This document shows positions 1 to 64,000 of a DNA stretch of 64,000 nt, piece by piece. The stretch lies in the IMG/VR virus record IMGVR_UViG_3300017774_004344, positions 1 to 64,000 of that record. One strand, written 5' to 3'. The notes under the pieces are model-generated. The model saw only the letters and a program-made list of their open reading frames with translations. It searched no databases and was not told where the DNA came from. Both the position numbers and the translations under genes were made by a program. Origin of the DNA: a virus. Position 1 is the first letter of the stretch. The number at the start of each line of letters is the position of its first letter.

Positions 1-927
1 AGCGTCAACCCAATCTTGTAACGTATGGCAACGGAACCCGGTAGTTCCCTCAATGACGGTTTCAGTGAACGCACCGTAATCTACCCCGATAAGGGGGGTC
101 CCACACAACATACCCTCAACACCGGACCCACCAAAAGGCTCAGTAAATGTCGTGGGCATAAGGCAAGCACGGGCATTTCGTAGGAAGTCATTTCGTTCTT
201 TACCTTTTAGGGGACCAACATAGCGAATGTTAGGGTGTTGCCACGGGGTAGGGTCCCCCTGACCGGCTAGGAAAATTGGGTATGGCACATGGTCTGCAAG
301 TGCTTTGATTGTGTCTAGGCCCTTAAGGGGAGTGATCCTGCCAAGGAACGCCAAGTATTCCCCGGTCTCAAATGATGGTTGCCAATCATCAAGGTCGAAA
401 TAATTAGGGATGACCCATTCATAGTTAAGGCCGTTCCGATTCTCCTTCCCTTGGTGATAGTGCATCCATGCATAGGATTCGTAAATCTTTTTAGTGCCAA
501 CCATGGTGGTCGGATACCCGATTCCAGTCTCAACATGTGTGTTTTTAGGAAATTCACCCAACAGCATAGAATGGGCATGGCCGAATGGGTGGCAGATTAT
601 ATCACGGGTTTGAACACGTTCGTGTAATGCTGTAATCAGTCGAGATTCAAAAAGCTGGTGCCCCTCGGTCCCGACCGTCGCATCGTCCCCATGGAAACTG
701 GTACCGAGCCGGGTGCCGTATAGTCGGTTAAATTCCGGTTCCGTAAGCATAGTAACATGCTCAGATGCGTTGGCTTCGGAACCTTCGTTGGCGTATTCGA
801 CTACGGTGTAACCCTGCGCCATCATCATCTTTGCAAAGCGTAATGCCTTGCCAGTAAACGCGCAGTGGCTATATTGATGGGTTGGTTGAGTGTGGAAGAT
901 ACCTACAAGGTGGAGGGTTGGTTTCAT
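1..927 (-). CDS. GT4-family (GT-B) glycosyltransferase, truncated by window edge
   Basis: Not in the ORF track. ATG at 927 reads MKPTLHLVGIFHT...FLGRITPLKGL...EPFGGSGVEGMLCGTPLIG; the GR/KG and EPFG...E motifs are typical of GT4. Confidence 0.85.
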   Translation of the reverse strand, partial: MKPTLHLVGIFHTQPTHQYSHCAFTGKALRFAKMMMAQGYTVVEYANEGSEANASEHVTMLTEPEFNRLYGTRLGTSFHGDDATVGTEGHQLFESRLITALHERVQTRDIICHPFGHAHSMLLGEFPKNTHVETGIGYPTTMVGTKKIYESYAWMHYHQGKENRNGLNYEWVIPNYFDLDDWQPSFETGEYLAFLGRITPLKGLDTIKALADHVPYPIFLAGQGDPTPWQHPNIRYVGPLKGKERNDFLRNARACLMPTTFTEPFGGSGVEGMLCGTPLIGVDYGAFTETVIEGTTGFRCHTLQDWVDA

Positions 928-951
928 GGTGGGGTGTTTACTTAATGATAG

Positions 952-2166
952 TTAGGAACTGACAGCATTTTGAACAGTTTGAGCGGTTGTATCGACAGTG
1001 GAGCAATTTTGTATTCGGCTGAGTTCAGGCGTGAGATTAGTTCTTACTGCTGCGGGAATGTTCGTTAACTGGGCGTCTAGATTGTCGGTTGCCAGTCCCA
1101 TGGCTGAGCGAACACTTGCAGCTGTCAAGATTGCCTCGCCAACTCCATTGCCCACCGGCACCCCTAATGCCACAGACGCAGTAGCGGGAACCGCCAGGGT
1201 GCCGGTATTTTCGTTGTTGGGACCATAGACCGTGCCGCTGCGGACATTGGCGGTGACGGGATAGTTACCAGTCGGGATGTTGTCACTGGTAAATAGACTT
1301 CGCTTGGTGGTGCCGTTGCTGGCCGCCACCTCGTAATACGTGGGAATCTGCGTCGGCGCCCAGCGCCAGGATTGCGCCTGGATCGGGTTGATGTTGCCCG
1401 ATGCGCCAAGCAGAAAGGGACCACTGAGGCGGGTGTTCTGGTTAGGAGAACCTGCGCCGATGGCGGGTGCGGTTGTGCTGGATTGGCAGATACCGGTAAC
1501 GGTGAGGGTGCCCGATCCACCATTTGTGATGCCTGAGGCGCCTGCACCTGTGACATTGCCGTTTACGCTCACGGTGCCGGTGGTCATCGTAATCCCAAGC
1601 CCTACGGAAACCCCTCCGGTAACGTTTCCGACAATGCTTATAGTTGCCGCGCCGCTAACGATCATCCCATGCCCTGTCCCAACGCCCCCGGTGACATTTC
1701 CGGTTACGTTTAATACCCCTGTGCCTGATACTGTTATGGCGAAAGTGCCGCTGCCTGTAAGGCTCCCGCCCGCTAAATTCCCGGTTATGCTTAAGGTGCC
1801 GGCGGTTGAGAATGAAACGCTACCGCAATTATTGAACGCGACTGCATGTGAAATTATCGCCGCCACGCTTGCCGAGCTTCCCAAGCCAAGGCTTGGCGTC
1901 GTGATGCAGCTAGTTGCCGTTGCACCCTGAACCACTCCGTTTGCATTGGTACAAGTAAGATTGCACCCGTTAAGCAGCGAAAACGTGCCGCCTGCGGTGA
2001 TGCCGGTGCCTGCGGCATTGCTGATTGCCTGCACTGTGCGGGCATTGGAAACCGTAACCGTAAATGTATTGGCAAAGGCCACATCGCCTGATCCCGGCAC
2101 CACGCCGCCATTCCAGGTTGCGGTAGAAGAAAAGTCGCCGGATTGCGTTGCTCGAATATCAGCCAT
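952..2166 (-). CDS. Gly/Thr-rich beta-helical virion/fibre protein
   Basis: 404 aa with repeated GNVTGG/ITVSG units; structural gene context. Confidence 0.55.
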   Translation of the reverse strand: MADIRATQSGDFSSTATWNGGVVPGSGDVAFANTFTVTVSNARTVQAISNAAGTGITAGGTFSLLNGCNLTCTNANGVVQGATATSCITTPSLGLGSSASVAAIISHAVAFNNCGSVSFSTAGTLSITGNLAGGSLTGSGTFAITVSGTGVLNVTGNVTGGVGTGHGMIVSGAATISIVGNVTGGVSVGLGITMTTGTVSVNGNVTGAGASGITNGGSGTLTVTGICQSSTTAPAIGAGSPNQNTRLSGPFLLGASGNINPIQAQSWRWAPTQIPTYYEVAASNGTTKRSLFTSDNIPTGNYPVTANVRSGTVYGPNNENTGTLAVPATASVALGVPVGNGVGEAILTAASVRSAMGLATDNLDAQLTNIPAAVRTNLTPELSRIQNCSTVDTTAQTVQNAVSS

Positions 2167-2168
2167 CT

Positions 2169-2474
2169 TTACACCTTTTCATTAAGGTATTCTTGGGCTG
2201 CGGCCTCCAGTCGTCCCAGGAATTTCAATAGCGCCAGATCCCCTTCCTGAGAAAGCGCAGCCGCCGCTTCCATGGCATCAGCAAAAACAATGGAAGCTCG
2301 CCCTGCCTCTAGGATTTCCGGCCCCATACTCCCGTTTCGATATGGCGTGAAGCTAGCTGCAATGTCCAGTACCATCCTGTCATGGCGTGGAGAGGTGCTC
2401 ATTGCCAGTGACACCCCGAGCAGGTTGTAAATGACCCCATCAATCTGAGGGGGTTGAGGATTAGAGAGTGCCAT
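2169..2474 (-). CDS. hypothetical protein
   Basis: 101 aa ORF tightly packed between its neighbours. Confidence 0.6.
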   Translation of the reverse strand: MALSNPQPPQIDGVIYNLLGVSLAMSTSPRHDRMVLDIAASFTPYRNGSMGPEILEAGRASIVFADAMEAAAALSQEGDLALLKFLGRLEAAAQEYLNEKV

Positions 2475-4442
2475 TTATGTGTAAATAATGGTTGTTCGGT
2501 CGATCCAGGCTACGTTGGTTGCAGTCCCAGTGGATGATATAATTCCCGATAGTGTGAATATAGTTAGGTATATTTTCCAGACTGATTGGGTAGGCAAAGA
2601 ACCGGAGATTGCCCTTCCGACATACAGCGTATTTGGGGTTGAAGTTGCATCAATTAAAACAGCTCCGGATCCGGAGCCCGACCCTGCAGGCCCAGTAGCA
2701 CCGATTGGGCCCGACACTCCAGTTATACCCTGGGGCCCAGTTGCTCCGGTGGTTCCGATCCCAGTGGCACCGATGACACCAGTTGCCCCTGTCACCCCGA
2801 TAGGGCCAGTTGCTCCCGTAGATCCTTGAGCACCGTTCACTAGTGCAAGGAATAATGAATGGTTATTGCTGAAATTGGTTGTCCCTAACCCGGAAGAATT
2901 CAGCAGGGATACAGGATATTGCCAGTAACTATTTGGGGTGCTAGGGTTTATGTTGGATGGTGTGCCATTAATCACCCAAGTTTGGTAATTCGAACTATCA
3001 TTTTTATCTTGTATAGTAATTTTTTCAGTCTGTGTTAAATTCGATAAGAAAATATCGATGTCTGTGTTGTCGTCCGTTAAATGACTAATGTTTAATGCGG
3101 TTGAGCTGATTTGTGTGGCATTGTTCCAGATTAAGTTTCCCTGGCCGGGATCTCCCGTAGTGGCCGTAGTTTTGGCGCTATATAAGAATAGACTAGAAGA
3201 ATACCCTTGGGGACCAGTGGCCCCTGTGCTACCTGATAAACCAGTCGCCCCAGTGGTTCCAACCCCTGTAGCCCCAGTCGCCCCCGTTGTGCCAACGATG
3301 CCAGTTGCTCCAGTTGCTCCAGACACCCCGAAACCTGTTGCCCCTATCGCACCTGTGGCACCTATTGCCCCAGTAGCCCCAGAAGTTCCAACTCCTGCAG
3401 GCCCGGTGGCCCCGGTTGCTCCAGCGGCACCGGTAGCACCTATTGCTCCTGATGCCCCGGTTGCTCCGGGCGGCCCAAAACCTGACGCACCTGTGGCACC
3501 CATCGCCCCAGTCGCACCGGTAGCTCCAGATGCCCCAAATCCTGATACACCTGTTGCCCCAACGACGCCAGTAGCTCCAACCGCACCGGTTGCACCAGTA
3601 GCTCCGAAACCTGAAGCTCCGGTAGAACCTATAGCGCCAGTAGCTCCAACCGCACCGGTTGCACCAGTAGCTCCATCCGCTCCGAAACCTGACGCCCCAG
3701 TTGCCCCCGTAGCTCCAGACGCCCCAAAACCAGTCGCACCAGTTATACCAATAGGCCCAGTTGCTCCAACCGCACCAGACGCCCCGGTAGCTCCCATCGT
3801 CCCGGCAACCCCAGTTGCCCCAATTGGTCCCGAAGCCCCGGTGGCACCAGCTACCCCAGTAGGACCAGTGTCCCCACGGAAGCTAGACACCCATTGGCCA
3901 CCTGAAAGGTCAACATACCATACTGAGAGATAGGAAGACAAGGTATCAAACCATAGGTCACCTTCAATTGGGTTTTGAGGTTCTGATGCAGAAACCGTTA
4001 CCGGGGGACTTATTTGAGGTGTTTGACCGGACACTAATATCCAGTTAGAACCACTCAGGGAGTCAACCCAGACATACAAGCTGTTATTTGTAGTGCGATA
4101 CCAGAGGGCGCCGTTTACAGGGTTCGATGGGGCAGATGCCGACACGGAAACGCACGGGGTACATCCGCCAGGGGTCGAAGTGACTTCTTTCCACTGCCCG
4201 GGGATTCCAGGTTCTAGGACCCAAATATATAAAATTTCGCTTACAGTATTAAACCAAAAAGACCCTTGGAGAATTGGTGGCGCAGGTTGAGAAGCAGAGA
4301 CGTAGATCGGGACTGTAGTCGGTTCAGGCTCAGATAGGTTAATCCATTGCCTCCCGTTCCAACGATAGTCAGATCCCTGCCATGTGAAAGTTTCCCCTGG
4401 TGTCGGATTTGGTGGAAAATTAGTTGGAAAATTATTGGTCAT
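2475..4442 (-). CDS. collagen-like (Gly-X-Thr) fibre protein
   Basis: Long GAT/GxT triplet runs, N-terminal NFPxNPxxG motif, three SxxxPxxPxxGxLW repeats. Confidence 0.8.
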
Positions 4443-4443
4443 T

Positions 4444-4674
4444 TTAGACTTCAGGGGGTAGTGACCGGGGGTTCAAAATACCGCCACTCGGTTGTATTTT
4501 CTGTATTAAAACACCAAGGTCATGATACACGTCAAAGATATCGACCATTTTGTAAGCTCGGACAACATCAACAATGCCATCTTTTCGAATAACCGTGTGA
4601 CAATCCGAAGTTAATTGCCCAGGGATAATGTCATAGAGCTTAACATCTTCAGCAACGACTTTCACCTTTGACAT
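4444..4674 (-). CDS. cyanophage-type hypothetical protein
   Basis: [17 protein letters not shown]...GGILNPR. The start is probably ATG 4674, 28 nt downstream of the GGGTAAAA motif, rather than 4713. Confidence 0.6.
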
Positions 4675-4717
4675 TTGATTTGGGGTTAAACCTTTGGATA
4701 CTTTTACCCCCATACAC

Positions 4718-4819
4718 TCATAAAAGGAACAGAGCTAGCAATGGTACAACCATTATTAAAACAGCAATTATAAAGCCCCCCACCTCATTAGCAAGGGGCC
4801 ACAGACTATCAGGTTCCAT
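4718..4819 (-). CDS. 33-aa single-pass membrane peptide
   Basis: Read by hand: MEPDSLWPLANEVGGFIIAVLIMVVPLLALFLL*, preceded by GGGTAAAA at 4868-4875. Confidence 0.55.
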   Translation of the reverse strand: MEPDSLWPLANEVGGFIIAVLIMVVPLLALFLL

Positions 4820-4963
4820 GTTTGTTTGTTTGTGGTGTCACTTTCATTTGGGTCTTCACTGAGAGAGTTTTACCCCCCCATTTTTTGGTACGTCAATCTG
4901 TGGCCGATTCTACTCACTCAATGTATACATTGCAATATAGAGTTGAGATGTTGGCGCGTTGAT

Positions 4964-7900
4964 TTACAGCTCCTCATTGTACGGCGTAAACCCGAATTTT
5001 CCGTCGTTTTCATAAAAGAACATTGCTCCGAATTCCACGTCGTAAGTCTGTGATTTGTCATCAAAGTAGAACTTTAATAGAGCATTGGAAGTGTATGGAT
5101 CAATAAGGGTCAAGTCCAAGTCGGGAACTTCAATGGGGAACACGTACTTCCTCCAAAATGGGGGGATGTTAAATTTAGTATGGAAACCTCCATCAGCCCT
5201 GAAGTTGTTACCACTTGTCCCGGCATAGAACTGGGTGAACAAAGAGACCGAGTTTTTTCTGTTTGATCTGGCCCAAAGGCATAAAAACATCTTTTTGCCT
5301 CTGAGCTTGTCTAGTTCTTGAGGGTAACCCACTCTTGCTGCCCATGCTCTAAACTCGCAAGTTTGGAAAGTATATGACGTTACCCCCGCCTCAGCCGCCT
5401 TTTGGAACCTATAGATGTAGTAGGATGGGTTTATCTGCCCTGCAGTGTAAGACCCCTGGCCAGCTCGTAAATCGATAACAACATCATTTTTTGTTCGTCT
5501 GATTATATATATTGGCTTCTGAATGGAGGCACTGGGGCCCAATTTAATAGAATTAGATCGGTCGGCAAAGAAAAAATCCGTTTCTGCAGCAGCAGGGGAA
5601 TATACAAGGGTGTCCGGCGGCAGGGACCCTAGATTTACAATACTAAATGCGCGAGTTTGGGGCTTCAATATTGTTAGCAACCCGTACCTGGAAACAGGTT
5701 TAGTTATTCTAATCTGCTGCATGTACCCTTGGAAGAAGTCGGTTGCCCCCGAAAACCCCCCGCGACCCATGATTGGTCTGTTAAACCCGGAAATTATAAA
5801 CCTTCCGCTAAACGAAATGGTCAGCTCCAGGGTAGTATCAATATAGACTCTAGCCACACTTCTGGTTATAGTCATACGGATTTCAGTGAAGGCATTTATC
5901 GGGATGACGCGCGTACTGGTGGCGTCTATGGTTTGTCCGCTTGTGCTGCGATTCCTGGCTAGCGCTAGCTTTCCATTTGCGTCAAGAATGAGCGCGAACG
6001 GGGCAGATTCAGACGTAGCCCCAAAGTCAATCAGGGTTTGACTTACATTGTTCCTAAGCGGATAAACCAAAAACTCTAAAGTTAGATCATCTGTGCCAAA
6101 GTAAAACGGAGCAGCGACGTTGTTGTTGTCAGCTACACCCACAGTCAACAATGCGTTTGTTCCATTAAAAGAGAAGCTACCCGTACCAAACTTATAAACA
6201 GATGTGTTGATTGTGACGTTTGTGTTATTTAAGGTTAAGGCCCTTGTGCTTCTATCGACAAACTCATTTCCTTGAAGTAAAAGTACATTGCTAGGGAAAT
6301 AAGTATCTATGTTGTCCTCGGTTCCTTCAGGTGTGAAATTAGCCTTAGAAGGGTTTTTTAGTAAATTTATAACGGGTTGTTCATTCTGTGAGAAGGTTTC
6401 AAATTGGTTCGTTCGGTGGACCGTATTCCCGCTCAAAAGAGCATCGTTGTATTCAAATTCAAACTCACTATTAATTGAATATACAGACTCTCTTGTGCAG
6501 CCGTCTAGACCGTTACCGGTTATCTTGAATCCCGTGCAACGCTCCAGGACAATAGAAGCGTAAGGCCTGATGTAAAGCCTTCTGCCATTTGATTCGTACC
6601 TCCTAAGGTAAGTTGAACTTGACCCCCCGTTGTCGCATCCTCGCACCATGTTATTGGTGCCGATAACCCAATCTTTGCAGCTAATAGCTTTAATGTGAGT
6701 AGAAATATCCACGGGACTATCGGGCATATAGTATTTGCCCCTTGGCGGGACGCGCCGCCCACCTCGAAAAAAGAAGCAGCCGCTTATTGTCCAGTAATCG
6801 GAGCGATCAGCGCTTATTGCAGCGTACCCGCAGGTATCCCAGTAGACAGTGCTCCATACATTGTCTGGAGAGAACAAGGCGGTAACACCATGCTCATGAA
6901 TGTATTCAATTCTCCCGTTAGTGTAGGTATTAGCGGCAGTTCCGCCCCTCATTTGCAGGCCAATTCTTGTGTTGTAGATATAGAAACTCTGTAACCGTGA
7001 GTCGAACATATTGTCAGAAGAAATCCCTACATCACACGCATTAATAAAGAAGTTTTCAAAAATGTGGACGTTGCTAGGCCCATCAACTTTGACACCTGCA
7101 GCACCCCTAAAGTTTCTTACTGTAAAATTGCTCATCTTAACACTCCATTCACACGCAACCCCATTAGCGTATCTGCCGCCAAGGGGAGTGCCTGAAATGA
7201 GGCCTTCGGCGGAGATCGCCAGACCGGAAGGTAATGCCTTTGCGCTAAAGGTGCAGCCTGATACAGTAGCCTCAACCTGATAAGAATATGGCTGGCCTTT
7301 AACGGCTACGGGAAGATTCCAAATCAAGGATGTCTTCAACTGTGGTCTCACTGCCCAGGTATTTCCGGAGAAGCTCATGAGTCCGCTTACTGACTTCCCG
7401 GTTGAATCGGTGCCAATAAGGAAGAATGAGAAGTTTCCAGAAGTTGTAGGCGTCCCTGTTATAAGGGCCCTTATGCCATCGGTTGAAAGATTTAATCCCG
7501 GAGCGGGAGAAGTCGTGGTTGGGTACCCAGGCTGATTGTTCCCGGTAGAACGAGCGGGGTCAATTTGCCAGGTGAACGGGCCAACTCCGCCGACAGGGTA
7601 AATGATCCCCCGGTAAGCCACCCCTACAGCCGCATCTGAAAGGCTGCCGTACAGGGAAGGGAACGCGGTATTTTCAACCGTTAAATCTATCAAGATTTCA
7701 TCAATGAGAGTATTGGCCTCAAAGTTGACCGTACTGGTGGTACTTGTTATTGCTACTTTCAGCGTGTACTGTCCGAACGAGTTGGCAGTGGGGGTGCCGG
7801 TAACCTCTCCGGTAGTAAGGTTCATTACCAGACCTTCAGGTCCATTCACTATCCACCAATAATGGGAAACGCCATCATTGTTGAGAACATTGAAGGTATA

Positions 7901-9325
7901 CTTATAGGCTTGATTTATGGTAGCGGGAGGAATACCAACTAAGGGCAATTCTATGTATTTCCCGGTAACCTCCAGGATGAGGTCTCGCTGCGCTGTGCTG
8001 CCGCTAGCATCAGCTACACGAATCGTTACAAACTGCTTGCCAATTACAGCTGTTGCGGCGTCACAGGTAACCCATCCAGACTTCGATACGGCAAACCCGG
8101 TAGGGATGGTGCCGCTTATAACATCCCACTGGTAGGGGTTGGCGGGTGTGATCTGAGTATAAGTGGAAGTTCCTGGGCCAATGCCGGTAACATTGCCACC
8201 CATTGCTTTTAGCTGAAAGCCTGCATACCAGGCATCACCATATTGGTGCGATGGTATCACTAGAGTCTCTAGCTCTAGAGGCTTGTTTTGCTTGGGGTCA
8301 GTGGGATCAATGACATATAGCTCACCGTTAAACGCATAAGATCCTCCAACTCCTAAAGGGGAGGTTGCAATTTTGATGATTGGATACCATGACCCGAAGG
8401 CCATCTCATACCCATCGACCACGATTCCATCCAACTTAGAGGCGTCTCCTCTCAGGGCAACAGCGCAGTTGTAGTCATTTGGCCGGTATAAGACGCAATC
8501 TGGATCCACATAAATGACTGTGGGGACAGCTACGTTGTAATCCCCAGCAAAACTGGAATCTTGGGCAGGATACACTAAAGTATTATTATTCCCCTGGATT
8601 GTTATTCTTGCGCCCACCTCAAGGTATCTTTTAATTCTGCAGTTTCCATTTATCTGGACGACACTGGTTCTTCCGACAAACCATTTACCAACCGTTGCTA
8701 TGCTGTTTATGTTGTAAACTACGTCCAGGGCTTTTTGTATTGATGGGTAGTCGTCGGCAATTCTGTTACCAACACAGCCGAAAAAATCAGCAGAAATAAA
8801 GTCATCCCATACCCTTCTCCACACTCCATTAGTGCCGGGGGCAGTCTCACCAACCCCGTTAAGAAAATTCTCAAGATTTGCCCTGGTCCCATTGTATGGA
8901 ACCGTGGGACTTATGAAAGTTCCGCCATCGTGAAGTGATTTAGGGGTGTCTGCTTCCCACTGAAACCATCCGCTTCCACGTGTGGTTTCGTATGGAGATG
9001 TTAAGATCAATACCGCTTCCTGATAGGAAACATAAAACCTTTTAACAAACACCATCCCCGACGTTGGGGCGGTTTGAAGATCTGAGATTGACCCAATTAT
9101 ACCTGATCCCCCTGTCTTTTCAACGAAGTCAGTATCTAAAATTCCGTTCCAGAACCAATACTCCGTAAGTTGCCCTGAAATGTACACCCCCGCAGTTAAA
9201 CCCTGGTAGCGAATAATGGGCTCAATGACCGATAACGCTTCGGCCGTGCTGTCGTAAGGCCCATAGCGTTCGTCAATTGCCTTGGGAGCTTGAACAATTA
9301 GGTTGTCATTTAGATTGATTGCCAT
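4964..9325 (-). CDS. large tail fibre/spike: pectate-lyase-like beta-helix, putative Ig (He_PIG-like) repeats, LamG-like domain
   Basis: FGCVGNRIADDYPSIQKALD; repeated GLxxxxxGxISGTP; KFGTGSFSFNG...FQGYMQQIRITK. Confidence 0.75.
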   Translation of the reverse strand: MAINLNDNLIVQAPKAIDERYGPYDSTAEALSVIEPIIRYQGLTAGVYISGQLTEYWFWNGILDTDFVEKTGGSGIIGSISDLQTAPTSGMVFVKRFYVSYQEAVLILTSPYETTRGSGWFQWEADTPKSLHDGGTFISPTVPYNGTRANLENFLNGVGETAPGTNGVWRRVWDDFISADFFGCVGNRIADDYPSIQKALDVVYNINSIATVGKWFVGRTSVVQINGNCRIKRYLEVGARITIQGNNNTLVYPAQDSSFAGDYNVAVPTVIYVDPDCVLYRPNDYNCAVALRGDASKLDGIVVDGYEMAFGSWYPIIKIATSPLGVGGSYAFNGELYVIDPTDPKQNKPLELETLVIPSHQYGDAWYAGFQLKAMGGNVTGIGPGTSTYTQITPANPYQWDVISGTIPTGFAVSKSGWVTCDAATAVIGKQFVTIRVADASGSTAQRDLILEVTGKYIELPLVGIPPATINQAYKYTFNVLNNDGVSHYWWIVNGPEGLVMNLTTGEVTGTPTANSFGQYTLKVAITSTTSTVNFEANTLIDEILIDLTVENTAFPSLYGSLSDAAVGVAYRGIIYPVGGVGPFTWQIDPARSTGNNQPGYPTTTSPAPGLNLSTDGIRALITGTPTTSGNFSFFLIGTDSTGKSVSGLMSFSGNTWAVRPQLKTSLIWNLPVAVKGQPYSYQVEATVSGCTFSAKALPSGLAISAEGLISGTPLGGRYANGVACEWSVKMSNFTVRNFRGAAGVKVDGPSNVHIFENFFINACDVGISSDNMFDSRLQSFYIYNTRIGLQMRGGTAANTYTNGRIEYIHEHGVTALFSPDNVWSTVYWDTCGYAAISADRSDYWTISGCFFFRGGRRVPPRGKYYMPDSPVDISTHIKAISCKDWVIGTNNMVRGCDNGGSSSTYLRRYESNGRRLYIRPYASIVLERCTGFKITGNGLDGCTRESVYSINSEFEFEYNDALLSGNTVHRTNQFETFSQNEQPVINLLKNPSKANFTPEGTEDNIDTYFPSNVLLLQGNEFVDRSTRALTLNNTNVTINTSVYKFGTGSFSFNGTNALLTVGVADNNNVAAPFYFGTDDLTLEFLVYPLRNNVSQTLIDFGATSESAPFALILDANGKLALARNRSTSGQTIDATSTRVIPINAFTEIRMTITRSVARVYIDTTLELTISFSGRFIISGFNRPIMGRGGFSGATDFFQGYMQQIRITKPVSRYGLLTILKPQTRAFSIVNLGSLPPDTLVYSPAAAETDFFFADRSNSIKLGPSASIQKPIYIIRRTKNDVVIDLRAGQGSYTAGQINPSYYIYRFQKAAEAGVTSYTFQTCEFRAWAARVGYPQELDKLRGKKMFLCLWARSNRKNSVSLFTQFYAGTSGNNFRADGGFHTKFNIPPFWRKYVFPIEVPDLDLTLIDPYTSNALLKFYFDDKSQTYDVEFGAMFFYENDGKFGFTPYNEEL

Positions 9326-9489
9326 TCTGGTATCTAATCAGGGGGGGTTCTAGTTACTTAATTGAGTCAAGCTTTTGCTTTTACGCGACTTGGTGAGCTT
9401 TCCACCGAATATTGAAAATACATTACAATAAATTCTACCCGCTTTGCTGGTTTGAGTTAGGTAAGGGCACATGGGAACAAAACGTACTA

Positions 9490-10128
9490 TCATATTCGCT
9501 GTAACTCCATGTTTACGGTGTAAAAACCTTTTTCTAGCATATATGAACTTTCTTCTGGCGCGTAGTATGGCTCGCTACTAAGGTCAATGAGTATACTGGG
9601 TACTGCACCTTGCTGAGTGGCGGCTGTTGTATTTAACTTAAAGCCCCCGGCAATAACTTCTACGTTTTCAATTGAAACTATTACTGGGGAAAGTTCATCC
9701 CAGGTAGCCGCCACAACATAGTCAACATTCGCATCAAGCTCTGGGCCGTTGGTAATGTCGAACCAACAATAATACGGCGCTACGGTTGGGGTGGTATCTG
9801 TAATGCAAGTAGCTGAGGCTAGGAAATCTTGCTGCCAAATGAGAACGGGGAGCCCAGGATTAGTAAAGTCCCATATTCCCACTGAATGATCCAAGGTAGA
9901 CGGTTGGTTGATCCGGGGCATTGCGGTAGGGTCAGCCTGAGTCGGCTTGTATATTCCAATGCGAGTAAGTTGTCGGTTAAAATCTGTGGTGAAATGGTAC
10001 CCTAGAATATAGGGTCCATCCGCCACTTCACGTTCGCTTACGTTTACGACAGGGGCCGTAGTGAACCCGAATGCCACCTCTATAGTGGGAGATGGGCTTG
10101 TCCAATATGGATTTAGTATGAAGGGCAT
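9490..10128 (-). CDS. beta-sandwich virion protein (DUF4082-like)
   Basis: LGYHFTT...IGIYK...HSVGIWD...YVVAA pattern. Confidence 0.45.
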   Translation of the reverse strand: MPFILNPYWTSPSPTIEVAFGFTTAPVVNVSEREVADGPYILGYHFTTDFNRQLTRIGIYKPTQADPTAMPRINQPSTLDHSVGIWDFTNPGLPVLIWQQDFLASATCITDTTPTVAPYYCWFDITNGPELDANVDYVVAATWDELSPVIVSIENVEVIAGGFKLNTTAATQQGAVPSILIDLSSEPYYAPEESSYMLEKGFYTVNMELQRI

Positions 10129-10129
10129 A

Positions 10130-11257
10130 TCAAGAATTTAGTAGTTGTATAGTGCCGCTCGTATTCGTGGCGTAGTCGCTGATGTAAATTTTATAGCTGA
10201 TGCCGGACCAATACCCATTCGGGGAATTAACAGCTCGGGTGTTCGGGGGCAGGATGAAATTTCCGGCACCAATCGACCCTTGGTTCAAAGGTGTATTAAA
10301 CCATTTTGTCTTTGTGGTATCTGCTGCAGGATGAGCGAACCAAATATATTCTGCTGAAGCGTCAAATGTAGCACTAATCGCCCCGCTTGCCGAAGCAAGA
10401 ACTTTCGTAGTCGTACCAGCTGCGATTGACGCTGCGATTGACTCTGCGGACGGTGCTGCCGAGGACTTACCCCAGAAGTAAGGGTAGATGCCGTTAATAG
10501 ATGCCGAACTCGAAGTTAAAGAGCCTGTGGTCTGTGGGGCATTGGCGGATAGTAATGCTGGGGGACGGGCATCGGTAGACCCTTTATTAGTTTTCTTTGC
10601 TAGGCCCGATGAGAAACCGCCAGTACCATCCCAAGTTGTTGTGCCCGCCGTCACGGTCAGGTCATTGGTATAACTGTGGGGGTAGGAAAAGTTCGGGTTG
10701 TTCGGGTTGGTGTAGCCGAATTGATCCGGTACATTCGCGTGGGGGGAACCCTGTGGACTAGATACGCTGCTTATCGTAGAGCCATCGTTCCTAAGGGTTA
10801 AAGTTCCGAAGACCCCTGCATCGTTTTTGATCCCAGTGACCATCAGGGCTTGAGAAAGTGAAGACCCGATCTCTTTGGTTCCGGATTGAGAAAAGGAAAG
10901 GGAAATTGTGGGGATTGTATATGTTGGTTGCAAAGTGGGGAACAAAATCGCATCTAAAACCTGGACAAGGTTTCTCGTCTTCCACACAGATGCGGGCTGA
11001 GCGATTGCACCCCCGACAGGGACGCTTTGTTCCGCATCGGTTACTAAGGTATTATATTGCGTTGACAGGTTTTGATCAGTTAAGGTAAGGCCAACATTGG
11101 GGTCGATGGTCACCAGAGTTTCATCACCTCCGCCTTGAGGGACAATTTCCCATGTCAAAGCTGCAGCGTTCCACTTGTATTGATTAACGCCGGGGACGGG
11201 GATTTCCGGGAATAATTGCCCATTGGTGGGGCTATCTGGGAAGACGATCACCGTCAT
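10130..11257 (-). CDS. virion structural protein
   Basis: N-terminal FPDSPTNGQ motif shared with other fibre genes; Ser/Thr-rich. Confidence 0.6.
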   Translation of the reverse strand: MTVIVFPDSPTNGQLFPEIPVPGVNQYKWNAAALTWEIVPQGGGDETLVTIDPNVGLTLTDQNLSTQYNTLVTDAEQSVPVGGAIAQPASVWKTRNLVQVLDAILFPTLQPTYTIPTISLSFSQSGTKEIGSSLSQALMVTGIKNDAGVFGTLTLRNDGSTISSVSSPQGSPHANVPDQFGYTNPNNPNFSYPHSYTNDLTVTAGTTTWDGTGGFSSGLAKKTNKGSTDARPPALLSANAPQTTGSLTSSSASINGIYPYFWGKSSAAPSAESIAASIAAGTTTKVLASASGAISATFDASAEYIWFAHPAADTTKTKWFNTPLNQGSIGAGNFILPPNTRAVNSPNGYWSGISYKIYISDYATNTSGTIQLLNS

Positions 11258-11448
11258 TGCGAACTAGATGGGGGCACTGTCTAGTTTTACCCTTGTTGCG
11301 GTTAGTTTGGATAAAACATGGGGAATAGATGCCGGGAGTAAAAGTTCAGTCGTTGTTGGGCTGCTATAGCGAAACCCTTGGGACTTGGCCCATTTGAGCA
11401 GAGACTGCTCAAGGTCGAAGCATTCTCCGAGGGTGGCGTGGTGGTTGT

Positions 11449-12039
11449 CTACGACAACCTTATCCGGTTGGATGTGTCAATACCTCTTTTCATTTGGTAC
11501 CGAGAAAGGGAAGCTGCATTTGTTACAAACCCTGTAATGGTACACTGCCAACGCTGAGCCGTTGCTTTCCTTCCGCTCGCGCTCCTGACTTCTGGAGGAG
11601 TTCTAGAGCCCCCTTTCTTGCCGGCTTCTGACTTTACGTCCCTGGGCTGGTTCTTGCCACCTCTAGATTTAGCTTCTTTGGGGCAATTCTTGCCACCTCT
11701 GGATTTAGCTTCTTTAGGGACTCGAGTTCCCCCTATTTTCCCAGCTCTACTTTTATGCTCTTTGTACCACTTTTCATATAGGCCTAACCATTCGGGGTAA
11801 TACAAAGATAATAGATTACGATCCCAGTGTACCCGATAACCGTGGATACACGGTCTCTGTAGCTCTTCGCTCTGAACTACTCCGTGAACAGAGTGATCTC
11901 TAGACCACAGTCTGATTACCCTTGTACCACCATCGCATTTGGGAATAGGGTAGTGGGCTTCTTCCCAGTGTTCTTCCTCAGGTAACTGTTCCAATCTGTA
12001 TTTTACCAGACAGCTTTCAATCCATTCTTCTTGTGTCAT
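11449..12039 (-). CDS. free-standing HNH-like homing endonuclease
   Basis: EEAHYPIPKCDGG...DHSVHG followed by basic tandem repeats (PKEAKSRGGKN x2, KSEAGKKGG); directly downstream of psbA. Confidence 0.65.
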   Translation of the reverse strand: MTQEEWIESCLVKYRLEQLPEEEHWEEAHYPIPKCDGGTRVIRLWSRDHSVHGVVQSEELQRPCIHGYRVHWDRNLLSLYYPEWLGLYEKWYKEHKSRAGKIGGTRVPKEAKSRGGKNCPKEAKSRGGKNQPRDVKSEAGKKGGSRTPPEVRSASGRKATAQRWQCTITGFVTNAASLSRYQMKRGIDTSNRIRLS

Positions 12040-12046
12040 TACTCGC

Positions 12047-12092
12047 AGAAAACCTCCATGGTAGATTATACCACGGAGGCTAGAGTAGTAAA
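12047..12092 (-). terminator. hairpin after psbA overlapping a sigma70-like promoter and the RBS of the endonuclease
   Basis: Minus strand CCTCCGTGGTATAATCTACCATGGAGG-TTTT; TTTACT-N16-TATAAT with a TGn extension. Confidence 0.6.
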
Positions 12093-12106
12093 GTTTCTCT
12101 AGAAGC

Positions 12107-13186
12107 TCAACCGATAGTTGGTGTGGTTAAAGAAACTGGTGTTGCAGTGGCAGTGGCCAGATCAAGGGGAAAATTGTGGGCATTTCTTTCGTGCATAACT
12201 TCTAAGCCCAAATTCGCTCTATTCAATACATCGGCCCAAGTATTAATCACTTGCCCTTTATTATCCTGAATAGATTGATTGAAGTTGAAACCGTTCAAGT
12301 TAAATCCGGCAACGAAAATTCCACAAGCGGCAAACCAGATTCCAATAACAGGTAAAGCTGCCATAACGAAATGCAATGAGCGACTATTGTTAAAGGAAGC
12401 ATATTGGAACAAAAGACGCCCCAAATACCCATGGGCTGACACTAAATTGTAGGTTTCTTGATTTTGCCCGAATTTGTAACCATAGTTCTGGCTTTCATTT
12501 TCAGTCGTCTCCCTCACAAGAGAGGAAGTAACAAGGGAACCATGAGTTGCGCTAACTAATGCACCACCGAAAACACCAGCTACCCCTAGCATATGGAATG
12601 GCGACATTAAGATATTGTGTTCAGCTTGGAAGACCAACATGAAATTAAATTGACCTGAGATTCCTAAGGGAAAACCGTCCGAAAACGAACCTTGGCTCAT
12701 AGGGTAGGCCAGGAAAATAGCCGTAGCAGCAGCTACTGGTGCTGAATAAGCTACACAAATCCATGGACGTTGCCCTAAACGGTACGATAGTTCCCATTCA
12801 CGACCCATGTAGCAGTAAATACCAATCAAAAAGTGAAACACAATCAGTTGATATTCACCACCATTGTAAAGCCATTCTTCAAGAGTTTGAGCTTCCCAGA
12901 TTGGATAAAAGTGCAGTCCAATCGCATTTGAACTTGGGATAACGGATGCGGAAATTATGTTATTTCCGTACATTAAAGAACCAGACACCGCCTCCCTAAT
13001 ACCGTCAATGTCTGTCGGAGGCGCTGCGATAAACGCCACAATAAAGCAGATGGTTGCGGCCAAGAGGCATGGAATCATCAAAGTTCCAAACCACCCAACA
13101 TACAACCGGTTGTTAGTGGAAGTTACCCACTGACAGAACGACTCCCAAGTATTAGCCTTGGGTCGCTGTAAAACAGATGTTGCCAT
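12107..13186 (-). CDS. psbA: photosystem II D1 protein (divergent)
   Basis: [31 protein letters not shown]; D170, E189, H332, E333, D342, A344, Y161 and H190 are all retained. Confidence 0.99.
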
Positions 13187-13189
13187 TGA

Positions 13190-13310
13190 AAAAAGAATTA
13201 AGTAAGTGGCTTGAGGGTGAAGCCTGTTTACATAATCCTCACTACCCTAAGGTGAGGCAGGATAAGGGACGGATTGGCTTGCCTAGTCCCGGTAGCGGCA
13301 AGGCGGGGTG
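13190..13310 (-). ncRNA. structured psbA 5' leader (PhotoRC-II-like cis-regulatory RNA)
   Basis: Stem CTTGCC/GGCAAG whose loop GGGAC can pair with downstream GTCCC (pseudoknot), then a CCTCAC/GTGAGG stem; location matches cyanophage psbA leader motifs. Confidence 0.5.
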
Positions 13311-13332
13311 TAGAACCACCCGCTACAAAGGT

Positions 13333-13359
13333 ATCATAGCATACGTAAAGTTTGGTAAA
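13333..13359 (-). promoter_or_regulatory. host-type promoter of psbA
   Basis: TTTACC-N15-TATGAT with a TGn extension. Confidence 0.45.
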
Positions 13360-13490
13360 CGTTGATTTGGAAACTTTTGGACGGTTTACCGAACCCTTTC
13401 GCTGACGCGAAAGACTTTACCGCCAGGGTAGTTGGATTCCTAATAACCGCCGTCTATTGGGAAAACAACTACTTTCCGGAAAGCGTAGGT

Positions 13491-14172
13491 TCAAGGGTTT
13501 GTATGAATGAAAACTGTACCTTCAGGGCTTTTCACCACTTTCTCTACCCTAAGGGGTGTGTTCCTTGGTGAAATATGCTCTTGCTGATCCTGAAACTCCT
13601 CCGGAGCATACCTGCTGGCGTTCCTAAACTCTTTACTACGCGAAATTATAATGACAGGAACACTTCCTGCTTGGTTTGCAAACATATCAGCTTGTTCTCT
13701 ATCAGCACTAAAAGAACCGAACCCCTCATCGTTAAAAATTTTCGTCTGTTGAACCTTTCTCAGTAAACCAGCAGCCGTCTCCGGGTCTAGGTCCATGCCC
13801 CTGTACATTGTCACTCCTTTGGTATTTCGTGGCAACTTACTCAATGCCTCGTCCATTAGCTTAACTTGGCCCTTCTCTTCATCCGTGAGAGGACCCTTCG
13901 TCAGTCCACGAAGCTTCCAGTTTGTATTCAGCATACTTGCAGTTTCCATACTTCCCCCGGTCATATAGTTCACTAGGGTCTTTTCCTCTCCCTGAGAGAG
14001 GGGTTTAGGTTTCTGGTGGGGTGTTTTTCCTGCCGGAAGCTGCTCTTGCAGGGTAGCTAAGGCTTCACGGTCTCTTCGCGCCTTGTCCCTCCAGCGTTTA
14101 GCATAAGCGTGGTCTCCTGTTCGAGTTTGATACGCTTCTGCCCCTCCGCTTCTTTTATACTCTTTTTCAGCT
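13491..14172 (-). CDS. ADP-ribosyltransferase (VIP2/Alt-like, R-S-E class) domain; frame is open well upstream of the called start at 13973
   Basis: YRG...GFGSFS...QDQQE motifs; the upstream in-frame sequence reads ...REALATLQEQLPAGK...PLSQGEEKTLVNY. Confidence 0.8.
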
Positions 14173-14377
14173 TAGTAATTTTCTTACGTACCTCCTTAAG
14201 GTCTAACTCCTCCTCCGTGCCTTTTCTACATTCTCCCCCTGTTCCATATGCAGTTCCATTAGGGCGAACGCAACGGGTGAAGTCGTAAGTTTCTCTTTCA
14301 GCGAAATTCACCCCCTGTAGTTCACTCAGGAGTTGAGAATAAGTGGCAAGTGCCTCTTCAGAAATGTATCCTTTCAT
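14057..14377 (-). CDS. leader-family protein (RCVRPNG motif); likely N-terminal part of the ART gene
   Basis: MKGYISEEALATYSQLL...NFAERETYDFTRCVRPNGTAYGTGGECRKG. Confidence 0.65.
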   Translation of the reverse strand: MKGYISEEALATYSQLLSELQGVNFAERETYDFTRCVRPNGTAYGTGGECRKGTEEELDLKEVRKKITKLKKSIKEAEGQKRIKLEQETTLMLNAGGTRREETVKP

Positions 14378-14614
14378 TTTTCGACTATGAGTCGTTGCTT
14401 CTTCAGCCCTCTGCTTCACTAGCGCCGCTCTAATAGTCTCTTTGTCCGGCACCCTAGCTTTTTTCAAGGCGGCAGCGAATTGTTCCTTGGCAGCCTTCGA
14501 CCGTATCCCGCCACCGTGCTCCGCTGCTACACTGTTGCGAATGTTAGCATGCTCCATCATCATGTTCGCCAAGTGTTGCCCTTTCAACGGTTTAGGGGTT
14601 GCCGCCTCCCCCTG

Positions 14615-15838
14615 TTACTTTCCCGCTGCTCTTTCTTCTACACGCTGTTTCGGAGTCATCGTTTGAGCTTTCAAACCTGCAATAGCTGCCGCCTGCTCTT
14701 TCAGCTTCTTGCTCAGAGGGTCATTACGACCTACTTTTCCACCACCTTTGACAATTTCGTCAATCTCGTTAGAAGTTTCCAGCAGGTCGGACTTTAACTT
14801 ACCGAGTTTACCCTCCGCCTCTCTTCGGTCAATTTCCTTCCTCAAGTTATCCTTTCGAGAAGTTGTCTTTGCTCTGTTCCATTCCGTCTCAAGGTCTTCC
14901 TGAGAAAGGGCCTTTAAACGGTCCGAAGACAACTTAAGAGGGCGGCCCATTTCATCGCGAATAGCGTTCGGAGTTTCTGGGCGGTCGGCAATAATTCCCT
15001 TAACTTCAGCCTGACTGCGCAGAATGCCGGGGACTGGATCTTTAATGGGCTTCGATGGTACTGGTGCCGTAGCGATTTCTCCCGAACTGCCTCCTCGGCC
15101 CCCTACCTTCTCTTTTAAATCGGGATATTCTGCCAGAACGTTAGGGGGGACGGTTTTTCCCAAGGTAATGGCAGCCTGAACACGTAGCTTATGCATATCG
15201 CCTGTAGCTGCTGATATAAACTCAGGGGTACCGGGATTCAATCCTGCTTGTTCAGCTAATTTTATTCTTTCTGAAACTGTGCCATCACCTCCAGACGGAG
15301 GAAGCCCTTTATTTCCTTTCTTATTCCACTCTTCAATTGCTTTCCGTCTTTCTTCAGCCCTGTAACTATTATACTGTTCTTTTGACATCTCGTGTGGTTG
15401 TACATTCGCAGAAGCTAGTGTCTTAGAAGTTTCTCCCGAACTTTTACTACTCTCCTTGGTTTCTTTACCAAAGACACCCCCTGAACTTGTTACAATCTTT
15501 TCCCCCTTCGGAAGCATCTGTTGCAACTGAGAGAGGGCATCGTGCTCTTCCTTCTCTGCAGGGGTGCCCTTGCGGCAGGTTCCTCCGGTGCCGTAGGCAG
15601 TGCCATTGGGGCGAACGCAGCGGGTGTAATCGTAATTTTCAATATACTCCCCTCGAACCTCACCAAAGTCAGCAACGTTGCCAGACCAAACATCGCCCTG
15701 AGTGGCGCCAGGATTGATTCCAAGTTCAGAGAAAGTCTGCAGTCCGGCCGAATCCGGAAGGGCAGAAGTTTCGTAACCTGCTTCTCGCATCAATTCGAGA
15801 AACTTTTCGGCTGAGTCAGGGGTGAAAGAACCGTGCAT
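14615..15838 (-). CDS. leader-family protein with unknown C-terminal region
   Basis: MHGSFTPDSAEKFLELM...DFGE...YDYTRCVRPNGTAYGTGGTCRKG. Confidence 0.8.
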   Translation of the reverse strand: MHGSFTPDSAEKFLELMREAGYETSALPDSAGLQTFSELGINPGATQGDVWSGNVADFGEVRGEYIENYDYTRCVRPNGTAYGTGGTCRKGTPAEKEEHDALSQLQQMLPKGEKIVTSSGGVFGKETKESSKSSGETSKTLASANVQPHEMSKEQYNSYRAEERRKAIEEWNKKGNKGLPPSGGDGTVSERIKLAEQAGLNPGTPEFISAATGDMHKLRVQAAITLGKTVPPNVLAEYPDLKEKVGGRGGSSGEIATAPVPSKPIKDPVPGILRSQAEVKGIIADRPETPNAIRDEMGRPLKLSSDRLKALSQEDLETEWNRAKTTSRKDNLRKEIDRREAEGKLGKLKSDLLETSNEIDEIVKGGGKVGRNDPLSKKLKEQAAAIAGLKAQTMTPKQRVEERAAGK

Positions 15839-15948
15839 AACATTTACCTTGCATACAGTATCTTACCCTTTCTACCTTGCAGAAACAAGCCAGGGAACCG
15901 AACCAGGCGATTCGATTTACCGCCCTTTGCGCAGCAAAGACCGCCCTT

Positions 15949-16440
15949 TCACAAATCCGCTATCTTGCTCTGCTCTTTCCTCAATCGCTTCACAAGCACT
16001 CTCAAAGTGTCCAGGCCGTTCTTCGCTTCCACCGAACTTTGTAGTTTCCGTTGTAAACTCAAGATCTCATCCATTGTATCTTTGAACCACTGGTCCCTCT
16101 GCTTCGGTGTAAGCCCAGCAAAGGGTAAGTTGACACGACTCATATCGTACTCGTTCGCTTTTGAAGGCAAGGAACTTCGCAACTTAACCATTTGCTCCTC
16201 GTTTGCCTTTAACTCCGTTACCAACCGCTGAAGGTTCGAGAGATTAACACCGCTCTTTATAAACTTTTCAATCTCCGCTTCCAGGCCCCAAACTCTTTTC
16301 AAAGAGTCCCAAAAAGTTGGCGAACTTACGCTGTGAGCGAAGTTATATACTATACCTTCCTCTGCGAAGTTGGCTTCGTTCTCTTGAGAAACAAGTTTGT
16401 TGAAGGCATTTAGAGAGTCTTGAGAGAAAGATCCGATCAT
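15949..16440 (-). CDS. leader-family coiled-coil protein (lacks the Cys motif)
   Basis: MIGSFSQDSLNAFNKLVSQENEANFAEEGIVYNF. Confidence 0.7.
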   Translation of the reverse strand: MIGSFSQDSLNAFNKLVSQENEANFAEEGIVYNFAHSVSSPTFWDSLKRVWGLEAEIEKFIKSGVNLSNLQRLVTELKANEEQMVKLRSSLPSKANEYDMSRVNLPFAGLTPKQRDQWFKDTMDEILSLQRKLQSSVEAKNGLDTLRVLVKRLRKEQSKIADL

Positions 16441-16464
16441 TGGTCTTAGGGTTTCTAGTAAGGT

Positions 16465-16680
16465 TTACCCTCTTTTTTCTTCCTCCCGTATACACTCTTT
16501 CAACCCAGAGACATACTCTCTTAGCATTTGCGCTTGTCTCAAGTGTCTCGCATCACATGTCCTAAGGTGCAGAGACACGTGCCTATCTATTGCATCTAGG
16601 CAAGTTTTTATCACGGGGTTCCAAGGTTCCCTAATTTCCGTATTGTAGGATCGTCTCGAAGTTTCTTCAAAAGTGCTCAT
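16465..16680 (-). CDS. cyanophage-type hypothetical protein
   Basis: REPWNPVIK..LDAIDRH...A..LREYV..LK. Confidence 0.6.
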   Translation of the reverse strand: MSTFEETSRRSYNTEIREPWNPVIKTCLDAIDRHVSLHLRTCDARHLRQAQMLREYVSGLKECIREEEKRG

Positions 16681-16762
16681 TGTTTTCTCCCGTCTCTGGA
16701 AGCTTGGCCAACGCTTTCAGGCCAGAGGCCATATGGTCTATTTTGCTATTTCGATCACAAAC

Positions 16763-16921
16763 TCAGTAAGCCATAAGGGAGTAAACTTCCTCGGTGCTTA
16801 ACCCGCCGCTTTCCTCCACAGCTCTCAGAATCCGGTCTGCTTTCCCCTCTGCTTCGGGGGTGCCTTGGCGAATGAGTTTCTTTCTCTCAATCATTGCCCT
16901 TAGGTTCTTGCTTTGGTTCAT
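16763..16921 (-). CDS. 52-aa protein coupled to the upstream kinase
   Basis: ATGA overlap with the kinase stop; MNQSKNLRAMIERKKLIRQGTPEAEGKADRILRAVEESGGLSTEEVYSLMAY*. Confidence 0.6.
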   Translation of the reverse strand: MNQSKNLRAMIERKKLIRQGTPEAEGKADRILRAVEESGGLSTEEVYSLMAY

Positions 16922-17703
16922 TGCTCTAATCTCGATAAATCTTTTAGGTAGGCTTCTGCAATTTCAATCCTCTTGGCTTTCGCTGCTTTGCTGGTTGAAC
17001 GACCTAGAGTAGTGTAAGCATTTAGGTGCCTATTTACAACTTGAAAGTAAGGGTCGGAGGCCAACTCGGGATTGCCCCATCCAACCAACTTTGCAATTTT
17101 GGAAAGATCCTGCATTACGCGGGAAGGCTGCTTAGAAACTGGAACGCTTAAGCCAAAGTCTACCAACTTCACGTTATTACCATCAACAAGAAATTGCTGT
17201 GAGTGTGCATCCCCGTGGGCAAACCCCATATTATGCAAGTCTCGAAGGGCATACCCGGCTTTCTTGGCTTGGGCTGCGTTCATCATAGGCTCGTTTTCAC
17301 CCCTAGTGTAAGTTTCCCAGAGAGGAGAACCCTTGGCAACATCCATTTCAATGTGAGTATCGCTACTTGAACGAATACTTGGAGAGTGACCCAACTTCCC
17401 CATTTTCGTGGCCAATTCAACTTCATAAGGACCAAACTCACCCCACCTTCCGCCTTCGCCCTTGAACAAAGTTTTCACAACCCTCTCTCCATCGGGACTC
17501 ATTGAAACTTTTCCGTTGTTGCCTTGGGCTAGAACCTTCCATTCAGAGTAAGGGACTTTTATCTCTAGAGATTCTCTCAAGTTTTCTAGACCCTTGCCCG
17601 CATAAGGAGGCAATATAGCCGAGCAGCGTTTGTACTTTGAAATACAAGCCTTCGCGCAACTTTTACCCTTTGAACACTTTTTCGGTTCAACTGGTTTATT
17701 CAT
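16918..17703 (-). CDS. protein kinase (RIO/Bud32-like fold) with N-terminal Cys4 motif
   Basis: AQGNNGKV, VVK, HGDAHSQQ, VDFGLS; N-terminus CSKGKSCAKACISKYKRC. Confidence 0.8.
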   Translation of the reverse strand: MNKPVEPKKCSKGKSCAKACISKYKRCSAILPPYAGKGLENLRESLEIKVPYSEWKVLAQGNNGKVSMSPDGERVVKTLFKGEGGRWGEFGPYEVELATKMGKLGHSPSIRSSSDTHIEMDVAKGSPLWETYTRGENEPMMNAAQAKKAGYALRDLHNMGFAHGDAHSQQFLVDGNNVKLVDFGLSVPVSKQPSRVMQDLSKIAKLVGWGNPELASDPYFQVVNRHLNAYTTLGRSTSKAAKAKRIEIAEAYLKDLSRLEQ

Positions 17704-17787
17704 TTTGTTTCCTCAGGTTGGAAAAGATTGCACCACCCTCCGTAAAAACGAACCTTTCACCGCTGTACACTTTGTTCATGTGTTTGC

Positions 17788-18507
17788 TCAAGAGAAGGTC
17801 CACCCCCAGCAATGTCCGTCACTGGGAACGAAGATACGTGGGTTGAAGTTCGTGTAGCTGTATAGCAAGTTCTTACCTGCACCCATAGCTCGCCTGCTCC
17901 AGCCTCCATTTTTCAGATCCAACTCGCCGTAAGGGTCGTTCACAAACCAACCCTTTTCGTTGTAGCCTCTGATAACTACGAAATGCCCCCCTCCAGAAGG
18001 CTTAGAAACGGGACCATGGTGCAATGCCCCTACTGCTACTGGTTTCTGCTTATTGAGCTCAGCTTTTATTTGTGCTATGCTCAAATTCTTAGAGAAGCTC
18101 GCCCCAGTATACCCAAGCTGCTTCATAGCATCGTAATGGGGTTGTCTCTCAGTGGTATCCCCGTACCTTTTAACAATGTTCACGTAAGTTGTATCGTCTT
18201 TGATTCCCCCGATACCAAGGAAAGCAAGACACATTGCGATAGAGGAGCTTTGGCACTCTCTCCAACCCTCGGGCCCATTATCCTTTTGATCGAAGAAAGG
18301 AACATTCAAATTCAATTGACTGAGAACTACTTGGGCCTTGGTGCGATACACTCGAACCCAGTTCGCCTCGTCCGAAAAAAGACTCGCATCTGAAGCCTGT
18401 ATCTTTTGCGCAAACTCCAGCATGCTCTCTCTGTGCTTAGAGTTGGCTTTATCGTAGTTTTCTACAAAGTCTAAAAACTTTTCTGGGGTGAACTGTGCCA
18501 TTTTCAC
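17788..18507 (-). CDS. peptidase C39-like protein (probable endolysin)
   Basis: VPFFDQKDN...RECQSSSIAM...GGGHFVVIRGY...VNDPYG (Cys-His-Asp). Confidence 0.75.
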   Translation of the reverse strand: MKMAQFTPEKFLDFVENYDKANSKHRESMLEFAQKIQASDASLFSDEANWVRVYRTKAQVVLSQLNLNVPFFDQKDNGPEGWRECQSSSIAMCLAFLGIGGIKDDTTYVNIVKRYGDTTERQPHYDAMKQLGYTGASFSKNLSIAQIKAELNKQKPVAVGALHHGPVSKPSGGGHFVVIRGYNEKGWFVNDPYGELDLKNGGWSRRAMGAGKNLLYSYTNFNPRIFVPSDGHCWGWTFS

Positions 18508-18536
18508 TTATCGGTCTGTCTGTCTGATTTTACCCT

Positions 18537-18881
18537 TCAATCTGGAAAGTCAGAGTCTAACATATCCCTTGCTGTCTTGAGTAGATTATCTGTGGTTTTA
18601 TCAGAAGATTTACCAACTTTTGCGCCCAAGCGATAGAACTTGTCGGCTTCATCATAGTACCCTGCATTCTCAAGTCGAATGCCTATTGAATTTAAAGTCG
18701 AAGAAGCTTCTGCTTTCGCAGCCTTACTATCTACTCGAGAGTTGTCAAAGTCCATGATTACAGGTCGGTTCTTACTTTCGTCCCACTTTAAGTTTCCGCC
18801 ATGTAAATCCTCGTGACTCACTCCGCGTTGATTCAGCAATAGAGAGGCTTTGTAAGCTTGTTGTGAGAAAGATCCGTACAT
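18537..18881 (-). CDS. leader-family protein fused to a kinase C-lobe only (deletion derivative or pseudokinase)
   Basis: MYGSFSQQAY runs directly into GVSHEDLHGGN...IMDFD; no Gly-loop or Lys N-lobe. Confidence 0.65.
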   Translation of the reverse strand: MYGSFSQQAYKASLLLNQRGVSHEDLHGGNLKWDESKNRPVIMDFDNSRVDSKAAKAEASSTLNSIGIRLENAGYYDEADKFYRLGAKVGKSSDKTTDNLLKTARDMLDSDFPD

Positions 18882-19546
18882 TACTTAACTTCTTCAGAAA
18901 ACTCGTTTCTCTCTACTTTACGAGCAACTTTAGCCAAACGTTGTAAGTAAGGGTTGTCTCCAAACTCTTTCCTCAAGCCTTCGGTATCCCCAGAGTCTAT
19001 CATTCTACGAATGGCGCTGCTACTTGATCCTGACGAATCTCGAGGTATAGTATCAGTTTTCACTCCCAAAGACTTTCCGATGGTTTCAAGAAACTTCTGC
19101 TGGTCCTCACCTAGCATGAACAAAACTTTTTCCTTGCCTGACTTTTCAGCGAGACTTTTCAGCACCGAAGCCGCAGAGCTACCTTGGACTAGCTTCACCC
19201 TGTTAAGGTCCACGCCTTCCTTTCTTAACACGGCCCTCAACATCTGTGCTCGGAAATCTTTATCAACATTCTTTTCACCCTTACCCAACACAACGTGAAC
19301 CACTGGGGCTTTCTCAAGCATTCCTTTAATTAGTTTAGCATGTCCGCTATGAGGAATGTTGAATCTGCCTTGTGTTACTGCGGCTTCGTAAGGGTAATCC
19401 TTTTGTTTCTCAGTTCCTTTGCGACATTTGCCGCCGGTTCCATAAGCTGTTCCGTTGGGGCGAACGCAACGAGTGTAATCCAGAGTTCCCGACAACATTT
19501 CTCTAATGGTGTCTAAAGAACTATTGGTGAAATTTCCGGTACTCAT
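18881..19546 (-). CDS. leader-family protein with HxGH nucleotidyltransferase (cytidylyltransferase/NMNAT-like) domain
   Basis: DYTRCVRPNGTAYGTGGKCRKG, then GRFNIPHSGH...GED...SSSAIR. Confidence 0.8.
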   Translation of the reverse strand: MSTGNFTNSSLDTIREMLSGTLDYTRCVRPNGTAYGTGGKCRKGTEKQKDYPYEAAVTQGRFNIPHSGHAKLIKGMLEKAPVVHVVLGKGEKNVDKDFRAQMLRAVLRKEGVDLNRVKLVQGSSAASVLKSLAEKSGKEKVLFMLGEDQQKFLETIGKSLGVKTDTIPRDSSGSSSSAIRRMIDSGDTEGLRKEFGDNPYLQRLAKVARKVERNEFSEEVK

Positions 19547-20067
19547 GACTTCGCTCCTGTGCAGATTGGAAGAGTCGGTTTTCTTTCAGCTTGGCCACCT
19601 TGCCGGCCTAAATCTTGAACTTGTTGCTGGGGTTGCTGGTCAAAGGTTTGACCTTGCTGTTGAGCCGCTTGTTGAGCTTGCTGAGTGGCCTGTCGCTGCT
19701 CAGTACTCCGGGGTTGTGGTTTTTGGCGGCAGTTTTCTTCAAAGGTTGCCGAGAGTTCTTCGAACATAGCAAGCCCTTTCAAGTCGCTGCGTGACCTGGG
19801 TCCTTGCTGCGGATTTCCCTTAGGGATTGAAACTGGGAAGATCGAGTCAGAATTTTGCTCTTTTTGTTCCCCTTCGTTCCCCTTTTGCCTTCCAGGTCGA
19901 CTGTCAATGTCCATGTTCTGCAGTCCTTGGGCAATTGTAGTTTTGTCTTCCCTTGAAAGTTTATCTGTTGTCTTCCCTGTTAAAAACTGTTCTTTCCAGC
20001 GAGACTCCCCGTAGAGCATTTCCTCTACGGCAGCTAAAGATTCTGTTGTAAACCCGGGAACATCCAT
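19543..20067 (-). CDS. Gln-rich leader-family protein
   Basis: PGFTTESLAAVEEML N-terminus; Q-rich tail. Confidence 0.6.
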   Translation of the reverse strand: MDVPGFTTESLAAVEEMLYGESRWKEQFLTGKTTDKLSREDKTTIAQGLQNMDIDSRPGRQKGNEGEQKEQNSDSIFPVSIPKGNPQQGPRSRSDLKGLAMFEELSATFEENCRQKPQPRSTEQRQATQQAQQAAQQQGQTFDQQPQQQVQDLGRQGGQAERKPTLPICTGAKS

Positions 20068-20135
20068 AGCTTTAAAGCAGTTAGGTTAAACCTTTTTAAG
20101 ACTTCTATTAACCGTTCATTCTTTTCATTAACTCT

Positions 20136-20438
20136 CTAATGGCTGTGGAAATTCTCTGTTGTTCCGTAGCTGTGACGGAGCATCGAAGCAACATCCTGAG
20201 CAACCTCCTCGGAATAACCCATCGACGTTAGCCGCTCCGCATGATCCTGCGACTTTCCTGCCATCGAAAGTGCTATGGCAATAGCCTGGTCTTGAGACTT
20301 AACAATCTTGCCTTCCTTTCCCTTCTTACCTCGTCCTGAATGCAACGGCTTCGGGTCGCCGTGCTTCCAGCGATGCATCACCTGGCCCAAGACATCTTTG
20401 TGAGCCGACATAGAGTGGTCTTCAGGAAGCTTCGACAT
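20136..20438 (-). CDS. small basic protein (DUF6496-like)
   Basis: VMHRWKHG...LHSG...VKSQDQAIAIALS. Confidence 0.6.
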   Translation of the reverse strand: MSKLPEDHSMSAHKDVLGQVMHRWKHGDPKPLHSGRGKKGKEGKIVKSQDQAIAIALSMAGKSQDHAERLTSMGYSEEVAQDVASMLRHSYGTTENFHSH

Positions 20439-20533
20439 TTACGTGCAACCGACTTACAAAGGTTTTACCCTTTATTCTAGGGGGCACTCTTTCTGTAGGA
20501 AAAGGGCGGAAAATCGTATTACCTTGTATCGGG

Positions 20534-20707
20534 TTAAAGGTAAGCCCCACCTAAGACAGCATCTTCACTCACGTCCCCCTTCTCTCGAAGCTTCATCGCA
20601 GCTTCAAGGTACGGGTTTGCACCGTCTCTAAGTTCCCCACGCCGTTCCTTGTATCGAGACATGAGTGCAATGTACTGTGCGTCGTTTTTTCCTGTGGTTC
20701 TTTTCAT
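20534..20707 (-). CDS. 57-aa protein coupled to the upstream kinase
   Basis: TAATG overlap; MKRTTGKNDAQYIALMSRYKERRGELRDGANPYLEAAMKLREKGDVSEDAVLGGAYL*. Confidence 0.6.
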   Translation of the reverse strand: MKRTTGKNDAQYIALMSRYKERRGELRDGANPYLEAAMKLREKGDVSEDAVLGGAYL

Positions 20708-22134
20708 TAAATCCCCTCGTAGAGTGTGTTAATCACTTCCATAGCTTGCGTATCACTTAGCTTAGCCCAAGCTCCCTCCTTATATTTCTTGTCGGGAGTT
20801 CGAAATCTGGTTTTAAGGACTTTATCTAAGTCCCCACCTTCTATCCCGAAACGTCGAAGTTTCTCGATGGCTCTCTCTTTGTTTGTGTACGCTTTGTAAG
20901 CTAACGGAGCGTCTTCTTTCAGGAATTCTAAGTAATGAGCTCTTTGCTTTGAAGGGATATTCTTTCTTTCAACGTCTGCAATCAGGTTTCCGCCGGGACC
21001 CCATGATGAAAAGGCTGAGTCTCCGCTTTCACCTTTTGGACCGGAAAAAGCACCCAATGCCTCTGCGAGAGCTGCTTTTGGGTTGTCTTGTGCCAGGCCC
21101 ATGTCAACGAATCGCCCCTTTCCTGTCTTATCTACCAGAACGTTGTACCCGTGCATATCGTTATGGGCAATCCCCATTCTATGTAAATCGGCCCGAGCTT
21201 TCCAATAGGCCTCGGCGCCATCTCTACTGAACTTCGTGCCTAACGGCTCTCCTTCAACTTTTGTCATAGCAATACGACCTTCTCTTAAGTCTACGACCCT
21301 AGATTTAAAGCGAGAGGGTTCACCTATATCCGCAGCAATCAACTTCGGCCCTAAGTCCGCTCTACCGACTTTATCTACGATAGCAGCTTCTGTTCGACTA
21401 ATTACACCTCTCTTAATAACTTCGCCGTTTGGACTTAAAATTGCTGTACCGTACATACCCGACCCTAGCACCTTAGCTTCCTTACTAAAAGTGCCGCCCC
21501 AACCGCCATATTCGGGGTCTCCTTGTCTTACGTGGTTGCTTTTTTCGATGTTAGAGTCTAATATAGCGGCTTTTTCTTCTTCTTGGGATAAACCAGCTGA
21601 GTTGACTTTCTTAGTGGTTTCCCTTGGGCTCCGGTGCTCCTCAAGAATGCTCCTGATGTCGTCCAGAACTTCCTTCTTCGTCGCTTTTGCTCCGCCACTT
21701 TGACCCTCACCGGACCCTGACCCCGACGCTCTTTGTTGTGGCAAAGCCGAGACTTTTGTGTTGGTAGCCGATGAAGGTTTCCGTTTGGCCAGGAGCTTAT
21801 TCACCTGCTCTCTCTGTTTATCATTCAGCCTCGGGTCGACCAAAATTTTCTTCAGTTCTTTAACTGGCAGCGACTTCACCCTAGCGGTCAAGCGCATCCT
21901 GCCGGGGGTCACTTTTTTCTCGGGTTCTTTCGCCTTTCCCCTTATGTTGGGGATAATCTCTTTGACTTGCTCTGTTCCTTTGCGACACTTTCCTCCCGTA
22001 CCGTAGGCACTGCCGTCCTGTCTCACACAGCGCGTAAAGTCGTAAACTTCTTTTTCAGAAAAATTGAATGAATGTTGTTCTACAACCAGCGCCTCGTATG
22101 CTTGAAGAGCTTCGTTAGAGAAAAAATCTTTCAT
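20707..22134 (-). CDS. leader-family protein kinase
   Basis: NFSEKEVYDFTRCVRQDGSAYGTGGKCRKG; LGSGMYG, VIK, HNDMHGYN, VDMGLA. Confidence 0.85.
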   Translation of the reverse strand: MKDFFSNEALQAYEALVVEQHSFNFSEKEVYDFTRCVRQDGSAYGTGGKCRKGTEQVKEIIPNIRGKAKEPEKKVTPGRMRLTARVKSLPVKELKKILVDPRLNDKQREQVNKLLAKRKPSSATNTKVSALPQQRASGSGSGEGQSGGAKATKKEVLDDIRSILEEHRSPRETTKKVNSAGLSQEEEKAAILDSNIEKSNHVRQGDPEYGGWGGTFSKEAKVLGSGMYGTAILSPNGEVIKRGVISRTEAAIVDKVGRADLGPKLIAADIGEPSRFKSRVVDLREGRIAMTKVEGEPLGTKFSRDGAEAYWKARADLHRMGIAHNDMHGYNVLVDKTGKGRFVDMGLAQDNPKAALAEALGAFSGPKGESGDSAFSSWGPGGNLIADVERKNIPSKQRAHYLEFLKEDAPLAYKAYTNKERAIEKLRRFGIEGGDLDKVLKTRFRTPDKKYKEGAWAKLSDTQAMEVINTLYEGI

Positions 22135-22161
22135 TGCGAGGAAAAATTTGTAACCGAGTAG

Positions 22162-22169
22162 TTTTACCC
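22162..22169 (-). promoter_or_regulatory. putative late promoter GGGTAAAA (representative copy)
   Basis: Same motif recurs about 21-49 nt upstream of many genes; see findings. Confidence 0.65.
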
Positions 22170-22388
22170 TTGCGAGTCATTCAGGGGGAGTAGCCTTATT
22201 CCCTCTTCTTCAATAATATTCAACATCTGCTCTGAATAATGAGTGAGCCGAGACATTAGAGAAGAAGCTCTTTTAGCATAGTCTTCTAGCTCCCCCCTAC
22301 TCAAGGTAGATATTTGGTATTGCCCCATTGCATCGGCGGCTTCTTTTTCGAGTGGGTACTTTCGTAGTTTGTAAATCTTTTGCGTCAT
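22164..22388 (-). CDS. hypothetical protein
   Basis: 74 aa; ATGA-coupled to the sigma factor gene. Confidence 0.5.
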   Translation of the reverse strand: MTQKIYKLRKYPLEKEAADAMGQYQISTLSRGELEDYAKRASSLMSRLTHYSEQMLNIIEEEGIRLLPLNDSQG

Positions 22389-23116
22389 AGCACTGTTTCT
22401 AAAGAGCCGTGAGCTATGGCCTGAAGCTCATAAAATTTCTCAGCGGCCCATTCTCTTTCTTCCGGAGACATATCTCTGTTTTCGACATACTTAAGAACCA
22501 TATTCAGCTCGGACTCTGACAATCTTTTCATAGAATTTACAAGTTCAGGAGAAACAACGTAAGGTTTAACGTCGTCATCGTTGAAGATAAACTCTCGGGT
22601 CGTCCAGTCTTCTGGATTAGAGTCGTAGGAAACATGGTAGTTATGTGTGGCCATGTCTACCATCAAAATTTTCGACTCTGTTAAACCTAGCTCTTTGGCA
22701 ATTTCTTCGTAAGTTTTGTTTTGCTTGAGAAGTTCGTCAACCTGGGTTTTGTACTTGGCGACCCACCGTGGAGTTTTCACCATGCGAGAGTAATCTCTCA
22801 AAGCGTGTTGAATGTAACCTCGAGCAGTTCTCCAAGCGAAGGTGCTAAATTGAACTTTCTTGTTAGGCTCATATCGAGTTGCAGCTACGCACAAGGCGAA
22901 GTTCGCTATGGACTCAAGGTCTTCTTTTGTAAGAGAACCCGTATAACCACCCGTGGAGCACTTAGCCCCATAAGCAAGCCTACCCGCTATCCATTTATGT
23001 TCGCACACTAAACGTTGTTGCTCAGCAGAGAGTTCCGGGTATCGTCTGTGGCGTCTTTTCTTCATGTCAAGCCTCGCAACTTTGGCATTCGTTGTACGGG
23101 TTGTTTGAGTCTTCAT
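22385..23116 (-). CDS. RNA polymerase sigma factor (sigma70 family, SigF-like)
   Basis: EDLESIANFALCVAATRYEP...FSTFAWRTARGYIQHALRDYSRMVKTPR; HTH EEIAKELG. Confidence 0.85.
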   Translation of the reverse strand: MKTQTTRTTNAKVARLDMKKRRHRRYPELSAEQQRLVCEHKWIAGRLAYGAKCSTGGYTGSLTKEDLESIANFALCVAATRYEPNKKVQFSTFAWRTARGYIQHALRDYSRMVKTPRWVAKYKTQVDELLKQNKTYEEIAKELGLTESKILMVDMATHNYHVSYDSNPEDWTTREFIFNDDDVKPYVVSPELVNSMKRLSESELNMVLKYVENRDMSPEEREWAAEKFYELQAIAHGSLETVL

Positions 23117-25013
23117 AGGCGTTTGCCGTTGCGTTGGTGTTTAACTGTTTGTAGTCTACGTAATCAGTATAGCCACCTATGTGCTTTTTGTAAAGCCATA
23201 ATTGAGGGACAGTTGTCCAGTCGGTGTTCCAAAACCCTTTTTCTTCAGCTTCCGCTTTTGTGATTTCTTCATAGCGGATTCCATCCGCAGCTAGTTCTTC
23301 TTTTAGTTTCACACACCAGGGACAGTCGTCTTTTGTAACGACAAGGGCGGGAATAATCCTGCGATTCGTTAAAAGTGACGACGACTTGAGATAATACAAC
23401 GACTTCAGACCCATCTTCCATGCCGACAAATGCAGTTGCATAATATATGCAGCAGAGGCGGTCGGGTCCACAAACAGGTTGAGTGACTGACCTTGGCAAA
23501 TAAACCTCTGACGATCTGCAGCCTGTTTCACAAGCTCAAACTGGTCGATCTCGCGGGCAGTCTTAAATACTTCCTTCTCGTGGTCAGTGAGGCAGTCGAG
23601 ATCTTGAACGCTACCCTTGGCCTCAAGGATTTGTTCCCAAACCTCATCCTTCACCCCTCTTTCGCAGAACAGTTTTTCAAGGGCAGGGTTTTTTCGAACA
23701 TAGGTACCTTTTGCTTGTTTGGCGACGAAATAGTTAAAAGCTATTGGTTCCACCCCCTCTGATCCCGCCCCACATATGATGCTGTTGGTTTTGGTGGGAG
23801 CTATTGCTAATAGGTGCGTGTGACGCATTCCAGAACCACCACACCATTCTGGTTCCCCGAACTTTTTGGCAAGCTCTCTAGAAGCCTTTTCCGCCTCACT
23901 TTGCACAAACTGGTGGGTCTCAATGTTTAGTATTCGCGAGTCCTCGGAGGCAAAAGGTAACCCTCGTTTCTGGTACAGTGCGTGTAGACCCATAGTTCCG
24001 AGTCCAAGCGCCCTTGACTTCTTAGCAAACCTAACAGCACGACCCATTCCAACTTTACTTTCGGCCTTATGTATAAAGTCCGTAACAACTGCATCCAAAA
24101 GATGGATTGCAAGTTCTGGCACTGAACGCAAAGTGGAAGGGGACCGCCAATCTTTCCATTCATCATAGCGTGCAAGATTTAGGGAGGAAAGGACGCAAAC
24201 AAAGGAGTGATTTTCGTCCGTGTGGAGCATAATTTCACTGCAAAGGTTTGAAGTTGAAACTTTAAGGTTTCTTTCTTTGTAGCAAAGGGGGCTTTGGTTA
24301 TTCGCGTTGTCGGTAAACATTAAATAGGGTGATCCCGAGATCATCCGAGTTCTGAGCACCTCACCAAACAATTCTTGTTTTCTGTGATCACCCTCCATCA
24401 TAGATTCTATCCACTCGTCAGGGATAGTCAGGGCCAGGTTACCATCTATAAAATTACGTGGATCACCCTTACTATGGTCTTTTGTCCGTAGTAACTCAAG
24501 TAGGTCAGGGTGAGATATGGGCAAATAGTGCGAAAACGACCCACGGCGTACGCCACCTTGAGAGACAACTCTGGCGGCTAAGTCGAACTGCTGGGCCCAA
24601 GGAACCACACCAGTTGCCTTTCCCCCTCCACTTATGGGGGACCCGGATGGCCGCATGTCTCCGTAGTAAATACCAACTCCGCCCCCCATTTTGGAAAGTT
24701 GGGCTGTCTCTTTGAGGTGACTATACACCGAAGAAACAGAGTCGCTCAAATGGACGGAGTAGCAAGATACAGGGAGGCCCCGACTTGTGCCGAAGTTGGA
24801 GCAAACTGGGCTCGACCCTCCGAGCCAACCATTTTCCAACAAGGTGAATAGATCCTTATCCAGAGTTTCATCTTCGTTGATTCGGGCAGCCGTGCTGGAC
24901 ATGCGCTTAAACATCCCGGAAGGGGTTTCCCCAGGAATAAGGTAACCCGAGGAAAGCGTATGAAGTGCTTCTTCAGTCATCCACTGCGGGTGGGGGGAGT
25001 CTGTTTTAATCAT
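23067..25013 (-). CDS. nrdA: class I ribonucleotide reductase large subunit with inserted glutaredoxin domain
   Basis: PVSC, SNLCSEI, IAPT, QGQSLN, KSLYY; CPWC...TVPQ...IGGYTD; terminal CQSCEA. Confidence 0.95.
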   Translation of the reverse strand: MIKTDSPHPQWMTEEALHTLSSGYLIPGETPSGMFKRMSSTAARINEDETLDKDLFTLLENGWLGGSSPVCSNFGTSRGLPVSCYSVHLSDSVSSVYSHLKETAQLSKMGGGVGIYYGDMRPSGSPISGGGKATGVVPWAQQFDLAARVVSQGGVRRGSFSHYLPISHPDLLELLRTKDHSKGDPRNFIDGNLALTIPDEWIESMMEGDHRKQELFGEVLRTRMISGSPYLMFTDNANNQSPLCYKERNLKVSTSNLCSEIMLHTDENHSFVCVLSSLNLARYDEWKDWRSPSTLRSVPELAIHLLDAVVTDFIHKAESKVGMGRAVRFAKKSRALGLGTMGLHALYQKRGLPFASEDSRILNIETHQFVQSEAEKASRELAKKFGEPEWCGGSGMRHTHLLAIAPTKTNSIICGAGSEGVEPIAFNYFVAKQAKGTYVRKNPALEKLFCERGVKDEVWEQILEAKGSVQDLDCLTDHEKEVFKTAREIDQFELVKQAADRQRFICQGQSLNLFVDPTASAAYIMQLHLSAWKMGLKSLYYLKSSSLLTNRRIIPALVVTKDDCPWCVKLKEELAADGIRYEEITKAEAEEKGFWNTDWTTVPQLWLYKKHIGGYTDYVDYKQLNTNATANAYEDSNNPYNECQSCEA

Positions 25014-25617
25014 TTTTAACTTTTCGTGCTCGGTGATCGGACCATCTTTTCAAAGCTGCTTGCCTTTGACGCTCTTTTGTTTCGGCGGTTCTCTTACTGC
25101 CCAGATTTTTCTGCCTGGCTCTTTCTATGGCCTCTTGTGGTTGGGGCTTCCCTTTTCTATTTCGGTTCCCCCTAAGGCTTTCTGAAAGTTTTACGCAGGT
25201 TTCTTCGCTCGCTTTTCTTCCCGTGAGGGACTCAGCGATTTTTTCTTTCACTTTGTCCGGGGTAACTTTCCCGAAGTTAGGGTTCCCCTCCCCGCTGTAT
25301 TTTAATGACCTATCTCTTTTAAAGTCCTCATCAAACTTAAAACCAGTTGTGTCAAATTTTGTAGAGGTCTGGTAGGACCTATTAACAAACTCCGGGTCAG
25401 GTACAACTGTAAAAACTCTTTGCCACTGAATTTCAAATTGGACGGCTGCCCCAGAGGTGTTAAACACACCTAAAACTATTCTGGAGTCTGGGTTAAATGT
25501 GCTATCCGAGAAGGATCCCAAATACCCGTCGTAAAGGTTTTCGGTACTGTGTTTACCTATATAATTTCGACCGCCGCGTTGGCTCTCGTAACTCAAGTAC
25601 ACAATGTGCCAAATCAT
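25006..25617 (-). CDS. GIY-YIG homing endonuclease with NUMOD3-like repeats
   Basis: IVYLSY...NYIGKH...YLGS; GNPNFGK...KEKIAESLTG. Confidence 0.8.
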   Translation of the reverse strand: MIWHIVYLSYESQRGGRNYIGKHSTENLYDGYLGSFSDSTFNPDSRIVLGVFNTSGAAVQFEIQWQRVFTVVPDPEFVNRSYQTSTKFDTTGFKFDEDFKRDRSLKYSGEGNPNFGKVTPDKVKEKIAESLTGRKASEETCVKLSESLRGNRNRKGKPQPQEAIERARQKNLGSKRTAETKERQRQAALKRWSDHRARKVKND

Positions 25618-26594
25618 TTTAACACTAGGTCAAGAGTTTTGAGATTAACTGAGCTGAAGTCTTGCTCTGGTTTTGCAACATAAGAATCTCCCGACTTTGA
25701 TTGTGCGAAGAAATCGGTACTTGTGGATCCAGTTGCTATAGGGTCAAACCACCGTTTGACGCGATACGCTGCATCTTTGTCGAGGTGAAACTTAGGGACG
25801 GAAATACCCATCTTATCAATTCTTTCGTTGGCTCTCCAGCGGATGTAACTTTTGGTGTCATCTAAAGTGATTGTCCCCAGCGTGCGACCCTTAAAAATTT
25901 GATTGAGGAAGGCATCCTCATTTCGAACCACTGCTTTAAACCCTTGAGAAATCATAAGGGCTTCATCCGGTGTCAAAGGGTCCTCTTTTATAAACTCTTG
26001 GAAGAGAGCTATGCCAGTGTCGCTGTGTTGTTGTTCGTCCTGAATACTCCAACTGATTATCTGCGCCAACCCGCGATATTTGCCCGTCAGGTTGAGCGAC
26101 AGCAGAACTGCGAACGATGAGAACAGCGAGACACCCTCAGCGGCACCACTGAATACAGCTAGCGACTCTTTAATCCCCCTGGTCTCAAGAAAATACCCAA
26201 TCTTTTGCCTAGCTACGGGGTCTCCCAGAAATGCCTCAAACTCATCGATTCCCAAAGTATCTGACAATAAGTTGTAAGCGTGGGCGTGCACTACCTCCGA
26301 AAGAGAGAATGCTCTGGCCACGGCCGCAATTTCGTGCTTGGGGAACCAGTTTGGGATGTTAGCCCAGTAGTCGCTGACATGGCACTCAAGTTGTGTAAAT
26401 CCTCGAAGGATTCCTCCCACGATTTCCCGCTCGTCACTTGTTGCACTTTGCCAGTCCCGTATATCACTCTCAAGAGATACTTCTTCAGGTCTCCACTGGG
26501 CAGACTGTGCCTTGCGGTAGACCTCAAAGAACTCGGGATACTCAAACTGCCCGTTAATTTTGTAGGCTTCTCTATACTGCGTGATGCTTGGCAT
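25614..26594 (-). CDS. nrdB: ribonucleotide reductase small subunit
   Basis: WRPEEV, QLE, EVVHAHAY, EGVSLFSSF, DEQQH, DFFA. Confidence 0.95.
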   Translation of the reverse strand: MPSITQYREAYKINGQFEYPEFFEVYRKAQSAQWRPEEVSLESDIRDWQSATSDEREIVGGILRGFTQLECHVSDYWANIPNWFPKHEIAAVARAFSLSEVVHAHAYNLLSDTLGIDEFEAFLGDPVARQKIGYFLETRGIKESLAVFSGAAEGVSLFSSFAVLLSLNLTGKYRGLAQIISWSIQDEQQHSDTGIALFQEFIKEDPLTPDEALMISQGFKAVVRNEDAFLNQIFKGRTLGTITLDDTKSYIRWRANERIDKMGISVPKFHLDKDAAYRVKRWFDPIATGSTSTDFFAQSKSGDSYVAKPEQDFSSVNLKTLDLVLK

Positions 26595-27192
26595 TTCGTC
26601 GTTCTAAGCGTTTGCGTTCTTGTTCTGCGAGATATCTGTCTCGCGCAGGTTTGTGTTTTTCTTGGTCCCACCAGGTAGGAATGCCACCATGACGCCATTC
26701 GGCGTAACCTTTCTCACCTAAAAGGTAATCTCGGTAGGCTTGGATGGGGTCGGCAGGGTTTTTGTACTGCTCTGGCATTGCTTGAACAAACGGAGTGTGA
26801 TCTTTTGAGTAAGCTCTACTGAAGTTCCTGAATACGACAGTTCTGATTTGACTCAAACCGTGGAGAGTCCCGTGGTATTTGTTGTAACGCTCAAAGTACT
26901 CTTGAGCCATCCCGTAAGCATGTTCTAAAAGCCAGTGGACATTGGAAGGGCTTTCATAAAGCCATTTTGCACAAGGGTGGTGAGCGAAACCTTTCGTTCC
27001 GTAATACAATTTCTCGGACTCAAGTAAGTTTAAGTGACCGCTAGCATCAGGCTTCTCGATTTTGATACCGAATGTATTAAAGACCCAGGGGGTTAGCAGC
27101 GTCAAGCTCTCAGTCGGCATTTTTACAACGAGCTTGTCGGGCAGTGAAGCTCCTGCAATTTGCGGATCTTCATGCACAGCGAAAATGTTCAT
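26572..27192 (-). CDS. pyrimidine-dimer DNA glycosylase-like protein
   Basis: MNIF...DKLVVKMPTE...HHPCAKW...FVQAMPEQYK...AYRDY. Confidence 0.6.
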   Translation of the reverse strand: MNIFAVHEDPQIAGASLPDKLVVKMPTESLTLLTPWVFNTFGIKIEKPDASGHLNLLESEKLYYGTKGFAHHPCAKWLYESPSNVHWLLEHAYGMAQEYFERYNKYHGTLHGLSQIRTVVFRNFSRAYSKDHTPFVQAMPEQYKNPADPIQAYRDYLLGEKGYAEWRHGGIPTWWDQEKHKPARDRYLAEQERKRLERRNAKHHAV

Positions 27193-27417
27193 TTGTTTCG
27201 AACGGTGTAGTTTAGTGTTATTTGGGAAAAGTAAACTCGATCTACTTTAACTTTCAAGGCGAATGTAATTCAAAGCTTTCTCTCTCATTTCTTGTTGCCT
27301 TTTGAGGCTTTCTACTCGTCTACCTAAACCCAAAGTAGCAGAACGTTGGATGACAAGTTTCCGAAGAAAACAGCTAAAGTAGCAAGAAAGAAATAGGTGA
27401 GCATTGCATATACAGGG

Positions 27418-27452
27418 AATAAAAAACCACCTTCAGGTATCCTAAAGGTGGA
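27418..27452 (-). terminator. rho-independent terminator
   Basis: CCACCTTTAGG-ATA-CCTGAAGGTGG followed by TTTTTT. Confidence 0.75.
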
Positions 27453-27472
27453 GAAGATTACATAAAGAGAAC

Positions 27473-27616
27473 TCAGCGACCTTGACCTCTATACTTTTTC
27501 TTCGGAGAGTTTGCCGAAGTTGGAGAGAACTTGGTTCGTTTTGAGTTGCCTTGGTAGGTCTTTTTCTCTACAATTTTGAGTTCTCGTTGTCCGGTTGGGG
27601 ATTTTGCTTTTGCCAT
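27473..27616 (-). CDS. 47-aa basic cyanophage-type protein
   Basis: Read by hand: MAKAKSPTGQRELKIVEKKTYQGNSKRTKFSPTSANSPKKKYRGQGR*. Confidence 0.65.
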   Translation of the reverse strand: MAKAKSPTGQRELKIVEKKTYQGNSKRTKFSPTSANSPKKKYRGQGR

Positions 27617-27660
27617 TTTGAACAGCGTTGTTGTTTATTGAGAAATTAACTGAAAAGGAA

Positions 27661-27864
27661 TCACCAAACTCCAGGGATAATCTGGCCGGTAAGGGCGTAA
27701 GAGCCGAGTGCAGCAATAACTCCAAGCATGGCCATCCTGCCATTAAGAGTCTCTCCGACGGAGTCCCAAGCTACCATAGGCCGATAGTTGTCATCGACAG
27801 GGGTCATAGTGGGTTCTTTGGCGTAGATGTTGTTGCGATTACGATCTTCGGTGGTTACGGTCAT
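27661..27864 (-). CDS. hli: high-light-inducible protein
   Basis: ETLNGRMAMLG...TGQIIPGVW. Confidence 0.92.
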   Translation of the reverse strand: MTVTTEDRNRNNIYAKEPTMTPVDDNYRPMVAWDSVGETLNGRMAMLGVIAALGSYALTGQIIPGVW

Positions 27865-27920
27865 TTCTTTCGGTTGTTTGACGATTTATTCTAGCTCGGC
27901 TTTTGGGCCGTAAACTTGCT

Positions 27921-28097
27921 TCACCCTCCAGGCGATTCCAAGAACTGCTTCTCCAGCATCAGTCGTTTCAGTGCCCTCTTTTTCTCTTTTTGCTTCTTCT
28001 TTTCGTTTAACCAAAGGCGGAAGTACATTAATTCCCCTTCGCTGTACAACTCTGGTTGTTCCAGTGCTCTCTTCACCAGCTTCGCAGTTTTCATCAT
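27921..28097 (-). CDS. 58-aa hypothetical protein
   Basis: Read by hand: MMKTAKLVKRALEQPELYSEGELMYFRLWL...; coupled to the speD stop. Confidence 0.55.
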   Translation of the reverse strand: MMKTAKLVKRALEQPELYSEGELMYFRLWLNEKKKQKEKKRALKRLMLEKQFLESPGG

Positions 28098-28432
28098 CTC
28101 TCTACCTCTTTAATGGTGTAAGTGGGGCACCCAAGGTGCTTACAAAAAGTTGATGCAATCTCAGACGAGGGCCTTCCTCCACAGGTAAACACATCGATTG
28201 CGGCTTCACCTTTTTCAGGCCACGTGTGAATTGAAAGATGACTTTCTGCGAGCAATATAATACCAGTCAAACCTTGAGGGTCAAACTGGTGAAGGATAGG
28301 GTCGCTAAGAGCAACCAACCCATGCTCTAGAACCGTAAGTTCGAATGCTTCCCGAAGTCGGTTGATGCAATTCAACTTATCAAAATCAGAATTGAAAACG
28401 CGAACTAGCGCGTGAGTACCAAGACTTTCCAA
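28094..28432 (-). CDS. speD: S-adenosylmethionine decarboxylase proenzyme
   Basis: HQFDPQGLTGIILLAESHLSIHTWPE...DVFTCG. Confidence 0.93.
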   Translation of the reverse strand: MESLGTHALVRVFNSDFDKLNCINRLREAFELTVLEHGLVALSDPILHQFDPQGLTGIILLAESHLSIHTWPEKGEAAIDVFTCGGRPSSEIASTFCKHLGCPTYTIKEVER

Positions 28433-28448
28433 TGCATACAGACCTCGA

Positions 28449-28796
28449 TTATTCAGAAGAAGATTGTTCTAAAATTTGTTTTACCCCGTCTCTCAACTCC
28501 TTCAAGGTGAGAGCACCTTGCAAGAAACCAAGGTATTTTCCAGTTTTCCCTAGAAACAGGTAAGTCGGAAAGTTAATCTCATACGTTCGAGAAACTGCGT
28601 ACCGTTCAAGACACTGATAGATTCTCATTTTCGTTAGATCCCCCTCGTGGTCTCTTAGATTGTCGAAAGAAATTTCCTGGTAAGAAATCTCTGGGGAACC
28701 CTCGAACACGGACTTGTCAAACCGCGACATTGTGTCGCAGACCGAACAGCCGTGGTCGAAGACTTTGGTTACAATGACTTTGTTATCTTGTTTCAT
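28449..28796 (-). CDS. thioredoxin-fold protein
   Basis: CSVC motif and NFPTYLF. Confidence 0.6.
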   Translation of the reverse strand: MKQDNKVIVTKVFDHGCSVCDTMSRFDKSVFEGSPEISYQEISFDNLRDHEGDLTKMRIYQCLERYAVSRTYEINFPTYLFLGKTGKYLGFLQGALTLKELRDGVKQILEQSSSE

Positions 28797-28803
28797 ATGT
28801 CCC

Positions 28804-29421
28804 TCAAATAAAGTCTTGTAGTTCGGGAACTGCCTCTCTCACTTTCTTAGTGAAACGCGCAATGTGTCCGTTGGTAGCTTGCTTAGTAAGACCGTACTTT
28901 AGGGCCACCTCGCCTTGTCGCATGGGTTTTCTTCCAAGCAGTCCGAAGCGGTCGCAGACAATTAGAGCCCGCTTACTGTCCAGAGACCCGCAACCCTTCC
29001 TTACAAGTTCGGCAATGTCAATGTTAGAAAATTCTTCTTTCAGCTCGTAAGCATTCGGATCCTCGAGGTTGTGTGACCAGTCGGATTGCTCCAGAGATAG
29101 AGCATACTTCGGGTTCTTCTTCTCTTTTCGAGCTGCCCCTTGGACTGCGCCACGAACATTAGGATAAATCCAAGTCATTGGACGAATTGGTCTATCTTTG
29201 ACTCTGAAGTCTAAGTCGAAAGTTTCGATTGCCTTAAGAACCCCGTCCACAAGACCTACCTGTACGAGGTCATTATACATGTGGTCGGGCACCATAAATT
29301 TGTACTTATGGGCGAACTTGTGAACAAGGGGTGTGAACTTTCTCAGAGTCTCTGTTACAGCGCGAGAATCGCCCCGCACAGCGTTGTAAAAGGTTTCATC
29401 GGTGTACATGGTGTTTGTCAA
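28804..29421 (-). CDS. second sigma70-family sigma factor
   Basis: PLVHKFAHKY...DLVQVG...KAIETFD; region 4 RFGLLGRKPMRQGEVALKYGLTKQ. Confidence 0.8.
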   Translation of the reverse strand: MTNTMYTDETFYNAVRGDSRAVTETLRKFTPLVHKFAHKYKFMVPDHMYNDLVQVGLVDGVLKAIETFDLDFRVKDRPIRPMTWIYPNVRGAVQGAARKEKKNPKYALSLEQSDWSHNLEDPNAYELKEEFSNIDIAELVRKGCGSLDSKRALIVCDRFGLLGRKPMRQGEVALKYGLTKQATNGHIARFTKKVREAVPELQDFI

Positions 29422-29431
29422 CTCCTATAAG

Positions 29432-29459
29432 TATACTGTCTCTAAGGGCGAAAGACAAT
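29432..29459 (-). promoter_or_regulatory. sigma70-type promoter for the sigma gene
   Basis: TTGTCT-N17-TATACT followed by AGGAG. Confidence 0.55.
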
Positions 29460-29500
29460 GCCGGTTTACCGGCTATACAGGGCGGTTTACCGCCCATCCC

Positions 29501-29767
29501 CTACTTTTCTAAATTTTGATATTCTTCCAGTAGAGCCATGGAAGGTAATCTTTCGTTGTTTTGGCGCATGACCCATAAACAAGCTGCTTTCTGAGTCATC
29601 CACGCGGAGAGTAACTGCTTAGCGAGTGCTTTCAACTCAGAAGCATTATCGCAGGAGTCAATAGCTCTTTGCATTTTTTCTAACTCGAAAGTTTGAGTCA
29701 GAGTCAAAGCAATTGCGTCCGGCTGGTTGGACTCAGTTGGGATGTCGGGATTCATCGGTTTCGTCAA
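29501..29767 (-). CDS. NblA-like phycobilisome degradation protein
   Basis: LTLTQTFELEKMQRAID...LKALAKQLLSAW..QKAA resembles the NblA helix-loop-helix. Confidence 0.55.
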   Translation of the reverse strand: MTKPMNPDIPTESNQPDAIALTLTQTFELEKMQRAIDSCDNASELKALAKQLLSAWMTQKAACLWVMRQNNERLPSMALLEEYQNLEK

Positions 29768-30254
29768 AGTAATAAACAGGAACTCCTACTTCTAGTAAAA
29801 GATCACTGGAGGTTCTGAAATTGTCCGACCACTTCGAGCCTTGTAAGGCAGGAGGTGGGCAAATAATCTTTTCAACTCCTGCTTGTATGAGCATACTTGC
29901 GCATAGTGAACAAGGGTGAAAAGTTACGTAAGCGGTAGTTCCTTCTAGTGTGACCCCCTTTCGAGTCGCATCTATTATCGCGTTTGCTTCTGCGTGGATA
30001 ATGACTTTACCCTTATAATCCGGATCTGTTAAGCGTTTCAGGTCGTCAGACAACCCTTCAGGAAACCCGTTAAACCCTTTGCAAACTTCTCTCTTCCCTC
30101 TTACCAAGACACATCCAACTTTTCTTTTCGGGTCTTTGCTCCAAGAGGAAACTTCTCTGGCTCGGCGAAGGAACCTAAAGTCCCATTCGGAGAGAAAGGG
30201 TGTGCCCCTTAAGGAGCAATCAGCGATTGTCACCGCTTCCCTGTAAAACGCCAC
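29733..30254 (-). CDS. dCMP deaminase
   Basis: WSKDP..KVGC, HAEANAI, PCSLC. Confidence 0.9.
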   Translation of the reverse strand: MAFYREAVTIADCSLRGTPFLSEWDFRFLRRAREVSSWSKDPKRKVGCVLVRGKREVCKGFNGFPEGLSDDLKRLTDPDYKGKVIIHAEANAIIDATRKGVTLEGTTAYVTFHPCSLCASMLIQAGVEKIICPPPALQGSKWSDNFRTSSDLLLEVGVPVYYFDETDESRHPN

Positions 30255-30546
30255 GTTCAGACCTGGAGGATAGTTTCTCTAAGTTCAGTTGAGCAATGTC
30301 CTCTAAGGAATAATCAATTTCGGCGGCAAGTTGGGAAATATACCACATAACGTCTCCGACTTCTTTTGCAATCTGTTCTCTCTTTACATCGGTGATAACT
30401 CCTTGGTCGTCGCGGAGGATTTTCTTAACTTTCTCTGCTACCTCTCCCGCTTCCCCGCATAAGCCAAGAGCACAATACTCAAGTGCCTTGTCAAAGGGGT
30501 AAACAGCGGTGGCGCGTGTTCGTTGTTGGTAAGTGTTTAGATCCAT
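30220..30546 (-). CDS. mazG: MazG-like NTP pyrophosphohydrolase
   Basis: LGLCGEAGEVAEKVKK...KEVGDVMWY...GSGDNR. Confidence 0.88.
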   Translation of the reverse strand: MDLNTYQQRTRATAVYPFDKALEYCALGLCGEAGEVAEKVKKILRDDQGVITDVKREQIAKEVGDVMWYISQLAAEIDYSLEDIAQLNLEKLSSRSERGVLQGSGDNR

Positions 30547-30596
30547 TTTTTTGGTTGAAATTCGAATACAGTTTAGCGGTTTTATGGGTCGTATAC

Positions 30597-31097
30597 TCAG
30601 AAGCTGAATTCAACTTCTTCAACTTCCCCCTCTTCAACCATCGCCTCATAGGACTTTTTGACGAGGCCCAAGTTGAAACGAATAGTTGTTGGAATTTTCC
30701 CAGCGAATTTTGAAACCCCTCTAAGCATATCTTGGGCTGCAAGGACATCATAGTCAAACGTTTCCACGTTCCTTTCGGGGAAGAAAATGTTTAAGCTCAG
30801 GTCACTGCCTTCGGGAATGAACTGTAGAGTCGCTTGGTTTAAAACGATTGATCTTTGAGTGTCAGTAGTTTGAGACCGTAAAGACACTAGGAGAGTCAAC
30901 CATTCCAAGTTGTTATAGTGGTTACCAAGAGGAGAGAACAGGTCAAAACTGGCAGGAAAAACTCGGTACCCGTAGTCAGCTTCAGCTTCAGCAACTACCG
31001 TAACGTGGGTTAAATAAACTTCTTGGTGACCGGACTTCCCTCTTTTTACAAGGCTTTCATTCAGGTAGCTGTGCGGATCTTTGTAAGTTTGTGCCAT
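30597..31097 (-). CDS. hypothetical protein
   Basis: 166 aa with an acidic C-terminus ending EVEFSF. Confidence 0.6.
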   Translation of the reverse strand: MAQTYKDPHSYLNESLVKRGKSGHQEVYLTHVTVVAEAEADYGYRVFPASFDLFSPLGNHYNNLEWLTLLVSLRSQTTDTQRSIVLNQATLQFIPEGSDLSLNIFFPERNVETFDYDVLAAQDMLRGVSKFAGKIPTTIRFNLGLVKKSYEAMVEEGEVEEVEFSF

Positions 31098-31512
31098 TTG
31101 GTTCAGGATGTTCGTAAACTACATAGCCACCGTTCGTGACATTTCGGAAGGGATCGTTGGGAAGCACTTCCGTTGTATTATTGCGGATGCGGTTCTTTCG
31201 TAAACCCTCTTCGTCTCCGAACTGAGGGTGCTTGCTAAGGAGGTCCCAAACGTGCCTCTTAGACTCAATGCTGAAAGCGCCAAAGTATCGGTCAACGGCG
31301 TTATTTTCCGATCCGGAAGTTGTTCTCAGAGGGTTAGCCTCAGCGAAGGTTTTTTCTTTCGGCTGAGATAAGTCTTCACGAGACTTTATTTTGCGCTGCA
31401 GAGAGCGCTTCAAGCTGAAAGAACCCGACCCGTTACCGTACCCACCCTGAGAGTTGATAGGGGTGGGCAGGTCAGGCTGTGAATCTTCCGGATTTTGGAA
31501 AAGTCCGTTCAT
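31057..31512 (-). CDS. hypothetical protein
   Basis: ORF within the operon. Confidence 0.55.
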   Translation of the reverse strand: MNGLFQNPEDSQPDLPTPINSQGGYGNGSGSFSLKRSLQRKIKSREDLSQPKEKTFAEANPLRTTSGSENNAVDRYFGAFSIESKRHVWDLLSKHPQFGDEEGLRKNRIRNNTTEVLPNDPFRNVTNGGYVVYEHPEPNGTNLQRSAQLPE

Positions 31513-31892
31513 CAGTTGAGTGGTAAACGTAGCGAAGGTACGAAAGAATTCTCGCTAACTTTGCGAACTCCGATAATGTACTTCGTTGCAAAGTATTGTC
31601 CGGGTTCCGGGATCAAGTAGCCGAATTTTACAATTTGCCACAAAGAAACTAAGTGGAAAGCGTAATCGATGTGCTCGGTTCCTTCCACGAAAGTTTTCAC
31701 AAGAAGTCGAGGAGTGTATAACTCACAGAAACAATTCAGTTCTTGAACTGTTCCAATCATGTCGTATAACCCAGCGGGATCGTCTGCCAGAGTAAACCCT
31801 TCGGATTTAAGTTGTTCCTTGAGTCGCAGTTGTTTTTGACATTCGTAAGTAAATGAATCCACGAGAGTTTGTTCTGGGGTTTGTATGTTCAT
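31512..31892 (-). CDS. hypothetical protein
   Basis: ORF coupled to both neighbours. Confidence 0.55.
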   Translation of the reverse strand: MNIQTPEQTLVDSFTYECQKQLRLKEQLKSEGFTLADDPAGLYDMIGTVQELNCFCELYTPRLLVKTFVEGTEHIDYAFHLVSLWQIVKFGYLIPEPGQYFATKYIIGVRKVSENSFVPSLRLPLN

Positions 31893-33913
31893 ACTTTTAC
31901 CCCCTTGCTTTCATAGAGTTTTTTACGAGCGGATTCTCGGAACTTCTCTGCACGGTCAGGAGAATAGTGCTTATCGAGAAGCCAATCATCAAAACATACC
32001 GCTTTCGGGTCGAGCAGTCTTTCCTTGTCGATCTCTTCCATAAATCCCACCAACTTTCTGCCCTCAACCACAAGCTCCTCTTGAGCGTGGCGGCAGTTGT
32101 TCCAATTCTCGATGACGTAGTTCGCTTCGCCCCCAATCTTGAAACCGTCTCTCATCACCAATTTCTCCATGATTTCTCGGATGAGTGTAAGAGCGGTTTT
32201 ATCTTTGGTTTCTTTTCGAAGCCCGGTGGTATCGTCGAACAGGCTTTCCTTAGCAAGAGAAATTGCCTTTTTAACAGACTCCCATCTCAACTCTCGGAAA
32301 CCTTGATAGTAGTGGGTTGAAGTTCTTCCTGCAAGCTCCCACTCCCTCTTCATTCGAGCTGTCAGGTGTTGGCAAGAGGGGTCTACTCCTACGAAGTAAA
32401 GAGATTGTAGATAATCATAAAGAACGTCCGGTGTCATTTCAGGCATGAAATCCCACTCTGATTGCGTCCTCACAGAGTGAGCGAACGCCATCGCGTTCAC
32501 GAGAGCCTGAGTAACGTCTGCCTTGAAGCGAATCCGTTGACGTGTAGTCCAGTAGCGAACTTCCACCTGAAGTCTGTTTATGCTTGGGTCTGAGGTATCT
32601 TGGATAACTTCCCAGAAGCGATCCGTTGCTAGACGAAGGCACCACAAATATAGAGCGTCTTTGCTAACGCCAAGTTTATTAGCCAAGTAAGGAATGTGAG
32701 CACGGGGTCTTAGGTCAGGGGTGCCCTCACAAACTGTTCCTTCTAAGTTTTCCCTATTTTTAGCAACTTCATATTCTCTGTAAGTACTAATTAGCTTGAT
32801 CCTATCAATGATTCCGGGATCCAAATCATAGGCGAATTTGCTATTCCAGTCATTGGCATTTAGAAGAAGTACAGTTTTTGGCCAAACTTCCTCTGAGTTT
32901 CGAAACTTGTCCTCAACTGTGAAGATACCCCCGGTGATCAGGATCTTTGTTTCTTCTGCGGCCAAGAATTTTTTCAAGGAAGGGAGTGCCGTATCATCTT
33001 TGTAAGCGATGTCGCTCAACGCGACTTTCTTTAAACCGAACCGGTCTTCTGTTGACTTGAAAGAATGGGTGATGAAACCGCACTTAGAGAAAGCAGCAGT
33101 CATGCCATTGAAGATGGTGCTCTTCCCTAATCCTGGATCTTTACCCACGATCACCCCCGCCATACGAGCAGTGTGATCTACTTTGTCTTTTCTACCTGGC
33201 GGAAGATGATCTGTTCTACCAACCCCTATGCGGCCCATGATAAGCTTAAGCATCTCACACTCGGCTTCAGGGAAGATAGTAAATACGTCTCTAATTGATA
33301 CTTTATGCAAAGCGGGGTCAAACCATTCTCTATCTGGCACCCACACACGAGGGTTCATTACTGGCTCCCCACCGAACCTACCCGCAGGATCAAAAGTATG
33401 ACCGTAATCTAAAGTTTCACTAAGGTTTTTACTCTGGTTAACTTTTCTCATCTTCAATAACCTTTCGCTGAAAGAAAGAAGAGGTGAATCTCCCGCCTTA
33501 GGGCTGTATAAAGGTTCCCAGAATGTTCTCACTTCGTCTGGACACAAGTCAGGATGAAAGCATGTTTCTACACGCTCAAAGTCATCATAGACAGAGATGT
33601 CTTGTAAGGGGTTAAAGTCTGCAGGATAACGAATGCCTCGAACCATCTGCGGGGGTGAGGGCTTCAATATTCTGTGTAAACAATGGTCACCATTTTCGTC
33701 AATTTCTACGGTAAAACCTTTCGCCTTCAAAAGGGTAATACCCGCATTGTAAAGTTCTGATACTCTCGTTGGCGCTTTTTTCTTCTTTTCTTGTTTTTCC
33801 TCTCCGTCTTTCTTCGAGCGGAAGGAAGTTGCTTTGTTTCTTTCTCGGGCTTCGTTCAGGATACCAATTTCCTGTTTCGTACTTCCGAGTCCCCCAGAAA
33901 AGGGATCTGCCAT
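31889..33913 (-). CDS. P-loop ATPase, SF3/D5-like helicase
   Basis: Walker A GKDPGLGKST; AYKDD; KILITGGIFTVEDKF; LLLNAN. Confidence 0.7.
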   Translation of the reverse strand: MADPFSGGLGSTKQEIGILNEARERNKATSFRSKKDGEEKQEKKKKAPTRVSELYNAGITLLKAKGFTVEIDENGDHCLHRILKPSPPQMVRGIRYPADFNPLQDISVYDDFERVETCFHPDLCPDEVRTFWEPLYSPKAGDSPLLSFSERLLKMRKVNQSKNLSETLDYGHTFDPAGRFGGEPVMNPRVWVPDREWFDPALHKVSIRDVFTIFPEAECEMLKLIMGRIGVGRTDHLPPGRKDKVDHTARMAGVIVGKDPGLGKSTIFNGMTAAFSKCGFITHSFKSTEDRFGLKKVALSDIAYKDDTALPSLKKFLAAEETKILITGGIFTVEDKFRNSEEVWPKTVLLLNANDWNSKFAYDLDPGIIDRIKLISTYREYEVAKNRENLEGTVCEGTPDLRPRAHIPYLANKLGVSKDALYLWCLRLATDRFWEVIQDTSDPSINRLQVEVRYWTTRQRIRFKADVTQALVNAMAFAHSVRTQSEWDFMPEMTPDVLYDYLQSLYFVGVDPSCQHLTARMKREWELAGRTSTHYYQGFRELRWESVKKAISLAKESLFDDTTGLRKETKDKTALTLIREIMEKLVMRDGFKIGGEANYVIENWNNCRHAQEELVVEGRKLVGFMEEIDKERLLDPKAVCFDDWLLDKHYSPDRAEKFRESARKKLYESKGVKV

Positions 33914-33952
33914 ATAGCCTCTTGTTGTTTAGGGTTTGACGGTGTAGTATAG

Positions 33953-33982
33953 CAAAAGACCCCAGCGGTAAGCCAGGGTCTT
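33953..33982 (-). terminator. rho-independent terminator
   Basis: GACCCTGGC-TTACC-GCTGGGGTC-TTTT, followed immediately by TGCTATACT (extended -10). Confidence 0.65.
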
Positions 33983-34014
33983 ATAAATCTAAGAGTTCAC
34001 CTTAGAGGGACTTA

Positions 34015-35040
34015 TCAAAAGTCCAGGTCGAAGCTCTCGGGATTTTGAACAAAGTTCGGGCACTTCAAGGTAACCTTGGCGGCAGGGTTGCCGTTGTACT
34101 CATAGTGCTCGATAACTTTAAGTGTTGCCGGAGCATCAGAAGTGATCAGGGGTTCGGCAGCTAGAATTTTCTTCATTGCTCCGTTCGGTTTTACGATAAC
34201 CCAATCAGAGATTTCGGTGTCTTGGTCAACCCACTCCCCATCGACTTGAGTGCGAATTGGAGCCACGAAAGGCTCAGACACTTTCGCTTGGAGGAAGTAG
34301 TCTGTTCCATAAGCTCCACCTTCCTTAACCCTGTAAGAGGTGATTGTGTACTCACCGAGGGGCAAATACGCGACCTTAAGGAAGGGACCGATAAGGCGCT
34401 CTCCACCGGAGCTTTCACCACGCTTCGAGATGTCTGGTGCGGCGTAAACCTTTTCAGCAATTGCTTCAGGGTTTTCGTCGAGCAGAAGCTCAAGAAGATC
34501 TGCGGGTAGTTCTTCCTTGATTTCCTTCTTACGAATTGTAATGGGCAGGGTGTAGAGAGTTCCATCTCCCTGTGCTGAGACAGAAAGAACGGGCTCGGTG
34601 TACTTACCGATCTGCTCATCTTTGAACGCGAACTTGGTGCCCTTCGGTGCATTCGCTACGCCGATTTTACCGGGAGCTACAAGGAGGGGGATGTCGCGGT
34701 CGCCCCAACGAATCACCAAACCGCCTTCTTCAGTTGAGAAGATTGTAGGAGAGTACAAACGTTGGAAAGTTCCGTTGGCGTCGGCCTTCACAGTGAAGGT
34801 AGACCCTTCGAGGTCAAAGTCTTCGCCGGTTAGGGCCTTGAAGACTGTGGACAAACCGTTACGGTAAGTCTCAGGGAGTGCTCTATTCGGGATATCCGTG
34901 TATGCCCTTGTGTAGCTCTTCGACTCAAGCCGAGCGCGGTTCTTATCGTCAAGTTGGGGCAGGATTTTGAATGTAGTTACAGCCATTTTGTTACTGGTTA
35001 AGAACGCGATAACCTGAGCCTTATTGCTCAGCACGTTCAA
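34015..35040 (-). CDS. hypothetical protein, possibly ssDNA-binding or replication factor
   Basis: Beta-rich; C-terminus ESFDLDF; upstream TTTACC-N16-TATACT. Confidence 0.5.
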   Translation of the reverse strand: MNVLSNKAQVIAFLTSNKMAVTTFKILPQLDDKNRARLESKSYTRAYTDIPNRALPETYRNGLSTVFKALTGEDFDLEGSTFTVKADANGTFQRLYSPTIFSTEEGGLVIRWGDRDIPLLVAPGKIGVANAPKGTKFAFKDEQIGKYTEPVLSVSAQGDGTLYTLPITIRKKEIKEELPADLLELLLDENPEAIAEKVYAAPDISKRGESSGGERLIGPFLKVAYLPLGEYTITSYRVKEGGAYGTDYFLQAKVSEPFVAPIRTQVDGEWVDQDTEISDWVIVKPNGAMKKILAAEPLITSDAPATLKVIEHYEYNGNPAAKVTLKCPNFVQNPESFDLDF

Positions 35041-35073
35041 AACAAGTATAGGCTTTCCCTGAGACGGGTAAAC

Positions 35074-36672
35074 CTATCGACCCTCAAGACGAAGCCTGTT
35101 TAGATCTCGCACTTTGTCAATAGATAGGTTTATAACGCCACTTCCATTTATGGCTCTTATATTCAAGTACTTGGTTAAGTAATCATAGAGGGCCTTGTCT
35201 GTTATCAGAGTTTGAGAAGTTCCGAAAGGTTTGGCCAACTGTTGAAAAGAGTCCAAAGTTCCTTTTGGAGTTCCTACTGTAGCTGCCGTTCGGGGGGTTT
35301 CTGACGCCTGGGTAGTTTGAGTTGCTTTGTTGAAACCTAACAACCCCCAAGCATATTCATGCCAGCCTTCAAGAGTTCCAGTGGTTCCAACTAAATTTTT
35401 GGCTTTAGCTTTCCTTAGCCATTCTTCGCCGAGTTTCTTATTCATCAAATTGCCTAGGCCGTATTGTCTGCTAGCTTGTACGGAAATTTCAACACCCCCG
35501 TCAGTCTGCGAGTATTCTATCCCATTTACCAACCAATCTTCCATGTACGTTCCACTGTAATTCGGAATGAAAATTATGTCGCTTGGCTTAATTCCAGTTA
35601 GAGCTGGGCACATGAATAATGTAGTGCTCAACTTAGAGCCTCGTTCTTGTTGGATTTCTATCTTTCTCTTTTCGCCGTCTTGGTTTTCTTTAAGCCTCAC
35701 TCCGGGTCTCGCTCTTGAGTTTGCGGTGTTACCTGCTCCGCTTCTGTTCTGGGATTGGGCTGCAGCTGCAGCTTGTTGACTTTGCGGTGTAGTCGGCGTG
35801 GGTTGTCCCTGTGTTCCAGGGTCTGGCGCCTGCACCTTAGCTTGAGTGCTGTCTAAACTCGTTTGTGTTTTCTGAGGTGGCTGCCATTCTGAAGTTTTCG
35901 TGATCGTGTTAATAATTCCGGGTCCCAAGAAGTATCCGTATCTCACTGACGGATCTGGAAATTGGCTCTGTGCGGGAAGTTCTTCAACTGTTTTGCTATC
36001 CGATAGGTAGGGACCTAACACAACGCAGTTTGCAGACAACTTTTTAACTCCTCCCGGGGAAACAATGTTTGAGGCCATGACTAGACTTCCTGTCTGTTCA
36101 AACAGATTTTTCACACTGTCAAGGTAGTTGGTTCCTTCCGAGTAATTTGAAAGAACTTTCGTTGTTTTTAAGTTTTCTTGAGTCTGGGGTGTTATTTTTA
36201 CGAGATCATACTTATCGACACCGAACGTATAGTTCAACTGCGACAGGTTAGTCAAAGGCGAAGAACCCTGGTCACTGGCTTGTGCTGTGCTCTTTATATT
36301 CGCGTTCACGAGACCGTCAAGTTCAGAGGCAAGTTTCACCTCAAGAGACATCTCTTTTCCGTAGATTTCTGTTTGTCCTGACCACACGAATGAAAAAGTT
36401 ATCGAGCGGCCATTCAAGTAGTAGTATCTGACGGTTATGGTCTTGTTGATAGAAGTTTCCAGTAAATTCTCATAAACTCTGAAAGCTGCTCCTGTTGGGT
36501 TCCAGCGCATGGAACCTGTAGGGGTTTGGCCAGAATCTTGTAAAGAAACCCTCACAGCATAAACCAGAGGTTGATTTGTAAGTTCAGTAGTACTACCATC
36601 GAAGCTGTAGTTCATCAGGTTCACCTCTCCCCAGACAACTTCGCAGCGTGGAATTATTAAGCTATTTGTCAT
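35074..36672 (-). CDS. baseplate hub/tail protein
   Basis: Follows the tape measure gene; PALTGIKPSDII...WLVNGIEY pattern. Confidence 0.55.
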   Translation of the reverse strand: MTNSLIIPRCEVVWGEVNLMNYSFDGSTTELTNQPLVYAVRVSLQDSGQTPTGSMRWNPTGAAFRVYENLLETSINKTITVRYYYLNGRSITFSFVWSGQTEIYGKEMSLEVKLASELDGLVNANIKSTAQASDQGSSPLTNLSQLNYTFGVDKYDLVKITPQTQENLKTTKVLSNYSEGTNYLDSVKNLFEQTGSLVMASNIVSPGGVKKLSANCVVLGPYLSDSKTVEELPAQSQFPDPSVRYGYFLGPGIINTITKTSEWQPPQKTQTSLDSTQAKVQAPDPGTQGQPTPTTPQSQQAAAAAQSQNRSGAGNTANSRARPGVRLKENQDGEKRKIEIQQERGSKLSTTLFMCPALTGIKPSDIIFIPNYSGTYMEDWLVNGIEYSQTDGGVEISVQASRQYGLGNLMNKKLGEEWLRKAKAKNLVGTTGTLEGWHEYAWGLLGFNKATQTTQASETPRTAATVGTPKGTLDSFQQLAKPFGTSQTLITDKALYDYLTKYLNIRAINGSGVINLSIDKVRDLNRLRLEGR

Positions 36673-36673
36673 A

Positions 36674-39600
36674 TCAGTGGTTCCTGAGTTCGTCGATAAC
36701 CATCCCGATTCTCATTGCCACCAAAGAAGCAATTTCTTCTGAATCTTGATTAGGTTGTTGATAAATTGTGATCGGGGCGTTAATGGTTGAGTGCCCAAAC
36801 CCTTCGGAAGTATTTGCAGTGAAGGACGCAACTTTTGCAGAAGGCGGCATCATCTTTCGCTCCCAAGCCATAGCTTCATTCTGGTTGGAGAAGAACGCAG
36901 GGTTGCCTTGCCCTAAGGCATAGGCTACGTGGACATGGTCCATATGGTTCGGAATTGTCCAGGGAACTTTAACACCGTTTTTGATGCTGAAGCCGAGAGG
37001 GGTATAGTAAAGCTCGGCCATACGTCTACCAGAAGTGGATGCCAACTGTTGAGCGTAAGCTAGCATCGAACTTGAAGAGCCTCCAACGTCAATTGCTCGC
37101 CCGGCATAGTGGTAGGAACCGGGTGCATGCTTCCCGCCTGTTGTCGATGTTATCACTAATCCCATGTTCTGTGCAAGAGAACTTGCAGCCCCCAAGCCCC
37201 CTGACATCATTCCAAGGGCTCCACCCATCATCCCACCAGCAGAAGAAGCAATCTGTGAAATTTTCTGCCCTAGACTTGCAAACATTGAAAGACTTCGGTT
37301 GTGATTGTTATTTATCTGGCCTTGAACTTTAGAGAACATTTCACTATTGTATTCTTGTGCCTTTGAGAAGGCAGACCCAAGGCGGTTTAGCTGGGACTGA
37401 GACTCAACTACTTGACCTGAAACTTTAAACAAACCTTCAGTGAACCGCTTCCCGTTGTCTGAGTAAATCTGGTTGTTCGTGTTTATCGTGTTCGTGAGCC
37501 GACCGAATCCCTCTCTCAGGGTGTCCATGAAAGCACCCATGCCGAGACCACCTGCCGCTGGAATGACTGTCTCACTACTGTTTGCGATTACAAGACTAGA
37601 TCCGGAGGGTTTATTTCTCATTTCTTGAGAAATTGCATCTCCGAGACCACCCTTATACCGGACCCCGATAGAGCCTAAAGGGGAGTTCGTTGCAAGCGGA
37701 AAGGGTGTTACTTTTCTCTGCTTCGTTCCCCCCGTCCCGTAGTCAGAAGTTTTTCCACCTTGTCCTGGAGCAGCTGCGATATTTCCCGGAATTTTGCTTT
37801 CTATTATACGGCCAATAGCGGTAAATAAATTACCGATTGCACCCACAATAATTCCCCCAAACCCCATTACACTCTGCACGACTCCCTTTAGAACTTCACC
37901 TATACCCCAAAAAATCTTCTTCACCCCTTGAACTATTCTGTCTTGGTCAGCAGTGAACATTCCAACCAGAATGTCCCAAATCCCCGTGAAAAAGTTAGTG
38001 AGACCCCTCATGATGTTTGCTAATCCTTTCAGGAAGTGCCCAGCAGCAGCTACAGCCCAGTTGGTGCTTTCTGTTAATCTACCACCAGTGTTCGTTAACC
38101 AGTCTGCTAACGCTCTCAAGGGTCTTTCAAAGACAACAAAGGCTGCTACCAGTGCAGCAGTTATTGTAGTCACACCTAAAACTGTCGCCAGTAGACCTCC
38201 CGCACCAGCCGCAGCACCACCGGCAGCAGCCGCAGTCCCTGCAGAACCCGCAACAGACCCCGAAACTGCCTTAAAAATTGCATTCGCAATTAATGGAGTG
38301 GCAGAGGATATCACGGCACTTATGAGAGGGGGACCGAAGATGGCTCCAATGAAGGTTAAAACCAAGGGTCTGATCGGCTCATAAGTTAATACGCTGAAGA
38401 TAAACTCAAAAAGCTTCCCCACTAAGGTTGATATTCCGTCTCCTATACCTTTCTTTGCCGCGTCTAGAGCACCAGGCCCCGTGAATGCTGACATGAAACC
38501 TTTCATAAACTCACTTTGAGCCTTCCCCATTACACTATTGGGGTTTTTTATCATGTTTGCAAGATCCCCCATGATTTGACCTACTGTCTTAAAAATTTCT
38601 CCTACTATTCTGCCAAACCCTTCAGCTTGGGTCATTTTCTTAGACGGGTCTTTTGACCTTATATTAGAGGCTACATTGCTTAGTGTTTCCCCCAAGGGAC
38701 CGAACACAGTGTTAGTGACTTGTATAGCTGCCAATGCGAAGTCAGTCCAAACGGGGCCTATAGAATTTAAAGCGTCAGTTAAACTCCTCACCAAGTTAGA
38801 AAAAGCATAGCTGAACGCCTTGAAGGGGGTGCTAATTTCGTCTGCTCCGTCTTTCGTCAGTTGATCTCTTGTGAGTTGAGCTTGTTCAATGTTCGCTCTA
38901 AGTTCCTTAGCTCTTTGTGAGTCCGCTGAGACATTTTCCAGTTCCAAGCGGTACCTATCTATGCGTCCATTTTGTATTTTTATGATTGCATCATTCGCCT
39001 TCTTCTGTTCTTCTTTGGTGAATGTAACAGACATGCCTAAAATGCCTACCGAAGGGTTAAAAAGTGTATCCTGAAGACCTTGTAAAGAACCTGTTAAACT
39101 CTGAGCCATAGCTTTAGTTGACTCACTTGACATTGATTTATTGAAAGCATCCATCATGGCTTTCATCCTAACCGCGTCTGTGGCGGTCATCATTTTAGCT
39201 GAACGCATATTCCGACCTGCAAAACCTGCTTCTTCAAGATTCTTCATCAACATAATGTTGTCAGAGAAGAAGTCAATAGTGGTATCGATTTTTCCTCGGG
39301 TGACTAGACCCTCAATACCTGCTGCTACACGGAAACCCGCAGAACCTGTTCCCTGGGAGAAAAGAGCCGCTTTCTCTAGAAAGGCTCCATAGTTTTTGGC
39401 TGAAGCTTCCAATTTTTTCGGGTCGATATCCCTCATTTTGGTTCCCTTAGCCACCCCTTCTGCAGCCAACATGAGGGGTCCCATCGTATCCAAAGTGTAT
39501 CTCTGAAGTTCAACAACTTTAGCCGTAGGTGCTGAGGACTGCCGTATCATTTCCGACACAACTTGGTCGTACTTTTTATACATTTTCTGAGAGTCTTTGA

Positions 39601-40252
39601 AAGACCCTTCATAACCCTTGAGCCTAAAGGACCCTTCAATACCCGAAGCAGCTTTCACGTCGGCAAGTTCATCCTCCATTGACTCTTTGAAAAGCCTGGC
39701 TATTGAACCTGCCCCCTTTTGGGCGGTCCCTAGCACGGTTCTCATGCCCCTTTCAAATCCACTCGCCATCGCATCCCCGAACTTACCCAGTGCGTCGGCC
39801 TTCAAGAGAGTGGTCATTAAGTCATCGGCGTGACGATTAGCTCTTCCTGCTGATTCTCCTATGCCTTCAACTTCGCTGCGGGTTCTGGCCGCCGCTCTAG
39901 CAGCTTCTTCCAACGAGTCCGTCAGACCATCTAATCCCTTGACTCCCTCCCCAATTTGGGACACAGTGTCTCTAACTTTTCCTGCAGCTGAAGCTGCTTC
40001 GTTCAAATTCTTTGTGACTCCGTTCATGGGTTTTGAGATTAACCCTACTCTGAAGTTCAGATCATCAAAACTTTTACTTAAACTCTTCAGCTCCGAGTTG
40101 GCAGACTTAAATCCATCTCGTAAAGAAGTAGCGACGTTATTGTTCTTAAGGGGGTTGCTTAACTTGGCAATCTCCTTATTTAGGTCTTTTAACTTTTTGG
40201 TAATCTGATCGTCAAACTTACCGATCAGTGTAAAAGTTTTATTATCCACCAT
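36674..40252 (-). CDS. tail tape measure protein with C-terminal Zn-peptidase (M15-like) domain
   Basis: 1192 aa, helical and Ala/Gly-rich; HAPGSYHYAGRAIDV...HMDHVHV. Confidence 0.8.
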   Translation of the reverse strand: MVDNKTFTLIGKFDDQITKKLKDLNKEIAKLSNPLKNNNVATSLRDGFKSANSELKSLSKSFDDLNFRVGLISKPMNGVTKNLNEAASAAGKVRDTVSQIGEGVKGLDGLTDSLEEAARAAARTRSEVEGIGESAGRANRHADDLMTTLLKADALGKFGDAMASGFERGMRTVLGTAQKGAGSIARLFKESMEDELADVKAASGIEGSFRLKGYEGSFKDSQKMYKKYDQVVSEMIRQSSAPTAKVVELQRYTLDTMGPLMLAAEGVAKGTKMRDIDPKKLEASAKNYGAFLEKAALFSQGTGSAGFRVAAGIEGLVTRGKIDTTIDFFSDNIMLMKNLEEAGFAGRNMRSAKMMTATDAVRMKAMMDAFNKSMSSESTKAMAQSLTGSLQGLQDTLFNPSVGILGMSVTFTKEEQKKANDAIIKIQNGRIDRYRLELENVSADSQRAKELRANIEQAQLTRDQLTKDGADEISTPFKAFSYAFSNLVRSLTDALNSIGPVWTDFALAAIQVTNTVFGPLGETLSNVASNIRSKDPSKKMTQAEGFGRIVGEIFKTVGQIMGDLANMIKNPNSVMGKAQSEFMKGFMSAFTGPGALDAAKKGIGDGISTLVGKLFEFIFSVLTYEPIRPLVLTFIGAIFGPPLISAVISSATPLIANAIFKAVSGSVAGSAGTAAAAGGAAAGAGGLLATVLGVTTITAALVAAFVVFERPLRALADWLTNTGGRLTESTNWAVAAAGHFLKGLANIMRGLTNFFTGIWDILVGMFTADQDRIVQGVKKIFWGIGEVLKGVVQSVMGFGGIIVGAIGNLFTAIGRIIESKIPGNIAAAPGQGGKTSDYGTGGTKQRKVTPFPLATNSPLGSIGVRYKGGLGDAISQEMRNKPSGSSLVIANSSETVIPAAGGLGMGAFMDTLREGFGRLTNTINTNNQIYSDNGKRFTEGLFKVSGQVVESQSQLNRLGSAFSKAQEYNSEMFSKVQGQINNNHNRSLSMFASLGQKISQIASSAGGMMGGALGMMSGGLGAASSLAQNMGLVITSTTGGKHAPGSYHYAGRAIDVGGSSSSMLAYAQQLASTSGRRMAELYYTPLGFSIKNGVKVPWTIPNHMDHVHVAYALGQGNPAFFSNQNEAMAWERKMMPPSAKVASFTANTSEGFGHSTINAPITIYQQPNQDSEEIASLVAMRIGMVIDELRNH

Positions 40253-40308
40253 TCGCGTTTCTCGTGCGGTGCTAGCCTTGTATTAATTAGACTTTACCCC
40301 GCAAAGGT

Positions 40309-41817
40309 TTAAGGTATCTTTTGTCCCCGGTATTTGGCACTATTAAAGGTGTAAGCTGCAACATTTTGACCCTCACTGTTCCGTGATATGACAACATTGG
40401 TTGCTCCTGAGGGAACTCCCGGTATTTTCGCAGTTGGAGAAACATTCTGGTTGGCGCTACTTCTCACACTGCTCCCTCTCCCTCTCCCAGTCTCAGTGGT
40501 TGAATTCGTGGGTCTAGCCTCCACAACTTTGGCAACAGCACCCAAACTCGAAGTCGTGCCCGAAACCGTCTTGCTCGCCAGGTCCCTGCCGTCATCAACT
40601 TGGTAAGGAGGAACTTGAGAAAAGGAAATGTCAACTTTGGCCCGAGTTGCCAAACCGGTCAAGTCTCTCATTTCCTCTTTAACCTTCATTTCCTTGATTA
40701 CGAAACAGCCACCGTCAACATCCCCGTATCTTTTGTTGTTCGCGTAAATCCAGTACACGGGTACTTTCACATATCCGTTTTTTGTATCAAGGGAAAAGTT
40801 TAAGAGGGTTTCTAAGTCAGAAATTTTTCCTTCGATAGTCTTACCTCTTGTAAACCCCTCTACCAGGGCATTCGACATGCTCAGCTCTCTCATTCCTCGG
40901 CTGCCAGACACTACAGGTGGGTAGTTGGTGCCGAAAATAGGCACCCGGTCTACTTGAGCTGCAGTCGACCACGAAATTTCTTCGGGAGCACAGATAAAAT
41001 TCCACACTGAACTTTGAGAAGTGTCCGAAGAGAAAGGTTGCCCGACCAAGGAATACCCTAGGTTCTGGGGAACTGTAGACAAAGCTTTAAATGCGTCAGG
41101 GCTGCCGAAAGGGACGCCACTACTTGAACCTGCCGAGATAGCCTGAAAGTCTAAGTCAGTAAGGAAAGTTTTGGACGTATTTTGAAAAGTTTTTGAAAAC
41201 TCCCCGACTGAAAGGGCAGGGGCACCACTAGATGACGGAACACTCTGACCGGCTGGTATGGAAGTTGAAACACCACCAGGTCCATTTCCTGAAACTTGGT
41301 CTTTGACCTCAGCTTGAGCGCCAGTCGTAGCAGGTTTAATAGAGAAAACAACGTCAGGTCCGTTAGTTCCAGAGTTGTAGGCGAATCCCTGATAATCGGC
41401 ATCAGGTTCATTTCTAGCGCCCGGAAAGAACTTCGTCGGGCTGCTCGTGGTTGCTGGGAAGATGCTACCTAGCAAGTTCTGAGTCAAATTGTTGGCCGCA
41501 CCGGTCACGAGGTTTTGGACCAAAGGTCCCGCAGGCCCAAGAGCCTTAGAGTTTACGACGGAAGAGGTCAGCGCCTGAGAAATGGCCTGCCCACCTGCTG
41601 AAATCAACCCTGGAGTTGCAATTGTTCCTAGAAAGTTCGTTAGAGTCTGGGGGTTCAAGCCCAAAGAATTCGCCCACTGGTTTGATAAGTTGGGACTTAA
41701 AGCTACGCTGATTGTCGAGGAAGTCAGGTTGTTGATTAATCCACTGGCTACGCCGCTTAAAGAGCCAGACCCCAGGGAAACAAGGGGAATCGGTCCGGAA
41801 AAAGCCATTACTTCCAC
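40309..41817 (-). CDS. tail/baseplate morphogenesis protein
   Basis: WNFICAPEEISWS...FVIKEMKVKEEMRD..G.ATRAKVDISF; adjacent to the tape measure gene. Confidence 0.55.
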   Translation of the reverse strand: MEVMAFSGPIPLVSLGSGSLSGVASGLINNLTSSTISVALSPNLSNQWANSLGLNPQTLTNFLGTIATPGLISAGGQAISQALTSSVVNSKALGPAGPLVQNLVTGAANNLTQNLLGSIFPATTSSPTKFFPGARNEPDADYQGFAYNSGTNGPDVVFSIKPATTGAQAEVKDQVSGNGPGGVSTSIPAGQSVPSSSGAPALSVGEFSKTFQNTSKTFLTDLDFQAISAGSSSGVPFGSPDAFKALSTVPQNLGYSLVGQPFSSDTSQSSVWNFICAPEEISWSTAAQVDRVPIFGTNYPPVVSGSRGMRELSMSNALVEGFTRGKTIEGKISDLETLLNFSLDTKNGYVKVPVYWIYANNKRYGDVDGGCFVIKEMKVKEEMRDLTGLATRAKVDISFSQVPPYQVDDGRDLASKTVSGTTSSLGAVAKVVEARPTNSTTETGRGRGSSVRSSANQNVSPTAKIPGVPSGATNVVISRNSEGQNVAAYTFNSAKYRGQKIP

Positions 41818-42479
41818 CCCTGACTGCGAACACTTTTAACCTTAGTAGATTCTTTATTGTCCCTCTTCGCATCCTTCACAATCTGCGGAATTTTTTCAAG
41901 AGACGCCTCTTCCATGCGATAAGTGCATATCCAACCTTGCTCGGTTGGAGCAATCTCAAAGTGGAACCGATGGTTCTCATATTGAAAAGTTCCCGTAAAA
42001 GTGCCGTCTTCTACTTGTAAGAAGTCGTTTGAACTTGAGGGGTACTTGCCTTTTGGGTCGCGAACGCTGTTTACGGTGTCACCAAACACGCTCTCTATCA
42101 CTCCCTTCAAAACCCTCTCTACTTTTTCTGCAGTGCCTAGGTTGTCTTCAACAAAGTTCTCAGAGAGATTTTCAAATTCCTCTGGATAATTTAGAAGCTT
42201 GTACGGATCTATATTTTCTATAACGTCAACGGCGGGCCAGTGGTCCGGGTCAACCTTTTGCAATGATTCTAGGGTTTCATCTAACTCTTCTGGACTCAAA
42301 TCTACTGCACCGTCAAGCTTAGAGAGTGCTGGAACCAGAGAGATATCCCCGTCAGCAAAGTCATGGTGGAAATTATCAAGATAATGCTGAGGAATAGCTG
42401 AAGCATTTCCGCCACACGCTTCAAGAAGAAGGTGAGCCATCGGATTACATTGAGCAAAGTAGGCAGAGTCGGACTGCAT
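41808..42479 (-). CDS. acidic hypothetical protein
   Basis: Preceded by GGGTAAAA. Confidence 0.6.
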   Translation of the reverse strand: MQSDSAYFAQCNPMAHLLLEACGGNASAIPQHYLDNFHHDFADGDISLVPALSKLDGAVDLSPEELDETLESLQKVDPDHWPAVDVIENIDPYKLLNYPEEFENLSENFVEDNLGTAEKVERVLKGVIESVFGDTVNSVRDPKGKYPSSSNDFLQVEDGTFTGTFQYENHRFHFEIAPTEQGWICTYRMEEASLEKIPQIVKDAKRDNKESTKVKSVRSQGWK

Positions 42480-42513
42480 CCGTACGTATTCATTCTGCCT
42501 AGTTTTACCCGTT

Positions 42514-43497
42514 TTACAGCCTCACCGGTATGTCAATACCGACTTTAGCGAATTCTTTGTAAGCTTGATCAAAGTGAGAAGTTTTTACATTAGCAGAGGG
42601 GTCATTCAAACACTCTTCAAGTTTGGGGTACCACGGAGCAGTTCTTTCTATGGTGTATTCTGTATGAGGTTCACAAAGGTCGAAAAGACACTTCGGGGAT
42701 CCGGGGGGTAAATTGTCGGACGAATCTCCATGTTTAACTTTCCAGTCGGCCAAATTCTTCGGGTGGTCAAGGTCGTAACCCATCCTATGTTTAGTATGCT
42801 CAATAACCCCTATATTGCCTACTAATCTTTCCTGAATCTTTTCTTTAGGGAAAGGAACACGGGTGTTTGCGAAATAAACTTTCATGTTTTCATCGACCAA
42901 TTGAGACCAATCTCGGTCTAAAGTTGAAAGCAAAATCTGCCTCTCTCGTACCACAGAACCTGGGGGACTATTGCGAGACAGACGGTATATGGCCCCTGCC
43001 ACATCATCTGCTTCAAACCCTTCCTGAGAGAACACAGGGTAGTACTTGTTAACGTACTCCCACCCTATGTTAAAGATGCGCCAAAACGTCTCGGTTTTTT
43101 CTCCACGAGTTCCCTTGTAATGGGTTGGAATTTCCGACAGATCTTTTCCGTCTTTCTCCGCAAAAGCTAGCCAAGCCGACTGCACCTCTGCAGACCGTCT
43201 CATGAAAGTGTCGCGCCAATAGTTACCTGTATCCGAAAACCTGCTGTCTGCAACAACAACAATGCGGTAATCGTACCTAGGCAACATGTCCGGCCCTCTA
43301 TTAATTTTCAAGGCCCAGCAACCCTTGATCAGCTTATCTTCTACTTCTTCACTGACAGATCCCTCAACTTTTTCTTCGAACCACTTCTTCACATCGTGCA
43401 AGTACACGTGAAAATCTACTACCACCAAAGGAGCAGGGTTGCTATCGAGTTTGAAGTAAGATTCAAGCTTGGGTCGGATGGGTTGAATTTCACTCAT
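42514..43497 (-). CDS. 5'-3' exonuclease/flap endonuclease (RNase H-like)
   Basis: YKGTR, EADD, DRDWSQL, GDSSDNLP. Confidence 0.85.
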   Translation of the reverse strand: MSEIQPIRPKLESYFKLDSNPAPLVVVDFHVYLHDVKKWFEEKVEGSVSEEVEDKLIKGCWALKINRGPDMLPRYDYRIVVVADSRFSDTGNYWRDTFMRRSAEVQSAWLAFAEKDGKDLSEIPTHYKGTRGEKTETFWRIFNIGWEYVNKYYPVFSQEGFEADDVAGAIYRLSRNSPPGSVVRERQILLSTLDRDWSQLVDENMKVYFANTRVPFPKEKIQERLVGNIGVIEHTKHRMGYDLDHPKNLADWKVKHGDSSDNLPPGSPKCLFDLCEPHTEYTIERTAPWYPKLEECLNDPSANVKTSHFDQAYKEFAKVGIDIPVRL

Positions 43498-43551
43498 GAA
43501 GGGGTTGTAACGGTAACTCCTATATTATTGTGAGTTACCGTCTTTCGTAAA

Positions 43552-43785
43552 CTACTCGGCTTTTGGCATAGGAAGGTCGATGTAGTAGGCTGGTAAGCCA
43601 ACTTCTTCCTCTAAGAATCTTGAATCTGGCAGGCTAAGCCATTCTCCGGATTTAAACTGCCAAACATCGCAGTCTATGGTGTTGTAACTTCCTGATCTAT
43701 CTGGAAATGCAACCAGATACTCTCTATCAACGGATGGAGAATCCTCAGCAATTTTCCAGAATCCCTTTGCAATTTGGTTGTTCAT
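43552..43785 (-). CDS. hypothetical protein
   Basis: 77 aa, coupled to thyX. Confidence 0.5.
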   Translation of the reverse strand: MNNQIAKGFWKIAEDSPSVDREYLVAFPDRSGSYNTIDCDVWQFKSGEWLSLPDSRFLEEEVGLPAYYIDLPMPKAE

Positions 43786-44642
43786 TATTCAGAGAGTCGA
43801 TTTTGAAGAAGGGTGATAGTAGTTTTCAAGCCCGCAATCTCGTCTTGAAGAACTGAAATTTCTCCTTGAAGTTGGGCGATTTGCTCGTCGTACTCTTTGT
43901 CTTTGTAAAGAAGACCGCCAGTCTGACTGTCAAACAATGAGCTGTAAATAGTGGGGAACTGAGTTGCAAATACGGAACGCACTGCTCTTGCAAGTTCCAC
44001 GTGCTCCCATTGAGCCACCCCTTGGTCGTCCCTCACATTAATGTAGTGAATGAACGATCGAACACTCCCCGTGATGTAGAGGCGAGTGTAAACACCCTCC
44101 GGAAGAACGAAACGAGCCAATTCTTTGGCTATACCTTTGTTCAGAAGGTTGTTGTAGGCAGTGATGGAAGCTTTGTAAGCAAACTCGAATTCTGACCACA
44201 TGAAGTCTGTGAGACTTGCGTCTTCTGCTACGAAGCTATTCTGCCGGTTCTTGGTGTCTTGGAGCCTCGCTTCTTCGGGCATATAGAACAGATCTTGGTA
44301 GGCGGGAAGATCTTCTGTGTAGTTTTTCATGAAGCCTTGATCTTCATACCTTCCAGAAAATTGCTGGAAGCAAAAAGACCGGTGGCGTAAAGCCTGGATA
44401 GAGATTGCTAGGGGTGTGACAACTTCGACGGACATGGTGGCCTGCTCAAAGATGCTCCAATGGCCTTCCTTAGCGCAGTACTTAAGCAGTCCTGAGATCT
44501 TAGGGTTGCTCTGATCTTTGCTAGTTACTCTGGCAATGTAAGCAATGTGCTCTTCTGCGTGAGGTGTAACGGTAACAAGACGAGATTTACTCGATCCTTC
44601 AATGAACCAGGGATTATTGTTTTCCACCTCAGTTCTCCACAT
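43785..44642 (-). CDS. thyX: flavin-dependent thymidylate synthase
   Basis: GHWSIFEQ, LRHRSFCFQQFSGRY, KELARFVLP, AQWEH. Confidence 0.93.
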   Translation of the reverse strand: MWRTEVENNNPWFIEGSSKSRLVTVTPHAEEHIAYIARVTSKDQSNPKISGLLKYCAKEGHWSIFEQATMSVEVVTPLAISIQALRHRSFCFQQFSGRYEDQGFMKNYTEDLPAYQDLFYMPEEARLQDTKNRQNSFVAEDASLTDFMWSEFEFAYKASITAYNNLLNKGIAKELARFVLPEGVYTRLYITGSVRSFIHYINVRDDQGVAQWEHVELARAVRSVFATQFPTIYSSLFDSQTGGLLYKDKEYDEQIAQLQGEISVLQDEIAGLKTTITLLQNRLSE

Positions 44643-44937
44643 CTGTTAAGGATAAATTGTACAGACTACCATCTTTCAAAGTGGGGTAACAGTTTTTTCC
44701 GAGACTAGGGGAAGCCGTGAAGTGTGCAGGTGTGTCAGGGCGGTCATTGGCGTGAACAACCTCGAGAGAGTCGCCATGGTCAAGAGGGTACTCCATCACT
44801 CGAAGAAAACGCTCAAAGTTCCTGACAATTTGGTTCATGTCCGCTTCTGAAGAAAATTGCATAGAGACCCTGCTTTCATCTGGGCCATTATTAGGGGGAT
44901 CGTAGGTGATCGTGATTTTACCGAACATGGTTGTCAA
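44629..44937 (-). CDS. hypothetical protein
   Basis: FERFLRVMEY motif; within the operon. Confidence 0.5.
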   Translation of the reverse strand: MTTMFGKITITYDPPNNGPDESRVSMQFSSEADMNQIVRNFERFLRVMEYPLDHGDSLEVVHANDRPDTPAHFTASPSLGKNCYPTLKDGSLYNLSLTDVEN

Positions 44938-45617
44938 AAGTCAAGGGAAACTTCTTCAGAATTAAGGGTAGCCAAGTCAATTCCTTTGGCCATCAATTCC
45001 ATGATACGAATCGTGGAAACGCAGTCAGACAGAGCGTCGTGAGCAGGCAGCCCTGAGAGGTTTGGAAGTTTTTGCCAACGAATTCCTTGTTTAGAATCGT
45101 TCCATTCTCCTTTCCACTCGGAGTATTTATCCATAGCACAAGATGCGCCGGCAATTTCAGGTTTACCGATTTGGTACTTCCCAAACAGGTGAATTAACAA
45201 CTTCCAGTCAAAGTCCATATTATAGGAAATAACGTGCTTCCCCTCAAGAATGAACGATATTAGTTTCGCTACCTGGGGGAAAATGGGACTATCCGCCACC
45301 ATCTCGTTGGAAATACCATGAATGTTAACCAGCTCGTCGCTCATTGTCTGAGCGGGCTTAATCAACATTGAAAATAGGGGTCGTGTGGCTGAGTTCGTGA
45401 TCGTAAGCTGCACGATTTCCGTTGTCGGATCGTTTCTTAAAATGCCAGTAGTTTCGCAGTCAATGACTACTGTTTTCGGATCAGATAGGCGTTGCTGAGC
45501 CCAATCTGAGGACTTTTGCTTGAGTTCCTTAAACTCTAACTCTGTTGGTTTCACTGTTTGATTAAAGGGGTAAATGCGGTGCTTCCGCTTCGATTCCATC
45601 ATAGCCCTCTTGATCAA
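44934..45617 (-). CDS. DEDDh 3'-5' exonuclease (DnaQ-like)
   Basis: IDCETTG, YNMDFD, HDALSD. Confidence 0.88.
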   Translation of the reverse strand: MIKRAMMESKRKHRIYPFNQTVKPTELEFKELKQKSSDWAQQRLSDPKTVVIDCETTGILRNDPTTEIVQLTITNSATRPLFSMLIKPAQTMSDELVNIHGISNEMVADSPIFPQVAKLISFILEGKHVISYNMDFDWKLLIHLFGKYQIGKPEIAGASCAMDKYSEWKGEWNDSKQGIRWQKLPNLSGLPAHDALSDCVSTIRIMELMAKGIDLATLNSEEVSLDF

Positions 45618-45804
45618 GGGGTATACCCTCTTCTACCTTGTATTCCCTTTCTATTCTCTCGTGCCACTCTATGATTTTAGTGAAGGCAACAATCAGGTCC
45701 GTCGCATAACCCTTAACCCGTTCGCGGTCACCGGGTCCATCTTGCAAAATAAATTCGAAGTAGTTCCTCCCTTCGAAAGTCTGGCTTTTGACTTCAATTT
45801 TCAT
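45562..45804 (-). CDS. hypothetical protein
   Basis: ORF within the operon. Confidence 0.5.
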   Translation of the reverse strand: MKIEVKSQTFEGRNYFEFILQDGPGDRERVKGYATDLIVAFTKIIEWHERIEREYKVEEGIPLDQEGYDGIEAEAPHLPL

Positions 45805-46168
45805 AACTTTGAGTGAGAGTTATAGGGAGAACTCCGAAATCTTCCAATCCAAACAGCCCTCTGTCAATTGACTTTCCTCCAATTCTTTTGTATGAGTAGA
45901 CTTTTCCTATAAAGTGAACCCGCTCGTTCTGATCGGGTATTCTTCCGGCTTTCTTAAACTGGCGTTTTAGAACCCAAAGATGGTCCACGTAAAGGGACTC
46001 ACCAAGAGGGAGTGGAGTGACGATCACGTTCACTAGGCAGATAGAGTCTAGGTCTTTTCTCTTCCCGTGGGGGCGAAACTCCTTCACTCTGCCCGAACAT
46101 TCTACCTCAGCCCCAAGCAGATATTTTAGGTCTGCGCGTTGTCTGATAACTGAGGTTTTTTCTATCAC
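45794..46168 (-). CDS. hypothetical OB-fold-like protein
   Basis: DHLWV...VHFIGKVYSYKR. Confidence 0.5.
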   Translation of the reverse strand: MIEKTSVIRQRADLKYLLGAEVECSGRVKEFRPHGKRKDLDSICLVNVIVTPLPLGESLYVDHLWVLKRQFKKAGRIPDQNERVHFIGKVYSYKRIGGKSIDRGLFGLEDFGVLPITLTQSYEN

Positions 46169-46245
46169 ATTTGTGGCGAGGCAAGAGCTGTTTCTATCTT
46201 AGTGTCCCAGGGAGGGGGTAAAGTTTGTTAGATTAAACCCACTAC

Positions 46246-47004
46246 ATGAGCAACACAATAGGGAAAGAAACGTTCGGACTAACTAAGAAAGACTACACGG
46301 AAAAGTTAAGTAGAGTGATTGAAAACCACAGGGTGAATTCGCGGTTGGTTGGCGAACCTAGGGACTTTGTTTTAAGATCTTGCAGACTTTCCCCAACGTG
46401 GCAGAAGTTGTCAAATGACCCCGACGTTACTGTTTACTTAAGGAATGTAGAAACTGCAGGTGGGCGGAAAATTAAAATGATGAGCCTTGAGCGAGGTAGC
46501 TCAAAGCAACCAGTACCGAAGGCCAAGCTAATTGACTATTTGTACCCCGCCAAGAAGATAGCGACAAGCGCGAGCTTAGAAGAGAGACATTATAATGCTG
46601 TGAAGGCTTCCATGAGGAATGCGGTTTCATCTCAACTGAAAGATTTTCGAGATTCCTTGGAACTTCCCGTAACTTGTTACTTGACGGGGAAGAGTATTCG
46701 AAGAGGTATGAGAACCGACGTTGACCACGTGGGGCTTTCTTTCGCGGAAATTGCCGATTCTTTTATAAGGTTAAATTCTTTAACATACACGGATGTTTCT
46801 CTAACGGGACCCCCAACTGCTAAGAAGTTCAAAGATGAGGTTCTGTGGAAAGACTGGAAGTTGTATCACGAGGCGAAAGCTAGACTCTCTTTAGTTTGCT
46901 CTTCAGCTAACCGTTCCAAGGGGTGTGAAGGTTACGAAACCTCTTCAGAACTCTTTGGCTCTTTTTCCCAGCAAGACCCTGAAGACCTTTCACTAGAATT
47001 TTGA
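46246..47004 (+). CDS. putative HNH/His-Me nuclease; the only clear plus-strand gene
   Basis: TDVDHVG...YH...LVCSSANRSK; preceded by GGGTAAAG on the plus strand. Confidence 0.6.
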   Translation: MSNTIGKETFGLTKKDYTEKLSRVIENHRVNSRLVGEPRDFVLRSCRLSPTWQKLSNDPDVTVYLRNVETAGGRKIKMMSLERGSSKQPVPKAKLIDYLYPAKKIATSASLEERHYNAVKASMRNAVSSQLKDFRDSLELPVTCYLTGKSIRRGMRTDVDHVGLSFAEIADSFIRLNSLTYTDVSLTGPPTAKKFKDEVLWKDWKLYHEAKARLSLVCSSANRSKGCEGYETSSELFGSFSQQDPEDLSLEF

Positions 47005-47093
47005 TTTCGATTACCCAATCCCGGGATTAGTAAGGGTCACATCTACGGAGGGGTCGCATGACGGTCTAACCCAATCTCGCTGAGTTAAAGCGA

Positions 47094-47687
47094 TTAATCA
47101 GCGGGAATCAAGCTAAGAAGCATATCAACAAATTCCCCTGGAAGGTGCATCATTCTGGCTGCAGCAGCGAAGTTCCGGATGATGGCAGGATCGGTCTGCA
47201 CAGAGTTAAACACAGATGACAAGGAAGCGTAGAAGGGGCGAGAATCCGCACCGTGAATAACCTCGTTCAATTCAGTTTGGAGTCCTAAGGCATTAACTGG
47301 GTCAGAAACAAGGGCCTGTGTAATGATGCCTTTAAATTCAGGGGAACTTTGGGATAGCAACTTAAAAGCTACCCAGTCAGGTTGCGGAATAGGGCGGTTG
47401 ATAGCATCCCACTCAGCGATTTCCTGTTCGGTTGCATCGCGGGTAATCCAAGTTTGTTCCCATTGACCTTCAAAGTTCTGAACAGGTTCAGATTCGCTGA
47501 TTCGTTGGGTGCGAGGGTCTTCTAGGGCGGGTGGCTCTGTTGGGATAACAAAGAAGCAGTCAAAGGGTTGTAGGTCTTCTTCTGAAGGGGATGCCGGGAA
47601 GGAGATATTGGGATTTTCTAACCGCAATAGCGAAAGACTATACGGGTAGATAAGGTTGGAGCCGGGTTTTGCTAGGGTGTAGTTCAT
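47094..47687 (-). CDS. tail fibre-associated protein
   Basis: YPYSL..LR.ENPNISFP...WEQTW. Confidence 0.55.
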   Translation of the reverse strand: MNYTLAKPGSNLIYPYSLSLLRLENPNISFPASPSEEDLQPFDCFFVIPTEPPALEDPRTQRISESEPVQNFEGQWEQTWITRDATEQEIAEWDAINRPIPQPDWVAFKLLSQSSPEFKGIITQALVSDPVNALGLQTELNEVIHGADSRPFYASLSSVFNSVQTDPAIIRNFAAAARMMHLPGEFVDMLLSLIPAD

Positions 47688-47834
47688 TGGGCCGTATCAG
47701 TTGTTGTGCCTGTTAATTTGATTGCTATGTTAGGGTCTTACCCTTGATTTAAGGCTGGGTCTTCGGCAACCGGGTTGGTGCTAAATTGGTGCTAAATCGA
47801 TGTAAAAGGGCACATCGCCCCATAACCCCCCGGC

Positions 47835-48749
47835 CTAAATAATTGGGTACCGGCAGATCCAAACTCCAGAGCCTCCGGCGCCACCTAAGCTAGCGGTCGG
47901 AACTACACCACCCCAAACTATACCACCACCTCCACCACCTCCCAGCCCATCGGTACCAGCGATACCATTTCCTGCACCAGTTCGGCCGCCGCCGCCCCCA
48001 CCACCGCTGCCACCCGTTGCGGCCGGCGTGCCCCCCTGGGAGCCACCGCCACCTCCACCGCCGTACCGGGTGTTGATGCCTTTAATCGAACTTTCACGAC
48101 CAGCACCGCCGTTGCCACCAAGACTCCCGAAACCATTCCCACCAGCGCCACCAGCACCACCGCCACCGCCGCCACCTCCCTGCCCAGCACCACCGCTCGT
48201 GCCCGCAGTGCCACCAGCAAACCCGCCATCATTTCCTATGCCGCCAGCACTACCGGGGCGAAACGCTCCGCCACCGTTGCCACCAGCTCCGCCATTATTC
48301 GGGGCCGCTTGCCCTAAGAATCTTGCTCCACCACCACCGCCTAACGCGGTTATCCCAAGGGCCGAAGAGTTTCCACCAGTTCGCTGAAGAACCGTGTACT
48401 GGCCGTCAGTACCACCAAGACCGCCGCTACCAATGGTAATTGTATAACTTTGTACTGTGACCAGGGAGCTTCCGACCTTGACGCCACCGCCGCCACCAGC
48501 ACCACCCCCGCCGGTTGAGTTATCTCCACCATTACCACCACCACCACCAGCGACGAGCAAGTATTCAACCGTGGCCCCCGCCTCGGCGAATGTAACAACA
48601 AATGACCCAGAAGCCGAAAATGTGTGAACTTTATATTTCACTCTTGAAATGGTGATTATTTCTTCCGTGCCGCCTGTAGCTTCTATTATTTTGATAGGTT
48701 CAGCAGGGGAGTTGAACCCAGCAGCCAGTAAAGAGCGTTGATTGTTCAT
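47835..48749 (-). CDS. glycine-rich virion protein
   Basis: ATGG...HTFSASGSF...YLLVAGGGGG...GGSGVWICRY. Confidence 0.75.
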   Translation of the reverse strand: MNNQRSLLAAGFNSPAEPIKIIEATGGTEEIITISRVKYKVHTFSASGSFVVTFAEAGATVEYLLVAGGGGGNGGDNSTGGGGAGGGGGVKVGSSLVTVQSYTITIGSGGLGGTDGQYTVLQRTGGNSSALGITALGGGGGARFLGQAAPNNGGAGGNGGGAFRPGSAGGIGNDGGFAGGTAGTSGGAGQGGGGGGGGAGGAGGNGFGSLGGNGGAGRESSIKGINTRYGGGGGGGSQGGTPAATGGSGGGGGGGRTGAGNGIAGTDGLGGGGGGGIVWGGVVPTASLGGAGGSGVWICRYPII

Positions 48750-48751
48750 GA

Positions 48752-51700
48752 TTATGCTGTTAGTCTCCCATACAAGTAAGAAACATCAATAACTGTCCCC
48801 CCACCAACAACCGTGATGATTAAAGTCTCAGTTTCATTTGGCGTTGGTATAATTGCCGTATCTCCGTCCCACCTCACCGTGTAGCCAGTGTTACCGGGAA
48901 ACCAATTTATGGCCCCAGATGTATATGCAAACGAGAATACACACCTCCAGACTGTCCCGGTGGGAATACTCGTGAGGTTGGAAAGGTTTACCGTCGTAGC
49001 GCCTGCAATGGCCGCACTCGTTACAAACTCATTCCCTAGAGTTGCATTCAGGGTATAGGTCCCGGCAGATGCCGTAATTGTCGTTCTAATTGAATATTGG
49101 GTACCGTAGGTTACACCCGAAACTGAACCCCCTGTAAAAGAGACATTTGCAGAACCTAGAGTAACCCCGGAGATTGCTCCACCTGTGATGGCTACGTTGT
49201 TAGCGGCCTGCGCTGCCATGGTTCCAGCACCTGATATTGTGCTAAGCGCTTGAGTACCAGTATGGTTAGCGCGATTCAAAAGGAAAGTATCAGTCTGGTT
49301 TGCAGTTGCTCCATCTGCAACACCGTTAAGCTTTAATTTATCAGCTGCACTCATGGTCCCGCGAGCGGAAGTTGTTGCTGCTGCGATAGACAAAGTCCTC
49401 ACATAGCTCCAAATTCCTATCCCGTTTACACTAGCATTGCCGATAACACTTAAAGGCCCACCGAGTTCGGTAGCCACGCTAGTAACATAACGACTACCGG
49501 TGTACTCCTTAACAGCGAACTGAGTTGGTACGGTATTCCCATCGGCAACCCCTGTACTTGCGATTAAGCTTGTGTTATTGCTAACCTCGCGAAGCTGCTC
49601 GCCGACTGTGCTAATACCGCCGTTTCTGCTGAATGGCCCGATGAAATTCAAGCCCGACAAGTTAAACTGATCTGTATTAATTGTAACAGCGCCAGTGGTA
49701 CCGTCTACATTAAAGCTGTTTCCGACTGAAAAGTTTCCAAGTTCATCGGTGTTGCTGCTAAATACTCTACCGTTGTTCGTTTCAATTATGTGGTTGGCAG
49801 GGACGGGTACCCCTCCGTTATATGGTAAGGCATCATAGTTTGTGCCAGAGCCAACATATTCAAAAGTGTGGCTTGGGGCGCTAACTTGGCTTCGGTTTCT
49901 AAAATCAATAACTTGGTTGGCATCGATCGTATTTTTTAGGCCCCCGTTAGTTCCAGAATAGAAGTTAATTCGGTAACCCGCTTGATTAGGTGCGTTAAAC
50001 GGTACAGGATTTCCGTTAATATCAATCGGAACACTACCTGTAATCACGTAGCCCGAAGTTGGGCAAATAAAGTTTAGGCCCTCAACCGTGACGGTTCCAG
50101 AAGACGCCCCAGGCAAAGGGGTTACGGTTGTGATCGTTACGAGCCCAGTGTTTTTAACATAGGTACAATCTGCCACCCCATAGTTAGTTGAACCGATAGT
50201 GGCCGTACCACCTGAAACATATTCGTGTTCTGGGCCAGAAGGAGTTGCCGCAGCTTGATAAGTGAAGGTATTGGCGCCGACTTTTGTATAGGAAAACGCT
50301 GTAGCACCACCACTTGGGAAAGGAAGTTGAGGGAATAGTAAAATACCGGAACTAGGGCGGCTAGAGGAACTACAAGTGAAAAACAGATTCTGCATCGTCA
50401 CTTGTGCGCCCAAGGTAGGAGCATAACCTGCAGCTGTCAGGACCGTGGAGCCAGTCAGGTTGTTGTAAGTACAACTTGTGACTGGATAAGTATTAGCGCC
50501 GATGGTAACAGTTCCGCCACCGATATACTCGTGCCTGATGGAGCTGGTACCTATGGTTACCGTGAAGCTAGACCCTGCGGATGCACCACCTCTAGCTGTG
50601 ATCGTGACGGCATTTCCAGGACTTCCCGCGCCCCCTGCAGTAGGGTATTTGAGTTGTCTCCCTAATCTATTAGCACCCAAGTCTATTACATCAATTTCGG
50701 TGTCCCCCTGGCGAATAACTGTGTAAGTCCCGGTAGCAGTTCCGGAAATATCAACTGGAGGTCCACCTTGGGTCAAAGAAACTCTGAAATCTACCGTAGT
50801 GAAACCACTGGAAATCACAAAGTATTTCGTCCCTGTTACTATGTTATCCGGGAAAGTTCCTTGCGAACAGTTAAAGACAACTTGGTCGTCAATTGAGAGC
50901 CCATGCCCCAAAAGGTCGATGCAAGTTATCAGATCGGTAGAAACATTAAATGTAACACCTTTTTCAATCCTGGACGCACCAAATGCGGACACCCGTGCTT
51001 TTGCGGTGTACAGGGGGGATGGGGAGTAACCATCGGCCATTAATCCGTATGTACCAAAGTCACTAGTACCACCACCAGAAAGGTTAACTTGGCCTCCGCT
51101 TTCAGTACGAACATGGTAGATACAGAAAGTCCCGAAGAACGAAACTAACTGCGCGTAACCATCATTTTTGACAAGGCAACCCGGACCACCGAGGTTAACC
51201 TGCGTGAAGCTGTCCACCACCATTGATCGGATGGGGCTATTTTTAGCACAGGATGCACCATCAACAATGATTCCACCACCTGTATCACCAGTTGACTGGG
51301 AGCCTGCGTTACCGTTGTCGTCTTCTGCAGTCAGGGAGGTACAGTTTTGGATGTAGGGGGATTTGAAAATGTAAGCCCCAGGGCCGACAGCTCCTAGTGC
51401 AGTGTTATCAGCAGTTTCATCAAAGCTGACGGACCAGGCTTGCTTCCCAGTAGAGCTATCTGCTTGATGCCCCGCAAATTCCAGACCCCAACACCAGAAT
51501 CCACTATCTACTTTGAAAATATCATTATATTCTTGACCGGCTACAGGTTGTACCCGTGCGTTACGAAGACCCTTACCCAAAATGCCAACATCACGCTTCC
51601 AACGAATAGGGAGACTCGGTTCAGTATAAAGACCGGGGCCAACTTCAACCAGATCCCCAGGTTGGGCCGCTGCTGCTGCTGCGCCAAGTGTTAGTAACGG

Positions 51701-52360
51701 TTCCCCTAGAGAAGTTCCATTGTTGCTGTCGCTAGCGTAAATACTCTTGGAAACATAAATCCTATTACTATCTCTGAACTTCAGAAGTTGCTGTTGCAGG
51801 GTGGCAATGTTTGTGTTCGCAGTAGATAAACCTGAACTTATAGTTCCTATGTTGGTGCTTAAGAGACTGATTGCCTTTGGGGTGGCTGCCAATGTCTCGG
51901 AAACATCAGTCAAAGATGACGAAAGCTGGACTTGCCCCTTTTGGGTAAGGGATGCGTTCAGATTGAATCTTTGGGGATTCCCGGCAGAATCTGTGAAGAT
52001 AAGGAAGGGGTTACTAGCCGTATTGGTAAGGGATAGGTCTCCCAAATCCCCGGTACCGCCTCCACCTTGGATAGCAATCCAAGCAGACCCGCTCCAAATT
52101 TTGAGTTCTCCATTAACAGTATCATACCACATTTCCCCGATGCAGTTTCCTGCAAATAGCGGTGGCAAGACTCCGGAATTAGGGGGTACAGGGCCAATGT
52201 GACAAGGCCCAACTTTCCGAAGGTTACCGGCTGTGTCAGAGAAATATAAACCTGGCTCAGCAGGATTAATGTTCGCAGCCAGTTGACCCGGTAAAAGAGT
52301 TGCAGGGTTGGCCCGCTTCTTTGCCTCTAGACTCCTTAGGATTTGGATTGTTTGGGGCAT
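48752..52360 (-). CDS. tail fibre/spike protein
   Basis: ASLTQKGQVQLSSS..AATPKA fibre repeat; beta-helix region SPYIQNCTS. Confidence 0.75.
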   Translation of the reverse strand: MPQTIQILRSLEAKKRANPATLLPGQLAANINPAEPGLYFSDTAGNLRKVGPCHIGPVPPNSGVLPPLFAGNCIGEMWYDTVNGELKIWSGSAWIAIQGGGGTGDLGDLSLTNTASNPFLIFTDSAGNPQRFNLNASLTQKGQVQLSSSLTDVSETLAATPKAISLLSTNIGTISSGLSTANTNIATLQQQLLKFRDSNRIYVSKSIYASDSNNGTSLGEPLLTLGAAAAAAQPGDLVEVGPGLYTEPSLPIRWKRDVGILGKGLRNARVQPVAGQEYNDIFKVDSGFWCWGLEFAGHQADSSTGKQAWSVSFDETADNTALGAVGPGAYIFKSPYIQNCTSLTAEDDNGNAGSQSTGDTGGGIIVDGASCAKNSPIRSMVVDSFTQVNLGGPGCLVKNDGYAQLVSFFGTFCIYHVRTESGGQVNLSGGGTSDFGTYGLMADGYSPSPLYTAKARVSAFGASRIEKGVTFNVSTDLITCIDLLGHGLSIDDQVVFNCSQGTFPDNIVTGTKYFVISSGFTTVDFRVSLTQGGPPVDISGTATGTYTVIRQGDTEIDVIDLGANRLGRQLKYPTAGGAGSPGNAVTITARGGASAGSSFTVTIGTSSIRHEYIGGGTVTIGANTYPVTSCTYNNLTGSTVLTAAGYAPTLGAQVTMQNLFFTCSSSSRPSSGILLFPQLPFPSGGATAFSYTKVGANTFTYQAAATPSGPEHEYVSGGTATIGSTNYGVADCTYVKNTGLVTITTVTPLPGASSGTVTVEGLNFICPTSGYVITGSVPIDINGNPVPFNAPNQAGYRINFYSGTNGGLKNTIDANQVIDFRNRSQVSAPSHTFEYVGSGTNYDALPYNGGVPVPANHIIETNNGRVFSSNTDELGNFSVGNSFNVDGTTGAVTINTDQFNLSGLNFIGPFSRNGGISTVGEQLREVSNNTSLIASTGVADGNTVPTQFAVKEYTGSRYVTSVATELGGPLSVIGNASVNGIGIWSYVRTLSIAAATTSARGTMSAADKLKLNGVADGATANQTDTFLLNRANHTGTQALSTISGAGTMAAQAANNVAITGGAISGVTLGSANVSFTGGSVSGVTYGTQYSIRTTITASAGTYTLNATLGNEFVTSAAIAGATTVNLSNLTSIPTGTVWRCVFSFAYTSGAINWFPGNTGYTVRWDGDTAIIPTPNETETLIITVVGGGTVIDVSYLYGRLTA

Positions 52361-52490
52361 GGTGACTTAGAGTTCGTTTTTAGTCCTTATAGTGAGTTAT
52401 ACCCGCCCGTTTAAGGGGGAAGGTGACCAGGTTTAGATAGTTTCACCCTTTCCACAGGGCTGGGAGCTAGTTCGTTTTGCGAAGCAAAAC

Positions 52491-53990
52491 TTAGTTTGTG
52501 TATACGATCCAACCTTTTGCAACTAGGGATAACTTAGCCGTCAAACCAGCACCGCTAGGCGCAGCTGAAGTTCCGTTGTCAAGGTGGACTGTACCGTTGC
52601 TTTGACCGGCAGTGTCAAGAGACACGAGAATGTTGTTAACGCTTGTTTGAGTCAGGGCGCAGTACCCCCATGCGAAGGAGAAGTTAGTTGCGGTGCAAGT
52701 ATCAAACATCCCTGCTGGGAAGGATCTTAGGGCAGTGCAGCCGTCCCAAGCACTCTGAAAGTTAGTTCCGGAGCTTAGATCTAAGGTTCCGGGGAAAGAG
52801 GTTAGACTGCTGCAACGGGTCCAAGCACTCTGAAAGCTAGTTCCAGAGCTTAAGTCAAGGGTTCCCGGGAAGGATCCTAGGAAAGTGCAGACGGACCAAG
52901 CCCCCTCAAAGTTAGTTCCAGAGCTTAAGTCAAGGGTTCCCGGGAAGGATCTTAGGGCAGTGCAGAGGGACCAAGCACTCTGAAAGTTAGTTCCAGAGCT
53001 TAAGTCGAGAAGAGGGAAAGATATAAAGCCATTGGTGCAGTTGGACCAAGCACCCTGAAAGTTAGTTCCAGAGCTTGTGTCAAGTGGGGGTAAAGATGTT
53101 AAGCCGCTTGAATGCCAAGTGAACTGGAAGTTAGTACATGCGCTTGTATCAATACAAGGGAAATCCCCTATTCCTGGGCAGTTGCTCCAAGCATAAGCTA
53201 GGTTAGTAACACCAGCAGTATTCACGTTTGTATTGCAGTTGTATGGTGGGTATGTTACCGGAAGACTGGGGTATGTGGGGGTGCAAGTTATGTATTGAGT
53301 AGAAGTCGCGAAATTGCACCATGCGGACCAACTGGATACAATGGCCGGGGACGACGATGAGCGATATCTGACACGGGCGAAGTAGGTACTATTACCTAGT
53401 AAGGTGGGGGAGGCTATGTTAAAGGAGGTTAGGTTGGAAGTGTTTGCTACTGAGTTTATGACCTGTGTGCCTTTATACAGGGTTTGACCTACGCTCCAAT
53501 CGGGATCACCCGGATTCAGAACCACGGTAGTAGAGTTGATTGAGGAGATTGTTCCTGTAGCAGTATTTATGCCAGAGAGACCATTGGTCACTGTATCCCC
53601 GATAGAGAAACCGTCTAAATTAGCCCCGAGGATTGTTAAGGTGGTTGATAGGCTGAGGGATGATACGCCTGTAATGGTGTTAGAGCTTATTACCAAGGGA
53701 TTGTCCAAAGAAACCTGCCAATCGCTGCTTTGGTGTGACCCAGGGCTGTTAATTCCGGCGTAAGTACTAGATGTCAGGGTCAATCCTGCACTAACATTTA
53801 CATTATCAGCCCCATCTACAGGGAAGGTGATGGAGGGTGTGGTAATGGAGGGCGGATTAGGGACTGGGGGCGTACCGCCAGCCGAGGATGTCCAAACCCC
53901 CTTCGCACTATCCCAAGTATAAACAGCACTGTTAGGGGCGTTATACTGCTGCCCGGGAGTAGGATTGTTCGGGAAATCTAAAATTGGCAT
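52491..53990 (-). CDS. adhesin-like protein with BspA/DUF285-like leucine-rich repeats
   Basis: N-terminal LDFPNNPTPGQ; five LD[LT]SSGT.F..AW..C repeats. Confidence 0.7.
   Translation of the reverse strand: MPILDFPNNPTPGQQYNAPNSAVYTWDSAKGVWTSSAGGTPPVPNPPSITTPSITFPVDGADNVNVSAGLTLTSSTYAGINSPGSHQSSDWQVSLDNPLVISSNTITGVSSLSLSTTLTILGANLDGFSIGDTVTNGLSGINTATGTISSINSTTVVLNPGDPDWSVGQTLYKGTQVINSVANTSNLTSFNIASPTLLGNSTYFARVRYRSSSSPAIVSSWSAWCNFATSTQYITCTPTYPSLPVTYPPYNCNTNVNTAGVTNLAYAWSNCPGIGDFPCIDTSACTNFQFTWHSSGLTSLPPLDTSSGTNFQGAWSNCTNGFISFPLLDLSSGTNFQSAWSLCTALRSFPGTLDLSSGTNFEGAWSVCTFLGSFPGTLDLSSGTSFQSAWTRCSSLTSFPGTLDLSSGTNFQSAWDGCTALRSFPAGMFDTCTATNFSFAWGYCALTQTSVNNILVSLDTAGQSNGTVHLDNGTSAAPSGAGLTAKLSLVAKGWIVYTN
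52715..53090 (-). repeat. about 75-bp tandem coding repeat, five copies
   Basis: Recurrent gaaagttagttccagagcttaagtcaagggttcccgggaaggatc. Confidence 0.85.
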
Positions 53991-54100
53991 TGTTCGTCTT
54001 TGCTTTATAAAGAAGTTTTACCCTTTTCCCTAGTCTAGACTACTGCAGTATTCAACATCGGTGACCCTAATATAACTATCAAATAAGGGCCCACATTATA

Positions 54101-54538
54101 CTATTTCACTTTTGTTTGTATTCCAAGTAACTCCTTAAGTTCCTTGATGGTAAGTCCTACTGCAGATAATTTCTCTAATGGAGTCAATACTGGTGGTGCG
54201 GGGTACTTTTCTAGTACCCAACTCCCTCTCCAGATCAAGCTATCCCCATTGGGAACTTCCGGCGGTGCTTCTTTGGTTGCGTTATCGGGTGCTTCTAGTG
54301 GATTACAGTTTGTTATAATTTGTTGAGTTTCAGTGGAATGATAGATCCCTCTTTGGTCCTCAACAATACTCCAAGAAGTTCCATTAAAGATTTGTATTTG
54401 ATTTGACCCGCAAGCAGGAGGTTGAATGTTGGTTGCATGAGCAGGAATGAGAAATGCTCCAGGTTCTAATGGAGATTCATCTGCATCCGATTCCTGACAA
54501 AAATGCTTATATTCTGGATGGTAGTTGAAGACTTTCAT
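54101..54538 (-). CDS. tail fibre assembly protein
   Basis: ADESPLEPGAFLIPAHAT...WSIVEDQRG. Confidence 0.75.
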   Translation of the reverse strand: MKVFNYHPEYKHFCQESDADESPLEPGAFLIPAHATNIQPPACGSNQIQIFNGTSWSIVEDQRGIYHSTETQQIITNCNPLEAPDNATKEAPPEVPNGDSLIWRGSWVLEKYPAPPVLTPLEKLSAVGLTIKELKELLGIQTKVK

Positions 54539-54543
54539 AATTT

Positions 54544-55089
54544 TCAGTATTTAATGCAAGCAAGAAGTGCTATGTTTCTTGGACGAGTTTCTACACCCCC
54601 TTGGTTTAAAATAGCAAAAGTTACTTCCCCAATGCCACTACCGGAAAAATTAGTACTAACACCAGGATCTATTCTACCGGCCATTTTAGTACCATTACTA
54701 CTATAGGGGTGATTGTGACTCTTAAAGTCGTCTGCCTGAGTTTGGCCAAAAGGTCTTCCGATATCATAAGTTGTTCCATTATCTGACCAGCTACGAATAA
54801 ATTGTCCCCTCAGGTCTGGAAGATTAAAAGAAGCTCCACTTCCACCAAAGGTATAATTAATTACCGCAAATAATGAGGCATAAGTTGCTGTGGATAGTGA
54901 AGCACCATTTGCCTTCAGGTACCCTGCCGGAGCACTAGAAGAGGCATAATAAATGACGGTTCCTGGTGAACCTATTGCTCCTGTAGCCTCGGCGTTCCAA
55001 GCCCCATCCGCAGTGCTCCAAGTGTAGGTAACCCCGTTGGGACCTACATATATTTGCCCATTTGTGGGGCTAGTTGGAAAGTTTAACAT
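54544..55089 (-). CDS. tail collar domain protein
   Basis: PAGYLKANGA...LFAVI...FNLPDLRGQFIR...ETRPRNIALLACIKY. Confidence 0.88.
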   Translation of the reverse strand: MLNFPTSPTNGQIYVGPNGVTYTWSTADGAWNAEATGAIGSPGTVIYYASSSAPAGYLKANGASLSTATYASLFAVINYTFGGSGASFNLPDLRGQFIRSWSDNGTTYDIGRPFGQTQADDFKSHNHPYSSNGTKMAGRIDPGVSTNFSGSGIGEVTFAILNQGGVETRPRNIALLACIKY

Positions 55090-55104
55090 TGGTTCTCTAT
55101 TGTA

Positions 55105-55611
55105 TCAGGGGCTAGGGGGCCAATGGGAATACTCTTCGCTATTGACGTATGTATCTAGGCTTTCAGGAGATTCGCACCCTTGGATGGCGTCGGTTTTTGA
55201 TTCCGCTGCGGTACGAATTGACTCACGCCACGTGATTGTTTCCGGAAGTGCTTCCACACCGGTTTCTGATTGGCGAACAACTACCCAATCAGTCGGTTGT
55301 AACAGGGAATAGGCTTTGGAACTTACTGCCTGTTCGTAGGTTGTTTTACTATCGGTCAGGGGCAAAAGTTGAACGGCGTATGCCAGGGTAGCATCGTTGC
55401 CTTCGATAACAAAACTTGACTCCAAAGTGTAAATCAGGGGGTTGAAAGCTGGGGGTTGACTGTTAGTGAACTTGTAGAAACCGGCAGCCGCTAGTTGCCC
55501 AGGGGTGCTTACGCTAGGGTCAATGCCCCCGTAATAAGCGACCCAGTTTTTGTCCACAACTTTTGAGTCGTTTTCCCCTGCGTTAGAGTTGTAAAAGTAA
55601 AGTAAAGCCAT
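55105..55611 (-). CDS. tail fibre-associated protein
   Basis: LLQPTDWVVVRQSETG...WRESIR. Confidence 0.6.
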   Translation of the reverse strand: MALLYFYNSNAGENDSKVVDKNWVAYYGGIDPSVSTPGQLAAAGFYKFTNSQPPAFNPLIYTLESSFVIEGNDATLAYAVQLLPLTDSKTTYEQAVSSKAYSLLQPTDWVVVRQSETGVEALPETITWRESIRTAAESKTDAIQGCESPESLDTYVNSEEYSHWPPSP

Positions 55612-55621
55612 TGTTTTCTAT

Positions 55622-55972
55622 TCAGAGGGGAACTTCATACCCGGACACTGTGCAAGATGTCGTCGCGCCTGTGTTAGCAGTGCCAGTGCCAGTGCAAACC
55701 ACTGAAACGACATCTCCCGGGTTTAACATCACAGATACTGAACGTGAAGCCCCCATGGCCTCCACGGCGGCGGAAACACTTATAAACTCCAATGATAGTA
55801 CAACATTCGAGTTAACTTTCAGATACGCGAATAAGTTCATGGGGTTGTTTAAGTTTCCCATAGCACCGGTAATATGAACAACAGCATGAGATATGCCGTT
55901 TGGAACAGTGTATACAGTAACTGCTGGGTTGCCAAAGGTAGCGGTAGCTGCCCCTAATAATCCAATTGCCAT
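55622..55972 (-). CDS. small virion structural protein
   Basis: TVYTVP...MLNPGDVV...VSGYE. Confidence 0.55.
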   Translation of the reverse strand: MAIGLLGAATATFGNPAVTVYTVPNGISHAVVHITGAMGNLNNPMNLFAYLKVNSNVVLSLEFISVSAAVEAMGASRSVSVMLNPGDVVSVVCTGTGTANTGATTSCTVSGYEVPL

Positions 55973-56000
55973 AATAAAATCTCCTTAGTAAATGTGAAAA

Positions 56001-59000
56001 TCAAGTTTGAGACGAATGGCCGAACCACCCGCCGGGGTCTGGAGATGGTTGAGACGTTGAGCTACCCCCTGTAGGAACAACTTGGACCCATTGAGTAGAG
56101 TTGCTATCGTTATATAGTACATACAGGATACCGGAGTTAGAGTTCCAGTAAAGAGAACCTTCCGGTAAGCCACTTATTGAAGGTGGGGTGGAGCTTACAA
56201 TAACGTAAGCCGAGCTACCTCCACCTCCAGACGGCGTAGCCTCAACCCACTGAGTGGAATTTCCGTCATTGTAACGAATGAATAGAGTGCCTAGGGTATT
56301 ATCCCAGTATAGGGAACCGTCAATAGCCCCGTTTGTTGAGTTCCCAGCTATAGGTGGAGAAGAACTCACCGGAACTTCGAGCTTAAGTGTCGGAGCCGAG
56401 AAGTTAATCCCCAGTCCAGCAGTCAGTAAGTTGAGGTAGAACGATGGGGAGAAAGTTGGTGCCCCCGAAACCAAGCCATTTATAGTTAGGTTGTTTACGG
56501 TTAGCGACTCAAAACTGTTGGGGAACTCGCCCTGATTTTGACTCCCTATGTTTGCTATACCAGTTGTGGTATTTGTAGTTAAGTCGGTAATCCCTGCGGG
56601 ACTAATGAGGTATCCTTCCTGATTATACCCCGTGGCATAAACCTTACCTCCCCTGTCGTTCGTGAAGTAGTAGTTGAACTGGTTTTGAGCGGACAGTTCG
56701 CCTTGGTATGGGGGTAGGGCCTTAGTATAGTTCAAGTAACCCGACCATTCCCAAGCGTGACCGAACATCCTAACGATTGAAGGTCTTCTGAGCTGAACCC
56801 CCCAGTTGGAAAGACCTATAGCGGCCCCGTCAGGAATAAAACCACGCATATCGCTGGAGCTGGCAGGGTTGAGTCTCCTATTCTGGTTCAGGGAAGGTGT
56901 CAGAAGTGTGGTAACTTGCGAGGGTGTAAAGCCCATAGCTACCAAGAACTGGTAAACACCTCTGTAGTCAGTAGCAGTAGTATACTGTCTGATGATATCT
57001 GTATCAGTCGTCCAAGCTGTGGTCAGATTATAACCGCAAGTTGTACTAGTTTCGTCCCCATCTGTGTCATTATTAAATATAATAATAGGGGCTACATTGC
57101 CAAAGAAGTCGTATGCGTTGTAGTCCGAAGCCATGTGGACATAGGACTCGCTCCAGTGGTACTCATCAAAGATGAGGTCAGAGTTCTGAAGGATACAAGT
57201 ATAGTGTTTCTTATCTTTTTTAACTGTGTCCCCGGGACGATAGAAATTGCCGGAAGACCAGTTGTTGGATGGGTTACCCCTTTCAAGAACCAACTGTGCC
57301 CTTTTCAGAGAAGGAAGGGTGCCAGGTGGGATGGAAGCAGAGGACGTAACCAGGACCACGTTTTCATCGGGTATGGTACCAACAACAGCGTAATCTCCAG
57401 GGGTGGTCTGCAAGACGTAGTCCCTAAGCGGAGTCCTAACGGTAGGGTTATCGGTAGAAACGTCAATGCTGTACTTTCTACGGTTCTCTGCACGAGTGTC
57501 AACAAGACGGCGGATATAGACTCGGTTACCGGCTAGATTTGGTTGAACCACTCCGCCAGGGGATGCCTGACCGGGGTAAGTACCCTGCTGGTTGTTCATT
57601 CGGGCAGTGATTGAAATCTGATTTGGCATATCAGGATCCCAAGCTATTGTGTCCAAAGGAGCCCTAAAGTCATACCCGTAAAAGTTCTCTACCCAAAGAT
57701 AACTACCTGGCTTGAACGTATATTCTTTAGATGCCAAAATCTCAGGAGTTCCGGGGTATAGCTCCGAGTTAATTAGATCTTCGGTCAGCACGATGGTTAA
57801 GGTATTATCGGCAACAAAGGAAGCAACGGTTCCTAAATAAGTCCTGGAGATATTGTTTGTATCTTCCTGCAGGTTAGTAGCGACGTTGATGTAAGAAGTG
57901 TTCCAATCTGTATCCTGAGGGAAAGCAAACTGTTTGTAACCTTGCGCAATACCTGCGCAACCGCCGAACGAGCTGTTGGAGTTGGTGATAGAAATTTCAC
58001 CACCGGAATGAGTCCAATGGTGAACTCCCTGGCCAATTGCAAACACTGATACTTCTTGAATGAAAGCATCATTGATTGCCCGAATGTGGAAGCTGCGCTT
58101 TGCAGGGTCCATTCGGATGTTGTTGGGGGTGAGTTCAACGTAAGTGTTGTACGCAAAAATCGTATTCTCCCAGACCTTAGTAGTTGTACTATACTGCTGC
58201 CAGCAAGTTAGGTCTTTTTGTAGTGAAACACCCGTAAACTGGGAAACCACCATAGATTTGAATCCAGTTACACCCAGACCATCTGCGTTGATGCCGCAAA
58301 GGCCATACTTTGACCTAATCGAACAGTTGAAAATATATGGTGAAGAACCAATAATTCCATCTGTGGCAGTGTTTGGGCTTGTAAAAGGCTGAGGTGCAAC
58401 AATCTCAGTTTCTCCAGGGTTGGCGACAAAGTCTGGAACAATCTGCTGAAAAACGACTTGAACTTTATTATAGTAATTTTCTAGATCAGCATCGGAAACA
58501 AAGGAGAAACAATCTAGCAAGTGGTGAGTGAAATTATAGTCTAATTTATCTTTGAAAGAGAAGTTGAAAAAGAATGCTCCACCCGTAATACGGAAGATGG
58601 CAGCACGATCATCTTCGATGTTGCCTGTGCCCTCGGGTACATATAGGGGGCGGATGATAGTTTTTCTCAGGTCTTCGCCAATAATCGAAACACCTCGGGG
58701 CAGGATTATACCACCTGTCCCAGCACTGTTCATATGCTGTAACTGTAAGTCAGTCGGCACTTGATTATTGGTCCAGGTTGAAACACTGTTTGAACCAGGG
58801 TTATTATCAACAATGTGAACACCTGCTGAGCAGTGAATCACAAACCGGTCATAAAAGGTTGGGTTAAATCCTGCACCGTTTTGAACACGAGCAACCTCTA
58901 ATGCAGCTCTACTGATGGTTTTGAAAGGCTTTTGAGCAGTATAGCCAGCCTGCGTCATTTGGTTGGTGATAACTGGTACTACCGTGTTATCATAGATCCC

Positions 59001-59534
59001 GGTTACATAAACGTCGCTACCAATTTGGGAGTTAACATATAGAGTATAAGTTCCCGTGAGCAAAGCTTCGTCAAGGTCTGCTGGCCCGAAAGAAGCCTGC
59101 AACCAAGAGCCACCTACGTTAATGGAGAGATTATTGCTTTCACTGTTCCAATAAAGACCCCCTTCCGGTGCATCCTCTAGCCCTGTCCCGATTGTAGGTG
59201 GAGTCGCAGAAACGGGTAGGGCAGCCTTCAAGTGAACTGCGCCTATACCTTCCTCCATCAAGCCGAAGCCGGGAACCCTGCCCCAAGATAGAATTCCGGT
59301 GGAATTAACGAAGAGCTGACCACCATTTATAGGTGCAGCAGGCCAAACGTAGGAGTTATATGCAGCAGGGTTATTTGTCCTTACAACTCCGGTCGCCGAA
59401 GAGGAGTTGAAGGTGATGGTGCCGTCTAAGGCAATATTGACACCGGCTCCTGCTTTAACCCCTTGGACTTGTCCGGGTAAAACAGGGCCTTGGCCGCTGT
59501 CTCCCATTAGTAGTTGAGCTCTAGTTAATGACAC
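56001..59534 (-). CDS. large tail/baseplate fibre protein
   Basis: PFKTISRAALE, GGIILPRGVSIIGEDLRK, SPYIFNCSIRS; paralog of the next gene. Confidence 0.75.
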   Translation of the reverse strand: MSLTRAQLLMGDSGQGPVLPGQVQGVKAGAGVNIALDGTITFNSSSATGVVRTNNPAAYNSYVWPAAPINGGQLFVNSTGILSWGRVPGFGLMEEGIGAVHLKAALPVSATPPTIGTGLEDAPEGGLYWNSESNNLSINVGGSWLQASFGPADLDEALLTGTYTLYVNSQIGSDVYVTGIYDNTVVPVITNQMTQAGYTAQKPFKTISRAALEVARVQNGAGFNPTFYDRFVIHCSAGVHIVDNNPGSNSVSTWTNNQVPTDLQLQHMNSAGTGGIILPRGVSIIGEDLRKTIIRPLYVPEGTGNIEDDRAAIFRITGGAFFFNFSFKDKLDYNFTHHLLDCFSFVSDADLENYYNKVQVVFQQIVPDFVANPGETEIVAPQPFTSPNTATDGIIGSSPYIFNCSIRSKYGLCGINADGLGVTGFKSMVVSQFTGVSLQKDLTCWQQYSTTTKVWENTIFAYNTYVELTPNNIRMDPAKRSFHIRAINDAFIQEVSVFAIGQGVHHWTHSGGEISITNSNSSFGGCAGIAQGYKQFAFPQDTDWNTSYINVATNLQEDTNNISRTYLGTVASFVADNTLTIVLTEDLINSELYPGTPEILASKEYTFKPGSYLWVENFYGYDFRAPLDTIAWDPDMPNQISITARMNNQQGTYPGQASPGGVVQPNLAGNRVYIRRLVDTRAENRRKYSIDVSTDNPTVRTPLRDYVLQTTPGDYAVVGTIPDENVVLVTSSASIPPGTLPSLKRAQLVLERGNPSNNWSSGNFYRPGDTVKKDKKHYTCILQNSDLIFDEYHWSESYVHMASDYNAYDFFGNVAPIIIFNNDTDGDETSTTCGYNLTTAWTTDTDIIRQYTTATDYRGVYQFLVAMGFTPSQVTTLLTPSLNQNRRLNPASSSDMRGFIPDGAAIGLSNWGVQLRRPSIVRMFGHAWEWSGYLNYTKALPPYQGELSAQNQFNYYFTNDRGGKVYATGYNQEGYLISPAGITDLTTNTTTGIANIGSQNQGEFPNSFESLTVNNLTINGLVSGAPTFSPSFYLNLLTAGLGINFSAPTLKLEVPVSSSPPIAGNSTNGAIDGSLYWDNTLGTLFIRYNDGNSTQWVEATPSGGGGSSAYVIVSSTPPSISGLPEGSLYWNSNSGILYVLYNDSNSTQWVQVVPTGGSSTSQPSPDPGGWFGHSSQT

Positions 59535-59575
59535 TGTTTTCAGAACTAACGTATATAGTGAACTTTACCCTTTAA

Positions 59576-62500
59576 TCACAACAGGCCTGCTTCGTTAGCC
59601 AACGTCAGGACTATGCCAGGACCCCAACGCAAGAAGCTGCTTCCATACTTACCTTGGTTTGGGCAGAAAATGAATTCGGCGTTTGTAATTACCCTCAAGT
59701 TCACAAGAGTATCGGACTGAGGGGCATCCGTGGGATCCAAGAAGGTTAGAACTGAGTTTTCAACTGTGTAAGAAACTCCCGGAATTTGAACAGCGCCACC
59801 CAAACTTAGTAGAAGGTTATCAGCAGTTACAGTAGCTGCGTTTACAACTTTCCCCCCATACTTCAGAGTGAAAGAGGTCTGAGCCCCATTGAATTCACTG
59901 CTGATATCATCGAGGGAATAAACTCCCACAGGGAAAGTTGAACGTAGAGACCAGTAGGAGCCAGAACAAATAGCTCTCACGTCGAGAGTAGTGCCCGCAG
60001 GAGGTACACCCGTGAAAGAGAATTGAACTGTTGTTGGGGAAGTTCTTTCTACCGAGTACGAGAATGGTAGAGAAGGGTTCACATTTGAGAGAGGAATTTG
60101 CTCAACGCCACCCAAGAAGACAAAAGTGTTGTTAGCAGTGATCTCCAAAGGTACCAGAGAAGCCGGATCAGACGGAATATTAGCAGTGAAAGTAGTTCTT
60201 GCCCCATCGAAGGTTTCAACGAAAGCTAATGTAGCGACCGTTAGAGTTCGGCTTGAGTCAACGCTAGTTATGATTCGAACGTTGCTCGACAAACCGGCTA
60301 CGGGGAGAGTTGTGAACTGAATTCTGTTCCCGATAAGTATGTAGTCTTGGTAAGGTTTTTGAACGGAAGCACCGAGTGTCACTAACATTGACTCTGCAAG
60401 CAGCTGATCCGGAGGAATTGCTAAACCACTGCGAGTTAAATCGAAAGTTGATTGAGAGCCATCGAAACTTGACGAGAAGTCGTCGGCAGAGTAAACAACA
60501 ACTTGTGAGGGGAATTCAACATAAGGTTGTTCTTCATAGATTTGCTGATTGCTCGGGTTTACAATTGGAGCAGTAGATTCGCAATAGTTCGCAGTGAGAG
60601 CCTGACGCTGAGGACCAAACTGTACTATTTCTCCCTTGTCGTTAACTCCTATTACCGTGAGTCTTCCACTCCACGTAGTCGTAGCTTGGTAATCCGTGGC
60701 TAACTTTCTCGTGAAGTCGTTACTTTGAAACTCAGGAAGACCCCTAGAATAATTGTAGTATCCTGCATAAGCCCAAGTGTGAGTGTTAGCAATTACAATC
60801 GAAGGTTGGTTAAACTCCAGGGGCCACTTATCTGTTGTCAATGCATACCCGTCAATCGGTAAATTCCCGGTTAAAGAAAGTACAGATAGTAAGCGTTCCC
60901 CCCAGTATTTCGGGGTTAAGTATGGTTTCATAACAATTTGAGAGTAACCCATAACTTCGAAGAAACGGTACATGGCTCTCTTCGTGTTAATCCAGTCAGG
61001 GTCGTAAAGTTCGGACTGGGGGATTGGATTTGTACTGCAAACTGCGACTATGGTTTGTTGAGGCCAATCGTTGCCCGGTAAAGTTGTTGGGTAATAACTA
61101 TTTTCGTAAGTTAAACGAATACCTCTAACAACCGTTCCATTAAGGTTTATCACTCGGATGTACTCAACTCCCGACACAGAGCTCAGTCTCAGTATAGAAA
61201 CCGTTTGGCGAGGGTTCTCAATATTTACGGAGGATAGAACGGAGAACTCGACTATTGCGGGACGGTATCTTTGCGGGGTTGGAGTCAAAGTTGCCTGTTG
61301 CTCTGACTGGATCTCTATCAATTCTGAAACAGTATAAGTTACCTCACCATCCGCCAAATCTTTCAAGCATAGTCCTAATCCCTCGGTGCTATCGTCTCCA
61401 TCATACACATTCTGAGGAGAGTACGTTGGGTAAGGTTCTGTTGCTCCTCTGAAATAAGTTTGTTCCAGGTAGCCGTCTAAGGCTAGGTAGGAGTCCGCAG
61501 CGTAAGAACCTTGGAAAGTTTCTGAGACTTTGTCTTGTCTTTCTAGAACACTCGTGTCCACGAAAGGCGAGCAGGATTCAACAGGCGCAATAGAGTAAGG
61601 TCCGAAGCTATCAGTGAAACTAGAAGCATCTCCGTAATAAACACAACCCCATAGGTTGTTTTCGGCCGAGTACCAATTTCTATTCCTGTACGTTGTGTAA
61701 GAACCAGCAGGAAGGTCAAAGTTCGGACCTTGCCCCCAGGGACGACTGTAATCTGTAGTCGTAATAGCAACGTAATAAGTAAGGTCCTGGTTGCTGTCTC
61801 CTATCACGTAGTTGAATTGGGGAGAAGAACCTTGCCCACCCGTCTCGGTTGCGTCAACTGTAAAAATTCTCCCCCAGCCACCCAAGATTCCAGGGTCAAA
61901 TTGCACGTTAGGTCTTAGAGAAACAGACCCTAGTTGCTGACTGGTTTGATTCAAGCGCAGAACCGAACCAACTTGGGGCGCGATTGCGTTTGGGAGGGTG
62001 TTACGAATGAAAAGACTGTAAGACCTCTCAAAATCGAGTCGTGGGTCTATAAATCTTCTAATGTAGGGAACCCCCAAAACTGGAAGAAGACCTTCGTCAT
62101 TCGGAATAGTGCTGTCTGAGGATCTGAGTCTAATTTTAGCAAAATTGATGGGGTCTCCCAAACCTGTTATAATTGTGGGACCGCCATCTGTGGCTAGAAA
62201 ACCCCTGTAGGTACAAGACTCGGTTTCTACCCATAGTGCAGTGCCAGGTGCCAATGAATAAGGCAACAAATAGCAAGGTAAGAAGTCCGAGTTCAGCTCG
62301 AGAATTTGCGTATTAGGGTCTTCAGGGTCAATATAGATAGCAGAGATTTTCCCACCGAGAGAGAGGATTTTCTTATTATCTTGGCTCTCTACTTGTGACT
62401 TCAGAAGCGCCAAAGGTCTTTGAACACCCTCTAAAACGAAACCCTTTCCGTTGGGCTTTGCCCCTCCAATGGTGTTAATTCCAAGGAAACCTTCGGTCTT

Positions 62501-64000
62501 AAAGGCAACTGATCCGAAGTTTGTCGTACTATTTGTTAAGCTACAAATACCGCCATTCAAGGCCCAAACACCGATTGCGGGCCCAATGCTGTAAACCGAT
62601 TGAAATTGTCCGTAGGCACCGTTCCTTACTCTGAACCCGAAGTGCCGGAAGTCTCTTTCAATGTCAACAATCCCTATGCTTGCCCCTCCAGGTTCTGTCA
62701 GGTTCTTGTAATAGTAGCGTATGTTATTTATCGGTGTTGAGTTGAGCAGGGAAAGCTGCTCAGAAACAGGAACATCGGCTATTGAAGAGGGACGAAGTTC
62801 GACAGGAGTGGACAAGAACTTTGCTTCGGTTAAATTCCACCACTTTTGTTCGGGTAGTCCGGTAGCAGGGTTCACCAAAGTTGTGTAAATTTCGTACACA
62901 CAAGGATCATTCTGAAGAGAAATCGCTGTGCAAGCATTCGCAATCACTGACTTGAATCCGGAAACTATGGAGCCATCGAAGTCTCCCCAATTCATTCCGT
63001 ATTCAGATCTCAAGTTAACTTGATTTGCGTAGAAAGACGAGTTTTTAGTTGTGTTGGATCCTTCGTTATTTGGATAAGCCTCAACCGGACCCACAATCAC
63101 GTAGTCTCCGCTGTTCACTATACTAGAACCCTCTGTAACTCTGCCACCAAAGAAGTCTGGAAAAGCTCTTTGTACTTTTGTGAAGTAATCACCAATGTCT
63201 GCCAGAGTAGCATTTTCAAAAACTTTCAACCTGTGAGACGACTTGAGTGTGTTTGTCACTAAAAGTTTAGGAGTTTTACCAGAACCTAAAAGTGGCAAAG
63301 CTGTGAATGGAACGTACTCTGACGCAGGGCTTTCGGTTTGAGAGCCGTAGGAAAGGTAGAAATTGTAAGTGTCTAGAGGTATCGCGTAGTAATTTCCGGC
63401 AGCGAAAGTTCCGGTGCTCTGGTCTACTATGGGCTCGAAGCTAACGGAAACGATGTCATTGAAGCCGAGGCCATGCGGTCTTTCTGAGCCGAAGACGGCT
63501 AGACCGTTTTCATCTAATACTGAAACTACTACTCTAGAAGTTAACTTATCAATGACGGAAAAGTCGTTGGCTAAAACATTTCCTCCACACTTAAGGATTG
63601 AACTCAAAGGTTGATCTACACCCTGAGAAGCCGGAGGGAAGGACGGGTTTAAGTAAGTTGGAACGTAAGAAGGCGAAATTATACACTTCTTCAGATCTAA
63701 GCCCCGAATTGAAATGCCGAAAGGCACTATAATTCCGCCTTCAACGGGGTTAAACTGCTGAAGTTGTGAAGTTGTGACCGCTGTTTCTGTTGAAGAGGAG
63801 AAATTCACGGTGAAGTCAGTGACACTAACTCCGGGGCCGTTGTTCGCTGTAATTACTGAGGACGACAGGAAAATTGTGTAGCGGTTGCTCTCGTCCGAAG
63901 TTGAAAAACCAGTTAAAACTCGGCTTATATAAATCTTAGATAGCTCAAGTATTGCACGAGAGAGGGTCTGAAATGGTAGAGCTTGCCCATCATTCCTCAA
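59576..64000 (-). CDS. large tail/baseplate fibre protein (5' end outside the window)
   Basis: PFQTLSRAILE, GGIIVPFGISIRGLDLKK; C-terminal repeats DD.SS.F.G....F.L. Confidence 0.75.
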   Translation of the reverse strand: MRNDGQALPFQTLSRAILELSKIYISRVLTGFSTSDESNRYTIFLSSSVITANNGPGVSVTDFTVNFSSSTETAVTTSQLQQFNPVEGGIIVPFGISIRGLDLKKCIISPSYVPTYLNPSFPPASQGVDQPLSSILKCGGNVLANDFSVIDKLTSRVVVSVLDENGLAVFGSERPHGLGFNDIVSVSFEPIVDQSTGTFAAGNYYAIPLDTYNFYLSYGSQTESPASEYVPFTALPLLGSGKTPKLLVTNTLKSSHRLKVFENATLADIGDYFTKVQRAFPDFFGGRVTEGSSIVNSGDYVIVGPVEAYPNNEGSNTTKNSSFYANQVNLRSEYGMNWGDFDGSIVSGFKSVIANACTAISLQNDPCVYEIYTTLVNPATGLPEQKWWNLTEAKFLSTPVELRPSSIADVPVSEQLSLLNSTPINNIRYYYKNLTEPGGASIGIVDIERDFRHFGFRVRNGAYGQFQSVYSIGPAIGVWALNGGICSLTNSTTNFGSVAFKTEGFLGINTIGGAKPNGKGFVLEGVQRPLALLKSQVESQDNKKILSLGGKISAIYIDPEDPNTQILELNSDFLPCYLLPYSLAPGTALWVETESCTYRGFLATDGGPTIITGLGDPINFAKIRLRSSDSTIPNDEGLLPVLGVPYIRRFIDPRLDFERSYSLFIRNTLPNAIAPQVGSVLRLNQTSQQLGSVSLRPNVQFDPGILGGWGRIFTVDATETGGQGSSPQFNYVIGDSNQDLTYYVAITTTDYSRPWGQGPNFDLPAGSYTTYRNRNWYSAENNLWGCVYYGDASSFTDSFGPYSIAPVESCSPFVDTSVLERQDKVSETFQGSYAADSYLALDGYLEQTYFRGATEPYPTYSPQNVYDGDDSTEGLGLCLKDLADGEVTYTVSELIEIQSEQQATLTPTPQRYRPAIVEFSVLSSVNIENPRQTVSILRLSSVSGVEYIRVINLNGTVVRGIRLTYENSYYPTTLPGNDWPQQTIVAVCSTNPIPQSELYDPDWINTKRAMYRFFEVMGYSQIVMKPYLTPKYWGERLLSVLSLTGNLPIDGYALTTDKWPLEFNQPSIVIANTHTWAYAGYYNYSRGLPEFQSNDFTRKLATDYQATTTWSGRLTVIGVNDKGEIVQFGPQRQALTANYCESTAPIVNPSNQQIYEEQPYVEFPSQVVVYSADDFSSSFDGSQSTFDLTRSGLAIPPDQLLAESMLVTLGASVQKPYQDYILIGNRIQFTTLPVAGLSSNVRIITSVDSSRTLTVATLAFVETFDGARTTFTANIPSDPASLVPLEITANNTFVFLGGVEQIPLSNVNPSLPFSYSVERTSPTTVQFSFTGVPPAGTTLDVRAICSGSYWSLRSTFPVGVYSLDDISSEFNGAQTSFTLKYGGKVVNAATVTADNLLLSLGGAVQIPGVSYTVENSVLTFLDPTDAPQSDTLVNLRVITNAEFIFCPNQGKYGSSFLRWGPGIVLTLANEAGLL

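Follow-up and report, generated by a model that had tools for sequence, protein, structure and literature searches.

A psbA gene carried by a large, uncultured lake cyanophage encodes a D1 protein of a derived lineage, in which a complete water-splitting site is combined with replaced residues in the QB pocket and beside ChlD1. The gene is intact and under purifying selection, it belongs to a supported clade of viral and metagenomic sequences, and it is itself a mosaic, the 5' end having a different ancestry from the rest. D1 is among the most conserved proteins known. According to calculations, it is M172 and T179 that give ChlD1 its role as primary donor, and the QB/herbicide niche is defined by F255, F211 and M214; here a natural, long-conserved lineage alters all five of these sites with the water-splitting site left intact, and it therefore offers a ready-made experiment on the limits of retuning the primary donor and the QB site.

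The gene lies in what we call the window, the whole stretch of 64,000 nt that was analysed, taken from a 91.6-kb IMG/VR virus record. The elements discussed below are as follows.

13187..13490, minus strand: upstream intergenic region and psbA 5' leader, from alignment with the backbone relative L199.
12107..13186, minus strand: psbA, encoding the 359-aa pre-D1 of the derived viral lineage, from ORF, residues, clade placement and purifying selection.
13094..13186, minus strand: 5' psbA segment of backbone (resident) ancestry, from identity to L199 and max-chi2.
12107..13008, minus strand: psbA core and 3' part of derived-lineage ancestry, from residue table, segment identity and tree.
12065..12092, minus strand: promoter-like site (TTTACT-16 nt-TG-TATAAT, 10/12), by consensus match only.
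11449..12039, minus strand: free-standing, nuclease-like ORF of 196 aa, from similarity to S-PM2p181 and an HNH-like pattern seen by eye.

The psbA reading frame is uninterrupted over 359 codons and free of introns, and an Rfam scan of positions 9000-16000 returned no intron and no other RNA family. Its product (hereafter the query) is a member of Pfam Photo_RC (PF00124; E 1.2e-86, 290.6 bits against a cut-off of 27) and aligns without gaps from end to end with both Synechocystis D1:2 (6wj6_A, E 1.5e-201) and Thermosynechococcus PsbA3. The CtpA processing site at A344 is kept and is followed by a C-terminal extension of 15 residues. A scripted column look-up bore out the claim of an earlier note on this DNA that the water-splitting and cofactor ligands are intact: D61, E65, H118, Y126, M127-G128, E130, Y147, Y161, Q165, S169, D170, N181, V185, E189, H190, H198, H215, E244, Y246, H252, S264, F265, H272, N298, H332, E333, H337, D342 and A344 are all present. 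The Mn4CaO5 ligand set (D170, E189, H332, E333, D342, and A344) is complete in the query and in all full-length members of its clade, and YZ-H190, D61, N181, N298 and the CtpA site occur throughout the clade. On the acceptor side, the query holds H215/H272 for iron, H252/S264/F265 for QB, Y246/E244 for bicarbonate and E130 for PheoD1, the glutamate at position 130 being of the high-light type. A complete Mn4CaO5 ligand set together with second-sphere residues serves as a criterion for a standard water-oxidising D1, a form that comprises Groups 3 and 4 of Cardona et al. 2015 (PMC4408414); judged by its family and by its ligand and acceptor-side residue sets, the query is predicted to be a D1 of this form.

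Against this retained framework stands a heavy load of substitutions. Every change listed in the earlier note is present in the alignment (P66A, G80A, P111E, M139Q, G164S, M172F, T179Q, H195S, F211V, M214T, QEEET to QNQET, F255L, F274V, L275M, W278L, T286A, and GVSTMAF to GIFVAGF), and to these we add A81S, V157I, I163M, F124Y, I248L, A250S, and L288C. The residue table confirms that the changes are concentrated in the QB pocket and beside ChlD1. Of 216 positions with at least 99% invariance among 89 cellular standard D1s, 21 are changed in the query; the medians are 3 for viral and 0 for cellular D1s, and the counts for other forms are 13-14 in D1', 12 in far-red D1 and 60 in ChlF. The substitution pattern exceeds chance. 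The description 'highly divergent' is a relative one, as overall identity to canonical D1 is still ~80%. Only M139Q and E242N are specific to the sub-lineage, and Q139, N242 and Q243 do not vary among the 14 further members listed for the query's 90% cluster (27 sequences in all) wherever these positions are covered.

The allele is not the isolated oddity for which it could have been taken, but one member of a derived lineage that recurs among viral and metagenomic D1s of lakes. In FastTree phylogenies the query falls within a clade of such sequences sharing the same odd residues (supports of 0.982 and 0.993, or 0.987 and 0.998 for a tree restricted to residues 58-344), where the remaining 17 inner-clade sequences form its sister group (support 0.987). 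The sister clusters hold 85, 25, 3, and 1 sequences. Derived residues found clade-wide are A66, S164, F172, Q179, S/N195, T214, L248, L255, V274, M275, A286, C288, F291 and G294; the T179Q motif is carried by only 11 IMG/VR contigs. The comparison with rogue and far-red forms that the earlier note had proposed places the query, by FastTree only, in a clade nested inside the Group 4 radiation of picocyanobacteria and cyanophages, with the D1', far-red, rogue and ChlF references outside. No description of this lineage turned up in our literature searches, whose hits dealt only with marine D1 variants and cellular atypical D1s, and a 2026 preprint on cyanophage D1/D2 makes no mention of T179, M172, F211, M214, F255 or L275.

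Within the lineage the residue table forms a stepwise ladder, in which the QB-pocket set was acquired earlier and the set around ChlD1 and on the YZ side later. Natural forms with a single set exist: the P0033 cluster has only the QB set and the P0019 group only the donor set, so that the contribution of each set is directly testable. The sequences at the intermediate steps of the ladder are likewise of viral or metagenomic origin.

The phage-borne nature of psbA, as claimed before, is supported by its surroundings. The record encodes tail fibres, a tape-measure-like protein, RNR, a primase and thymidylate synthase, and 27 of its ORFs are colinear with Synechococcus phage S-CBWM1; this backbone identity is a new result for the window. 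The psbA genes of the backbone relatives S-CBWM1, L198 and L199 encode canonical D1, and the flanks of the clade sisters L193-L197 and L268 contain glycosyl- and methyltransferase blocks and have no genes in common with the window. Sister contigs reach 282 kb: members of the query's 90% cluster sit on contigs of 188-282 kb, and P0125 on one of 204 kb. The 91.6-kb record yielded no psbD; the variant must therefore pair with the D2 of its host, with which we assume it to be compatible.

The psbA gene itself is a mosaic, which is likewise new for this window. Its first 90 nt are 95% identical to those of L199, versus 55-58% to clade sisters, and the first 57 residues of the query are identical to L199 D1. 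The breakpoint lies between gene nt 93 and 178 (window ~13009-13094), with L199-like informative sites to its left in ratios of 34:1 to 50:6 (max-chi2, permutation p<=0.0005). The core and 3' part hold both the ChlD1/YZ-side set (V157I, G164S, M172F, T179Q, H195S, L288C, S291F, T292V, M293A, A294G) and the QB set (F211V, M214T, I248L, A250S, F255L, F274V, L275M, W278L). Upstream of the gene, the proximal ~110 nt of the leader (roughly alignment columns 205-315) show partial conservation with the sequence preceding L199 psbA.

Between the query and its clade sisters pS is 0.71-0.79, which is saturated, at a pN of 0.055-0.07, and dN/dS within the clade is 0.02-0.05, the same constraint as between canonical D1s. 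The derived residues are common to a supported clade and pN is low at saturated pS; the substitutions are therefore not decay, and the relaxed selection that had been named as speaking against a functional reading did not hold.

At least half of the sampled words were recovered in nine freshwater or lake DNA runs, and in run X4, which is not flagged as a possible source, all 2.6 kb are covered at an identity of at least 99%. Two metatranscriptome runs, each from a different study, contain exact pieces of psbA (203, 136 and 235 nt, all without differences), though DNA carry-over is possible there; contigs from the RNA runs cover parts of psbA only and none of its flanks, an absence of cover that is not evidence. 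We take these pieces as a weak hint of psbA transcription. The 31-mers at 12957-12984 show very high depth and are conserved psbA words of other organisms. A consensus sigma-70-like site was not found in 13187..13490, and the promoter-like site at 12065..12092 lies past the psbA stop codon and before the next ORF, in a region where the number of such sites equals the shuffle expectation.

The ORF at 11449-12039 lies directly downstream of psbA. Its N-terminal half shows, by eye, an HNH-like H...DH..H pattern, and its C-terminal half (residues 87-195) has 36% identity to S-PM2p181 (E 8e-11), the neighbour of homing endonuclease F-CphI in the psbA-psbD interval of phage S-PM2. Comparison of the ORF with Pfam and PHROGs gave no family, even at E 10, and no homologue of it was seen in the sister loci that were fetched. 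We regard the ORF as a candidate mobile nuclease with the potential to drive exchange of psbA alleles.

The changed residues have known roles in canonical D1. M172 comes within 3.7-3.8 A of ChlD1, a hydrogen bond links T179 to the water ligating ChlD1, and both residues figure in the pairs listed as stabilising ChlD1* and ChlD1+ with respect to ChlD2 (PMC7368266); effects of M172L and T286A have been described in PsbA variants (PMC12107152). On the acceptor side, the QB head has its top attractive contact in F255, the QB tail is contacted by F211, and atrazine by M214 and F255 (PMC4030317). The best explanation of our observations, and one we consider probable, is that of a working phage D1 for host PSII, from a derived lineage with stepwise remodelling of QB and then of ChlD1 surroundings, acquired by recombination. 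The lineage would have arisen from an ordinary Group 4 D1 of cyanophages and picocyanobacteria. Its first step would have altered the QB pocket (F211I/V, M214T, I248L, F255L, F274V, L275M, W278L), with the loss of three phenylalanines, among them F255, on which the QB head mainly stacks, and its second the surroundings of ChlD1 and the packing on the YZ side (M172F, T179Q, G164S, H195S/N and residues 288-294), the water-oxidation, P680, pheophytin (E130), iron and QB hydrogen-bond sets being complete at every step. Homologous recombination would then have brought the allele into the present backbone and replaced the resident canonical psbA except for its first ~100-175 nt, a process which the nuclease-like ORF downstream may have promoted.

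During infection of a freshwater picocyanobacterium the phage D1 would be made and inserted into host PSII in place of the fast-turning-over host D1. The result could be a PSII in which the site energy and redox potential of ChlD1 are shifted and the QB site is looser and more aliphatic, and the altered affinity for quinones and inhibitors and the changed balance of charge recombination should suit an infected cell with an over-reduced plastoquinone pool. We infer these effects on quinone exchange, pigment tuning and turnover, as well as the direction and size of the biophysical changes, from the residues.

Four other explanations have to be weighed against this one. The allele could be a D1 isoform copied from an unsampled freshwater cyanobacterial host, with the odd residues invented by the host and matched to its PSII. 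Cyanophage psbA genes are in general derived from hosts and exchanged with them, parts of the QB set occur in some cellular D1s, such as those of Nodularia and Nostoc (P0064, P0107) with V211, L255, V274 and L278, and most clade members are known as metagenome proteins. However, 401 genomes from the picocyanobacterial order yielded no clade member (best identity 77%), nor did the best 80 cellular loci from ~185,000 species genomes, which reach 81% and have canonical residues. All clade members with inspectable context sit on IMG/VR contigs, and the intermediates, too, are viral or metagenomic. IMG/VR virus calls can include cellular fragments. The lineage has so far been found only on viral and metagenome contigs and its virus-only status rests on sampling; a host origin of the residues appears unlikely to us. 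We regard as quite unlikely that the substitutions are near-neutral or compensating drift, without adaptive retuning, in a protein that a phage needs for a few hours only. Viral D1s are indeed slightly more changed at cell-invariant sites (the medians given above), and the changes are mostly conservative in volume and hydrophobicity, with all catalytic residues kept; the derived residues are nevertheless fixed across synonymous saturation with dN/dS as in canonical D1, they fall on the ChlD1-tuning M172 and T179 and the QB-binding F255, F211 and M214, and these sites are retained in hundreds of other phage D1s that face the same short lifetime.

Divergence driven by conflict with a homing endonuclease, whereby the changes would confer immunity to a nuclease that targets psbA, for instance that of the neighbouring ORF, is very improbable. 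It would fit the recombinant psbA, the domain which this ORF has in common with the F-CphI-adjacent ORF of S-PM2, and the nuclease genes reported at boundaries of phage genetic exchange (PMC10055350). Immunity, however, needs one target of ~20-30 bp to be changed, mostly by synonymous substitutions, and here there are ~20 replacements over 230 codons, conserved in phages that lack the ORF, and codons 330-340, where the known F-CphI/intron site lies, are canonical in the query. Such a mechanism could account for the spread of the allele and not for the remodelling of the protein. Barely credible, finally, is a switch from water oxidation to another job, like that of ChlF or of rogue/sentinel D1s: the high load at otherwise invariant sites and the ChlF-like A80, A286, L255, L278 and S195 would agree with it, but the Mn4CaO5 ligands, YZ-H190, D61, N181, N298 and the CtpA site are retained clade-wide, M127-G128 stands in place of the QD of ChlF, as noted earlier, and the query branches in Group 4, far from ChlF and rogue forms.

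Going beyond a working phage D1 with stepwise remodelling, a wider reading is possible, and we put it forward as tentative and rather doubtful: lake cyanophages may have evolved a distinct design of the PSII reaction centre in their own gene pool. Gln179 would be a new axial ligand or hydrogen-bond partner of ChlD1, Phe172 would remove the sulfur contact that lowers ChlD1 energy, and the de-aromatised QB pocket would loosen the binding of quinones and inhibitors, so that infected cells would suffer less harmful charge recombination or tolerate natural QB-site inhibitors; both sets would be separable modules, spread across unrelated backbones by nuclease-assisted gene conversion. More generally, phage photosynthesis genes are more than host copies: they can diverge into virus-specific forms and can move between phage lineages through recombination inside the gene.

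Compared with canonical cyanophage D1s (S-CBWM1 gp155, S-PM2 PsbA, Sf-CH11 and S-RIM2), to which it is ~78-82% identical, the query is similar in being phage-borne, of Group 4 and of the E130 (high-light) type, with the full catalytic set. The neighbourhood is also the same as in S-CBWM1, with a sigma factor and RNR on one side and tail-fibre genes on the other. Unlike the query, cultured-phage D1s have P66, G164, M172, T179, H195, F211, M214, F255, F274, L275, W278 and STMA at 291-294, and S-CBWM1 psbA contains two group I introns where the query gene has none.

Microaerobic D1' (Group 3: Synechocystis PsbA1, T. elongatus PsbA2) shares A80, A286 and a non-Met residue 172 with the query, and G80A and T286A had suggested such an origin, which is ruled out by F158 and the tree. 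D1' is defined by A80, L158 and A286 together (PMC4408414); the query has F158 in place of L158, has F172 where D1' has L172, and is without Q130. L176_1 and L188_1, which serve as references for Group 3, branch close to the base of the tree and far from the query. Given F158 and the Group 4 branching, the A80/A286 likeness to D1' is convergent.

In far-red D1 and ChlF (Chlorogloeopsis fritschii PCC 6912, L190_1 and L190_2), as in the query, residues around the reaction-centre chlorophylls are changed, and ChlF also has S195, L255 and L278. ChlF, unlike the query, is without the OEC ligands, carries its 60 deviations and belongs to a different clade, and far-red D1, also of a different clade and with its 12 deviations, has M/L172, T179 and a canonical QB pocket; the residue table and ligand retention rule out a ChlF, rogue or far-red identity for the query. 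An experimental parallel is found in engineered D1-T179 mutants of Synechocystis (His, Val), which Schlodder and colleagues reportedly used in 2008 to assign and shift the ChlD1 band. As in the query, the residue that hydrogen-bonds the axial water of ChlD1 is altered in them; those are laboratory point mutants, whereas the Gln of the query is natural and occurs together with M172F and ~20 other fixed changes.

The D1 protein considered here is encoded by psbA, with a second ORF directly behind it:

12107-13186, minus strand: psbA, one uninterrupted reading frame, 359 codons
11449-12039, minus strand: nuclease-like free-standing ORF, directly downstream of psbA
12065-12092, minus strand: promoter-like site TTTACT-16-TG-TATAAT, preceding ORF 11449-12039

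The psbA product matches Photo_RC (Pfam, 1.2e-86) and aligns end to end and without gaps to solved D1 chains, including Synechocystis D1:2 (6wj6_A, E 1.5e-201) and Thermosynechococcus PsbA3. A scripted column look-up shows that all Mn4CaO5 ligands (D170, E189, H332, E333, D342, A344) are retained, together with YZ and H190, D61, E65, N181, V185 and N298, the P680 residue H198, the PheoD1 residues Y126, Y147 and E130 (the latter of the high-light type), the Fe residues H215 and H272, the QB residues H252, S264 and F265, as well as E244, Y246 and the M127-G128 pair. This agrees with an earlier note which, from the sequence only, had described a divergent viral D1 with the ligands, YZ/H190, H198, H215, H252, S264, H272, E130 and M127-G128 kept and the QB and chlorophyll surroundings altered. 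Every substitution it named is present in the alignment to solved D1s and in our residue table, and A81S, V157I, I163M, F124Y, I248L, A250S and L288C can be added. A 15-residue extension follows A344, so that the CtpA processing site is in place; no intron was found in the gene with Rfam.

Divergence of the query is clustered at sites that are normally fixed. The reference set was 89 cellular standard D1s (the best 80 loci from ~185,000 species represented by one genome apiece, plus paralogues from five cyanobacteria), in which, between positions 12 and 344, 216 sites show an invariance of 99% or more. The query deviates at 21 of these, compared to a median of 3 in viral and 0 in cellular D1s, with 13-14 deviations in the microaerobic D1' references, 12 in far-red D1, 40 in rogue D1 and 60 in ChlF. 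Its overall identity to canonical D1 is still ~80%.

A search of 5.8 billion proteins returned relatives with 82-86% identity to the query (P0013, P0016, P0018, P0019, P0020 and P0021), which have most of its odd residues in common. In a FastTree LG+gamma phylogeny of 283 D1s rooted with D2, and including rogue, far-red and viral forms as the earlier note had proposed, the query falls inside Group 4, in a clade with supports of 0.982 and 0.993 (0.987 and 0.998 when only residues 58-344 are used), at the tip of a ladder within the picocyanobacterium/cyanophage part of that group. Identity with D1' (L176_1, L188_1), far-red D1 (L190_1), ChlF (L190_2) or rogue D1 (L192_1) was rejected, as these references branch elsewhere in the tree. 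Of the three marks of Group 3 (PMC4408414), the query shows two, G80A and T286A; F158 is unchanged. Because the clade lies in Group 4, away from the D1' references, both substitutions are convergent with Group 3.

The residue table orders the ladder into steps. F124W, seen in P0085, is followed by P111E, F211A and W278L (P0174, L038), then by the QB set F211I/V, M214T, I248L, F255L, F274V and L275M (P0080 and the P0033 cluster), and then by G80A with the donor-side set G164S, M172F, T179Q, H195S/N, L288C, S291F, T292M/V, M293S/A and A294G (P0016 plus the inner clade); only inner-clade members show V157I and A81S. In the P0019 group, the donor set is combined with canonical residues 209-278. 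Taken together with the QB-set forms of the P0033 cluster, this means that natural single-set forms exist in both directions. Separately, the cellular Nostocales D1s P0064 (Nodularia) and P0107 (Nostoc) have a partial QB set (V211, L255, V274, L278, Q243) plus Q130, which suggests that the QB-pocket variant arose more than once.

The earlier note had named random decay under relaxed selection as the alternative to a functional variant. The dN/dS inside the clade, 0.02-0.05, speaks against it, as does the query's membership of a lineage. Over codons 58-300, pN between the query and sister genes is 0.055-0.069 at a saturated pS of 0.71-0.79, similar to the two canonical backbone D1s compared with each other (pN 0.073, pS 0.78, also saturated); the derived residues have therefore long been held under normal D1-level constraint. 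Changes exclusive to the query sub-lineage are M139Q and E242N. The query's 90% cluster has 27 members, and in the 14 others that are listed these two and E243Q are constant wherever covered.

The source is a linear IMG/VR record, 91.6 kb long, with a CheckV completeness of 40%, the window being its initial 64 kb. Since identical or near-identical D1s occur on contigs of 189-282 kb, the phage genome is probably well above 200 kb. The record encodes RNR alpha and beta, primase, thymidylate synthase and an endolysin, pieces of exonuclease and polymerase, and also tail fibres and a tape-measure-like protein. Synechococcus phage S-CBWM1 (Aokuangvirus) has a primase with 55% identity to this one, and 27 ORFs keep the gene order of the part of S-CBWM1 in which its psbA also lies. 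Unlike the query, the D1 of S-CBWM1, whose three exons were spliced together, has canonical residues at every key site. The same is true of the D1s of two metagenomic backbone relatives, L198 and L199, whereas the clade sisters sit among unrelated genes. We conclude from these comparisons that the derived psbA allele crosses phage backbones.

The gene itself is a mosaic. Residues 1-57 are identical to those of the L199 D1, while the clade sisters differ from the query at 11-16 of the first 40; likewise, psbA nt 1-90 have 95% identity with L199 but 55-58% with the sisters, and from ~nt 180 on the query is closer to the sisters. Maximum-chi-square analysis of informative sites places the breakpoint at gene nt 93-178 (sites agreeing with L199, 34:1 to 50:6 on the left and ~100:145 on the right; permutation p <=0.0005 with each of four sister sequences). 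The proximal region upstream of psbA is partly common to L199. The simplest reading is that homologous recombination brought in an allele of the derived lineage, which overwrote all of a resident canonical psbA but the 5' end.

ORF 11449-12039 is a candidate for assisting such conversion. It has no family match in Pfam or PHROG, and over the C-terminal half it resembles S-PM2p181 (36% identity, E 8e-11), the S-PM2 ORF located behind homing endonuclease F-CphI in the psbA-psbD interval. Sister alleles of the same D1 are interrupted. Some proteins of the query's 90% cluster (P0181, P0182, P0187 and P0188) depart abruptly from the D1 sequence at residue 335 and stop at 341, as expected if the frame ran on into an intron at the known position 334/335. 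Several sister loci (L197, L258, L259 and L268) give matches 240-260 nt longer than the gene; the window copy is intronless. No homologue of the ORF was found in the sister loci. The S-PM2p181-like ORF and the intron-like sister interruptions together make nuclease-assisted conversion of psbA plausible.

Several other features of these loci deserve mention. Immediately upstream of psbA, a 160-aa ORF (13491-13973, minus strand) hits the ADP-ribosyltransferase exoenzyme family of Pfam (ADPrib_exo_Tox, 27 bits, cut-off 23.4), and is possibly a phage ADP-ribosyltransferase beside a photosynthesis gene. The RNR large subunit (23067-25013, minus strand) has a C-terminal thioredoxin-like stretch (PHROG 22, residues 557-630) and no intein, whereas its S-CBWM1 orthologue is intein-interrupted. 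A small hli-like (Chloroa_b-bind) frame at 27658-27771 (minus strand), below threshold (17.6 bits, E 2.4e-4) and with one TGA within the match, occupies the position of the S-CBWM1 high-light-inducible gene gp145. ORFs 14057-14587, 14615-15838, 18881-19546 and 20707-22134 carry a near-identical N-terminal motif, YD(F/Y)TRCVR(P/Q)(N/D)G(T/S)AYGTGGxCRKGT (14228-14272, 15575-15619, 19424-19468 and 21985-22029, all minus strand), ahead of unrelated C-terminal parts, one kinase-like and one cytidyltransferase-like; the motif also occurs in L198 and L199 and may be a common targeting or packaging module. On the clade-sister contig L197, a glycosyl- and methyltransferase block lies upstream of psbA and a 1325-aa protein (13387-17364, plus strand) ~2 kb downstream, with a weak Phycobilisome-protein match (PF00502, 26 bits, cut-off 22.2).

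All clade members with readable context (L012, L193-L197, L258, L259 and L268) are on IMG/VR contigs, and the T179Q-containing motif occurs in just 11 IMG/VR contigs, against >600 stretches matching psbA patterns. The best identity of clade member P0013 in 401 genomes of the picocyanobacterial order is 77%, and that of the query in the best 80 cellular loci is 81%, with canonical residues there. A virus-only lineage is thus supported by sampling, though not proven. DNA of the locus is present in freshwater and lake metagenomes, nine runs containing at least half of the sampled words and one, not flagged as a possible source, covering the whole 2.6 kb at >=99% identity. Exact psbA fragments of 203, 136 and 235 nt occur in two metatranscriptome runs from two studies, and a third run has a 95% relative, which is at most a weak hint of transcription.

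As to function, ChlD1 is 3.7-3.8 A away from M172, and its axial water is hydrogen-bonded by T179; calculations show both residues stabilising ChlD1* and ChlD1+ over ChlD2 (PMC7368266), and M172L and T286A are known tuning sites among PsbA variants (PMC12107152). Given these roles, M172F and T179Q should alter the primary donor in both site energy and redox potential, and T286A removes a hydrogen bond to PD1. The backbone of I163 and G164 touches the assembly factor Ycf48. F255 makes the largest attractive contact to the QB head, F211 touches the tail, and the atrazine contacts include M214 and F255 (PMC4030317). The QB niche has lost three phenylalanines and gained Thr214 and Met275, which should alter how tightly quinones and inhibitors bind and where the QA-/QB- equilibrium lies. 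The probable outcome is a virus-specific PSII fitted to the infected cell, where the acceptor side would be over-reduced and damaging recombination would have to be limited.

Literature searches found no published account of this lineage of viral and metagenomic D1s with remodelled QB-pocket and donor-side residues, and Cardona et al. 2015, in surveying D1, nowhere mention phages (PMC4408414). New from this window are an S-CBWM1-like backbone whose relatives have canonical D1, a statistically supported intragenic mosaic and a psbA-adjacent nuclease-like ORF. The query is none of D1', far-red D1, rogue D1 or ChlF; it works like the cyanophage psbA auxiliary genes and Group 4 D1, and belongs to both.

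Follow-up and report, generated by a model that had tools for sequence, protein, structure and literature searches.

An uncultured relative of the Synechococcus cyanophage S-CBWM1 places an undescribed protein module on several unrelated enzymes. The module (hereafter also the tag) is about 55 residues long, is N-terminal, and consists of a leader, an F-S-E element and a two-cysteine cassette; several of its residues (D, R, C, G, Y and C) are invariant. No family in Pfam, NCBIfam, PHROG or PDB matches it, and the proteins that carry it are annotated as hypothetical in every source; a check for an already characterised domain thus returned none. The tagged genes form an island between a phage sigma factor gene and psbA in the window, i.e. 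the 64,000-nucleotide stretch of the IMG/VR record analysed here. The evidence is indirect and strongest in the cultured phage S-CBWM1; it suggests that the module marks proteins for head loading and delivery into the host.

Tagged genes of the island

All features of the window with coordinates given below lie on the minus strand. A 475-residue Bud32/RIO-like protein kinase (20707..22134) carries the leader, an NFSE sequence, the cassette (21976-22044) and a Lys-rich linker, and is 92% identical to its homologue P0015. The product of 20136..20438 has a DUF6496-like domain and a leader remnant, GYSEEVAQDV, inside the chain, and is shorter than the DUF6496-leader-cassette fusions of its relatives. 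P0011, P0035 and P0073 align to it over residues 1-99, and its orthologue in the related genome G001 runs on into a degenerate cassette. The earlier note had likened this internal segment to the leader, and it is indeed a true homologue, located after the DUF6496 domain and continued by the cassette in relatives. The gene at 19543..20067 encodes a leader-only protein (MDVPGFTTESLAAV; the leader HMM match is weak) of 174 residues with a Gln-rich body and no known domain, and has a syntenic orthologue in G001. An NMNAT/cytidylyltransferase-like enzyme (18881..19546) has a short leader, the cassette (19415-19483) and HxGH and SxxxxR motifs, and shares 43% identity with the NMNAT of S-CBWM1. At 18537..18881, the leader is joined straight to a domain resembling a kinase C-lobe (APH, weak match) with no cassette; this protein is 51% identical to residues 166-266 of P0012, which bears the full tag. 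A further Bud32/RIO-like kinase (16918..17703) displays a second type of tag, a distinct N-terminal Cys4 motif with the pattern C-x2-GK-x-C-x3-C-I-x5-C.

The product of 15949..16440 consists of the leader, NFAE, a degenerate cassette that lacks both cysteines, and a helical body (tag profile E 1.6e-6). In the 407-residue product of 14615..15838, a 45-residue insert separates the leader from the cassette (15566-15634), which is followed by a long charged body. This gene ends in a TAA at 14615-14617, beyond which the frame stays open to 14057, and the same TAA is present in the close relative L029. The ORF at 14057..14587 (alternative start ATG 14374) begins with a conserved 70-residue domain ('HLANMM..NIR..AAEHGG'); the leader comes next, inside the chain, with NFAE, the cassette (14219-14287) and a coiled coil behind it. 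The leader quoted previously from the start 'MKGYISEE' is real, but its methionine is internal to this 176-residue ORF, which starts with TTG and includes the conserved upstream 70 residues.

An ADP-ribosyltransferase (ART) of the R-S-E type is encoded in the frame 13491..14171 (called ORF 13491-13973, GTG start). It matches PF03496 with 27 bits against a curated cut-off of 23.4 (E 3e-6), and its translation contains the motifs YRG, SFS and QQE (= R / S-x-S / [QE]-x-E). The frame, open from 14171 to 13491, shares 115 nt with the 3' end of the tagged ORF 14057-14374. Eight homologues are fused tag-ART proteins, and the intact ones span both frames in alignment; here the ART is split by a frameshift from the tag upstream. 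Contrary to what had been proposed, the ART ORF does not start with the leader: its own start has none, and the tag is on the overlapping ORF. The unrelated C-termini named in the earlier note (kinase, ART and HxGH nucleotidyltransferase) were all recovered as kinases, a PF03496 ART and a CTP_transf_like/NMNAT domain. This variety arises by gene fusion and fission among paralogues, as seen in the split ART, the in-frame TAA, the lost cassette and the two-cassette relatives.

The module and its distribution

The leader is found at a methionine in eight ORFs of the genome, among them all seven whose N-termini had been quoted before. A leader-only HMM made from 110 metagenomic homologues gives significant matches at the ORF starts 14374, 22134, 16440 and 15838 (E 5e-9 to 6e-4) and weak ones (E 0.6-2) at 18881, 20067 and the eighth ORF, located beyond the window (genome position 67672). 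Among 36,893 coding-strand residues there are six occurrences of the pattern G-x-[FI]-[STN]-x-x-[SA]-[LAYF], all of them 1-4 residues past a methionine. The N-terminal placement of the leader is usual but not strict, as it is also found inside chains, together with the cassette, after a DUF6496 domain or the 70-residue domain.

Four copies of the cassette are present in the window, within 3 nt of the positions reported for them previously. Their consensus, D-[FY]-T-R-C-V-R-x-x-G-x-A-Y-G-T-G-G-x-C-R-K-G, describes a basic hairpin with two invariant cysteines 13 residues apart, of which the AF2 model is of only moderate confidence (pLDDT 53-72). The four copies are 64-75% identical pairwise at the nucleotide level, and 89 of the 120 nucleotide differences fall on third codon positions, leaving 2-5 amino-acid changes per 23 residues in pairwise comparisons. 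Conservation is therefore at the protein level, as had been claimed, and the cassette is not a recent DNA repeat.

A tag profile built from 19 sequences matches 865 metagenome protein clusters (at 50% identity), 399 of them with E<=1e-10, and nearly all matches cover residues 1-55. The cassette starts within the first 60 residues in 137 of 150 homologues, and a second cassette, without a leader, is present in 18 of the 150. The C-terminal 130 residues of 119 tagged proteins fall into 56 BLAST clusters. Among the 150 homologues, Pfam recognises ART (8), kinase (about 5), CTP_transf_like (1), DUF6496 (3) and DUF3626 (1) domains, and intact tag-ART and tag-kinase genes are found in IMG/VR contigs. 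The polymorphic modular architecture put forward in the earlier note is thus real and widespread, and the module has no single fixed C-terminal partner. Many tagged proteins have no enzyme body and are basic or coiled-coil proteins of 70-150 residues. The tag is followed by a Lys/Glu-rich linker, predicted to be flexible, ahead of the bodies, and among relatives a single polypeptide can hold two tagged units. The length of the module, its invariant cysteines and glycines and its internal or duplicated placement would also suit a domain with a biochemical role of its own.

The number of tag matches per genome is 15 in a 98%-complete phage of 277 kb, five in the present genome and two in S-CBWM1; several tag-bearing contigs are 240-280 kb long. 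A search of 185,579 cellular species genomes returned only five short MAG contigs and no homologue in cyanobacterial genomes. The module is a phage-only feature.

Links to head genes, protease and virions

A promoter-like motif, AGGGTAAAA, at 22162..22170 precedes the tagged kinase gene by 28 nt, and a motif search located others at 20463-20471, 18528-18536, 16463-16471, 15861-15869 and 11285-11293. There are eight matches where 1.8 would be expected, and every one is on the minus strand. In the present genome, the GGGTAAA part of the motif precedes the tagged genes, as well as homologues of the tail-fibre-like and virion-structural kinds, by 21-29 nt. In S-CBWM1, the distance is 24-28 nt for the two tagged genes and likewise for the portal, protease and endolysin genes. 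The suggestion that tagged and structural genes share an upstream motif is borne out by these positions. The phage sigma factor encoded directly upstream of the island (22385..23116; phrog_351, 2e-22), 52% identical to its S-CBWM1 counterpart, is a candidate reader of GGGTAAA.

A second link is with the head-maturation protease (phrog_976, 1e-64). The pattern F-x-E-G-E-[TS] occurs four times in the coding sequences of G001, in three tag genes and in the protease homologue, and once in those of S-CBWM1, in the protease. In the protease, the element L-[ED]-F-[SA]-E-G-E-T lies in the C-terminal part and is conserved across five genomes; outside the tag, F-[SA]-E-G-E-T was found only in this protein in the genomes scanned. 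The present contig (~40% complete) holds no protease gene, so this link is taken from relatives. The portal is of the Mu type, and a gp21-type Peptidase_S77 (PF03420) has no match in G000, G001 or S-CBWM1, the control genomes being likewise blank.

In S-CBWM1, the orthologue of the tagged NMNAT-like gene has the leader and the cassette at its N-terminus, and passages of two later papers (PMC10665884, PMC9602691) cite this NMNAT as part of the virion proteome (Xu et al. 2018). For this one tagged orthologue, presence in virions is reported in the literature; further tagged proteins of S-CBWM1 are gp165 and gp106. The same passages list three kinases from S-CBWM1 virions, and mention that proteomes of CsCl-purified virions may include abundant proteins that are not packaged. 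All three virion kinases (APH, ChoK and RIO-like) have the Cys4 motif, which differs from the leader and cassette, at their in-frame N-termini, and so does an annotated 'virion structural protein'. T4-like cyanophages have no cassette by tblastn, though their NMNAT-like proteins are virion-associated, so the tag is not the sole route into virions.

Taken as a whole, the island probably encodes virion cargo proteins that are made late, a polymorphic family in which every member has an address module. Tagged and head genes would be transcribed together from GGGTAAA-type promoters. The address module, i.e. an acidic amphipathic leader helix, F-[SA]-E and the basic two-Cys hairpin, would dock the protein in the prohead, where the Mu-type head-maturation protease may cut past F-S-E, strip the leader, part fused units and make the Cys hairpin N-terminal. 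The cargo would then exit with the DNA and act on host proteins or NAD metabolism by means of interchangeable bodies (Bud32/RIO-like kinase, NMNAT-like nucleotidyltransferase, R-S-E ADP-ribosyltransferase, coiled coils and other domains). A more elaborate version of this scheme is a tentative possibility. In it, S-CBWM1-like and related jumbo cyanophages would possess their own two-stage, programmable loading system, with the leader docking on a scaffold part of the protease, the F-S-E cut also splitting multi-unit polyproteins, and the exposed Cys hairpin or Cys4 motif acting as a new small domain that keeps the cargo inside the head and carries it through the tail. If so, the sequence would be enough to predict virion cargo, and adding ~55 residues would allow foreign proteins to be loaded.

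Alternative readings and known systems

The module could instead be a working domain in the infected cell that recruits enzymes to a common host target or binds nucleic acid and has no role in encapsidation; RNA polymerase, the ribosome, DNA and the thylakoid surface would be candidate common targets. Conservation over 55 residues exceeds what a T4-type targeting peptide needs, the module may be internal or repeated, and the Lys-rich linkers that follow it might bind nucleic acid. This reading is unlikely, as it leaves unexplained the element shared only with the head-maturation protease, the detection of the tagged NMNAT in S-CBWM1 virions cited in the above passages, and the upstream motif common to tagged, portal and protease genes; the lack of homologues in cyanobacterial genomes also speaks against it.

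The spacing of two invariant cysteines, the separate Cys4 motif on the sister kinases and the damage that ART and kinase bodies might do to the producing cell would fit a Cys hairpin that silences potentially toxic enzymes, as a redox or metal switch or through oligomerisation, with the leader as an inhibitory propeptide and virion association incidental. Such silencing is improbable: many tagged proteins carry no enzyme body to silence, and the shared protease element and the late-type motif are unaccounted for.

Within the island, the gene 17788..18507 encodes a Peptidase_C39_2/endolysin-like protein. A RiPP-like system, in which this peptidase recognises the shared leader as in bacteriocins or prochlorosins, would make use of it, and the tag leader is a short acidic helix that may loosely resemble double-glycine leaders. 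This possibility is strongly disfavoured. The 'cores' would be enzymes of 100-700 residues and not peptides, the Gly-Gly site is not conserved, and neither modification enzymes nor an (ABC) transporter are found in the island. Furthermore, the C39-like protein matches an endolysin PHROG (phrog_10051, 3e-54), and in G001 its N-terminal ~60 residues are attached to a different, lysin-like catalytic domain. That the shared N-termini are a functionless by-product of recent tandem duplication or recombination, for which fusions, splits, deletions and frameshifts in adjacent paralogues could speak, is barely credible, as the peptide is kept at near-saturated synonymous sites (a codon-position pattern that already contradicts this origin), in 865 diverged clusters and on unrelated bodies.

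The virion cargo reading has counterparts among known systems, of which the tag may be a further variant. In T4, the internal proteins IPI-III and Alt carry an N-terminal capsid targeting sequence (CTS) of 10-20 residues, which the prohead protease gp21 removes by cutting after a hydrophobic-x-Glu site (PMC7411985, PMC3012670). A short acidic amphipathic N-terminal leader on proteins that are unrelated apart from it, an ART among them, is seen in both cases, F-[SA]-E is the putative cleavage site in the tag, and late synthesis, prohead loading and ejection with the DNA, known from the T4 proteins, are proposed for the tagged ones. Unlike the CTS, to which it has no sequence similarity, the tag is ~55 residues long, may be internal or repeated, and its two-Cys hairpin would remain on the mature protein; the portal and protease are also of other types (Mu-type and phrog_976, not gp21/S77). 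The giant-phage ejection proteins of SPN3US and phiKZ-like phages have long N-terminal propeptides (110-130 residues) cut at A-x-E (PMC7411985). They too are sets of paralogues located inside the head; their propeptides are believed to direct them into the prohead, and the head protease cleaves after x-x-Glu (PMC7411985). These propeptides do not form a conserved domain family that enzymes also carry, and no sequence relation to the tag was seen.

The MuF toxins of temperate phages (Jamet et al. 2017, PMC5576092) likewise combine a constant N-terminus, thought to specify head association, with variable C-terminal toxins and enzymes, including ARTs, and vary by recombination. Their constant part is ~300 residues long compared to 55 here, and they occur once per genome as opposed to up to 15 paralogues. 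The tagged proteins belong to lytic cyanophages, and most have no obvious paired immunity gene. A MuF/SPP1 gp7 (Phage_Mu_F) domain has no Pfam match in ten island proteins or 150 homologues, and a weak PHROG 'minor head protein' match covers the ART domain itself. The polyvalent proteins of phages and conjugative elements (Iyer et al. 2017, PMC5512222, the text of which does not mention cyanophages, Synechococcus or cysteine) are virion-delivered sets of host-modifying domains (ART, kinase, peptidase). A similar delivery is proposed here, and the relatives with two tagged units per polypeptide resemble them, but most tagged proteins here hold a single enzyme, with a separate tag copy on each.

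The island and its enzymes

The island (13491-22134) is part of a 91.6-kb contig, which is ~40% complete by CheckV, has the window as its first 64 kb and carries nearly all of its genes on the minus strand. The island is opened by a phage sigma factor gene, and the gene order is ribonucleotide reductase, phage sigma factor, island, psbA and tail-fibre-like genes. The cultured Synechococcus phage S-CBWM1 (Aokuangvirus) is syntenic with the contig over this order, and the same order is found in an uncultured phage genome of 277 kb that is 98% complete (G001). S-CBWM1 is the only isolate in the phage collection found by tblastn to share the cassette, and megablast against phage records gave no match.

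The ADP-ribosyltransferase (ART), kinase and nucleotidyltransferase domains assigned in the earlier note are confirmed by Pfam, PHROGs and NCBIfam. The same sources describe, all on the minus strand, an R-S-E type ART (13491-13973), two Bud32/RIO-like kinases (16918-17703 and 20707-22134), an NMNAT/cytidylyltransferase-like enzyme (18881-19546), a kinase C-lobe fragment (18537-18881) and a C39-like, endolysin-like protein (17788-18507).

The N-terminal module and its partner bodies

The four cassettes are located on the minus strand at 14219-14287, 15566-15634, 19415-19483 and 21976-22044. Their nucleotide identity is 64-75%, and 89 of the 120 pairwise DNA differences fall at the third codon position, which bears out the claim that these near-identical stretches are conserved as protein. 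Strong purifying selection therefore acts on the peptide, and the copies are old. All seven leaders quoted in the earlier note are present in the window; with a leader-only HMM, four of them give significant hits and three give weak ones. In 36,893 coding-strand residues, a simple leader pattern turns up six times, each time 1-4 residues past a Met, and an eighth leader ORF lies at genome position 67672, beyond the window.

Alignment of the window copies with 15 from IMG/VR contigs delineates a single unit of ~55 residues. The leader (M-x-G-x-F-S-x-E-A-L-x-x-[YF]-x-x-L) comes first; a short spacer closed by [DN]-F-[SA]-E and two or three further residues then lead to the cassette ([YL]-D-[FY]-T-R-C-V-[RK]-x-[DN]-G-x-A-Y-G-T-x-G-x-C-R-K-G), whose D, R, C, V, G, Y, G, T, G, C, R, K and G do not vary among these copies. 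In the AlphaFold2 model (pTM 0.32), made with a 50-sequence alignment, a predicted helix at residues 6-19 (pLDDT 83-88) is followed by a small beta unit that spans the cassette (pLDDT 53-72) and by a long helix. In profile searches, the module falls within no Pfam, NCBIfam or PHROG family, a search of the PDB returned chance-level matches alone (a lyase at E 0.06 and IF3 at E 1.1), and the ESM Atlas yielded no usable match. The tagged proteins are annotated as hypothetical in every source. The tag is an undescribed domain family.

Among 1.84 billion proteins (50% identity representatives), the tag profile matches 865 clusters at E<=1e-3, of which 399 reach E<=1e-10, nearly always at residues 1-55 of the protein. 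The C-terminal families were drawn from the best 150 of the 865 clusters. In 137 of these 150 homologues the cassette lies inside the first 60 residues, and 18 contain a second, internal cassette, which is preceded by F-S-E and has no leader. Pfam bodies in this set comprise eight ARTs, about five kinases, one cytidylyltransferase, three DUF6496 and one DUF3626. Single-linkage clustering of the whole C-terminal parts joined 85 proteins through shared linker motifs and second cassettes, and the last 130 residues were clustered instead; in the 119 proteins with a sizeable body, these fall into 56 BLAST clusters. The HMM search and the C-terminal tabulation thus establish the proposal of one tag with many bodies: the motif is not confined to one fixed domain and belongs to no characterised family. 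IMG/VR contigs also contain intact tag-ART genes (306 and 333 aa) and tag-kinase genes (511 and 746 aa). There are 15 tag copies in G001, five in the genome of the window and two in S-CBWM1. In prokaryotes, represented by one genome for each of 185,579 species, the tag is found in five short MAG contigs only, and the module is therefore in effect restricted to phages.

Several further elements recur on tagged proteins. A shuffled element, G-x-M-R-[LV]-T-x-[RK]-[IV]-K-x-L...[ED]-L-K-K-[IV]-L-x-D-P-R-[LV]-x-x-[KR]-Q-R, follows the cassette on proteins with unrelated C-termini (residues ~75-115 of 20707-22134, and 5618-7027 and 9444-11048 of locus L038 in G001). An unnamed C-terminal domain, F/W-R-G-V...F-A-[DE]-Q-F-[KR]-G...H-Y-P-G-x-G-I-[FY]-G-N-G-[ST]-Y-A-A, has no Pfam match and is repeated on L038:5618-7027, L038:13082-14500 and the metagenomic homologue P0009; one G001 copy lies in the same frame behind a 113-aa tag-only ORF. 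A tagged 549-aa protein of G001 (L038:16656-18305), also without a Pfam match, carries an H-E-x-x-H motif and is possibly a zinc metalloprotease body.

The ART ORF of the window does not begin with a leader, as had been supposed. Its frame stays open between 14171 and 13491 and is separate from that of the tagged ORF (14057-14374), whose end it overlaps by 115 nt. Alignments to intact tag-ART homologues (273-411 aa) run through the frame of the tagged ORF and then through the ART frame, so the window holds a tag-ART gene split by a frameshift, for which mutation, misassembly or programmed shifting could account. Next to it, a 407-aa gene stops at a TAA (14615-14617), and the same frame is open on to 14057. 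The 70 codons past this TAA encode a domain found as the C-terminus of many tagged proteins, and in the window this piece is fused ahead of an internal leader and cassette. In a close relative (locus L029), it stands alone as a 70-aa ORF in a different frame, and 17 of the 24 differences between the two versions are at third positions; the piece is thus translated on its own. Readthrough of the TAA by a suppressor tRNA was dismissed, as no tRNA was found in the 91.6-kb contig, and readthrough is also made unlikely by a 1-nt indel in L029 that sets the downstream ORF out of frame.

Similar rearrangements are seen elsewhere in the island. The 114-aa ORF at 18537-18881 joins a leader directly to the C-terminal domain of P0012, a relative with the full tag. 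The leader-like stretch noticed earlier inside the 100-aa ORF at 20136-20438 is a leader remnant behind a DUF6496 domain, and relatives of this ORF run on into one or two cassettes. In another relative, P0017, a single protein comprises the NMNAT-like enzyme and the tagged unit that follows it. The tag family thus changes through fusions, fissions and deletions, at joints marked by F-S-E. Stray joints are also present: the NMNAT-like protein has one at its extreme C-terminus (18881-18904, ...N-E-F-S-E-E-V-K-stop), and D-F-S-E...F-D-F-T-R occurs at genome ~65920, near the end of the ORF preceding a Cys4 kinase beyond the window. They look like remnants of former fusions.

Links to the virion and the head protease

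The module is fairly probably a head-cargo tag, and three independent lines, namely virion association, the head protease and timing, point to the prohead. Kinases and NMNAT-like enzymes are repeatedly found in cyanophage virion proteomes, in which true cargo and contaminants were indistinguishable to the authors (PMC10665884, PMC9602691). S-CBWM1 virions are reported to contain an NMNAT and three kinases (Xu et al. 2018, as cited in PMC10665884 and PMC9602691), with a warning by the citing authors of possible co-purification of abundant proteins. The S-CBWM1 NMNAT starts with the leader and cassette and is 43% identical to the NMNAT-like protein of the window. All three virion kinases carry a different N-terminal motif, Cys4 (C-x2-G-K-x-C-x3-C-[IV]-x5-C). 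In the ChoK-like and RIO-like kinases it is in frame just 5' of the annotated start, behind an earlier ATG, and these starts appear to be annotated too far downstream, cutting the motif off. Thus, each non-structural enzyme reported in S-CBWM1 virions has one of the two Cys motifs. Cys4 also heads the window's kinase at 16918-17703, and it is found both in gp023, a 'virion structural protein' of S-CBWM1, and in the 541-aa homologue of gp023 in the window's genome. Taken together, the copies at 16918-17703, at genome ~65831 and ~72595 and at S-CBWM1 117842, 118757, 70410, 66797 and 132546 head kinases, a 520-aa hypothetical protein and a virion structural protein. The cassette was not found by tblastn in T4-like cyanophages with virion-associated NMNAT-like proteins (PMC9602691).

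The head-maturation protease of the relatives, which matches phrog_976 at about 1e-64 and adjoins a Mu-type portal, has a C-terminal element, G-T-L-[ED]-F-[SA]-E-G-E-T, that equals the consensus joint of the tag, D-F-S-E-G-E-T. This element is kept in S-CBWM1, G001 and three more tag-bearing contigs. In six-frame searches, F-x-E-G-E-[TS] is found four times across G001 (in three tags and the protease) and once across S-CBWM1 (in the protease); the reversed control pattern has no occurrence. The protease gene was not found in the window's own, ~40% complete contig. It is common for a prohead protease to cleave itself at the motif at which it cleaves its substrates, and the T4 enzyme, gp21, cuts behind hydrophobic-x-Glu (PMC7411985). 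Most simply read, F-[SA]-E would be a putative cleavage or docking element.

As for timing, the earlier suggestion that tagged and structural genes have the same upstream motif holds in both the window and S-CBWM1. Five island genes have GGGTAAA 21-29 nt 5' of their start codons, and the motif also precedes tail-fibre-like genes and a virion-structural homologue in the contig. The exact nine-base AGGGTAARA occurs eight times in the window (1.8 expected), always on the coding strand. In S-CBWM1, the two tagged genes all share GGGTAAA, at the same spacing in front of them, with the genes for portal, protease and endolysin. The sequence AGGGTAAAA at 17661-17669 was excluded as a promoter: it lies inside the kinase ORF and codes for K-G-K-S of the Cys4 motif.

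The functionally closest systems are T4 cargo carrying a capsid-targeting sequence (CTS; IPI-III and Alt), MuF polymorphic toxins, polyvalent proteins and the propeptide-bearing ejection proteins of giant phages, which share a common logic with the tag. Unlike T4 cargo, the tagged proteins have no CTS similarity, and no S77 protease match was found in the contig, G001 or S-CBWM1, control genomes being likewise without a match. Unlike MuF toxins, neither the island proteins nor the 150 homologues contain a MuF domain. The tag is also far larger and more conserved than the T4 CTS and is sometimes internal, and for these reasons it may carry an activity of its own, e.g. nucleic-acid or metal binding. 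A tag found on exactly the virion kinases and NMNAT and linked to the head protease would decide which proteins reach the host at infection. If the head-cargo reading is true, abundant aquatic phages would possess a large set of unnamed enzymes that modify the host early on, with hundreds of clusters and as many as 15 per genome, and their loading signal would fall outside the models drawn from T4 and MuF. A cultured system for direct testing exists in S-CBWM1 on Synechococcus sp. CBW1002.

Neighbouring genes

At genome 74-77 kb (L031:11094-14282), two neighbouring terminase large subunit paralogues (587 and 468 aa) are followed by PhoH and then by the 541-aa virion-structural homologue. In the closest relative (L029:4752-5905), psbA comes directly after the 70-aa ORF and is seemingly broken after ~77 codons by a region coding for a 240-aa protein; this locus has neither the window's tagged ORF nor the ART. 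Small ORFs of 52 and 57 aa (16763-16921 and 20534-20707) each lie 3' of an intact kinase gene and overlap its stop codon. They have no homologues among the 150 tag proteins and could be partners or inhibitors of the adjoining kinases. Lastly, the lysin-like proteins at 17788-18507 and, in G001, L038:7282-8010 have a common N-terminal part of ~60 aa (M-x-Q-F-T-P-E-K-F-L-D-F-V...), which is followed by a C39-like peptidase in the window and by a lysozyme-like domain in G001. At its very start, this part loosely resembles the leader variant of gene 14615-15838.
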